The position numbers and the translations under genes are program-made. Source: a virus (taxonomy: Duplodnaviria > Caudoviricetes). Taken from it: a stretch of 38,872 bases of DNA. Every line of letters begins with the position of its first letter. Position 1 is the stretch's first letter. Where the stretch lies: IMG/VR virus record IMGVR_UViG_3300044983_000270, positions 1-38,872 of that record. The stretch is one strand, 5' to 3'. This document shows, one piece after another, positions 1-38,872 of this stretch. Under the pieces are notes generated by a model. It was not told the origin of the DNA, made no database searches, and saw nothing but the letters and a program-made list of their open reading frames with translations.

Positions 1-97
1 TTGATTGTAATTTTTCCCTTAGTTCCCCACACTCTTGTCTTTGTTGTTCTTGTAAACAATGCCATGATATTATTTTCCACTACCGGTGGCCGCGGGT

Positions 98-643
98 TTA
101 ATTGTGTTTTGTGTTTGTGCTCAAACCGTCGGCTGTCCAGTGTGAATCCTGTATAAGCCGAAAGGTTTTTACAATTGCATATCCAATAACTTTTACATAC
201 TCGTATTTTACACCATAGTCATCTGCGTTTAAAGCGGTCATGACTTTTTGTTCCAGCTTTTCAGGAGTTGATTCACCCAAATCATTTGATGATACATGCT
301 TCGCTATTTCTCCCATGATGATATTGGATATCGTACTTTCTGCCTGGAACATGCGCTGATAAAGTGTTTCAATATTTGATATAGAGTATCCCGCGCAAAC
401 TACTATTGTAAGGGTTTTACCATCTCTTGTGGCGATTGTTTGCGGCGCCATTTGTACAACTCTAAGACGAGTGGATTGAAGAAAAATAGTATCGACAAAG
501 GGGATTCTGAAGTAAGTGCCTGCTGATAAAATTTTTATTTTCTTGCCCAGTCGTACCCTTATAGCCATTTCCCATGGCATTATTATAACCCACCATTGAA
601 ATATCCTGGTTAAATAGTCAAGAGTGTCTTTTATAAAGTTCAT
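98..643 (-). CDS. SPFH/Band-7 (stomatin/prohibitin-like) domain protein
   Basis: Motifs WVIIMPWEMAIRVRLGK..GTYFRIPFVDTI and QTIATRDG are typical of SPFH N-termini. Confidence 0.75.
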   Translation of the reverse strand: MNFIKDTLDYLTRIFQWWVIIMPWEMAIRVRLGKKIKILSAGTYFRIPFVDTIFLQSTRLRVVQMAPQTIATRDGKTLTIVVCAGYSISNIETLYQRMFQAESTISNIIMGEIAKHVSSNDLGESTPEKLEQKVMTALNADDYGVKYEYVKVIGYAIVKTFRLIQDSHWTADGLSTNTKHN

Positions 644-647
644 TTTA

Positions 648-1028
648 TTATTTTAAAATTGGTGCGTGATTGATGGTGTCTCCAAGTACATACCGCCAGC
701 ATTCATATTGTATAGTGTCTTTACCATTGTTTGTGGTACCGATCGGCGGACAGGTTGGTTTACCTAACCAATTATCACCTCGTGCAATTTCGTTTAAGAC
801 CAGCTGCAGGTTTCGGCCACACACTGTATCTACAAATGGAACTCCTGCAAACCGCTTTGGCCAAAGTGTATCGGCAACAGAATTGATAAGGCTTTTATCT
901 TTCCTGTATTTAAAGGATAATAAACAAGCCCGGTCGCATTGTACAGTAGTGCGTGGTGCCGGCAGCTGGGTTTTGCTGCATGATGCAAGCATCAATGCAA
1001 TAATGATAGATAAGATTTGTGTCGTCAT
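648..1028 (-). CDS. Putative lipoprotein
   Basis: Hydrophobic N-terminus ending in lipobox LASC; in operon orientation. Confidence 0.55.
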   Translation of the reverse strand: MTTQILSIIIALMLASCSKTQLPAPRTTVQCDRACLLSFKYRKDKSLINSVADTLWPKRFAGVPFVDTVCGRNLQLVLNEIARGDNWLGKPTCPPIGTTNNGKDTIQYECWRYVLGDTINHAPILK

Positions 1029-1041
1029 GATTTATATGGTT

Positions 1042-1548
1042 TTATTTTTTACAAGCTGAGCATAGATCTATCTCAACCCAATGACAGGGTGCGCCATTTC
1101 TTGCAATGCACTGCCTGCAATCTTCGTTTGTGCAGCCACATTCACGACATTTTGCTTTGCGCTGCCAGTAGATTATTTCTCCTTTGAAGGGGAGCTGGTG
1201 TGTTCTTCTCCACCAGGTGAACATAAGATCGAAAGATCCTTTTGGGTTTTGCTCTTTGGATCCACTTCTAAAACTAAAACCATCTGCCCAGGCTAAATGG
1301 TCTTTTTCTTTATCGGTAAGCGTTTTGTTATTAACAAGCACAGTCCCATTTTTCCGAATTACAATTGAGGACACGGCAATGATCTCTGACTGACCAAGCT
1401 TTCTGCAATACTTTGTTCTCAAGCCAAAAAATAAATATGCAGTTTGCCCGGGACGGGTTTTGTATCGGCGTTTCTTTCGTATGGTTTGGTTCTTTGATCC
1501 ATCAAGGACCATAGGAACAAATAGCGGTTTGAATGAGTATGCTGGCAT
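1042..1548 (-). CDS. ASCH/PUA-like domain protein with C-terminal Cys-rich zinc-binding module
   Basis: SFKPLFVPMVLDGSKNQTIR is ASCH-like (G-K-x-x-T-I-R); C-terminal CRECGC..C..C..CHW....CSAC. Confidence 0.65.
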   Translation of the reverse strand: MPAYSFKPLFVPMVLDGSKNQTIRKKRRYKTRPGQTAYLFFGLRTKYCRKLGQSEIIAVSSIVIRKNGTVLVNNKTLTDKEKDHLAWADGFSFRSGSKEQNPKGSFDLMFTWWRRTHQLPFKGEIIYWQRKAKCRECGCTNEDCRQCIARNGAPCHWVEIDLCSACKK

Positions 1549-1643
1549 AAGATTTTTGTTTTAAAGAGAAGGGCGGGAATGTTTGCTTAGGGGCCAACCT
1601 TAGTTTTAAACACTCCCGGCACCTTCTGTTGCTACTGATCAGA

Positions 1644-2129
1644 TCATGCAGGATTATCCTGCGGCTCTCCAACGTTGACACCGAAGCCAACCGCCATTTC
1701 TGCTTCGACGACTACCGGAAGCGTTCCTTCGATAGGAACTACGCCGTCACCTAAGTCCGCATCGGCTTTTACTTTTACAGTTGCAAAGCCGGGTGTGAGG
1801 AAATTCAATTTGAATTTCGTTTCATCGGTCGGATCTTCTTCAACCGTACACACATCCGTGTTATCGCTTTCATATTCTACACTGTCTGCCTGCACTTTTG
1901 CGGCATTGCCGTGACGATCCTGCGGTGATACGGTACCTGTTGCGAATTGATTGGGTTTAGCAATTACTGCCATGAGACCTCCTTTGATTTTGATTTGATT
2001 TATAATTAACTCCCAGATCAGCCCGGGAGTTTGTCCCGATGTACTACCAGCTTTGCCCAGCATGTATACAACAATTATTATTGCTGCGATGATGGCGATG
2101 CCGATGATTGTGTTTGCACTTGTTCCCAT
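1644..2129 (-). CDS. Membrane-anchored, acidic, Ig-like beta-sandwich protein (alternative start 1973)
   Basis: N-terminal TM (IIGIAIIAAIIIVVY); YESDNTDVCTV...GFATVKVKADA resembles Big-2 type Ig domains. Confidence 0.5.
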   Translation of the reverse strand: MGTSANTIIGIAIIAAIIIVVYMLGKAGSTSGQTPGLIWELIINQIKIKGGLMAVIAKPNQFATGTVSPQDRHGNAAKVQADSVEYESDNTDVCTVEEDPTDETKFKLNFLTPGFATVKVKADADLGDGVVPIEGTLPVVVEAEMAVGFGVNVGEPQDNPA

Positions 2130-2235
2130 TGTGATGTTTGTTTATTGCATTCAGAAATGATGTATGATAAAGTGAATATCATGATGAGCCATGACAGCCA
2201 CTCGTTACGCTTAAAGAATGGTGGATATTTTGCGT

Positions 2236-2391
2236 TCATGGTGTTTCGTTTTTTTGTGATCGTACCAGGTCAATAAAAAGAGCCAGTAAAAGAAAAGCCG
2301 GGATTAAAACAGGTGATACCGGTACTTGTGTCGCCATAGACACAAAAGCAGATCCAGCAAAGAGTGCAAAGAGTGTGTTTAAGAATCTCAT
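2236..2391 (-). CDS. Small hydrophobic protein (51 aa), not in the ORF track
   Basis: MRFLNTLFALFAGSAF...PAFLLLALFIDL; ATGA overlap with the stop of the upstream polX-like gene. Confidence 0.45.
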   Translation of the reverse strand: MRFLNTLFALFAGSAFVSMATQVPVSPVLIPAFLLLALFIDLVRSQKNETP

Positions 2392-3044
2392 CTTGTTTGG
2401 TTTTGTTGTTGATTGTATTTTCGATGCTCCGGATCGATGTATGCAAGACCCAACCAGGTGAAGAATTCACCTTCTGTTTTCCATACCGGTGGCAGTGTTG
2501 GATTTTTTATTGCTGGATTTAGCGTCCATCCTTTTTCATTACTGCCAATACATTCACCACGCTTGCGCAATCCAATATTTTTTGCACCGACCCAACCTTT
2601 ACGTGACCAGGCACCAGCCAGTATATGATGTGAGTATTCGGCACTACCGGTACGAATGGCATATTGCCTGTAGTAATCACCCGGCTGCGGCATGAACAGA
2701 TCCAGCTCGATACCAGGACAGGTTTGTGAAGTAGTGATAATCTTCATCATACGGCCTTCAACATTCCCGTATTTGATCTCCTTTGTTATGGTCATGAACG
2801 CCTCGACAAAGTTGCGATCGGTAACGAGCGCAGTGTCTTCAGGAAATAAGCCAACCTTCTTTTCTTCTTTTTTTGGTATGCATACAATTTCGATATCACT
2901 CACTTGCAGCTCCAGCCTGCGGATGCTGCCGGCGAGATGTATTTTTTCACAATGCGGCTCCAGCAGCTGATAGATGTGTGCGGCCACACGCTGCGCTTTG
3001 TCGAAAGCGAAGTAGGTTTTTTGTTTTGTTGGTTGGGTTGTCAT
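2388..3044 (-). CDS. DNA polymerase X/beta-like nucleotidyltransferase (palm and thumb only)
   Basis: AGSIRR...SDIEIV catalytic motif, ELDLF third carboxylate, RTGS thumb motif, E..F..LGL.YI.PE.R C-terminus. Confidence 0.8.
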   Translation of the reverse strand: MTTQPTKQKTYFAFDKAQRVAAHIYQLLEPHCEKIHLAGSIRRLELQVSDIEIVCIPKKEEKKVGLFPEDTALVTDRNFVEAFMTITKEIKYGNVEGRMMKIITTSQTCPGIELDLFMPQPGDYYRQYAIRTGSAEYSHHILAGAWSRKGWVGAKNIGLRKRGECIGSNEKGWTLNPAIKNPTLPPVWKTEGEFFTWLGLAYIDPEHRKYNQQQNQTR

Positions 3045-3271
3045 GGTTGTTTGATTACAAGGATTGCTTTTGTGTTTTGATGCTCTGCCATGTTGAGGCG
3101 ATTGAGTAATGCATCAAATTTTTTTTCCCATAGTTCCTTTTTTTGTTTTGCCTGGTAACCGAAATGAACATGCCAGTACTTTTGTGCGAACCGCATGTTG
3201 TGCCCGATATGCGCCAGTTCCAGGAATAGTTCCTTTAATTCTTGTTCGCTATCTATGTGGATGGTTGGCAT
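3041..3271 (-). CDS. Hypothetical phage protein
   Basis: Tightly packed in operon; 4-bp overlap with the next gene. Confidence 0.6.
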   Translation of the reverse strand: MPTIHIDSEQELKELFLELAHIGHNMRFAQKYWHVHFGYQAKQKKELWEKKFDALLNRLNMAEHQNTKAILVIKQP

Positions 3272-3272
3272 G

Positions 3273-3743
3273 TCATTTAAAATTTGATACTTTCTTCCAT
3301 GGGCGATCCGGTACTATTTCGAATCGCTTGTGTTGATTCATGAATTTTTGTTTTTCCTTTTCAGGATCCTGGCCAGGGCGAATGAATATGCAAGTCTTTG
3401 CGTCGATGCGGACACAGATCATTTCTTTCAGGTTGACTTCTTTTGTCTGATACTTTGATGTTTCTGGTTTTTTAATGATCGCATCACGCATGCGCTTGGA
3501 TGTTTTGTCCTGGTCCTTGAATCGCTGGCTGTTCTTTTTCTTTAGGTCCTTTTTTATTTGTGCATTGTGCAGCCGATCAGTAAGAGATAGTTTACCAAGT
3601 ATCGGCGTCTGTTCTTTGATAATACCCAATACTTGCTGCTCGGGTTTGTCAACTATCGATGCGATATCCTTGACGGATTTTTTTGACATTAATCCCTGAA
3701 TCAGCCGAAGCTCCAGTATCGATATATTATTTGCCGCTTGCAA
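3273..3743 (-). CDS. Hypothetical protein with possible N-terminal HTH
   Basis: KKSVKDIASIVDKPEQQV is an HTH-like segment; operon packing. Confidence 0.55.
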   Translation of the reverse strand: MQAANNISILELRLIQGLMSKKSVKDIASIVDKPEQQVLGIIKEQTPILGKLSLTDRLHNAQIKKDLKKKNSQRFKDQDKTSKRMRDAIIKKPETSKYQTKEVNLKEMICVRIDAKTCIFIRPGQDPEKEKQKFMNQHKRFEIVPDRPWKKVSNFK

Positions 3744-3990
3744 TTTGTTTTGTATCCTTTACTGGTTTTAGTTGAATTGTTTTGCCGGCTTTTGGTGGAC
3801 GATTGCCAAATGCAGCTGCCTTCACCATGTCAACCTCCTGCTTGTGTGAGTTGACTATAACAGTGGCCACACGGGAAAGTGCTTCAGCCCTGGATATTTC
3901 TTTTTCCAGATCAACTTTGGGATCTGCGAGTTTGTTCATTTGATTGAACAAAATTTTTCTAAGCTCTAAGGCTTCATTGTTGTTGCTCAT
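3727..3990 (-). CDS. Small helical phage protein coupled to the HNH-like gene
   Basis: LFNQMNKL...EISRAEALSRVATVIVNS; ATGA overlap with the upstream gene. Confidence 0.6.
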   Translation of the reverse strand: MSNNNEALELRKILFNQMNKLADPKVDLEKEISRAEALSRVATVIVNSHKQEVDMVKAAAFGNRPPKAGKTIQLKPVKDTKQIASGK

Positions 3991-4862
3991 GTTGTTTTAG
4001 ATTTTATTGTTCGGTTTAATTTTAACTGTGCTCTTTTCAGTTCAATCAGATCTTTATTTTTCAATACATCCTCGTACACATCCATCCCTGTTCTCCCAAC
4101 AATCGTGAACGCAACATATCCGTCAGTTAATCTCAGGCTTGAGCTATTGCGTTTCATATTGTCAACCTTCGTCATCAGATACCAATTGGATGGCTTGCAA
4201 TTGAGAGTATTACCATCTTTGCAGGCAAGCACATGTCCTTTTGGAACCGGACCGTTTTTCTTTTCCCAATTATATATCTGAAGCTCTTTCCATATTCCCT
4301 TGGAGATTCGGATGTATTTATGCGGCTGCTCGTTTCTATCTTTTCGCTGGCGAATAGTAATAGCACCATCATGCAATGAATTGTGATTGATGTTGCCTTT
4401 TTTAAACCTGGTGTCTGCTGTTTTGGCAATTGCCTCAGCACTCATGTACTCAGTTTGCTTTTTGCCTTTGTTAAGAGGTACATGACCCTTTTTAATTCTT
4501 GCTTCGGCGATGAATTTTTTAATAATGTGTCGCGGTGTTTTCAATCCCAACTGCCGCATTCTTGTAGCCACAAACGTGTCATTTCTTCCGATGATCGTTG
4601 CCATTCTTTTTAACGGGACCTTCAGATAACTGCGTTTGAGATATCGATCGATCTTAGGAGTAGAGCTTGTTATTCCTCTCAGTTTATCAGATCTGAATTT
4701 TGCCGATACTTTCTTAGGTACCTTCAATCCTAATTGCTTTTTTATTCGGTGGCAAGCGCCATCGTGCAGACCCAATTTGATGTCCATATCATGGCCGGAC
4801 ATCTTCAGGTAGTTCCGCCTGATGAAGTTTTTTTGCTTGTATGTTAATATCATCTTTGGCAT
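3987..4862 (-). CDS. HNH-endonuclease-like protein with N-terminal DNA-binding repeats
   Basis: KKGHVPLNKG and TRFKKG repeats; W.KKNGPVPKGHVLACKDGNTLNC..SN...DNMKRN beta-beta-alpha region, partly degenerate. Confidence 0.7.
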   Translation of the reverse strand: MPKMILTYKQKNFIRRNYLKMSGHDMDIKLGLHDGACHRIKKQLGLKVPKKVSAKFRSDKLRGITSSTPKIDRYLKRSYLKVPLKRMATIIGRNDTFVATRMRQLGLKTPRHIIKKFIAEARIKKGHVPLNKGKKQTEYMSAEAIAKTADTRFKKGNINHNSLHDGAITIRQRKDRNEQPHKYIRISKGIWKELQIYNWEKKNGPVPKGHVLACKDGNTLNCKPSNWYLMTKVDNMKRNSSSLRLTDGYVAFTIVGRTGMDVYEDVLKNKDLIELKRAQLKLNRTIKSKTT

Positions 4863-4863
4863 A

Positions 4864-5163
4864 TCATGTGAATTCGTATCGTTCGTTTTCTTGTACTATG
4901 ATTGTTTTGAATGGAAAGCTTTCAATGGGTACTTGTTTTATTTGATCCATGAGCGTAATGGATGCGCACCAGGTGATGTATTTGATCCCGTTGACTTCGA
5001 TCTGCAGATCCAAGCGCTGGCCATGGCCTTTGTCATATTTTGATTTTACGATCCGGAACCGATGAACTGATATCTCTTTGTTCAGGATCCTGACGATCTT
5101 GATCCGCTCACCAGTGAATGCCGGCGCCGGGGGTGCGATGTTTAAGTTTTTAAACAGATTCAT
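4864..5163 (-). CDS. Candidate DGR accessory protein (non-Avd, predicted beta-rich, 99 aa)
   Basis: Overlaps the RT 3' end by 14 bp; alternating hydrophobic beta-strand pattern unlike the helical Avd. Confidence 0.6.
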   Translation of the reverse strand: MNLFKNLNIAPPAPAFTGERIKIVRILNKEISVHRFRIVKSKYDKGHGQRLDLQIEVNGIKYITWCASITLMDQIKQVPIESFPFKTIIVQENERYEFT

Positions 5164-6109
5164 GCAATAAGGTTTTGATTAAATGGTTGCTGTTACAATG
5201 TTTTGCCCAACCCATATAGCTTGCGATGGATGCCGTGTTCTTTTGCATGGCAATCATTCGTGCAAAGTTTTTCTTAATGGTTTTTCTGAGGCGGATATGT
5301 GTGTGATAGAACACATATCCAACGAAGTCAATTCCTCTTGCCTCTACAGGGAATATCTGGTATGTTTCTTTCACCTGCAGTTTTAGTCGATCACTTAAAT
5401 AATTTTTGATACCGGATAGCAGTGTGTGAAGCTGCTGTTTGCCTGGAGCGAGAATAACCAAGTCATCAGCATAGCGGAAATAGTATTTTACTTTCTGCTC
5501 TTCCTTGATCCAGTGATCAAAGTAGGTGAGATAAAAGTTTGAAAGATATTGGCTGAGATAATTGCCGATCGGCAGACCAGGTGCGCTGTCAATTATTTCA
5601 TCCAGCAGCCAGATAAGATCTGGATCTTTAAATTTCCGTCTCAGCAATGATTTCAATACATGATGATCAATGGACGGATAAAACTTTTTAATATCTAGCT
5701 TCAGGCAATATTGCGTGCCTGGTACATCACGAAGCGCAGTCCTGACTTTATAAGCCGCTGCATGTATACCACGTTTCTTAATGCAGCTATATGTATCGGA
5801 TGTAAATGCTGCAACAAAGATTGGCTCCAAGATATTCATTACGGCATGATGAACTATGCGATGCGGGAAGTATGGCAATCGGAATATTTCTCTTTCTTTA
5901 GGCTCATATATTTTGAATGTTTGGTACCCGGATGTTCTATAGGTTTTGTTCAATAACTGTTGCTGCAGCTGTAAAATGTTTTGCTCGTTATTTTTCATAT
6001 GAAGCTGCACTCCGTATTGCCAATGCTTACCCTTGCCGGCTCGCTGATCAGCCAGCTGCAGGTTTTCTATGGTGCAAATGCTTTGATATATATTTCCGAT
6101 CCGTTTCAT
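5150..6109 (-). CDS. DGR reverse transcriptase
   Basis: LKLDIKKFYPSIDH, GLPIGNYLSQ (DGR-type SQ motif), YFRYADD, GIDFVGY; 319 aa with no maturase or endonuclease domain; adjacent TR and VRs. Confidence 0.97.
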   Translation of the reverse strand: MKRIGNIYQSICTIENLQLADQRAGKGKHWQYGVQLHMKNNEQNILQLQQQLLNKTYRTSGYQTFKIYEPKEREIFRLPYFPHRIVHHAVMNILEPIFVAAFTSDTYSCIKKRGIHAAAYKVRTALRDVPGTQYCLKLDIKKFYPSIDHHVLKSLLRRKFKDPDLIWLLDEIIDSAPGLPIGNYLSQYLSNFYLTYFDHWIKEEQKVKYYFRYADDLVILAPGKQQLHTLLSGIKNYLSDRLKLQVKETYQIFPVEARGIDFVGYVFYHTHIRLRKTIKKNFARMIAMQKNTASIASYMGWAKHCNSNHLIKTLLHESV

Positions 6110-6310
6110 TGACTTTGCTTTTTAAAACTGGTGTTCACTTTCATTACCAACCAGCTCTAATCTTGAATCATTTTTTGCGACTGTTGGCAGGGTTTGTATT
6201 GCTTTAGTTTAGCATAGGTGAACGCTGACATTCGAATTCGAGTTCCAGTTATCGTAATCGTTGTACGAGAGCCTGAAGCCTGAGACAGCGACAACGCAAT
6301 ACACAACCGG
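6110..6310 (-). ncRNA. DGR template RNA (5' leader, TR and spacer)
   Basis: Interval between target 1 and the RT containing the TR; 6296-6308 is complementary to 6191-6202; second hairpin near 6125-6156. Confidence 0.7.
6211..6284 (-). repeat. DGR template repeat (TR)
   Basis: CTCAGGCTTCAGGCTCTCGTACAACGATTACGATAACTGGAACTCGAATTCGAATGTCAGCGTTCACCTATGCT; rich in AAC/AAT codons, 19 adenines; ungapped match to two VRs. Confidence 0.96.
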
Positions 6311-6315
6311 TTTAA

Positions 6316-6759
6316 TTATGTATATAATTGATGATCGATATGCATTTTCAAAAAATGTTCTGCGAAAAATTTTTGCATGTCCCAATTGGGAAAGCAAAGG
6401 CGAACGCCGACACTCGAAGTCGAGAGCCCGTAATCGTAATCGTGGTACGAGAGCCCGAAGCCCGAGGGTCTCTTCTTATCGGCCTTTACGCGGAAGACAG
6501 GGAATCGCTTGTATTCATTCGTGTCTGTATAATCTGGCCGCCTGTTATCTTTTATTGCTTCGGCAATAATTGATAGCTGATAATCACGAACGATTCTTTT
6601 CTGATGTCTTTTTGCAATGCTTTTTACGATCGGCAATTTTGTTGGATCATCGCCCGTTATTTCGCAGGCATCTTCAAATGAGAGAACTTCATTTGGAAGA
6701 TTGTCGGGGCCGACCCCATACTTGGTGCAGAGCTTGATGAATTTTTTACTATGTGTCAT
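6316..6759 (-). CDS. DGR target protein 1 (147 aa; VR near the C-terminus, CLec-like GVRLCF end)
   Basis: Contains VR1 in frame: SGFGLSYHDYDYGLSTSSVGVRLCF. Confidence 0.92.
   Translation of the reverse strand: MTHSKKFIKLCTKYGVGPDNLPNEVLSFEDACEITGDDPTKLPIVKSIAKRHQKRIVRDYQLSIIAEAIKDNRRPDYTDTNEYKRFPVFRVKADKKRPSGFGLSYHDYDYGLSTSSVGVRLCFPNWDMQKFFAEHFLKMHIDHQLYT
6393..6466 (-). repeat. DGR variable repeat VR1
   Basis: 62/74 identical to the TR; 11 of 12 mismatches are at TR adenines. Confidence 0.95.
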
Positions 6760-6770
6760 ATTGGTTGGGT

Positions 6771-7259
6771 TTACCTGATTTTTAAATCTTCGTACACGTC
6801 ATTGAATTTTTTGCCGGCATCAATCGCATGATCAGGATTGAAAAAGCAAAGGCGAACGCCGACATCCGAACCCGAGCTCCAGTTACCGTAAACGTCGAAC
6901 GAGAGCCCGAAGCCCGAGGGTTTGGAAGGATCCTTCACGATCTTGTGCCATGGAAAGTGTTTCCACTGATCTGTATTGCCGGCATCAAGAACATTATCCT
7001 GATTGTACGTCTTAGCAATAAGCTTTCCTTTACGATATGCCAGTTCATCGATCGTTTCACCTGGTCGCAGATTATAATCATTTGCATTCGCGCCACTGAG
7101 ACGGATGATATCATCCCAGCCGCTTATTTCATCGCAGATGTTGCGTCGTGTGAACGCAATTGAAGGAAAGAAAAGCTTTAAAGCTTTTTGTATATCTGAG
7201 CAACCGCAGTTGTTGTATGCGTTGATCAGATCTTGTTTTTTGAGTTCAACTGTTTCCAT
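6771..7259 (-). CDS. DGR target protein 2 (162 aa), paralog of target 1
   Basis: Contains VR2 in frame: SGFGLSFDVYGNWSSGSDVGVRLCF. Confidence 0.92.
   Translation of the reverse strand: METVELKKQDLINAYNNCGCSDIQKALKLFFPSIAFTRRNICDEISGWDDIIRLSGANANDYNLRPGETIDELAYRKGKLIAKTYNQDNVLDAGNTDQWKHFPWHKIVKDPSKPSGFGLSFDVYGNWSSGSDVGVRLCFFNPDHAIDAGKKFNDVYEDLKIR
6845..6918 (-). repeat. DGR variable repeat VR2
   Basis: 61/74 identical to the TR; all 13 mismatches are at TR adenines. Confidence 0.96.
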
Positions 7260-7270
7260 GATTTATAGTT

Positions 7271-9838
7271 TTAAAAAGGTAAATCGTCGTTGGGTTTATA
7301 ATCACTGTTATCTGCACCTGCTGATCCTTCGTTGTAAAGGGATCCTTGTGTTGGCTCGGATGAGTTGCTGATCATTTTGTTTTCAAAATTTGTCTGTTCG
7401 TCTACCTGGTACCTGGTCAGCTCGTCCGGTGTAAGGAAGTCTTCGCGTTTGAAAACATATGGCCGGCCATTGCCTTCTACTTCTACCCGGGTCATATGCT
7501 TGTTACCATCTTTAAACACTTCATCCCATTTGGGATAGGAGTGGCGATTGTTTACGTATATCTTCTCCGGATTGCCATACAGATCTTTATTTTCAGGATC
7601 GAGCTTGTGATACTGATCGATCTTCATTTCTTCTTTCAAAACTTTTTCTATATAGTTGGCCTCGTAGCGGCCATTGAAAAATTCTTTGTGTATGGCAATG
7701 CGTGTCATTTTTATTTCATTCACTCCAAAGTCCATGAACATGTCACGAATACGCTGACGTATTTCTTTTTGCACAGTGGAGCGGCTGAATTCAATTACCT
7801 TTTTCATTGCTTCAGTTTTCAGCAATGCTTCATGAAACCACATGCGCCCTAGCTGCTCCGTTTTTATTTTTCGTTGATTGAGGAATGAAAGGAATGCTGG
7901 TATTTCTTCTATGAATGTTTTTGCGATATGCGGGTTCTCCTGCTTTAGTACCGGTACTTTTATGATCCAGTACCGGATATCCTCATCATTCATATATATG
8001 AAGTTCTCTTCGTTGTTTGTGATGAAGATGAACTTGATAAAGCAATCGAGCTCTACATGATCCTTGCCTTTTGCATTCATCGTGATCTTATCCGCAGTGG
8101 ATAATGATTTTACTTTTTCAACTACATGCTGCTTGTCAATTTTTGTTTCATCGCAGATGACAACAAGCTTTGTGGCCCAGTGTGCATTGAAGTCACCGGC
8201 AAGATCCTGGTTGCCGACTATGGCGACATTGGCTGAGAATATCAGCTTTATCAATTTTGCCAGCGTGGTTTTGCCGGTCTTATTTTCTTTACTTACCAGG
8301 CACAGGATGGGAAGCTTCTCTGCAGGATACTGATATAAGACCTGTATATAATCCAGAGCGAGATCAAAGTTTGAGTATTCCAGTTTTTCACCGGTCTTTG
8401 GATGTTTGAATGACACTTTACGATCGCCAAAGACATGATGTAAAAAGCCGATGATGGAGGGGCAATCTTCCTCAGTGCATGGATCATCATCGGGTTTATA
8501 TTCCAGCGGCGAATAAACATTAAAGCAATTGTGAATGATTTGCTGAAAGTTTGTATTGTCAGGAACATTGCAAAATTCTTCGAAGCGTGGTATGTGCTTT
8601 ACAAAATCCCGGCTATGATCATCGATAATGGTTTGCTTTCTGCGCCCTTTAAATATTTTCTCCAGCTGCTTATACTTGTTGGGCTTGTGTATGAATTTGT
8701 AATAATCATCCCCCACCCGGAAGTAATCTTTAGCCCGTGCCGGCACCACTACATCACATTCGCCTGTTTCATCGTTGAATTTATATTGCGTACCGTGGAA
8801 GACAAAGTCTTTCCCTTTCAGATCCGGACGGCGCTCTACATGGAACTGATAAAATTTTGTTGGATTATCGAGATGAAAATGTTCACGCACCCTGCCGGTG
8901 TGTATTGTGATATCGAATTTGTTGAAGTAATGCCCGGGCTTTGATACTGCCATCAGATCGTTTACTATTTGTTCTTGCTTATCCGGAAGTGAACAGAGCA
9001 GATCATCAAGGCCTTTTAACTGCTCACGATTAAACTCGTTGGGATTTGATTGTATAATATTGTATATGTCGATGTATGCCCAATATTTGTTTATCGATTT
9101 AAAGTCATAGAGCAGTTGATTAAATTTTTGAATAGAGTGATAGAAGTTGTTGGGACGCTTGTACAGATCCTTTAATTTTTTGCTTCCATCGGCATCTGTT
9201 GTTTCCAGATCTTTACTGATGTCAACTGCATCACCATCGGTAAGCCATATCATGTGGCGGACATTGCATCTTTCAATTAGCTGTATGATCTCCGGGTGAA
9301 TGGTTTTTTTCTCTTTGTCCTCCATGTGTGTGATGGACGGGAGTCCAATGATGTAGAGCCCGGCCATGAATCCTTTCCAGCATTTGAAAAAACCTTCGGT
9401 GAGTACAAGCGTATGAATGTCGGTTTTGCTTTCGTACGCATCGAGAATGTTCGGTGAGTATAGTGGATGACTGCCATGGCCTTTCGGCATGAGGTATTTC
9501 AATATATCACCACCATCTTTTACGATCGGTTTCTCCAGGCGAATGATGGACCAGTCTTTTTTAATGCGGCTGCTTTCTTTCTCGATGCGGATATTGTTGC
9601 GGGTGATAGTGTAAGGAACGATCTCGATGCCCCGGGGATGTGATTTAAAAACGGGTACGGGTTGAAGTTCATTTGAATTGGACTCGGAATTGTAACGCCA
9701 TAGCTTAACCTGGTTGAGTTCGGCAGTGATGCCAAGCGCTGCGAGCCGCTGTTCATAGTACGAGCTCTCGTATGCATCACTGTGACCGTTGCCGGGTTGG
9801 GTAGTAAGTAGGGGCGTTATAGTTTCTGTTTCGGACAT
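7271..9838 (-). CDS. Primase-helicase (N-terminal TOPRIM-like domain, C-terminal P-loop NTPase, DUF5906-like)
   Basis: LTEGFFK, WLTDGD and KGLDDLL TOPRIM motifs; Walker A ENKTGKTT, Walker B VVICDE, FIFITNN sensor. Confidence 0.85.
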   Translation of the reverse strand: MSETETITPLLTTQPGNGHSDAYESSYYEQRLAALGITAELNQVKLWRYNSESNSNELQPVPVFKSHPRGIEIVPYTITRNNIRIEKESSRIKKDWSIIRLEKPIVKDGGDILKYLMPKGHGSHPLYSPNILDAYESKTDIHTLVLTEGFFKCWKGFMAGLYIIGLPSITHMEDKEKKTIHPEIIQLIERCNVRHMIWLTDGDAVDISKDLETTDADGSKKLKDLYKRPNNFYHSIQKFNQLLYDFKSINKYWAYIDIYNIIQSNPNEFNREQLKGLDDLLCSLPDKQEQIVNDLMAVSKPGHYFNKFDITIHTGRVREHFHLDNPTKFYQFHVERRPDLKGKDFVFHGTQYKFNDETGECDVVVPARAKDYFRVGDDYYKFIHKPNKYKQLEKIFKGRRKQTIIDDHSRDFVKHIPRFEEFCNVPDNTNFQQIIHNCFNVYSPLEYKPDDDPCTEEDCPSIIGFLHHVFGDRKVSFKHPKTGEKLEYSNFDLALDYIQVLYQYPAEKLPILCLVSKENKTGKTTLAKLIKLIFSANVAIVGNQDLAGDFNAHWATKLVVICDETKIDKQHVVEKVKSLSTADKITMNAKGKDHVELDCFIKFIFITNNEENFIYMNDEDIRYWIIKVPVLKQENPHIAKTFIEEIPAFLSFLNQRKIKTEQLGRMWFHEALLKTEAMKKVIEFSRSTVQKEIRQRIRDMFMDFGVNEIKMTRIAIHKEFFNGRYEANYIEKVLKEEMKIDQYHKLDPENKDLYGNPEKIYVNNRHSYPKWDEVFKDGNKHMTRVEVEGNGRPYVFKREDFLTPDELTRYQVDEQTNFENKMISNSSEPTQGSLYNEGSAGADNSDYKPNDDLPF

Positions 9839-9841
9839 GGA

Positions 9842-10264
9842 TTATTTATGTAGATCAAAAATTGGATTGCGATCGGGACCTGCGAGGTCTGATATCTGTT
9901 TTAGTATTGCAGCTCGTGCTGCTACCTTTTCTTTTATGATTGCTGATACAATACGGAGAGCTTCTGTCTCTGTGAATACATCGAGTATCTCTTGCCGGCA
10001 GGGTGGAAGCTTATCGTTTCTGCATTCTGGTTTTGGCATACCAGGTAATTGAACATACCATGGTGGAAGCTCTACGCCCATCTGTTGTTGCGATGCTTCG
10101 TTTATTTTGTGCTGGTCGAGATTATGACAGACGATATGCATTGAGAAATTGCATTTGTCGCTTGACAGGTGCTCAGCGATCTTACCATAAGCTTTTATCG
10201 CTTTATCATAGTTGTTGTATTGCGTGGCCAGCTCGGCGATCTGTATTGCGATGTTTGGATTCAT
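9842..10264 (-). CDS. Hypothetical phage protein (start moved to MNPNIAIQ)
   Basis: ATGA overlap with the upstream small ORF; abuts the primase start. Confidence 0.6.
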   Translation of the reverse strand: MNPNIAIQIAELATQYNNYDKAIKAYGKIAEHLSSDKCNFSMHIVCHNLDQHKINEASQQQMGVELPPWYVQLPGMPKPECRNDKLPPCRQEILDVFTETEALRIVSAIIKEKVAARAAILKQISDLAGPDRNPIFDLHK

Positions 10265-10428
10265 TGGTTTATCATTATGAAGAAAGCAATAGTGCATGCT
10301 ACCCATGTGAGAAATGCAAGACCTCCGATGAACAGGGCAATGATCATAAAGGTTCGGTGAAATTTTACCGGCTTGCCAGTGTAGCGATCGATTGTGCTGT
10401 CCAGAAGGACAGAGAAAAAGTTTTTCAT
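10261..10428 (-). CDS. Small membrane protein (55 aa), not in the ORF track
   Basis: MKNFFSVLLD...FMIIALFIGGLAFLTWVACTIAFF; fills the gap between its neighbours exactly. Confidence 0.55.
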   Translation of the reverse strand: MKNFFSVLLDSTIDRYTGKPVKFHRTFMIIALFIGGLAFLTWVACTIAFFIMINQ

Positions 10429-10429
10429 A

Positions 10430-10798
10430 TCAGTAGATTATTGTTAGCGATTTTGAATTGAGATAATCGTTGATATCCTGGTTGAATCTTTTTTCAACTT
10501 CTTTGCCTGTGATGGTGATGGCATTTGCGATATCAACATAGGTTTGCAAGAACTTCCAGGATCGGGTACCGTCTGCATTGTTGACCACTATATATTTTCC
10601 ATCAGAACTTTTCTCAACGTATTTTTCTTTTATTGTATCCACCTGCTTTGTTATTATTTGCAGATGTGATGTTGCCTGCTGATAGAATAATTGAATCTTG
10701 CTGTGCTCAAGCATTGCAATTGCGGGGTGGTTCTTCATTATGTGCTGCATGTCTTTTTCAATTGACATCAGCTGGGCGTAAGTGAGATTGTGGCGCAT
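10430..10798 (-). CDS. Hypothetical phage protein
   Basis: 122-aa ORF with an A-rich leader in the early operon. Confidence 0.65.
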   Translation of the reverse strand: MRHNLTYAQLMSIEKDMQHIMKNHPAIAMLEHSKIQLFYQQATSHLQIITKQVDTIKEKYVEKSSDGKYIVVNNADGTRSWKFLQTYVDIANAITITGKEVEKRFNQDINDYLNSKSLTIIY

Positions 10799-10885
10799 GA
10801 AAGGTTTTTATAGTTTTTCAAAAAAACCAGGCGATGAGAACAAGGCCCGGGAATGTTACTGAGTCCTCTGACTAGGAGGTAGCGT

Positions 10886-11137
10886 TTATGACGATAGCTC
10901 GAACTGAACATTCAGGTCTGCTATCTGTCCATCTTTTAAATCGCGAAATGAGTTCCTGTTATAGTTGTCGGTGTATGTGTATCGATTTCTATCTTCATCA
11001 ATGAAGTAGTCTTCGAATACCCGTTTCACTTTTATGTCAGGATGTTGTTGTTTGATGGCGCGGGTGAGTGCATCATCATAATGGGAATCGTAAGTGGTGT
11101 TCCTGGTGTGGTTACGTTTTAGAATAACATTAGGCAT
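10886..11137 (-). CDS. Hypothetical phage protein (start moved to MPNVILK)
   Basis: A-rich leader; follows the stop of the upstream small ORF. Confidence 0.55.
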   Translation of the reverse strand: MPNVILKRNHTRNTTYDSHYDDALTRAIKQQHPDIKVKRVFEDYFIDEDRNRYTYTDNYNRNSFRDLKDGQIADLNVQFELSS

Positions 11138-11147
11138 GGCACTTGTT

Positions 11148-11318
11148 TTAATTTTGTTTTTTAACTGTTGCAAGATGAAAGTCGTTGGGGTCCCGAAGTG
11201 CCCATACATCGCCGCCATCTATTATGCGGATGTATCCTGCATAGGTTAATGACTTTATAGTTTCTATGATCAGAGCCAGATCTGCAGTGCTGATTATAAT
11301 AGTGTCATGATGCGGCAT
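11148..11318 (-). CDS. Small hypothetical protein (56 aa), not in the ORF track
   Basis: MPHHDTIIIS...VKKQN fills the gap after the cro-like gene. Confidence 0.45.
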   Translation of the reverse strand: MPHHDTIIISTADLALIIETIKSLTYAGYIRIIDGGDVWALRDPNDFHLATVKKQN

Positions 11319-11340
11319 GGGCTAAAAATTTTTTGATTGA

Positions 11341-11571
11341 TTAAGCGAGTTGTTTTAGCGCATTGAGTTTGCGACGAATCTTTTTCACATTGGCTTCTGA
11401 TCCGGAGCCAACCGTAACAATACGAATGAGCGTAACGCGATCGATCTTGAACAGCGTAGCGAAAGCGGTATCAGAGTTTGCTGCTTGTCTTTGTTCGTCA
11501 AGTGAGGTTAGTTCGTCGGGAGAGAGCTTAACCGACTTTTCGGATTTCTTACCAGTTTGTGGTATTGACAT
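11341..11571 (-). CDS. Cro-like HTH regulator (start MSIPQTG)
   Basis: First early gene, divergent from the repressor; SDTAFATLFKIDRVTLIRI is HTH-like. Confidence 0.6.
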   Translation of the reverse strand: MSIPQTGKKSEKSVKLSPDELTSLDEQRQAANSDTAFATLFKIDRVTLIRIVTVGSGSEANVKKIRRKLNALKQLA

Positions 11572-11596
11572 AAAAGGATTTGGTTTGTTATATTTG
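11565..11596 (+). promoter_or_regulatory. Putative Bacteroidota sigma-A promoter for the repressor
   Basis: TTG (11565)-N21-TATATTTG (11589-11596) matches the -33/-7 consensus. Confidence 0.5.
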
Positions 11597-11617
11597 TTGA
11601 ACAATTGATGAACAGGA

Positions 11618-11650
11618 CAAATATAATATTGCAAAAAGCAATATTCCAAA
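11618..11650 (-). promoter_or_regulatory. Putative early lytic promoter with an operator in its spacer
   Basis: TTTG-N21-TATATTTG on the minus strand; palindrome AATATTGC-N5-GCAATATT at 11625-11645. Confidence 0.7.
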
Positions 11651-11659
11651 TCTAATGTG

Positions 11660-11674
11660 TTGCAAAATGCAATA
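11660..11674. promoter_or_regulatory. Second operator-like site
   Basis: TTGC-AAAAT-GCAATA. Confidence 0.6.
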
Positions 11675-11699
11675 AGTTATTCACAATCGCAAAACCAAC

Positions 11700-12275
11700 A
11701 TGACAAAAACCGACTATAGAGCGGAAGCCGATAAGTATTTAAACGTATTAAAAAATAAAGGGCTGAACCGTGCTCAGATTGAATCTGAGCTAGGATACGC
11801 AAACAACTACATAGATCAGCAATTATCTAAAGGAGGCAACAAACGTTTTGTGAAAGCGTTGCGGGATCTTGTGGATAAGTTGCAAAAAGCAATACCGGAT
11901 AAATCAGATCAATTCCTTATAGAAGAGGATATTCCTGAATATGGCTTAACCTTTAAGTCAATCATGAATCAGCAGAATAAATTGATCATATCTCTCAATA
12001 AACAATCCGAAACGGCAAATGAGATCCTGCGCCGGCTTGCGGACAATGTGGAGAAGCGCGTAGATAAAATAGATGTTAATTTAATCGATGCTCTAGGTCG
12101 TATGGACTCTCTAAAGATGGATATCTACTCGGAGAGGATGGTCGTGCTTCAGAGCCTGGCGAGGCTTGAGAAGAAACCGGAGAACTCACTACTTTCTGAA
12201 GCGGACAATATAATTTCCTCAATGCTGGAGCAACAGCAGAAAAAACAGGGCAACACTCCCGGTAAGAGCATGTAG
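11700..12275 (+). CDS. CI-like repressor (N-terminal HTH, helical C-terminus)
   Basis: KGLNRAQIESELGYANNYIDQQL HTH; the only sizeable plus-strand gene at the switch; IEEDIPEY linker. Confidence 0.7.
   Translation: MTKTDYRAEADKYLNVLKNKGLNRAQIESELGYANNYIDQQLSKGGNKRFVKALRDLVDKLQKAIPDKSDQFLIEEDIPEYGLTFKSIMNQQNKLIISLNKQSETANEILRRLADNVEKRVDKIDVNLIDALGRMDSLKMDIYSERMVVLQSLARLEKKPENSLLSEADNIISSMLEQQQKKQGNTPGKSM
11880..11894. promoter_or_regulatory. Third operator-like site, inside the repressor gene
   Basis: TTGC-AAAAA-GCAATA, identical core to 11629-11643. Confidence 0.5.
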
Positions 12276-12313
12276 CGCAATTCGGTTTGGTTAAAAAGGT
12301 GGTTCGCATGTTT

Positions 12314-12342
12314 GATATTTTTTTGGTCCAGAAAAAAATATC
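12314..12342. repeat. Perfect inverted repeat with 11-bp arms downstream of the repressor
   Basis: GATATTTTTTT-GGTCCAG-AAAAAAATATC. Confidence 0.6.
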
Positions 12343-12856
12343 GGAGCCTTAACTGGTTTGCTTCAAGGAATGGTGGATGCGGCGGATGAGGTGTAAAGGT
12401 TACAACGTGAGAAGTATATAATCATTACTTCGATAAATGTTAAAAAAATATTAATGAGTGCCACCAAGCGTTACTTTTAGGTCACGCTTGTGTAGGTAGC
12501 TTCCCGTCTGAAATGCAGACCGCATAAAGGTTTCATCAATTTTATTTTCAACAACTCAAAAAAGTTGATTTGTAGCGTTTAAAGTTTCAATGTGTTGGAT
12601 TACAACAAAAAATGAGACGTTTGTTTTTTTAAAATAGAAAAAGTGGGCTTCGCAATTGCTGTGCCCCTGTCAAAAATTTCGGCGGATATAGCCAATTTTA
12701 CAGTAATATGATTTATAGATTGATATATAATACACTGTACATAAGGCTATAGGATCACGATTGAGGCATTCAATTCAGATCTGAATACTACTGTTCTTGT
12801 TGTATTGACTATATCAATAGCGGATGTTGTTTTGTTTATAAATAGAAGTATATCCG

Positions 12857-14446
12857 CTATCTAAATCCAAGCGGCGTCTTCTGTTGGATGTAGGTTATTA
12901 GCTTTTGTTTTAGCACTGCATCATTACATTGATCAAATGTATCAGAGAAGTGAGTGGTCTCAGATTGATCGAGATCTGTCTCAAGCTCACCAGACTTATC
13001 TTTAATCGTTTTCTTTTTAGGCCCTATTTTGGCTGCTGATCCTGAGATGCTGGTGATTAACTTATCACAGCGTTTATTTATTCGGATATCCATTGAGTCT
13101 CCGTTCTTGTTCTCCATCCATTCTTTTGTATCGATGTACTTCTGGTAATGTCCTGGCTGCTTACCGGTATACACATCAGTAACATCCCAGTTGCCAAGCC
13201 TTAGTATCTTCTTTACGATCTCCCAGTATTCATCGGCCTCAACTCTGTTACCTCTTGCAGTAAGATCGTATATATAATAGATGTTTCGATTAACATGGTT
13301 CTTATGCGATTCATTGAATAGCTTAACTGCATCAGTTAAGCCTTTAGGATGTAGGGTATATATGTTGTTCACATAATTAAGCGATTCACGTATACGACCA
13401 GGCAGTGCCGATATCTGAGCCACTGTTATAGGAGCAACGCTGTGTTGGTAATCGGCAGCAATTATTAATGGCAATCTCAAATCGATATCGTTCTCGATAT
13501 CATAAACGTGAACGGCCTTCTTAAAGGCAGGATAAAAGGTCTCCCCGGGTACATCAGGATCCTGATTCTTGTATATAACTTTCCAGTCGTGCTTTGTCGA
13601 ATTCTTTCTTTTATCATAATACCATTTGTCACCCATTATCGGTCTCACATCATCAGCGCTGATCTCGGCAACATACAGAAGATTTTTTCTCAATGATGAT
13701 AATCGCTTCTCATCTTTATCCAATTCAATTTTTACGTATGCGGGTATTTTCTTATTTGTGTATAGGTTTTTTATGTTGATTACATGCGTCTGCAGGTTCT
13801 TAATGATCTCTGCCTTTTTGTAATCGCACAGTTTACGTTTATTAAGCAACCATTTTATTTTAACCGGATCCGCATTCTTGTCTGTAGCAAAAAACTTCCC
13901 CATATAACTCGGAAAGTGTTTAAATAACTTATCACTGGCTTCAACAGGCCGGAAGATTGGAAATATCTCATCTTCGAGAACTTTCTTCTTCATGAATTTT
14001 ACCTCATCAAAAACGCCCCACTGAGCGCTTATACCATTTGCAGAAGCTAATCTCTTCAGAGAAACAAGCTGCAGCACTGTTCCATTGCACCAGGTCCATG
14101 CGTGTTTGTATTTTGGATCCACAACACCGGCATATGGTTTATCCCAGTGAGCTGGCGGCGGCTTGCCAATAACATAATGCACCCCTTCAATAAAACCTTT
14201 GCTGGCTAAAAAAGATTTAATAGGTGGAATAGTATTGTCATTCAAATGCTCAAATGAAAGCCCTACGATCACACCAGTAGATCTTGGCATTTCAAAAACC
14301 CTGCGAATTATATACAGTGAAATTCCGACAGATGTTTTGAAGGATCCGCGGCCGGCAAATAAATAAGTTTCATTAGCATCGATCAGGTGTATTTCTGCAT
14401 GCTGAGGTGGAACGTAAATATTATGAACATTTTCATTCATCGTCAT
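12857..14446 (-). CDS. terL: Terminase large subunit
   Basis: Walker A AGRGSFKT, Walker B GVFDEVK, nuclease IAADY and HFSDTFD. Confidence 0.9.
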   Translation of the reverse strand: MTMNENVHNIYVPPQHAEIHLIDANETYLFAGRGSFKTSVGISLYIIRRVFEMPRSTGVIVGLSFEHLNDNTIPPIKSFLASKGFIEGVHYVIGKPPPAHWDKPYAGVVDPKYKHAWTWCNGTVLQLVSLKRLASANGISAQWGVFDEVKFMKKKVLEDEIFPIFRPVEASDKLFKHFPSYMGKFFATDKNADPVKIKWLLNKRKLCDYKKAEIIKNLQTHVINIKNLYTNKKIPAYVKIELDKDEKRLSSLRKNLLYVAEISADDVRPIMGDKWYYDKRKNSTKHDWKVIYKNQDPDVPGETFYPAFKKAVHVYDIENDIDLRLPLIIAADYQHSVAPITVAQISALPGRIRESLNYVNNIYTLHPKGLTDAVKLFNESHKNHVNRNIYYIYDLTARGNRVEADEYWEIVKKILRLGNWDVTDVYTGKQPGHYQKYIDTKEWMENKNGDSMDIRINKRCDKLITSISGSAAKIGPKKKTIKDKSGELETDLDQSETTHFSDTFDQCNDAVLKQKLITYIQQKTPLGFR

Positions 14447-15014
14447 CGTCTGCTTCTTCGTAGTCTATGTATTCGTGCTTCTTCTCATGCTCTATCAGAT
14501 CATCAGCTTCTTTTCTCAATGCATCGATCTGTTCGGCATTTTCTTTCGTAACAATATTTACAATAATCACCGGCGCCGGCACATCCGAATTAGGGGCCTC
14601 AGTTGGCAGCTTATCATATGCAAGTGTTATTTCGTGGGCAATCTTTGGCACCAGGGGAGCAAGACTTTTATCAGCATCATATTTCCTGATCAACTTCTCC
14701 AGGAATTCAATATGAGTCTTTATCCCAAATTGTTTATACGACTGCGACACATGCACATATACGTTGTAAGCGTTTGCGATATCTTTCCTGGCAGTATATA
14801 TCGAGCAATCGAATTGTGCTTTTATTTTCTCAGCTATATGATCCTCGGAAAGCTTCTTTTCTTTCAAATGAGTAATAGCAAACCACAATCTGGTCATGAT
14901 CTTCTCTTCATTGGCAGAAAGAGTAATACCGCTTTGTTCCGTGCCCAAAAACTTTTTAATGCGACTTATCGCATCATTCTTTTCAAGCGGTATCATTGGT
15001 AATTTCCCGCTCAT
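14433..15014 (-). CDS. Putative terminase small subunit
   Basis: Overlaps the terL start; HTH-like FDCSIYTARKDI; acidic tail. Confidence 0.6.
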   Translation of the reverse strand: MSGKLPMIPLEKNDAISRIKKFLGTEQSGITLSANEEKIMTRLWFAITHLKEKKLSEDHIAEKIKAQFDCSIYTARKDIANAYNVYVHVSQSYKQFGIKTHIEFLEKLIRKYDADKSLAPLVPKIAHEITLAYDKLPTEAPNSDVPAPVIIVNIVTKENAEQIDALRKEADDLIEHEKKHEYIDYEEADDDDE

Positions 15015-15697
15015 ACAGCATTTATTTTCAACATGCCCTTATATTGCTCTACATACCATTCATGCTTCTTCAACTGGGCAGCTGCGTTTAGATCTGAAGG
15101 ATCCTTTGCAAGCTTGCCACGATACTCCCGTGCATATCGTTCGTGATTTTTTAATTTGGTAGGTATCAGAGACGTATCAACACACAGATCACCATACATT
15201 TTCTTTTCAGGTAAAGTCTTATGTTCCCGATAATAGTTTAATTCTGCAATCACATCATCGCATTGATCATCGAGATCCAGTATTCTCAATGCAATCTGTC
15301 CACACTCCATTTCTTTTTGGCTATTATGCTGGCCAGCCATTGCCACTGCTTCCAGGCGGCTATTCAGATCTGACAGTTCAGTATATAGGGGCTTAAACTT
15401 TTCATACAGCGCAGTTTCAACTTCATCCAGTTGATCACCCCAGCCGGTGTTCAACACAACGTGTTTTTGTAAAGTGTCAACCTTAATGGCAATAGCTGAT
15501 GTTGCCTGGTCTTTTTTCTGTGCTGTTGACTTTAGCAGATTGCGGAGTGAGTCCTGTAACTTTTTTTCCTTGAATGCAGTTTGCCCTTTCTCGGCAAAAA
15601 GGCGTTTTAATAAAGTATCTTCCCCGTATAGATTGTAAAGCTTAATTCCGGACTCATAATCCCGGCGGCCATTTAGCCATGTACGAATAACATCCAT
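15011..15697 (-). CDS. Hypothetical phage protein heading the terminase operon
   Basis: 228-aa helical ORF directly after a late-promoter motif. Confidence 0.7.
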   Translation of the reverse strand: MDVIRTWLNGRRDYESGIKLYNLYGEDTLLKRLFAEKGQTAFKEKKLQDSLRNLLKSTAQKKDQATSAIAIKVDTLQKHVVLNTGWGDQLDEVETALYEKFKPLYTELSDLNSRLEAVAMAGQHNSQKEMECGQIALRILDLDDQCDDVIAELNYYREHKTLPEKKMYGDLCVDTSLIPTKLKNHERYAREYRGKLAKDPSDLNAAAQLKKHEWYVEQYKGMLKINAV

Positions 15698-15702
15698 GGC
15701 TC

Positions 15703-15739
15703 TAAATTCGGCGGATGTTGCAGCAAGCGAAAGGACAGG
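15703..15739 (-). promoter_or_regulatory. Putative late promoter (terminase operon)
   Basis: CCTGTCCTTTC-N22-TTTA, one of four copies. Confidence 0.7.
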
Positions 15740-15772
15740 ATGTATCCTGAGCGGAGTCGAAGGGTGCGGATG

Positions 15773-16084
15773 TTACTTCTTCTTCATCAGCCAAACCAGC
15801 TGTAGATCACCAATATTAGCGTATGTATAACCAAGCTTGGTCATCCACTCAATGATCTTTTCGCCGTTAACAATACCTCCACACTCAGGATCTCCCTGAA
15901 GCACACCGTAATGTTGTTCCAGGGCATTAATGATCTCTTGCGTGGAAAAATGCTTATCTGATTCACTCTCTTTTGTTGTGGATTGATAGGGCTGCAGCAA
16001 TACCCTGAGTGTATCGTAAACGGCAAGATCCTCGGAAGTTTCTTTACGATCGGTTTCTTCTTCTTGTATTGTATTTCTAAACAT
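15773..16084 (-). CDS. Hypothetical protein, possibly winged helix
   Basis: FSTQEIINAL...WMTKLGY...WLM. Confidence 0.6.
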   Translation of the reverse strand: MFRNTIQEEETDRKETSEDLAVYDTLRVLLQPYQSTTKESESDKHFSTQEIINALEQHYGVLQGDPECGGIVNGEKIIEWMTKLGYTYANIGDLQLVWLMKKK

Positions 16085-16086
16085 GA

Positions 16087-17886
16087 TTATATCCGGAGAC
16101 AGGTGAGCTTAATTTTGTTTTCGTAAGGTACACGAAGATTTTTTGTTTTCACAAACATCCTGACGCCTGCAATTACGATCTGGTCCGTGTAATCCAGCTG
16201 CATATATAAATGCCTGGGTAAATAAAGAACGATCTCAAGCTCTTCTTGGCTCCTCAATAGCTCGAGTATATCTTTCCAAAATGTGGCATATAAGCCAACA
16301 TCGGTTCCATCAGTTTTAAAGCAGGTATATGTGAGTCCCCAATCTGCTACCTGGTTCATGTTCGCATCATAGATATGATTGCTGGCATAGCAATACAGGT
16401 CATCATCATTTGGAGCCGCTCTACCCTTAAGCCCATGATAAAATAATAAATGCAATCCCCATTCTGCGTCCTGGTCACCATGGCCAACCCATAATCCTGG
16501 ATTATCTAATCTTGGCATCAGGTCATAATTAACCGACGGCGATTGTTCCATGCCAACTGTTCCCGCTTCCGTTTCTATTTGTTCAGTAGCACCATCAGGT
16601 ATATAATCAAAAGTATTCGCTCCTAAAATGCTCCAGCTGTAATTGTCTCCATCGCTATCGCAGATGTAATAATTATTTTCACCAACGATCAAATACACAA
16701 ACCCTGCTTTGGTTTCATCGGCTGCAGGCAGGTCTGTTCTTTCATCAAGCAGCCCTTTAAAATCGATCGCAGTCAGATCCAGTTTGCCGCCACTTATGCC
16801 ATCAGTAGTGATTAATGAGTACTTAATTACATTTTGCAATACCGTCTTTGGGATATCCGGGTTGCAATACCTGGTAAAATCTTTTACGGTGCCGGTGGCT
16901 GCATTCTTCATCAATCTTATTGTGCACGTCTTGGTAGATCTGTCAAACTTCCATTCAAAACCAAACCGGTTTTGTAATTGGATTAAAAACCTGGACATGG
17001 TCCAGTCAGGTAAATGATCACTCAGGTTGAACACTACAGGATCGTTTGCATAGTAAGATGCTGTACCATTGCCCTGCCTTGCCCAATCAATAGCACGAAA
17101 AGACAACATCGTTATCTTTCTAAATGTTTCATCAGTAAGAATGTCGCCCTTCACATTCCATCCAACTGTAGCAAAAAATCTTTTAATGATATAGTGCAAA
17201 TAAGGAAAAGGAACGATCCTGTTTGCAGGATCATCATCAAGCTCTGTATAATTTGTTGGAAACCGAACGGCACCGGCTGGCCAGGCAGGATACACGGTGG
17301 GGTCCCAAAACATCCTGTTCATCTCCGGCGGATAATTATCATCATATTCGGGCCAGTCGGCATTCAGTACAGGATAAAATGCATAATCATACGCGTTAAC
17401 CGCGCCATTCGCTACCTGGTGAATATGGCGCCAGAATCCAACACCTGCATCACTGTCCAATCCATCCCATTCAAATGATCGATCGCCACCGGTATTGATA
17501 TCCCTAAGCTTTTTATCTTTTATATCCTGGAAGAAATTACTTGCACCTGCAAGAAAATAACAACTGATCTTTCCGTCTTCTACATTGTTTAGATCATTCG
17601 TTGGTTTTTCAATCTTTATTTTACCCACGCCATGCTGCATGTTTGCATCATCATAAAGTATCGCGTCAATACCGCTGCCGCTCAGTTTTTTTTGATGGAT
17701 GCTGGCATACCCCACATTGCGATTATTATGTGGGGTTGCTTTTATATCAAATGGCATCGTAAAACTTCCCTTAATGCCCTCTTCAGTAAATTGTAAGAAT
17801 GGATTGAAGTCTTCCAACTCCAGCACAGTATCAGGATATAGCTGCAGAAATTCCCCGGTCGATATGATCTGTATGCCTAGTGCCAT
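16087..17886 (-). CDS. Putative tail-tip/hub structural protein
   Basis: Position and size; NPFL...GSFTMPF N-terminus and NLSDHLPDWT...FL..LQNRFG pattern of minor tail proteins. Confidence 0.6.
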   Translation of the reverse strand: MALGIQIISTGEFLQLYPDTVLELEDFNPFLQFTEEGIKGSFTMPFDIKATPHNNRNVGYASIHQKKLSGSGIDAILYDDANMQHGVGKIKIEKPTNDLNNVEDGKISCYFLAGASNFFQDIKDKKLRDINTGGDRSFEWDGLDSDAGVGFWRHIHQVANGAVNAYDYAFYPVLNADWPEYDDNYPPEMNRMFWDPTVYPAWPAGAVRFPTNYTELDDDPANRIVPFPYLHYIIKRFFATVGWNVKGDILTDETFRKITMLSFRAIDWARQGNGTASYYANDPVVFNLSDHLPDWTMSRFLIQLQNRFGFEWKFDRSTKTCTIRLMKNAATGTVKDFTRYCNPDIPKTVLQNVIKYSLITTDGISGGKLDLTAIDFKGLLDERTDLPAADETKAGFVYLIVGENNYYICDSDGDNYSWSILGANTFDYIPDGATEQIETEAGTVGMEQSPSVNYDLMPRLDNPGLWVGHGDQDAEWGLHLLFYHGLKGRAAPNDDDLYCYASNHIYDANMNQVADWGLTYTCFKTDGTDVGLYATFWKDILELLRSQEELEIVLYLPRHLYMQLDYTDQIVIAGVRMFVKTKNLRVPYENKIKLTCLRI

Positions 17887-19733
17887 TAAAATATTTCTAT
17901 TGCAAAACCATCTGTTGTTGTTATGCTATTCCAGGTAACTACATTGCCCGTTATATCATTCGGCGGATAAACATCCAGTGTATTAGTTCTTAGATCTGCA
18001 TCTGCCGGGCTAACACTATCGAATGTGATTTTAAACTCTGACGGTCCGGTATCCGGCAATGTAAACCCATCAGAAGAATTGGCACCAACAAAACCCGCCC
18101 GCACTACTATGCCGTCAATCTCCAGGCTGTAATTGCTATCAAAATTTGTATTGTTTGCAATGATGCAATCTTCACCACCGCCGCCGCCACCGGCATTTGT
18201 ATTAAATCCTTTACTTGTCGTTCTTCCCTGAACATCATCGCCACATATAGGAATAAACTTAATTATATAATCTTCATCCATGGGCAGATCAAACACCAGC
18301 GGAAGATTAGCGTATTGTTCAATGATCGGGTTCACATGCACGCCGATTATCTGATAGCTGAATGATAGCGACGCTATCTGCGGATCATTCTCTGTAAAGT
18401 CTATGGTAACTCTTGCTGTGCCGGCAACCGGTGTATCCAATTCTTTTGTTACCACTACATCACTTATTGTCGCTCTGCATACATTATCATTAAACACTCC
18501 ATCACCAAGATCTATATCATCAGGGGTGTAATACGGCTCTCCATCGGTGGCCAGCGTCCACTCGATCGGCATCGACCAGGTAGAATCTTCTGTATTGGTT
18601 TGCTTCCAATCACCGGCCAATATATTAACGGGAAGCCATTTGCTATTTCTAAATATCCATCCTTCAAGCTTCAACTTCACATCACGCAACCGATCCTGTT
18701 CTTTCTTTTTAAGAAATCCGGCATTGCCCTGCCAGGTTTTTTTCTCCCTGTTGCCTTCGGTGGTGATAGCAGGCTGTACAAAATCGCCACTGAAATAATC
18801 TGCGGGTCTTATCTTCTCAACCACCTCTCCCTTGCCATAACTTATATTATGATTGATCGGGGCATTGCCTTTAATTCTAAGCGTATCCAATCCGCCCAGG
18901 CTATTGCGATAGAACAAACTTGTTTGTGTATAATCATGCCTGTTGTCTGATTCAAAAAAGAAGCGCTCCGTTAATGGTACATAGATGTCACCATCCTTAT
19001 AAAAAATCTGCACATCCCATTTATAGATTGTCTTATCCGGAAATAACAGATCCAGTCCCAATTGCGTGGCGCCACCAGGACAGTAATACACAACTCCCTT
19101 AGTGGCTACATCATTGTTAATCTCCTTTGTAGTGTTGCTGGCATCAGTATAATAAACCGTTGCGATCGTCTTTAACTCGTGCGTACCGGTCTCGTATGTA
19201 TTCAGCATTGCCAGGTAGATTCTTTCGTCGATCGCTGCCAATCTCCCATTCACCTGCCAGGTGAGGAACTTGATCAGCAGATCTTGCTTAAAATAATTAA
19301 CCCAAAAATTATTGCCTCGGTATTTAAATGAATCAAGACCACCTTTTACAATAAACTTTGGGAAAGCGCTTTCAGTTTCATCCCATGTGGGATCTGTGCT
19401 GACAGATGTGATCTGTCTGAATTCAATATAGTAGTTTCCTGTCTGCGCAGGAGCTTCCCAGATCTTTGTTTCATCGTTATCGATACCTGGTAGCTCGTAC
19501 TCCAGCAGGCCATGTAAAATATCTTTCAGGTTCACTTGTGCATACCCGGCTACAGGATGATAATCCAGGATCACTGCTTCTTCATACATAGCCTCTGCAG
19601 CTCTCTTAAACATTACTCTTACCTGGAAATAAACGGAAGTGTCTGAAGCTGCCAGGCTGCTGTATAATTCATACAACACCGGGTTACCGCTCCAGGCCCA
19701 ATCATATGGTCTCTTTGTAATTTCTAACGCCAT
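17886..19733 (-). CDS. Putative minor tail (distal tail-like) protein
   Basis: YRNSLGGLDT motif; beta-rich C-terminal domains after a GGGGG linker. Confidence 0.55.
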   Translation of the reverse strand: MALEITKRPYDWAWSGNPVLYELYSSLAASDTSVYFQVRVMFKRAAEAMYEEAVILDYHPVAGYAQVNLKDILHGLLEYELPGIDNDETKIWEAPAQTGNYYIEFRQITSVSTDPTWDETESAFPKFIVKGGLDSFKYRGNNFWVNYFKQDLLIKFLTWQVNGRLAAIDERIYLAMLNTYETGTHELKTIATVYYTDASNTTKEINNDVATKGVVYYCPGGATQLGLDLLFPDKTIYKWDVQIFYKDGDIYVPLTERFFFESDNRHDYTQTSLFYRNSLGGLDTLRIKGNAPINHNISYGKGEVVEKIRPADYFSGDFVQPAITTEGNREKKTWQGNAGFLKKKEQDRLRDVKLKLEGWIFRNSKWLPVNILAGDWKQTNTEDSTWSMPIEWTLATDGEPYYTPDDIDLGDGVFNDNVCRATISDVVVTKELDTPVAGTARVTIDFTENDPQIASLSFSYQIIGVHVNPIIEQYANLPLVFDLPMDEDYIIKFIPICGDDVQGRTTSKGFNTNAGGGGGGEDCIIANNTNFDSNYSLEIDGIVVRAGFVGANSSDGFTLPDTGPSEFKITFDSVSPADADLRTNTLDVYPPNDITGNVVTWNSITTTDGFAIEIF

Positions 19734-19735
19734 AG

Positions 19736-20275
19736 TTATTCCTCCTCATCCCAATCAGCCGGATCATGATCCGGCATATAACTTTTAAATGGTAGGTTCA
19801 GATCCCATCCATAATAATCGTCGAGCCAGGGCTGATCTTCTATCTTATCCCAGGATATCTTTTCAGGCTCCAGCATTTCAAGCGCATTACATCCTTCCTC
19901 GTAATCCAATTCTATCCTATTCTGAAACTGAAACATTATTTGCTCTGCCACTTTTATCGCTTCATTGATGGCATTTGTTTCATCACCGGTGCCGGTCTCT
20001 TTCTTTACTGCAAACCGCAACTGAATGGTCATTCGTAACTTCTTGTCGTCTGCCTCACCAATACGCTGACCATAATAATCAGCTACCACAACAATATTTT
20101 TAGATGCATCAGATTGTATTGATGAAATATGCTCATAGCTTTCAAATCGTGCAAAGCTTCGCCTTGCTGCAGTCTGGCCTTCTATAGGTTTTGTATGCGC
20201 AACGATTTTATTCTTTACACATAGCTCTTCCAGGTAATCCTGTATCTCATCGATATAAAAATCCGGAACACTCAT
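19736..20275 (-). CDS. Putative tail terminator/neck protein
   Basis: Position after the portal/adaptor genes; acidic 179-aa protein. Confidence 0.45.
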   Translation of the reverse strand: MSVPDFYIDEIQDYLEELCVKNKIVAHTKPIEGQTAARRSFARFESYEHISSIQSDASKNIVVVADYYGQRIGEADDKKLRMTIQLRFAVKKETGTGDETNAINEAIKVAEQIMFQFQNRIELDYEEGCNALEMLEPEKISWDKIEDQPWLDDYYGWDLNLPFKSYMPDHDPADWDEEE

Positions 20276-21123
20276 GCCGTTTGTTTCATTTGTTTTTCAA
20301 TTGCCTTTGCTTCCGCAATGCTTTCGTTTAATTGTATCATCACCAGGTTCACGTATTGCTTTTCCACCTTTTCAAAATCGCCCAGCACGCCTTCCTTTGC
20401 TACTCTCAGCATAGTGCTGATGAGTCCATACTGTGCCGGCTCTCCGCCTTCGCCGCCAAATACTTCAGGGTTATTCTCAACCAGTGTCGTTCTGAATCCA
20501 TCATAAAAAGTGGCAATGGCAAGCTTTGCTTTCATCGGCCAGTTTTTTATTTTATGCTCTGCCAGGTGATTGCATTTGTTCATATTGAACTCTTCTCTGC
20601 AGTCTCCCTCCGGGTTGATGTTGATATCGTATTCGGATCCGTCTTTATTCACACGCAGCGGACGGTAAAGTGTTGCGCATAGGTTATCGAGCAGATCAAT
20701 CTGCTCCTGGTCCTCTTTCCACCTGGTGAAGTAATCTTCTGTAAACACCATTTCCTGCATGATGAGATTGGAACATTCATCAGCTGGTCCATACAGGTTA
20801 TCGTATTGAGGCATCAGTTGCTTTGTTAATTTGATCTCATTATCGAAAATGAATCCGGTTAGATATAGATATTCATCCATGCCGGTTACTTCCACCTTCT
20901 TCCCGAGGATACCGACCCGCTTTACACAGGTGGTCACCGGTGTATTGAAAAAATCAAAGTAGCTCATATTGCAAAGCGTCTTTAAAAGCTTTAGCAATCC
21001 TTCGTCAGCTGTATACTTTTTTAAAAATAATGTCTCCATGATTTGGAGCAGCTGCTGGTAATTCAGTTCATTCCACTCTTGGGGAATATCATAGTGTTTA
21101 TTATTGAGTTCTATTGATACCAT
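20272..21123 (-). CDS. Phage morphogenesis protein (start moved to MVSIEL)
   Basis: IPQEWNEL, LYGPAD and ATLYRP motifs; abuts the upstream stop. Confidence 0.6.
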   Translation of the reverse strand: MVSIELNNKHYDIPQEWNELNYQQLLQIMETLFLKKYTADEGLLKLLKTLCNMSYFDFFNTPVTTCVKRVGILGKKVEVTGMDEYLYLTGFIFDNEIKLTKQLMPQYDNLYGPADECSNLIMQEMVFTEDYFTRWKEDQEQIDLLDNLCATLYRPLRVNKDGSEYDININPEGDCREEFNMNKCNHLAEHKIKNWPMKAKLAIATFYDGFRTTLVENNPEVFGGEGGEPAQYGLISTMLRVAKEGVLGDFEKVEKQYVNLVMIQLNESIAEAKAIEKQMKQTA

Positions 21124-21124
21124 T

Positions 21125-22132
21125 TTAAAACCTGAAAATTTTTCTTGTCTCATTCCCGCTGGTCCTGTCAGCAATATTTACATAGTTGATCAACGGTCCC
21201 TTTTCGTATGCGGTCACAAAATCTGCTTCCGGATCTTCGCTGTTATACAGCTCAACAAGCTTAGCCCGGGCCTTGGCAAGAAAATCCTGTCCCTGTTTTT
21301 CACATTCCCGGATTTTCAGCTCCAGCAGCTTCAAATCCATTGGCTGATTCGCCTGGTTATCGATCGCATTACTGCTACGTTCACCCAGTATTGTAAAACC
21401 ATTATCAGAAAAGGATACACTGAAGTGCTTACATGCTTGCATCACTGTTAAGTAAGCAAGCGCTTTCTTTAATAGCTTCATGCATTTAGCTTCATCTTCG
21501 GTCAACTCATCGGCATCACGCAGATAAATAAGAAGATCTTCGCCGATCGCTCCTTCCAGGAAGAGCTCCTGCACATCCCGCATCACACCGCGCATAATGA
21601 AAAAGCTTCTTTGTGGCTGGAAAATAGTATAACCGTCATTGTTGAACTCGGTGCCTGTGCGCAGAATTAACTCAGCTATTTTTTTATATTCATTGCTGTC
21701 CGTCCATTCCGGCCACAGGTCAGCGGTCTCAAATAAATAATTGAGTGTTATCTCTACTCCATCATTAGCAGCCGTCACTAATGACTTTTGCAACAATTGC
21801 ATTTCCCATCCGTACACCCGGTCAGTTCCACCCTGCGCATATTTTCTTGGTCCGGTATCTCCCAGGGAAAGATTATACATTCCCAGTTCATCATTGTAGC
21901 CATTGGGCGCAATGATCAATCGAAGCATTTTTACCAACTTCAATTCATCCGTTGTTAAAGTATCGGCATTATAATTTGTTTCAAGGATGTCATATAATGT
22001 TTGTCCGATAAGGGGAACAACATATTTGCCACCAAACCTGTCGAAGTTTGGCTGCAAGCCCATATTGCTGGTACTTGCTACGAGTTTCGGTAACACTTCT
22101 TTTATCTCTGCAATAGTTTTAATCAGCGCCAT
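21125..22132 (-). CDS. Putative head-tail adaptor (DUF6712-like)
   Basis: Directly after the portal; two internally similar halves (VPLIGQTLY / EGAIGEDLL). Confidence 0.55.
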   Translation of the reverse strand: MALIKTIAEIKEVLPKLVASTSNMGLQPNFDRFGGKYVVPLIGQTLYDILETNYNADTLTTDELKLVKMLRLIIAPNGYNDELGMYNLSLGDTGPRKYAQGGTDRVYGWEMQLLQKSLVTAANDGVEITLNYLFETADLWPEWTDSNEYKKIAELILRTGTEFNNDGYTIFQPQRSFFIMRGVMRDVQELFLEGAIGEDLLIYLRDADELTEDEAKCMKLLKKALAYLTVMQACKHFSVSFSDNGFTILGERSSNAIDNQANQPMDLKLLELKIRECEKQGQDFLAKARAKLVELYNSEDPEADFVTAYEKGPLINYVNIADRTSGNETRKIFRF

Positions 22133-23513
22133 CTTCTTTATTTTGCTGGCTGCCGGTGGTTATCGGTTTTGTACTGCCACCGGTGTCCAATGTTGTTAAT
22201 ATAGTTGCAGGAATAATAAACTGCAGGCCGGGAAATTTTTCTTTCCATCCGTTGAAGTGTGCGATCACATTCATAATGCAACGCACATACTGCCGTTCTA
22301 TCTCATGCAGTATTATCTGCAGCAATACGCTTTCTCTTACATTGCTGCCGCCTTGTGTTTTCTCATACGGTCCTGCCGGCTGATTACCACCAATGATGGC
22401 GTTATTATAATGCATTGCAAAAGCGATCTCACTGTTTGCAGCTGCAGAGTCGGGCAATAGCTTACCGTCTTTCATATAATCTTCCACCGGTATGATCTTT
22501 ATGTCCTGCCATTCATTGCCATCCTGGTCGCGGTATCCCGTTGTAAACACACTCTTATATGCATTCTTGCTTCCAACCAGGAACTGATCAATATCATCAT
22601 ACACCTTATTTATTTTTTCTTCCTTCTCCTTATCGCTATAGTTCTTCCAGTTGTCAGCGCCAAAAGCTTTCTCCCAATATTTTTCATAGATCACCACCAC
22701 ATACTTTACATGTATGCTGTTCTCAAAAATTGCTGCTTTCATTTCTGGCACGCCCTGGGCAATCTTCACCCATTTCAGGCATGCCCACCAAAGCGGATCA
22801 CTGTAATAATGTTTCGTCCAGTCCGGATACCTGAATGTGATCGCAAACTGGTTGCCGCTGCCGGCACTCACTTTCTTTTGCAGGTCCAGTGCAGGATTAT
22901 TAGGATCCAGGAGAGGGACTTCGATCACTTTCGGATCATCCTTACCACGCACCCGTGCCCACTCAGCGCTCAACCATATACTGGGAATAATTCGCTTTGC
23001 ATTCTTCTTACTGGATCTATACTCAGTTACATCATCACGAAGGAACCTGGTGATCTTTGGACTCTTTTTTCTGTTCAGACCGATACGTGCTACGCATTGG
23101 CCATAGCCCACCAGGTCTTTCATCCATCCATACAGTTGAAAGAACTGGTTATTGTTATCCAGGAAGTCCTCGATCTCCGCGTCGTTAATATATTTATCAA
23201 TGATCTGCTGACCGGTTTTTTCATCACGCTTCACGATCGCCGGTACCATTCCCTGGCACATGGCAAACCTTGCCTTGCCATCAATGATTGAATTAAGAAT
23301 GCCGCAGGTTTTTATATCCTCCGCCATCTCCTGTGGTTGCAGGTTATTTGTTCCCCATGGGCTCCAGGGCATCGATGGCATTCGGTCTTGGGGAATAGTG
23401 GGAGTGATAGGATTATTGATCGTATCCTGGGTTGTTTTTACTGCAGCCATATTAATGTACTGCGTGCCGGTTAGCTCACTGTATCCAATACCATTTATTA
23501 CTTTAACACTCAT
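22119..23513 (-). CDS. Portal protein
   Basis: 464 aa; PWGTNNLQP, YYSDPLW, GSKNAYKS, GGSNVRE and TTLD motifs of Bacteroidota phage portals. Confidence 0.8.
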   Translation of the reverse strand: MSVKVINGIGYSELTGTQYINMAAVKTTQDTINNPITPTIPQDRMPSMPWSPWGTNNLQPQEMAEDIKTCGILNSIIDGKARFAMCQGMVPAIVKRDEKTGQQIIDKYINDAEIEDFLDNNNQFFQLYGWMKDLVGYGQCVARIGLNRKKSPKITRFLRDDVTEYRSSKKNAKRIIPSIWLSAEWARVRGKDDPKVIEVPLLDPNNPALDLQKKVSAGSGNQFAITFRYPDWTKHYYSDPLWWACLKWVKIAQGVPEMKAAIFENSIHVKYVVVIYEKYWEKAFGADNWKNYSDKEKEEKINKVYDDIDQFLVGSKNAYKSVFTTGYRDQDGNEWQDIKIIPVEDYMKDGKLLPDSAAANSEIAFAMHYNNAIIGGNQPAGPYEKTQGGSNVRESVLLQIILHEIERQYVRCIMNVIAHFNGWKEKFPGLQFIIPATILTTLDTGGSTKPITTGSQQNKEDGAD

Positions 23514-23547
23514 AGTAGGTTTTATTTATTCACCATTCACCATTCAT

Positions 23548-23889
23548 TCATCCATTAATCACTCTCTTCCCGTTGAACGTTATGATCAGCCGGTAATGCA
23601 CAGTCATCGGGTGCGCATTGCGATCGGATGGATCGAACAACAGAACAGTTTTATTCACATGCTTCGCAGCATCCTTCAGTTGCTCCCATTTCTTTTTAAT
23701 ATATCCGGGCCTGTCATCTGCATTCATCTTCTCGCTCACCTTCATCCACTTTATCAGGGTCTTTAACTTGCCGGCAATACCTCTTCTCCGGTCGGCCTGT
23801 ACTACTTCCAGGTCAAATGATCCGCCGGCGTTAAGTAGCTTCACCACTTCGCTGCGCATTATTGTTTCTTGTAAAGGTTTTGTTGCCAT
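23548..23889 (-). CDS. Hypothetical protein preceding the portal
   Basis: VHYRLIITFNG C-terminus; first gene after a late-promoter motif. Confidence 0.65.
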   Translation of the reverse strand: MATKPLQETIMRSEVVKLLNAGGSFDLEVVQADRRRGIAGKLKTLIKWMKVSEKMNADDRPGYIKKKWEQLKDAAKHVNKTVLLFDPSDRNAHPMTVHYRLIITFNGKRVING

Positions 23890-23907
23890 CCTGACATTGT
23901 TGAAGGA

Positions 23908-23945
23908 TAAAATTCTGCATGATAGGCGGCACGGGAAAGGACAGG
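23908..23945 (-). promoter_or_regulatory. Putative late promoter (portal operon)
   Basis: CCTGTCCTTTC-N23-TTTA. Confidence 0.7.
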
Positions 23946-23954
23946 TTAAGGGAC

Positions 23955-23983
23955 AAAAAAAGCTACCGAGAACCGGTAGCTTT
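23955..23983 (-). terminator. Intrinsic terminator
   Basis: AGCTACCG-GTTCT-CGGTAGCT hairpin followed by a T run. Confidence 0.8.
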
Positions 23984-24029
23984 CAGTTGACGGATGAACG
24001 GTTGCCGAGAGGTAAGTACCAGGACAGCA

Positions 24030-24067
24030 TAAAGATGAAAAATGTTACGTATTGGTGAAAGGACAGG
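24030..24067 (-). promoter_or_regulatory. Putative late promoter with no downstream CDS before the terminator
   Basis: CCTGTCCTTTC-N23-TTTA. Confidence 0.65.
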
Positions 24068-24125
24068 ATAAATCCTTTACGGATACCCGTAATTTTTTAT
24101 AGCAGAATAATTATTTCTTTGAGAT

Positions 24126-24434
24126 ATGAGCGAGGGAAGACCAACAGAAAAATACAGGCACTTTAATCATCATCATGAGATGACAGACGGACACGCAATG
24201 GTTGATTTCGGTGATGGAGAATTTATAGCCAACAAAGTTGCAATACCGTTATTAAAGGCTCTCAATGAAGCTGGATTAAAAACCAGGACCCATCATATGG
24301 ATAGTACTGGTGGATTTGTATCAATACTTCTGGACAATGCCAGCGTTGTAATAAGACGGGTACATGAAGTGCATTCGGATAGAACAAAATATAATGGTAA
24401 AGAAGAAATTTTGATAATATGGGAGAACAGGTGA
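24126..24434 (+). CDS. Moron, hypothetical His-rich protein
   Basis: Counter-oriented 102-aa ORF ending at a hairpin; PLLKALNEAGLKT motif. Confidence 0.65.
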   Translation: MSEGRPTEKYRHFNHHHEMTDGHAMVDFGDGEFIANKVAIPLLKALNEAGLKTRTHHMDSTGGFVSILLDNASVVIRRVHEVHSDRTKYNGKEEILIIWENR

Positions 24435-24446
24435 TCCATTTTTTAG

Positions 24447-24480
24447 AAAAAGCCGGGGAGATTCTTCTCTCTGGCTATTT
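24447..24480. terminator. Probable bidirectional terminator
   Basis: AGCCGGGGAGA-TTCT-TCTCTCTGGCT between convergent genes, with A/T flanks. Confidence 0.7.
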
Positions 24481-24778
24481 ATTTTTTATTTAAAAATTTC
24501 TCAACAATATACTCCGATCCATGTTCCTTTGAAGCGGTACCTTGGCGCAGTGTAAACCTAACAACATCCACCAGGTCTTTTTCAGTAAAGCGAAAATCAC
24601 TTTCCTTCCATCCGCTTTTCTTAAGCAGTTTAATTTTCGTATCCAGGTAAATGTAAATGCCATTAGCAAGTTTATATCTCAACCTCCTTGCATACCCGGA
24701 TGTTATGCCCAATTCATTGTGTACTGCTCTTTTTGAAATCAATGAAACAAAGGCTTTATCTATGGCGGCTGTGTACAT
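24479..24778 (-). CDS. Small basic protein, possible HTH
   Basis: RAVHNELGITSGYARRLR. Confidence 0.55.
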   Translation of the reverse strand: MYTAAIDKAFVSLISKRAVHNELGITSGYARRLRYKLANGIYIYLDTKIKLLKKSGWKESDFRFTEKDLVDVVRFTLRQGTASKEHGSEYIVEKFLNKK

Positions 24779-24789
24779 CTCATGTTGAT

Positions 24790-25323
24790 TTACCAGGAAT
24801 CGTCCTTACTAGTCATGGCTCTTTTGAGAGAAGCAATAAGTTCTGTTGATTGTTTATGTGCCTGATCAAGTATATCCGCATATTGTTTCTTTGTGGTCAT
24901 GTGGTTATTGAATTTTTCCAATGGGCTTTCAGCGTCTCGTAAAGCTGTTCCTTGGGCAGGTATCATCAACGACATATCGGTTAAGGAATACTTATACTTA
25001 TTGTCTTTATTGAAAATAGAGAACTTCATTTTAATATATATCTTCTGTTTAAACACCCACGACTGAATGTAAACGGGCATCAACCCTTTTACAACAACAG
25101 TCTTAGATTCATCGTCGTTAAGCTGAGTAACATCCTTCCCGCTAACAAAACTATTAACCACCCATAGTTTAGATTTGCTGTATAAAGATTGCGATGAAGC
25201 TGAGTCCACTTGAACGATGTCAGTATATTCAAAATAGCCTGCTGAATTTTTTGGTATAGAATCCTTCTGTGCAAGAATAAAATTTGTTGCTAATAGGAGC
25301 AAGCAGGTATAGATTGTTTTCAT
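24790..25323 (-). CDS. Exported moron protein, DUF4468-like
   Basis: Signal peptide; LYSKSKLWV..F...KDV.Q..D.ES..VVVKG and KDNKYKY. Confidence 0.7.
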   Translation of the reverse strand: MKTIYTCLLLLATNFILAQKDSIPKNSAGYFEYTDIVQVDSASSQSLYSKSKLWVVNSFVSGKDVTQLNDDESKTVVVKGLMPVYIQSWVFKQKIYIKMKFSIFNKDNKYKYSLTDMSLMIPAQGTALRDAESPLEKFNNHMTTKKQYADILDQAHKQSTELIASLKRAMTSKDDSW

Positions 25324-25383
25324 TCAAGAAAGATAGTAAAATTAATTGTTCAATAAATACCACTTTCGTAGTAAGTAAATTCA

Positions 25384-28300
25384 CTATGGCCGTATCGTTG
25401 CATCATTAATGATTGCCTGGCGCCGGTCTCTTGCTTTTTCATTATCAGAAAGTAATGTATATGCTATAAGTCCTTTCGCCAATGTCTTTTCCAGGTTGTT
25501 AACTGTGGATGCCAGGTGCATCAATACTTCGTTGGATTCATTGTTAGCCTCCTTATTATCGGTCGTGGATGTGCTCGTAAACTTACCACCGGTGGCATAA
25601 TATTTTGTTATCGCAGGTAAATTAATTGGAGTTGGCTTCCTGCTGTACCATGCAGGCGCCATTGTTGCGCCACTTTCCCAGCTCACACCACGGCCACTAT
25701 ATGAATTAATCTTACTGGCAATTTGCGATGGAGTGCCGGTCATGGTATATGTTGTCTTATCCCGCATTGAAAACTTGTTGATGATACCCTCATCGCCTTC
25801 CATATATGCATGTACTCTTCCTGTGTACGGATCAGAAACGGGCATGCCTCTAGATCGATCGCTATGTGCTGGCCCTTTTAATTTACCTCCGCCAGCAAAC
25901 TCAGGCGCTTTACTTTTTGTGATCGCTGCAATATTAGCCAGCCCGGTGATCACCGTGAGAGCCATGGCAGCAATGCCCAGGAAGTTGGGCGGTATAGGAG
26001 GGCCAAATTTTTGTAATGTAGTTAATGATGCGCCTGCAAAATTTATCAGCGCCTGTGTAAGCTGCGCTCTTTTATCTCTTTCAAACTGACGCTTGCGAAA
26101 TTCTTTCTCCTTGCGTTCCCGCTCTTTATCCATCCTGTCAAGCTCACGCTGATACTGCTGTTGCGAAATCGATCCTTGTTTTAATCTATTATCAAGATTC
26201 TTTCTTTTGCGATCGTTTATTGCAGCGTCACGCTGCAGCTCCGCATTCTCTTTTGAAGTTTTAGAATCAGAAAATATTTTATCAATCGCAGCTGCCTGGC
26301 TAACGAAATCCACTATTGTTTGGATCTCCTCAATAACACTGTCTAAGTTTTTCTTCCTCCTGGCTTGACGATATGTTTCCCTGATCTTGTCTTTTTCCTT
26401 TTCAGTGAGATCTGTTTTCTGAAGCTCCTGCTTCTCTTGTTCATCCAATAATTTTAATTCAGCCTCTAACTTTTTTTTGCCGCGGCTTTTCAATACTTCC
26501 AGCTCTGCAGATGCAAGCTTATCACGATTGGTTCTTTCGAATACTTTTTGGAGTGCTTGCCCAAGCTTCTCATATATTTTAAAAATGGCGGCCGCTTGCT
26601 CCTGTGATGCCTTCGCCAAATTCGCTTCCTGTACAATCTGTGCTTTTACAATGAGATTTGTAAGCTCTTGCAGATACAGATCATCGATCTGTTTTAGAAG
26701 CTTAACATTGCCCTTAGCCCGTTGACGAAATTTTGAAAACTTTTGATCAAGATCGAATATTGCTTTATCAAATTCACCAGGGCCTCCAGCTGCAAATAAT
26801 GCCTCAGCTATTTCATCACCAAGATCTTTAAATTCTTTTTTGTTTTTATCGACTTCTTTCTTTGTTGCCCCGAGCAGCTCTTTTATCCTGGCTTTTATTG
26901 CATTGATCTGTGGCAATACGGTTGCCCGATTTTCTCCATTCAGTTCCTTTTGAAGTTCCTTTAATTTTTTACGCAGCTCACCAATCGATGCTGTCATGAT
27001 ATCAAAAGCATTACCGTTAGGATCGCCATCAGTATTGCCGGCATTACCCCCGGGATTCGCATCATTTGCGAGTTTAGTTAAGCTGGAGTTCAGTGTATTG
27101 ATCTGCGCATCAAGAGTGGATAGTTCATTGGCCGTATTGATGATATCATTATTTATTCCACCTATTCTTGCTGAAACAGCTTTCGCCCGTTGTATTAATT
27201 GATCATCGGATAATCCTGATAACTGCGGGAAAGCAGTTCTTATATTGTTAATGATCTCATTCTTCTGCCTGATCTTCTCGGTTAACAATTGAGTTTTGGC
27301 TTCTGCTTCTGCTTTCAGATTTAAATTCTTTATATATTCTGCAATCGCCGCCGCACCTTCCAGGTGCCCGTTGGTATTTATTTTAAGAGTGTCAGCAAAT
27401 GCAGGATTGATGCGTATCAGTTCCTGAATTGCTTTTTGCCTTTCTGATAATTTTAAATTTTCATTGGCTGCAGCTTTAGCAAGCCGCTCTACATTTGCTG
27501 CCTGGTCTCCGAGTATTTCAGAAGTCTTCTTTGAGAGCTCTTGCTGTAACCTTTGCTCAGCCGTTAATGCTTTGGTTTTTCCAATTAGTGATTGCATTCC
27601 TACAACCACGGCACCAACAGCTACAAGTATTAAGCCCAATGGTCCTGCTCCTAGTGCCGTAACAGTACCCCATATTCTTTGAGCGGCTGTTGCAAGTTTT
27701 ATTCTGCCGGTCAATAGATCAACTGTGTGTGCATAGATAAGCTGTGCGGCTACTGATGCTGCTGTTATGGTTCTCGAAATTGCCTGGGCAGCATTGTAGA
27801 GAACAGTTCCCGCTGTAGCAAATTTTAATTTTATAGTTAGCGCAGCATAAACTAAACCCAGTGTCGTAATTAATCCGCCATGTTCTTTAATGAAATTGAC
27901 TGATGATTTTATTAAGCCTACAAAAGTTGATAGTATTTTGATTGCGCTTTCACCCGCTGCCTGAAACCCATCTGATTGAAATAATCCGGCAAATGCTTTT
28001 TTTAATTTATCCAGTTGTGCTCCTGCAGTATTATTCTTAAGATTAAATGCTTCAGTTATGGCAGTGGTATCTTTTATAGCGGCGCCGGCATCATTCATCT
28101 TGGTTCGGATCACATCTGATTTTTGTCCTATCGTAGCAAGCGTAGCTACAACCCGGGCGCCCTCTTCTCCATTATCTTTGAATGCAGCTGTTACCTCAGC
28201 AAACGATTCCTTGTTTTTAACCAGGCCTTCAGCATACAACAGTAATGCTTCCTGTGGTTTCTCTGAAAACAGTTTATTAAATTCTTCAAATGATTTACCC

Positions 28301-29346
28301 GCCACCTTTGCGGCGGCCGGCACATCCCCCGCTATATCATTTAATATTTTTTGTATTGCCGTAGCGGAGCTCTCTACTTTTAAACCGGATTCTTCCAACC
28401 CGGCTGCCAGGCCAATTACAGCAGGGAGAGAAAGATTAGAAGTTTTAGCAATTGCTGCTACTCTTTGCGTGAAGTCAACAATGAATGGTCCGGATGCAAC
28501 TCCTTTATTTGCCAGGTCAACAATTGCATTACCAACTGCTGTAATATTCTCTGCCGTGATCTTGCCTTCAAATACATTCAGGATCTTGCCCAGGTCAGTT
28601 GTGAATTGATTGATATCACCTAGTTCGCCACCGAGTGCAATGTTTAATTGATCAACTGCTTTTGTAAATTCAGCAATATCTTTTTTACCACTGATACCTA
28701 GCTTACCCGCTACGATCGCAATTTCTCTTAGCGCTGATGCAGATGTTCTTGTATCTATATTTTTTAATTCGTTGTTAAGGTCTCTCACATCTTTCTTTGA
28801 AAGACCGGTGATCCGTTGTATATCGGCCAGCTCGTCGGATATCTTAGCAGATCCAGTTACAATGCCGGTCACATATCCCAATACTGTTTGCAATGCCTGT
28901 TGGATTGTATTGCCGATGATCACACCAACGGCAACTGTCTTAGCCTCTTGCCAAAAACTTTTCCATGCTTTAGAAAGAAAACCGACTTTGATCCGCTGCT
29001 CCTCAAGTTCTTTATTGGCCTGCCGGTATAATTTTATTTTTTCTGCATAGCCTACGTCCTCCTTGCTCATTCGGCTCAGTTCATTCCGAAGCCTGGTAAC
29101 GGTTGCCTGCGTGTCTTTCAGGGAAGGTTCCAGCTCTCCGGAGATCTTCTTTGCCGCCCGGGAGATGGGCTCTTCCAGCTCCTTTAATTTGTTTTTCAGG
29201 ACATCGATCCGTTTTGGATTAGTGGCAGTGGCAAGCTCGTCGTTGAACTTCTTTTGCTTGGCAATAAGCTGGTCGTATACCCGCTGGGCATCACCGCTTT
29301 TAATGAACACATTCACCTGTCTGTTAACTATTTCTCTATTTGCCAT
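25384..29346 (-). CDS. Tail tape measure protein (TP901-type)
   Basis: 1320 aa, Ala-rich helical; LADIQRITGL...IDTRTS...AGKLG; hydrophobic segments. Confidence 0.92.
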   Translation of the reverse strand: MANREIVNRQVNVFIKSGDAQRVYDQLIAKQKKFNDELATATNPKRIDVLKNKLKELEEPISRAAKKISGELEPSLKDTQATVTRLRNELSRMSKEDVGYAEKIKLYRQANKELEEQRIKVGFLSKAWKSFWQEAKTVAVGVIIGNTIQQALQTVLGYVTGIVTGSAKISDELADIQRITGLSKKDVRDLNNELKNIDTRTSASALREIAIVAGKLGISGKKDIAEFTKAVDQLNIALGGELGDINQFTTDLGKILNVFEGKITAENITAVGNAIVDLANKGVASGPFIVDFTQRVAAIAKTSNLSLPAVIGLAAGLEESGLKVESSATAIQKILNDIAGDVPAAAKVAGKSFEEFNKLFSEKPQEALLLYAEGLVKNKESFAEVTAAFKDNGEEGARVVATLATIGQKSDVIRTKMNDAGAAIKDTTAITEAFNLKNNTAGAQLDKLKKAFAGLFQSDGFQAAGESAIKILSTFVGLIKSSVNFIKEHGGLITTLGLVYAALTIKLKFATAGTVLYNAAQAISRTITAASVAAQLIYAHTVDLLTGRIKLATAAQRIWGTVTALGAGPLGLILVAVGAVVVGMQSLIGKTKALTAEQRLQQELSKKTSEILGDQAANVERLAKAAANENLKLSERQKAIQELIRINPAFADTLKINTNGHLEGAAAIAEYIKNLNLKAEAEAKTQLLTEKIRQKNEIINNIRTAFPQLSGLSDDQLIQRAKAVSARIGGINNDIINTANELSTLDAQINTLNSSLTKLANDANPGGNAGNTDGDPNGNAFDIMTASIGELRKKLKELQKELNGENRATVLPQINAIKARIKELLGATKKEVDKNKKEFKDLGDEIAEALFAAGGPGEFDKAIFDLDQKFSKFRQRAKGNVKLLKQIDDLYLQELTNLIVKAQIVQEANLAKASQEQAAAIFKIYEKLGQALQKVFERTNRDKLASAELEVLKSRGKKKLEAELKLLDEQEKQELQKTDLTEKEKDKIRETYRQARRKKNLDSVIEEIQTIVDFVSQAAAIDKIFSDSKTSKENAELQRDAAINDRKRKNLDNRLKQGSISQQQYQRELDRMDKERERKEKEFRKRQFERDKRAQLTQALINFAGASLTTLQKFGPPIPPNFLGIAAMALTVITGLANIAAITKSKAPEFAGGGKLKGPAHSDRSRGMPVSDPYTGRVHAYMEGDEGIINKFSMRDKTTYTMTGTPSQIASKINSYSGRGVSWESGATMAPAWYSRKPTPINLPAITKYYATGGKFTSTSTTDNKEANNESNEVLMHLASTVNNLEKTLAKGLIAYTLLSDNEKARDRRQAIINDATIRP

Positions 29347-29397
29347 TGTTAATGAATTGTAACATTAATGCCCCAACATATTTCGGTAGGGGAAATG

Positions 29398-29850
29398 TCA
29401 TTTTACAAAGAGGGAACCCACAATTGCATCTCCAAGGTTTGTTGCAACGATAGTCCCTAATTTTTCCACTCCATTTTCACCATCTAGTACCTGGTTGATG
29501 AATGGCTTTGCTAACCTGCCACCAGTACCCATTTTGCCAAAACTTTTTGGATTGGTCTTTTTACTCGTGCCATACTTATCAACCCAGCGTGATCCTTTGG
29601 TGCCGCCACGTCCTTTTCCCGAGCCATTATGCGTATAGATCAATGTCCGCGGAAACTGGATCCCAATTTTTGCAATAGCGCCACCATCCTGTTTGTATCG
29701 ATCACGAAACTTATCTATCGATGGAGAAGGTGATGGACTATCTGCACGATGCTCTACACCCATTCCGGATGCGGTAGTTTTAAAATCTTTAATCGCATCC
29801 CGGGTCCAGTCTTTTATATCAGCATTATTTTTATCCAGGTTAAGCGCCAT
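29398..29850 (-). CDS. Putative neck/tail-completion protein
   Basis: Basic protein; HNGSGKG and R.AKPFIN motifs; directly upstream of the tape measure gene. Confidence 0.55.
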   Translation of the reverse strand: MALNLDKNNADIKDWTRDAIKDFKTTASGMGVEHRADSPSPSPSIDKFRDRYKQDGGAIAKIGIQFPRTLIYTHNGSGKGRGGTKGSRWVDKYGTSKKTNPKSFGKMGTGGRLAKPFINQVLDGENGVEKLGTIVATNLGDAIVGSLFVK

Positions 29851-29861
29851 TGTTACTAATT

Positions 29862-29898
29862 AAAAAAGTCCCGCCCCGTTAGTTCACGGAACGAGACT
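29862..29898 (-). terminator. Intrinsic terminator ending the head/tail-tube transcript
   Basis: AGTCTCGTTCCGT-GAACTA-ACGGGGCGGGACT plus T run; pairs fully (with G-U) only on the minus strand. Confidence 0.75.
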
Positions 29899-29924
29899 CG
29901 TTATTCATAAGTATTAAAATTTTT

Positions 29925-30197
29925 CTATCCTTTTTCCTCTTCTTCGCCCTGATCATTTTTTATTTCAGTCTCCTGGGCGGATCCGAAGGACGCACCAGGT
30001 TTCAACTTAAAGTTATTTGTGCCGCTTTTAAATGCTTTGTCAGCTGCTGCCAGGGTGATGCCGCTTAGCATACCGGAATAACCAACTGACTTTTGACCAG
30101 GTACACTCTTACCTGAAGGCACATGCACCTTAGTATCGCTTTCACGATTCGGTGTATATTTTTTTGCTACATCAGGATCTTTAAATTCGAATGCCAT
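29925..30197 (-). CDS. Hypothetical virion-region protein
   Basis: A-rich leader; operon position. Confidence 0.6.
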   Translation of the reverse strand: MAFEFKDPDVAKKYTPNRESDTKVHVPSGKSVPGQKSVGYSGMLSGITLAAADKAFKSGTNNFKLKPGASFGSAQETEIKNDQGEEEEKG

Positions 30198-30226
30198 AAA
30201 ATTTTATTATCGATGAAAAAATATTT

Positions 30227-30769
30227 TTACTCAGTGCTCATCGTTACTTCAAATGCATAGAAGTACTTCGTGGTTGTGGTGAATGTCAGTTTATAATTTT
30301 TTGTACCATCCGTATTAGAGCTATCGAATTCCACCTTTATGGTTGGTTGCTCACACTCATCACCACACTGCACATAAGAGTCATCTTCCAGGCAGGCAGA
30401 TTCTTTTAATAAGAAGATACACTGATCATTCAACTGCCGCTCCAGCATTTCCTGTGTCGATGCTGAATCGCCCAGGATCACGAACTCGCCAACCCATTGC
30501 ATTAAGCCAGAACCTTCATCACCGATCGTTGAACCCTTCAGGTTAACAGATTTTGTTTTACATGCGATAGAGAAGAATCCTTTAGGATCGGTGAACGTGT
30601 GGGCGCCTGCTACTTTTACCAGGTCGCCGATTTCAGCAGCCACATCAGGTGGTTTGCTGATAGCAAGGAAATCAGCAACAGGACAGAACAGGATTGTATT
30701 TTTATACCCCCCCTTAATTGTTCTCGGGTTGGTACTCTTTGCGATGTTCTGATAATTAGCATTTGCCAT
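30227..30769 (-). CDS. Putative major tail tube protein
   Basis: 180 aa, beta-rich, between the capsid and tape measure genes. Confidence 0.6.
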   Translation of the reverse strand: MANANYQNIAKSTNPRTIKGGYKNTILFCPVADFLAISKPPDVAAEIGDLVKVAGAHTFTDPKGFFSIACKTKSVNLKGSTIGDEGSGLMQWVGEFVILGDSASTQEMLERQLNDQCIFLLKESACLEDDSYVQCGDECEQPTIKVEFDSSNTDGTKNYKLTFTTTTKYFYAFEVTMSTE

Positions 30770-30829
30770 TTATATATAGTTTTCAGGGGTTACAAATAGT
30801 GCGTCTATAATGAAGAGCACGAATTAAAA

Positions 30830-31270
30830 TCATTCAACTTTTCTGATCGCTCCGGATTTCATCTTCACCAGCACTTCCTGCGCTTCCGGGCTTGCAAGTA
30901 TCTCCAGGGCAGACATTCTTCCATGTCCTGGTATTCTTAGTGCCGGTACTAACACCACATATTCATCATCACCACTCTTGAATGTTTCACCTACGCCTCC
31001 TTTCTTTTCGTCCTTATCAGGAGTTTCCAGAAGTTTAGCAACCTGGCTCTTAAGGTCCCGGTTGTCCTCCTGCAGTTCGGCAATTATTTTGTCAGCAGCT
31101 TCAGCAGCTTTTTTCAATTGCCCCTGGAGAGAATCTCTTTCTTCGGTAAGACTACCGACACCAGTTTCCAAAACTTTTATACGATCATTAGCTGCATCAA
31201 GATCCTTAAGGATCTTTAATTCAGCCTCTGTTCTTGTGTCATTTGTTCCAGTTTGTTTTTCGTTTGCCAT
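30830..31270 (-). CDS. Coiled-coil phage protein following the capsid gene
   Basis: Heptad region plus C-terminal LVKMKSGAI. Confidence 0.6.
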   Translation of the reverse strand: MANEKQTGTNDTRTEAELKILKDLDAANDRIKVLETGVGSLTEERDSLQGQLKKAAEAADKIIAELQEDNRDLKSQVAKLLETPDKDEKKGGVGETFKSGDDEYVVLVPALRIPGHGRMSALEILASPEAQEVLVKMKSGAIRKVE

Positions 31271-31345
31271 GATTTATTTTTTAAATGAAGGACCAGAACA
31301 AGGCTCTGACAAGTAGCGCTCCGGCCCTTCAGTACGTTAATTCAA

Positions 31346-32308
31346 TTAGAGATCCTGATCGTTCGTGAAGATCTGATCGGGAAGTATGTACCCGATGCCG
31401 ATCCACCAATCAGTATAAACAGATACTTTTCTTTTCACATGCTCCAGCTCAAACATGTTTTTATTACCCCATCCTTTCACACCCAGCACATAGTTTTCTT
31501 TGAATGTGCCCCAGATCTTGCTGGATCCAATCATTGATGCACGACCGCGAACACGGATCTGTGTTTCATCTACCAGGTCAAGCTCTTCCTTCATCGCATA
31601 ATTCATATTGTACTTCTTCTCACGGCCCTTACGGTAGCGCCTGCGAAGGATGCGGCTCATGTTCAAATCAAATCCACGCTCCCAGTATAGTTCAGGAATA
31701 CCTGCTACGAACTCTTCGATCTGTGTACAGAAATCAACCGGGTCTATTGCAAGGGCTCCGGTGGGGATGGGAACGATATCACCTGCAGTAATACCATCAT
31801 TGATCTGCAACTTCACACCGTCCATGGCATCAATAGCAGCGCCGGCAACACCAGGTGCGGGGGCTGCATACTCGCCATTATAAATGGCTTTTAGTTCCAG
31901 ATCCTGGTCAGTGCGTTGCAGCAAATATTTGTCAATGAACCAGCGAATGAAAGGCCACTCAGATCTGTTGACCTTGCTGCTGGCAAGAAAACCGAGCCAT
32001 GAGTTAGCAAGTTTGTTTGGATTGAACTCATTGTCAATCTTCACTTGCTTTAAAGGAATTTCCACAGGTGCGAACTCAACGCCACCTTTTGATGTGAAAG
32101 TATCCTGGTAAGGCTGAAGCAGTTCTTCTACTTCTATGCTTGACATACGAAGTATCGTGCCTTCAGTTGGCACAAGTGTAAATGCATCCTGCGTACCAAA
32201 CTGTTCGAAAGGACGCATACGAAGTGAAGCTTCGTTCTGGCCATGGTCCAGGTAATAGGAACCAAAACTGGTTATTATATCCTGTATGTCAATCGTAGTG
32301 TCTGCCAT
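31346..32308 (-). CDS. Major capsid protein
   Basis: 320 aa directly downstream of the protease/scaffold; LQPYQDTFT.KG, WPFIRW and AMDG motifs. Confidence 0.8.
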   Translation of the reverse strand: MADTTIDIQDIITSFGSYYLDHGQNEASLRMRPFEQFGTQDAFTLVPTEGTILRMSSIEVEELLQPYQDTFTSKGGVEFAPVEIPLKQVKIDNEFNPNKLANSWLGFLASSKVNRSEWPFIRWFIDKYLLQRTDQDLELKAIYNGEYAAPAPGVAGAAIDAMDGVKLQINDGITAGDIVPIPTGALAIDPVDFCTQIEEFVAGIPELYWERGFDLNMSRILRRRYRKGREKKYNMNYAMKEELDLVDETQIRVRGRASMIGSSKIWGTFKENYVLGVKGWGNKNMFELEHVKRKVSVYTDWWIGIGYILPDQIFTNDQDL

Positions 32309-32368
32309 CGTAAATAGTTTTTATAAGGTTTTAGATTTAAAACAATTTTTTATTTGATAGAATGATCA

Positions 32369-33706
32369 TTAATCATCATCCTGTTCATCTTCTTCAACAA
32401 TCTTCTTTGCACCAGGTGCACCAAAGAATTTATCTGCCAACTGATTTATAGATGAATTTGGATTTTCGTGTGCCTTCACTTTGCGCTTACCACCATCATC
32501 AGCTTTTTTTGTGGTTGTTGTGATCGGAGTTTCTTCTTCCAATTCAGCAACCCTGGCAGTAAGCGTTTCGATCTCTTTCTCCTTAGCAGTAACTTTTGCA
32601 GTTGCTGCATCACGTTCACCTTCCGCCTTTGTTTTGGCAGTGTTGGCGTCTTTCTCTTTTTGCTCCAGAGAAGTGATTGTATTCTCCTGGGCAGTAATGT
32701 GGGCTTCCACATTGTTCAGGTTTTCTTCTGTAAGAACAAACCCTTCATCTACTACTTCGAACTTGTCAGCTTTTGCAGCTTTAAGTGTTTTATTAAATGC
32801 CATAGTATTTTTATTTGTTGTTGCCTCTTTTTGATTAATCAGCTGGTTCATGCTCCGAACCACATCGTTGAATGATTTTATTCCATCGATCAGACCGATC
32901 TTCATCGCATCATTCGCATAAAACATTTTTCCCGTGTTCCACTTGCTTTCATTTTTTGTTGCCCTATCACCACGGTTCCGTTTTACTGTATCAATGAACT
33001 CCTGTGCTAATACTTTCAGATCTTCTTTAATTCCTTCTTCATCACCGGCCAGCGCATCCATGTAATCTTTGTTCTTGTCTGTGCTTTGCGGTGCATAGAT
33101 GTCTTTCACCGGTAGTTTGTGAAAGTCCATGTAGTATTTATTCCAGTCGGCAATTGTTGTATACACGCCAACAGATCCAACCTGGTCTGTTTTCTTTGTA
33201 ACAAAAATTTTCTCCGTTGCACTTGCCACCCACATTGCGGCACTTGCTGCCATTCCATCATCGATGATCGACCACACGGGTTTCTTTTTCCTGGCATCAA
33301 GAAAAGAATCAGCAAGCATTGCAGTACCGTCAGCCTGGCCACCGGGACTATCTATGTCAGCAATAATTCCCTTTATGTTGCTCGTGTTGGCCAGCCTGCT
33401 TACTAAAGCAGCTTTATCAGCACTTCCCCAGGAACACATGCCGCCATATTTCATAATGGGGCCTTTGACATTCACAACAGCAATGGCGCCGTCCGGAATC
33501 TTTGAAAGATCTGTGTATGGGTTTACGCTGTAAACCCCTGCATACGCACATTGAATTTTCATTGCATCCGGCGACTCATCACGTTTTTCATCTTCGAAGC
33601 TTGTGCCTTGTGCAGCACGGAAGATGAGCGGAAGATTGCTTTGAACCCAGTTCTTGTCAATCAACCACCGGCCACGAAGAATTGCCGATGCGATTTGAAA
33701 ACTCAT
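32369..33706 (-). CDS. S49 prohead protease fused to a C-terminal scaffold
   Basis: DIDSPGG, AASAAMWVAS, VGSVGV and GLIDGI; coiled-coil acidic tail. Confidence 0.9.
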   Translation of the reverse strand: MSFQIASAILRGRWLIDKNWVQSNLPLIFRAAQGTSFEDEKRDESPDAMKIQCAYAGVYSVNPYTDLSKIPDGAIAVVNVKGPIMKYGGMCSWGSADKAALVSRLANTSNIKGIIADIDSPGGQADGTAMLADSFLDARKKKPVWSIIDDGMAASAAMWVASATEKIFVTKKTDQVGSVGVYTTIADWNKYYMDFHKLPVKDIYAPQSTDKNKDYMDALAGDEEGIKEDLKVLAQEFIDTVKRNRGDRATKNESKWNTGKMFYANDAMKIGLIDGIKSFNDVVRSMNQLINQKEATTNKNTMAFNKTLKAAKADKFEVVDEGFVLTEENLNNVEAHITAQENTITSLEQKEKDANTAKTKAEGERDAATAKVTAKEKEIETLTARVAELEEETPITTTTKKADDGGKRKVKAHENPNSSINQLADKFFGAPGAKKIVEEDEQDDD

Positions 33707-33727
33707 ATCTCAAAAAACTTTTTATAA

Positions 33728-34204
33728 TTAATTACTTCGTCTCAGGTAATACACTTTCGGTATATGCACATTTGTTCCTGAGCTGATGAATACAGCCTGG
33801 AAATATTTGTATAGCATCTTACCCCCGGATCCCCGCATCTCAAATGTTTTTACCTGGTCAGCTACGTTCGTAAGTGTTAGCGCTGTGCCGATCGTTTCCC
33901 AGTTGGTAGCATCATTGCTTCCCTGGAAGGTGACCGATCCGGCTACTGTGCCTGATACTTTTATTGCACGCACTGTTACGGATGCTGATATATTATCTGC
34001 GACTGAATTAGTAGAGCTGAATGTTTTGGAATTAACCTGGTCGGGTACTATCCAGATCCACGCAGTATCTGTATTTGTAAGGGTATCATTTGCCGCTACA
34101 GGCGTTAGTGTGGTTACAATCTGTGCTTCTGCTTTCTGCGTTAAGGAGGGAATTACGAATGATACAATGACGAATAGCGATAAAATCGCAACAAGTTTTT
34201 TCAT
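33728..34204 (-). CDS. Signal-peptide beta-sandwich protein heading the capsid operon
   Basis: MKKLVAILSLFVIVSF...AEA|Q; FQGSNDATNW motif. Confidence 0.7.
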   Translation of the reverse strand: MKKLVAILSLFVIVSFVIPSLTQKAEAQIVTTLTPVAANDTLTNTDTAWIWIVPDQVNSKTFSSTNSVADNISASVTVRAIKVSGTVAGSVTFQGSNDATNWETIGTALTLTNVADQVKTFEMRGSGGKMLYKYFQAVFISSGTNVHIPKVYYLRRSN

Positions 34205-34247
34205 GATGAATTATTTTTGTTTACACAGGTTTGGAATAATTATGATG

Positions 34248-34285
34248 TAAACATATTTCGACCCGGCAGGAGGGGAAAGGACAGG
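34248..34285 (-). promoter_or_regulatory. Putative late promoter (head operon)
   Basis: CCTGTCCTTTC-N19-TATGTTTA. Confidence 0.7.
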
Positions 34286-34304
34286 ATAAATGAACCTTAT
34301 TTTT

Positions 34305-34424
34305 ATGAGCTATGATCCATCAAAAAGAGCAGATGTAGGGTTCCTGATGGCCATTATAAAAAGCATCGCCAGGCTGATCAGCTGGCCATTCCGGTTGCTA
34401 TTCAGAAAAAGAAGAACCCCGTAG
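34305..34424 (+). CDS. Possible 39-aa cationic amphipathic peptide
   Basis: MSYDPSKRADVGFLMAIIKSIARLISWPFRLLFRKRRTP fills the intergenic gap. Confidence 0.4.
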   Translation: MSYDPSKRADVGFLMAIIKSIARLISWPFRLLFRKRRTP

Positions 34425-34435
34425 AGACGGGGTTC
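34405..34435 (-). terminator. Terminator after the lysis cassette
   Basis: GAACCCCGT-N4-ACGGGGTTC hairpin followed by TTCTTTTT on the minus strand. Confidence 0.75.
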
Positions 34436-34467
34436 CGATTGCTTAGCCTATGTTATTCTTACCCGAA

Positions 34468-34890
34468 CTATTTTATAGTTATAAACATCTCTTGTTTACA
34501 ATGCAGTAATTTTTGATAGAGTGAATTGAATGCGACCTTGGAATTGTAGACCGCATCAACTCCCTTCGTGGTACCAGGCATCAGGCATCCTTCCGTATCA
34601 ACTGCTGTATTACCTGAGTGGATCCGAACACCATCATACCCGGGTACGTTCATTATTTGTGGTAATACTTTTTGAAAACGTTTGCTCCAGGTAAGTTTTA
34701 TTTCATAGCGCCCGGAAGGTATTGCTGTCCGCTTTGGAATCTTTTTATGAATGATCTCATCCAGCAGCATATCCTGGTGAAGGCCCCGGTCCACATCCTC
34801 CAGGATATGGCATTCGAATTTACCATCCAAGAACAGATCGCCAATTGTGGATATGGCCGAATGATCATTTCGTTGCAGCGTTAATTCCAT
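34468..34890 (-). CDS. Putative endolysin (DUF5675-like)
   Basis: STIGDL, TAIPSGRY and VRIHSGNT..DTEGC His/Cys motif; adjacent to holin and spanin. Confidence 0.8.
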   Translation of the reverse strand: MELTLQRNDHSAISTIGDLFLDGKFECHILEDVDRGLHQDMLLDEIIHKKIPKRTAIPSGRYEIKLTWSKRFQKVLPQIMNVPGYDGVRIHSGNTAVDTEGCLMPGTTKGVDAVYNSKVAFNSLYQKLLHCKQEMFITIK

Positions 34891-35629
34891 TGAGTACGGT
34901 TTTTTTCTTTACGCGATATATATTGTATCCAATGATCATGGCAATGATGGAGCATAGTGCAACGATCATCCAGAATCGCTGCCTGGCAAGTGACCTCCAT
35001 TCATCCCGGTCCTTTTCGGTTCCAGCAACCTTCGTCAATGCTTTTTCTTTTGCATCCCGTTCTTTTGTTTCGATGCGACGAACCGAATCTACTTGCAGGG
35101 GATCCGTGACCTTGATCGGTTGGAAGTTGTTGATTACCGATCGCAATTGATCAATGATCATCTTCTGCCGATCGGTTTTCATTTTTAGTTCAGTAGCATA
35201 GTCTGATATGCCATTGACCACGCTGTCACAATTCCAGTTAGCCAGGTCATCATCGTTGAGTCCTTCCACACCATTTACCCAAATGGAATCGATGATGTGT
35301 TTCCTTAATGCCTGGAAAGCTTCCGAGGTTCTGTCCAGGATCTTATCCCGGGTGGCCAGTTCCTCCAGGAGAGAATCGGCAATTCTTTTTTTATCAGCAA
35401 AGTCAACGCTGTCAGCGTTGTTCTCATCACAAGGATGTTTCTGCCGGATGATATCGAGCGTTGCAGGAAACCGATCGGTGAGCTTATCTACTTTTTGCGT
35501 TGCTTTCTTTTCAGCATTGCAGCCGACAAATGCCATAGCAATAAGAATTGATATAACAGTTGTGATAAGAATGCCGATAACATGTTTGGTTCGCGATGGA
35601 TTAAATATCATGGTGTCATTTTTTTTCAT
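34865..35629 (-). CDS. Putative unimolecular spanin (start 35629 or 35611)
   Basis: Lipobox FVGC, coiled coil and C-terminal TM, within the lysis cassette. Confidence 0.6.
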   Translation of the reverse strand: MKKNDTMIFNPSRTKHVIGILITTVISILIAMAFVGCNAEKKATQKVDKLTDRFPATLDIIRQKHPCDENNADSVDFADKKRIADSLLEELATRDKILDRTSEAFQALRKHIIDSIWVNGVEGLNDDDLANWNCDSVVNGISDYATELKMKTDRQKMIIDQLRSVINNFQPIKVTDPLQVDSVRRIETKERDAKEKALTKVAGTEKDRDEWRSLARQRFWMIVALCSIIAMIIGYNIYRVKKKTVLNGINAATK

Positions 35630-35945
35630 ACGAATCTGGTTTCGGAGGTGGCGCCACAGCACTCAGTAATGCCAGTACTGCAGCAAGTACAAACTGACTC
35701 CATGTGAAGTGGCCGGTGTTTTGAACGGATATGAATGCAAAAGAGAGTGTGCCGATGATACCAGTAATGGTAACTCCTTTTCCTCTCCATTGATTTGCCA
35801 GGAAGGAAAGAACTGACATCAGCACAGCAAAGCCAACAACTTTCAGGCTGATCTCCTGCTCGCCAATGAATTGTTGTAATACCAGGCCGATAGATCCAAG
35901 CAGGCCCGCAATGAACACATAGTTTTTCTGAAAGAAATTTTTCAT
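35616..35945 (-). CDS. Putative holin (multi-TM)
   Basis: 109 aa with about 4 hydrophobic helices and a charged C-terminus. Confidence 0.65.
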   Translation of the reverse strand: MKNFFQKNYVFIAGLLGSIGLVLQQFIGEQEISLKVVGFAVLMSVLSFLANQWRGKGVTITGIIGTLSFAFISVQNTGHFTWSQFVLAAVLALLSAVAPPPKPDSYEKK

Positions 35946-35956
35946 ATGATTGATTT

Positions 35957-36217
35957 TTATTTTATTGATTTATTTAAAAAGTATCCAAGGAAAAAAAGAC
36001 CTAGAGTACTGATGGCGCCAATAACAATCCAAATGATAGTGGCCTTGCCTTTGTTCACATTACTTTCCGATTTCAATGCCTCGTTAGATTTTTTAAGATC
36101 CTTCACATCATCTTCCAATGCATCCACACGGCCATTGGTCTTTGTGGTCTGGATCAGGATCCTTTCCAGCTTATCGTTCAATTGATCGTAATAAAATTTT
36201 TCCATAGGTTGTGACAT
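35957..36217 (-). CDS. Holin/antiholin-like protein (coiled coil plus C-terminal TM)
   Basis: TNGRVDALE coil followed by IIWIVIGAISTLGLFFLGY. Confidence 0.55.
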   Translation of the reverse strand: MSQPMEKFYYDQLNDKLERILIQTTKTNGRVDALEDDVKDLKKSNEALKSESNVNKGKATIIWIVIGAISTLGLFFLGYFLNKSIK

Positions 36218-36218
36218 A

Positions 36219-36926
36219 TTATAAGGATATCGTTAATGATGTTGTGGTAATGTTGTCGCCTCCTTCAACATGATTTACCGGCCTTCCATTTATACCACCT
36301 CTTTGGCCCCAATTCACATAGCATTCATCGGCTGGACGCCAGATTCCATTAGACTGAAACATGAAAGCAGGATCCCAGATAATGGTTTTGATCGATCCTT
36401 TATCAGCCATTCCAAAACCGATCATGCCGGCAGTTGGCACTGTGTTCATGTCGAATTCAATAATGTCAGTACCGTTAATGCTGATGCGCCAGCGTGTATC
36501 AGTTACTTTGTAATATCGGAACACATTGACCTCGTACATTTGAGTGGTGCCGTTGATGATAACAATATTTAAACCGACAGGATAGTCAAAAAAGAATCCC
36601 GGTTTACCTTGCTTTCTTACTCCGACCTGGACAGGACCGCATTGAGCGAACATTTCACAGTCGTGGTTTACTTTATCCATGCGGGTTTCAAATGCTTCCA
36701 TGTTCAGGCAATATGCAATGGCGCCATTAAAGCCGGTACTGCCGCGCTGAACTGATGTTTCTTTTTTTGCTTTAAAAGATTCTATGAATGCTTTTAACAT
36801 TGAATCTTTTTCAGGCGTTCTTTTTATAAACTCAACAGATACGGGTTCTCCAGGATCAACATCTTTCCTGCAACACACGACTGTTATAATTAACAGGCCA
36901 ATTGATATGGATAATAGTTTTTTCAT
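36219..36926 (-). CDS. Putative lipoprotein with a beta-rich domain
   Basis: MKKLLSISIGLLIITVVC|C lipobox. Confidence 0.6.
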   Translation of the reverse strand: MKKLLSISIGLLIITVVCCRKDVDPGEPVSVEFIKRTPEKDSMLKAFIESFKAKKETSVQRGSTGFNGAIAYCLNMEAFETRMDKVNHDCEMFAQCGPVQVGVRKQGKPGFFFDYPVGLNIVIINGTTQMYEVNVFRYYKVTDTRWRISINGTDIIEFDMNTVPTAGMIGFGMADKGSIKTIIWDPAFMFQSNGIWRPADECYVNWGQRGGINGRPVNHVEGGDNITTTSLTISL

Positions 36927-36935
36927 TGATATGGT

Positions 36936-37697
36936 TTAAAAGAATCCTAAATGTGTTGTCTTATATTCAACAATTACCTGCCCTGCTGCACCGTCACCAC
37001 CCTTTCTATTGGTGGATGTACTTGACAATCCACCTGATCCACCACCACCGAAACTGCTTCCATTATTTTGAGTATTGGCGGAAGTAACCCCATTCCCACC
37101 AGCGCCACCTCCAATCGTTTTTGATGTACCAGCAGTGCCGCCACTTCCTGAATTTCCAGTACCGGTACTTCCTGCACCACCACCGCCGCCGCCTGACGCA
37201 GTAGATGAAACACCGCCTGCACCTGAACCACCAGCATTAACGACATCTCCTATGCCGCCTGTAGTTGATCCTATACCACCGGTGCCTGTCGCTCCCGTTG
37301 CATCAGCACCTCCAGCACCACCTTTAGCGATAACAGTACCCGAAGTATTAAACCAGGAATCTGTACCATTAGTGACAACGCCTCCGGTTGTAACTGCTAC
37401 TGCAACCGTGGCAACCGTTACAGTATAAGAAGTACCATTAGCTACCGTAACAACTTTTTTTGCATACTGCCCACCTGCACCACCGCCTGCACCCGATGCA
37501 GTACCTGATGCTACACCACCGGCACCGCCGCCGCCCCAGCATTCAACTGTAGCAGAGCTAACACCAGCAGGGCACACCCATGAACCGGTTACAGAAAATG
37601 TTTGATATTTTAATGGTCCATACCCGGTAGTTGTACTGCCGGATGATTGAGTAAATAATTTAACTGGTATCAATAAAAGGAACAATAGTTTTTTCAT
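36936..37697 (-). CDS. Glycine-rich domain protein with signal peptide
   Basis: W.CPAGV....VECWGGGGAGG...G.G..GQVIVEY, a tail-fibre-associated Gly-rich domain; MKKLLFLLL start. Confidence 0.75.
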   Translation of the reverse strand: MKKLLFLLLIPVKLFTQSSGSTTTGYGPLKYQTFSVTGSWVCPAGVSSATVECWGGGGAGGVASGTASGAGGGAGGQYAKKVVTVANGTSYTVTVATVAVAVTTGGVVTNGTDSWFNTSGTVIAKGGAGGADATGATGTGGIGSTTGGIGDVVNAGGSGAGGVSSTASGGGGGGAGSTGTGNSGSGGTAGTSKTIGGGAGGNGVTSANTQNNGSSFGGGGSGGLSSTSTNRKGGDGAAGQVIVEYKTTHLGFF

Positions 37698-37707
37698 ATC
37701 AATGTTT

Positions 37708-38872
37708 TTAGAATCCATCTAATACGCTTACTAAATCCCACTTTGTAACACCACCAACAGTTGTATATTGAACTTTTACTCTCATTAATTTTCCGGCTGT
37801 AGTGGTTGTAGGGAAAGCGAGAGTTGTCGATGCTCTGTAATTTGTTCCACTCCATGTAAGTGCTCTTGCACTTCCATCGTCTTTAATTACAAACTCTAAG
37901 AATTGCCCGTTAACAGGAGTACCGGAAGGATTACTAATAGTTGTTGCAGCCACTCCCTGGGCTGTTATTTCGTAAATGTCATCGGTGTCCGCATTTGGTG
38001 ACCATGTGGCGTTGGATGAAATAGAGGTAATCCTTTGGTTTATTCTTTTGTTCGTTAGCGTTGCGGTTGCACTATTCTTTGTTGCATCACTTGTATTGTC
38101 AACATTATCTAACGAAAGATCAACCTTAACGTTTGAGTAGCTGCGATGAGTAATAGTATTATCCGCATTTGTTCTTATATATCCGGTAGCAGACGGGTTT
38201 GTAAGCTGTACAATGTTTTGACCAACCGTTGTTGGTGTAATGCCTGCCCACGTTGAAAGATCGGCATCATAAGCCTGCACGTTTGTTCCTATTACTAGAT
38301 TTGCTTGAGTTCCAACATTACCACTTGCATCATAAACCAACATACCCGCTGGTGTTACTGGAAATGAAGATGAATTAACATAAGTGGGAATTACTAGTTG
38401 CCCCAAACTTGTAAATGCAGCTTGCTTAGTTATAGTACCCGCACGCTTTGAATAAAATTCAAAATCATCATCTTCGCTTGATCCTGTAACATCCGTTCTT
38501 TTTATTGCTAATCTTGCTGCTTCATTTGTTGCGCTTGCTCCTGTAGGAAGATTTAATCTTACATATCCGCCAATATTATTTGCAGGTGTTGCGGTGGTTA
38601 TTAGCGTTAAATCAAGAATCGGGCTTAATGTGTTTGTAGTTGCATTCTGTGTTTTTGAATGCACGCCAATACCACCGCCTGTTGCTTTACCTTCAACGCC
38701 GATACCAGTACCGTCATTTAAACCGTATATAGCCTGACCGCCACCAGTGCTTTTAATTCCCTGAAAAGTAGCGGCGCTTCCTGTTCCAGTTACTACGAGT
38801 GTATTTGTTCCTGCTGTTACAGTTACATTACCCGGTAATGATCCATCACCAGAATAAATACCGTTTCCATCT
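37708..38872 (-). CDS. Tail fibre-like protein, 5' part outside the window
   Basis: Frame stays open to the window end (NGIYSGDGSL...); IGTNVQAYDADL and LDNVDNTSD fibre motifs. Confidence 0.75.
   Translation of the reverse strand, partial: DGNGIYSGDGSLPGNVTVTAGTNTLVVTGTGSAATFQGIKSTGGGQAIYGLNDGTGIGVEGKATGGGIGVHSKTQNATTNTLSPILDLTLITTATPANNIGGYVRLNLPTGASATNEAARLAIKRTDVTGSSEDDDFEFYSKRAGTITKQAAFTSLGQLVIPTYVNSSSFPVTPAGMLVYDASGNVGTQANLVIGTNVQAYDADLSTWAGITPTTVGQNIVQLTNPSATGYIRTNADNTITHRSYSNVKVDLSLDNVDNTSDATKNSATATLTNKRINQRITSISSNATWSPNADTDDIYEITAQGVAATTISNPSGTPVNGQFLEFVIKDDGSARALTWSGTNYRASTTLAFPTTTTAGKLMRVKVQYTTVGGVTKWDLVSVLDGF

What the first reader, a model, noticed from the sequence alone, without database searches (positions are those of the whole stretch)
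4864..7259. Compact two-target DGR embedded in the phage early/replication operon
Seen: on the minus strand the order is primase, target 2, target 1, TR, RT, 99-aa gene. The 74-nt TR aligns without gaps to VR1 (12 mismatches, 11 at TR adenines) and VR2 (13 mismatches, all at adenines). Known: this is the signature of DGR mutagenic retrohoming, whose model case (Bordetella phage BPP-1) diversifies a tail-fibre protein. Inference: here one template diversifies two genes located about 30 kb from the fibre genes in this window and apparently co-transcribed with the replication gene.
Basis: partly seen in the sequence, partly recalled or inferred. Interest (0 to 1): 0.92.

Follow-up and report, generated by a model that had tools for sequence, protein, structure and literature searches.

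The report
Active phage mutator diversifying paired proteins
A soil phage carries a targeted-mutation cassette (a DGR) whose single template differs from two small neighbouring non-tail genes almost only at adenines, and a second isolate differs at such sites too; the layout is already catalogued, the proteins likely bind a partner inside the infected cell, and the gene behind the enzyme is predicted to be a single-stranded-DNA-binding helper.

Summary
Confirmed. On the minus strand: primase, T2 (162 aa), T1 (147 aa), TR (6284-6211), RT (YADD, closest solved relative BPP-1 bRT), orf99. TR differs from VR1 at 12 sites (11 adenines) and from VR2 at 13 (all adenines). Both targets vary in nature: an independent 2017 sample differs at 6 sites in VR2, all TR-adenine positions, with TR unchanged, and a second VR1 allele exists. 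It is not unusual. Of 131 RT relatives with enough flank, 123 have two or three such targets. The layout is in Wu 2018 (Lineage 3, entries 120/121), and the target family is Roux 2021 PC_00007 (non-structural, unknown function). This scan reported it before on other DNA. The primase neighbour is incidental; an early-gene setting is general. No avd was found. Orf99 is a predicted OB-fold/SSB-like protein. It accompanies the RT in 152 of 156 relatives, is fused to it in 3, and follows DGR RTs of two archaeal viruses. The 4 loci lacking it are exactly those with an Enc34-type SSB nearby. A covarying stem encloses TR, like the BPP-1 'cPRT Stop'. Target ligand and fold are unresolved; co-transcription was not tested.

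The parts
6771..7259 (-). T2, target gene 2 (162 aa); long paralog with an N-terminal helix pair; Roux PC_00007 / phrog_11581 family
   Evidence: phrog_11581 E 3.5e-7; AF2 pLDDT 89
6845..6918 (-). VR2 (codons S115-C138); 13 mismatches to TR, all at TR adenines; differs at 6 TR-adenine sites in an independent sample
6316..6759 (-). T1, target gene 1 (147 aa); same family, TR-proximal subfamily
   Evidence: (phrog_11581 E 4.9e-12)
6393..6466 (-). VR1 (codons S99-C122); 11 adenine mismatches plus 1 other; a second allele is seen in run X1
6296..6308 (-). 5' strand of the long-range RNA stem that encloses TR (likely equivalent of the BPP-1 cPRT Stop duplex)
   Evidence: comparison
6211..6284 (-). 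Template repeat (TR), 74 nt, 19 adenines; about 14 live adenines in 9 codons
   Evidence: 0 differences in the X2 contig covering 6152-6387
6191..6202 (-). 3' strand of the TR-enclosing stem
6122..6189 (-). Spacer RNA: short hairpin 6189-6176 followed by an A run, and a second covarying hairpin around 6152-6130; overlaps a sub-threshold Rfam RT-14 match (6122-6217, 33.9 bits against a cut-off of 48.1)
5150..6109 (-). DGR reverse transcriptase, 319 aa, YADD
   Evidence: phrog_1423 E 4.7e-123; bRT 8ub7 E 5.2e-45; next best 1.5e-17
4864..5163 (-). orf99: basic (pI 9.6) 99-aa protein, predicted OB fold, overlaps the RT end by 14 nt; candidate accessory of Avd-less DGRs
7271..9838 (-). Primase/helicase-like gene (DUF5906, phrog_1156); context only, adjacency not conserved

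Best explanation
This is a four-gene DGR cassette (T2-T1-TR-RT-orf99) with no detected avd, whose one template differs from both small target genes almost only at adenines; it likely works by mutagenic retrohoming during the phage's early lytic phase, likely with the predicted OB-fold orf99 protein as single-stranded-DNA-binding helper, to vary a binding surface that the two proteins likely use on a partner inside the infected cell. Steps: (1) inferred: the cassette is read as part of the leftward early transcript. (2) Covariation shown, function inferred from BPP-1: the RNA between the T1 stop and the RT start folds into a 12-bp stem that encloses TR, plus two spacer hairpins, and so positions and limits cis-primed reverse transcription. 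(3) Established for the family: the RT misreads template adenines. (4) Inferred: orf99 protects or delivers the single-stranded cDNA; a phage SSB can stand in where orf99 is lost. (5) Outcome shown: the cDNA overwrites about nine codons in either VR (about 2e8 peptides each, by my count from the codon table), while the flanking Gly and Arg stay fixed. (6) Inferred: T2 and T1 are an old, position-specific pair that act together as soluble variable binders, most likely against host defence or regulatory proteins that differ between host strains.
For: TR/VR pattern. Independent study X2: of 10 differences listed over window 1-20000, 6 lie in VR2, all 6 at TR-adenine sites (8e-11 within that 792-nt contig); TR has 0 differences. 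Run X1 holds two VR1 alleles differing at 4 sites, 3 of them TR adenines. RT class; YADD in 153 of 157 full-length RTs. 105 of 131 relatives have two targets, 18 three, 6 one, 2 none (window removed). In 6 of 6 near-complete relatives the TR matches only small paralog genes, no tail gene. Only 3 of 297 targets have a hydrophobic 19-mer above 1.6, and Roux 2021 reports 1.6% predicted structural. Flanking families are early genes: transposase, MuB-like, Gam, primases, DnaB, methyltransferases, HNH. Best cross-locus hit keeps position for 107 of 112 T1 and 102 of 112 T2; one natural T2-T1 fusion (L070). Stem: 97% of cells paired, 6 of 12 pairs with compensatory change, slid controls 33-44% paired. 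orf99: 152 of 156 relatives; fused to RT in L106, L139, L156 and in P0131; both matches among 50,697 phage records directly follow a DGR RT; 3 of 3 hits among 400 sampled genomes lie just downstream of a DGR-type RT; top fold matches are mostly SSB-type OB folds; the 4 loci lacking orf99 are the only 4 of 161 with an Enc34-type SSB homolog in the fetched flank.
Against: No expression, binding or retrohoming data. No ligand is known, and the T2 model has no clear match among solved structures, so 'binder' rests on family knowledge and the Tyr/Asp/Gly/Ser-rich variable segment. The OB-fold match is modest (Rim1 Z 5.9, rmsd 2.1, 65 aligned; under the tool's level of 8). orf99 is not essential: complete genome G404 has three diversified targets and no detectable homolog, and none was found in crAss cr55_1, LMMB or Perkons. 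The SSB anticorrelation rests on about two events (L062/L064/L068 are near-identical; L152 shares the same replication module) and on flanks of at most 6 kb. The X2 contig has depth 4.4 and X1 may be the source sample. The summed 4663 versus 468 mismatch count is circular because my detector selected adenine-biased pairs. No TR/VR pair was found in the 3.3-kb loci L164-L166, so their DGR status rests on RT similarity.
Confidence: 0.6

Rival explanations
1. The DGR is real, but T1 and T2 are virion or adsorption accessories (small receptor-binding or ejected proteins) that happen to be encoded among early genes, so the cassette works like the BPP-1 tail DGR.
For: Most phage DGR targets are tail proteins, and Roux 2021 leaves open that PC_00007 are unrecognised structural proteins. 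The VR ends in a G-x-R-L strand weakly like the tail target of crAss cr55_1 (hhalign probability 33%, 29 columns). No TR-matched tail gene exists in these genomes, so a tropism role would have to fall to T1/T2.
Against: Early-gene context across unrelated phage types; 110-165 aa with no anchor or fibre domain; no match to tail families or to named viral structural models; 1.6% predicted structural.
Confidence: 0.15
2. orf99 is simply the phage's own replication SSB (phi29-like); the DGR sits beside it and does not need it.
For: One Atlas neighbour cluster is 44% Phi29_Phage_SSB. Five near-complete orf99-bearing genomes have no PF00436 or PF10991 match, so orf99 may be their only SSB. The anticorrelation with Enc34 SSB also fits plain replacement of one phage SSB by another.
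Against: It follows the RT inside tail modules of archaeal viruses ANMV-1 and vir525, overlaps or abuts the RT stop in most loci, is fused to RT, and rides with RT across Mu-like and other backbones.
Confidence: 0.2
3. The variable proteins act phage-against-phage (superinfection exclusion or recognition of competing phage proteins), or the variation serves to escape a host sensor that recognises this essential phage protein, and not to bind a host target.
For: Compatible with soluble intracellular proteins under strong scaffold conservation (Gly 246 of 248, Arg 246 of 246). Family members also occur without an RT close by (L174; crAss-like models).
Against: The cassette lies on the Cro-like side of the divergent switch (weak HTH match), which would be off in a lysogen. 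Escape alone does not explain keeping two distinct paralogs.
Confidence: 0.2
4. A relic or inactive repeat pair beside a retron or group II intron RT.
For: NCBIfam's best RT match is the group II intron model, far below its cut-off (117.6 against 300 bits).
Against: bRT is the best solved relative by 28 orders of magnitude; intact frames; population variation at TR adenines.
Confidence: 0.01

Closest known systems
Wu et al. 2018 (PMC5758913) Lineage 3, architecture A1, target code f4: entries 120 (Galbibacter, TG-TG-TR-RT) and 121 (Pedobacter arcticus A12). Seen: sections 8 (parts 1-2) and 22, passages, supplementary table rows.
   Same: Two small tandem targets, TR, RT, no avd, no stem-loop after VR. 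My locus L098 is P. arcticus A12 and its RT, TR, VR and target offsets equal those of entry 121.
   Different: Wu lists no accessory gene and one target for entry 121. L098 has a second target and is not among the loci lacking orf99.
Roux et al. 2021 (PMC8144416) target cluster PC_00007 'Phage_other'. Seen: section 9, passages, supplementary files 5, 10, 11 by search; files 9 and 12 not searched.
   Same: Entries t120 and t121 are assigned to PC_00007; described as non-structural/unknown; the number 1,288 stands beside it in a supplementary list.
   Different: In the parts I saw, no function, fold, pairing or accessory gene is given.
Bordetella phage BPP-1 DGR (mtd-avd-TR-brt); Handa et al. 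preprint 10.1101/2023.10.23.563531 (passages seen)
   Same: RT class; adenine-specific TR-to-VR mutagenesis; upstream:downstream duplex followed by a short stem-loop and adenosines.
   Different: BPP-1 has Avd, a single tail-fibre target with the VR at the C-terminus, and a DNA hairpin after the VR. Here: no Avd, two small targets with about 22 residues after the VR, no post-VR hairpin signal. Handa analysed only Avd-containing DGRs plus five archaeal genomes.
Distal second targets of Quimbyvirus/LoVEphage (Benler 2021, PMC8008677; Dahlman 2025, PMC12629997; passages seen)
   Same: A phage DGR target outside the structural module, proposed to act in phage-host conflict.
   Different: There the primary target is a tail-module gene and the other is remote. 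Here both targets are adjacent and no tail target was found.
ANMV-1 archaeal virus DGR (Paul 2015, PMC4372165; passages seen)
   Same: Carries an orf99 homolog (AJP62065, 43.5% identity) directly behind the RT.
   Different: Its target is AdtA beside tail-fibre genes. The record calls the gene hypothetical; the figure legend names one ORF 'Avd', and I could not see which.

Membership tests
Diversity-generating retroelement | DGR-class RT with intact catalytic motif | tested here: met
   bRT E 5.2e-45 versus 1.5e-17 for the next best; phrog_1423; YADD
Diversity-generating retroelement | TR/VR pair differing at TR adenines, VR inside a coding sequence | tested here: met
   24 of 25 mismatches at adenines
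Diversity-generating retroelement | VR varies at TR-adenine sites among near-identical genomes while TR is constant | tested here: met
   X2: 6 of 6 VR2 differences, TR 0 differences; X1: 3 of 4 VR1 differences
Diversity-generating retroelement | IMH/IMH* fixed 3' difference between VR and TR | tested here: inconclusive
   TR Ser/His codons at the 3' end are Gly 246 of 248 and Arg 246 of 246 in targets: a fixed boundary or purifying selection
Diversity-generating retroelement | RT-dependent retrohoming | not testable with these tools
   needs a bench assay
BPP-1-type DGR (architecture B) | avd gene | tested here: not met
   PF22296 bAvd not found in the window record (64% complete) or in 4 complete relatives; no room for it between T1 and RT
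BPP-1-type DGR (architecture B) | GC-rich hairpin after VR | tested here: not met
   mean z -0.23 over 179 VRs, 7% below -2
Wu Lineage 3 / Roux PC_00007 | Avd-less TG(-TG)-TR-RT with small f4/PC_00007 targets | tested here: met
   L098 equals entry 121, which is PC_00007; its targets match my family profile at E 1e-50 and 5e-43
Wu architecture A1 | no accessory gene | tested here: not met
   orf99 accompanies RT in 152 of 156 relatives; its accessory function is inferred
C-type lectin DGR target | CLec fold around the VR | tested here: inconclusive
   AF2 model confident; no chain at Z 5 or more; no Foldseek match at E 0.001; only a 29-column weak match to a crAss tail target
SSB / OB-fold nucleic-acid-binding proteins (orf99) | OB-fold barrel | tested here: inconclusive
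   top rows are mostly SSB/PriB/editosome OB folds, Z 5.9, rmsd 2.1, 65 aligned; Atlas lead Phi29 SSB and PF28814; no Pfam-A match in the local copy
SSB / OB-fold nucleic-acid-binding proteins (orf99) | binds single-stranded nucleic acid | not testable with these tools
   needs a binding assay
Group II intron / retron | RT over the family cut-off, with maturase domain or msr-msd | tested here: not met
   117.6 of 300 bits and 65.7 of 235 bits; no intron or retron RNA in Rfam

The most novel reading that the evidence does not exclude
A widespread Avd-independent DGR branch uses an SSB-like OB-fold subunit, replaceable by the phage's own SSB, in place of Avd. It uses it to run an intracellular antibody-like library: a T2/T1 heterodimer of a fold unlike C-type lectins whose two variable loops together neutralise strain-variable host defence proteins early in infection.
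Probability: 0.25. Interest if true: 0.8.

Novelty: new variant of a known kind. Interest (0 to 1): 0.5.

Why it matters
Two open questions become testable with a 2.4-kb cassette that is shown to vary in nature: how Lineage 3 DGRs work without Avd (Wu 2018 states they must differ), and what the large non-structural target family PC_00007 does. An SSB-like helper would point to the poorly understood cDNA integration step and give a compact two-protein mutagenesis tool. Variable intracellular binders would extend phage DGRs from host attachment to counter-defence. The locus itself is one of hundreds and is not surprising.

Tried and rejected
Primase linkage rejected as incidental. Remote tail target: none in the window or in 6 near-complete relatives; the missing part of this record is untested. 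RT-orf99 complex prediction gave no answer (score 0.00); not used either way. The T2 model has no clear match in PDB by VIA-align (best Z 4.5, rmsd 5.3) or Foldseek; this does not show a new fold. No consistent Pfam match for 148 targets or 108 orf99 proteins; no solved-structure sequence match. Search for longer fused target forms (322-2000 aa) found none, weak evidence. Locus scans with T1 or orf99 as single queries found no relative. C-terminal extensions of crAss RTs: cr55_1 weak match to orf99 (probability 17%), LMMB none; the LoVEphage third RT frame matches weakly (E 0.001); not counted. The amino-acid enrichment test at AAY codons was discarded because its neutral baseline came from fixed boundary sites. 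Promoter/terminator scan at chance level for promoters (34 against 32). The single-sequence RNA fold is not better than shuffles (z -0.22); only covariation supports the stem. No RNA holder listed. Runs X3-X6 hold small shares; their TR-like pieces run on into unlike sequence and were not used. CH1 accessory of Wu (160-169 aa, acidic) was considered for T2 and not pursued: T2 carries a VR; CH1 sequences were not compared. Paper searches that found no description of orf99 as a DGR component. The library lacks most subscription papers; the name of Pfam PF28814 and Wu's PAG1-4 sequences were not seen and may already cover it.
Full report
Observation. The window is a linear virus record, 64% complete by CheckV. 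On the minus strand lie a primase/helicase-like gene (9838-7271; DUF5906, phrog_1156), T2 (7259-6771, 162 aa), T1 (6759-6316, 147 aa), a 206-nt gap, the RT (6109-5150) and a 99-aa gene (5163-4864) that overlaps the RT end, then an HNH gene. The 74-nt TR (6284-6211, 19 adenines) matches VR1 with 11 adenine mismatches plus one other and VR2 with 13 adenine mismatches; the binomial chance is about 1e-13. No third target exists in the window.

It is a DGR and it varies in nature. The RT's closest solved relative is Bordetella bRT (E 5.2e-45; next best 1.5e-17), and group II and retron models stay far under their cut-offs. Six public runs hold part of the stretch; I laid all six. X2, a 2017 rhizosphere run from another study, is nearly identical over the covered part of 1-20000. 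Of 10 listed differences, 6 lie in VR2 and all 6 map to TR adenines; the contig over TR has none. X1, which may be the source sample, holds two VR1 alleles that differ at three TR-adenine sites and at the one non-adenine site, where the second allele has the TR base. These are contigs of low depth (2.5-4.4), so frequencies are unknown. All these changes fall in the central codons. Across 272 distinct targets, the TR's 3' Ser and His codons are read as Gly (246 of 248) and Arg (246 of 246) in the proteins. About 14 of the 19 adenines, in nine codons, are therefore live; the rest mark a fixed boundary or strict selection.

It is a common, portable cassette. The 80 best viral and 80 best genomic RT relatives (of 592 and 242 found) come almost all from Bacteroidota or their phages, which is my basis for the host. 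Of 131 with at least 1.5 kb upstream, 105 have two targets, 18 three, 6 one and 2 none. All 306 detected target entries belong to one family of mostly 110-165 aa. Flanking families are early genes of unrelated phage types: transposase, MuB-like, Gam, several primases, DnaB, methyltransferases. Of 92 loci with full flanks, 39 carry a Mu-type marker cluster and 17 the window's primase type; no relative has the primase abutting the first target. Neighbours are nearly always on the same strand (68 against 2 upstream, 77 against 3 downstream). In six relatives at least 90% complete, the TR matches only these paralogs (one copy in G407 needs a gap). So 'early and non-tail' is general, and 'beside the primase' is chance. 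In this window a weakly HTH-like ORF (11571-11341) and a divergent ORF (11700-12275), with palindromes between them, suggest a Cro/repressor switch with the cassette on the Cro side. This and co-transcription are inference.

Targets. T1 and T2 are about 40% identical within a locus (median) but resemble their positional counterparts in other phages more (107 of 112 and 102 of 112), so the pair is old. One locus fuses them (L070). The T2 model (pLDDT 89) is mainly helical with a two-strand hairpin; the VR covers the second strand and the following, less confident loop. No solved structure matches clearly, and viral model matches are uncharacterised proteins, some from crAss-like phages. CLec membership is unresolved. 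Membrane segments are essentially absent (3 of 297). I commit to soluble variable binders acting in the infected cell. The ligand is unknown.

DGR RNA. In 40 of the 85 diverse sequences prepared, the region from T1 stop to RT start shows a 12-pair stem joining the sequences before and after TR: 97% of cells paired, six pairs with compensatory changes in up to 16 sequences, slid controls 33-44% paired overall. A short hairpin with an A run and a second hairpin follow. This is the layout of the BPP-1 cPRT Stop (passages of 10.1101/2023.10.23.563531), whose survey covered Avd-containing DGRs. Here it holds in an Avd-less branch; no bAvd was found in the window or four complete relatives.

orf99. 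Homologs accompany the RT in 152 of 156 relatives, mostly overlapping its stop, and are fused to it in three loci. The family has 1038 representatives at 50% clustering. Searches started from orf99 itself give the same link: both matches among 50,697 phage records follow DGR RTs of archaeal viruses with tail-region targets, and the 3 hits in 400 sampled genomes lie just downstream of a related RT. The model is a small barrel whose best matches are mostly SSB-type OB folds at modest Z; the Atlas links it to a Phi29-SSB cluster, an RT-fused cluster and Pfam PF28814, whose name I could not see. The four loci that lack it (L062, L064, L068, L152) are the only ones of 161 with an Enc34-type SSB homolog in the flank, and five complete orf99-bearing genomes show no PF00436 or PF10991 match. 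That is about two events. It fits either a replaceable DGR helper or a plain phage SSB. Against a universal role, no homolog was detected in G404, cr55_1, LMMB or Perkons.

Comparison with print. Wu 2018 lists this layout as Lineage 3, A1, f4 (entries 120, 121), and entry 121 is my L098. Roux 2021 assigns both to PC_00007, non-structural/unknown. Benler 2021 and Dahlman 2025 describe distal non-tail second targets and suggest counter-defence. My searches found no paper that treats orf99 as a DGR part; unseen supplements (Wu's PAG sequences, bioRxiv files) and PF28814 may bear on this. Earlier notes of this scan describe the same cassette and the OB-fold helper idea on other DNA. They gave me the Wu and Roux leads, which I checked.

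Verdict. A real, active member of a catalogued DGR branch, with an apparently undescribed fourth component and targets of unknown function.

Noticed in passing
window 11455-11509: Run X1 has a minor contig with four clustered differences (11455, 11456, 11482, 11509) inside the small HTH-like ORF 11571-11341; no TR match there. Could be an immunity variant or a related phage.
   Followed up: no
window 11626-11644, 11660-11672, 11880-11892: Three TTGC-N5-GCAA palindromes between and within the divergent ORFs 11571-11341 (-) and 11700-12275 (+); operator-like.
   Followed up: partly
window 2388-3044 (-): 218-aa gene with weak PolX / DNA polymerase beta thumb matches in the early region.
   Followed up: no
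L161:4974-5270 (ANMV-1) and L162:4965-5252 (vir525): Archaeal virus DGRs carry an orf99 homolog directly behind the RT, annotated hypothetical.
   Followed up: yes
L062/L064/L068 (G404) and L152: The cassette lacks orf99, is followed by a DUF2800 and Enc34-type SSB module (with PolA in G404), and has a third target 4-6 kb downstream of the RT.
   Followed up: partly
L161: about 6347-6410 and 1418-1481: My scan of the ANMV-1 locus flagged a second adenine-biased repeat pair 4.9 kb apart, reaching into the annotated capsid tail fibre gene; not checked.
   Followed up: no
L070:4918-5796; L106, L139, L156:6001-7245: Natural fusions: T2-T1 in one 292-aa frame with two VRs; RT-orf99 in 414-aa frames.
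   Followed up: partly
window 12857-19733 (-): Three large ORFs (529, 599, 615 aa) with no Pfam or PHROG match; no terminase or integrase was identified in the record.
   Followed up: no
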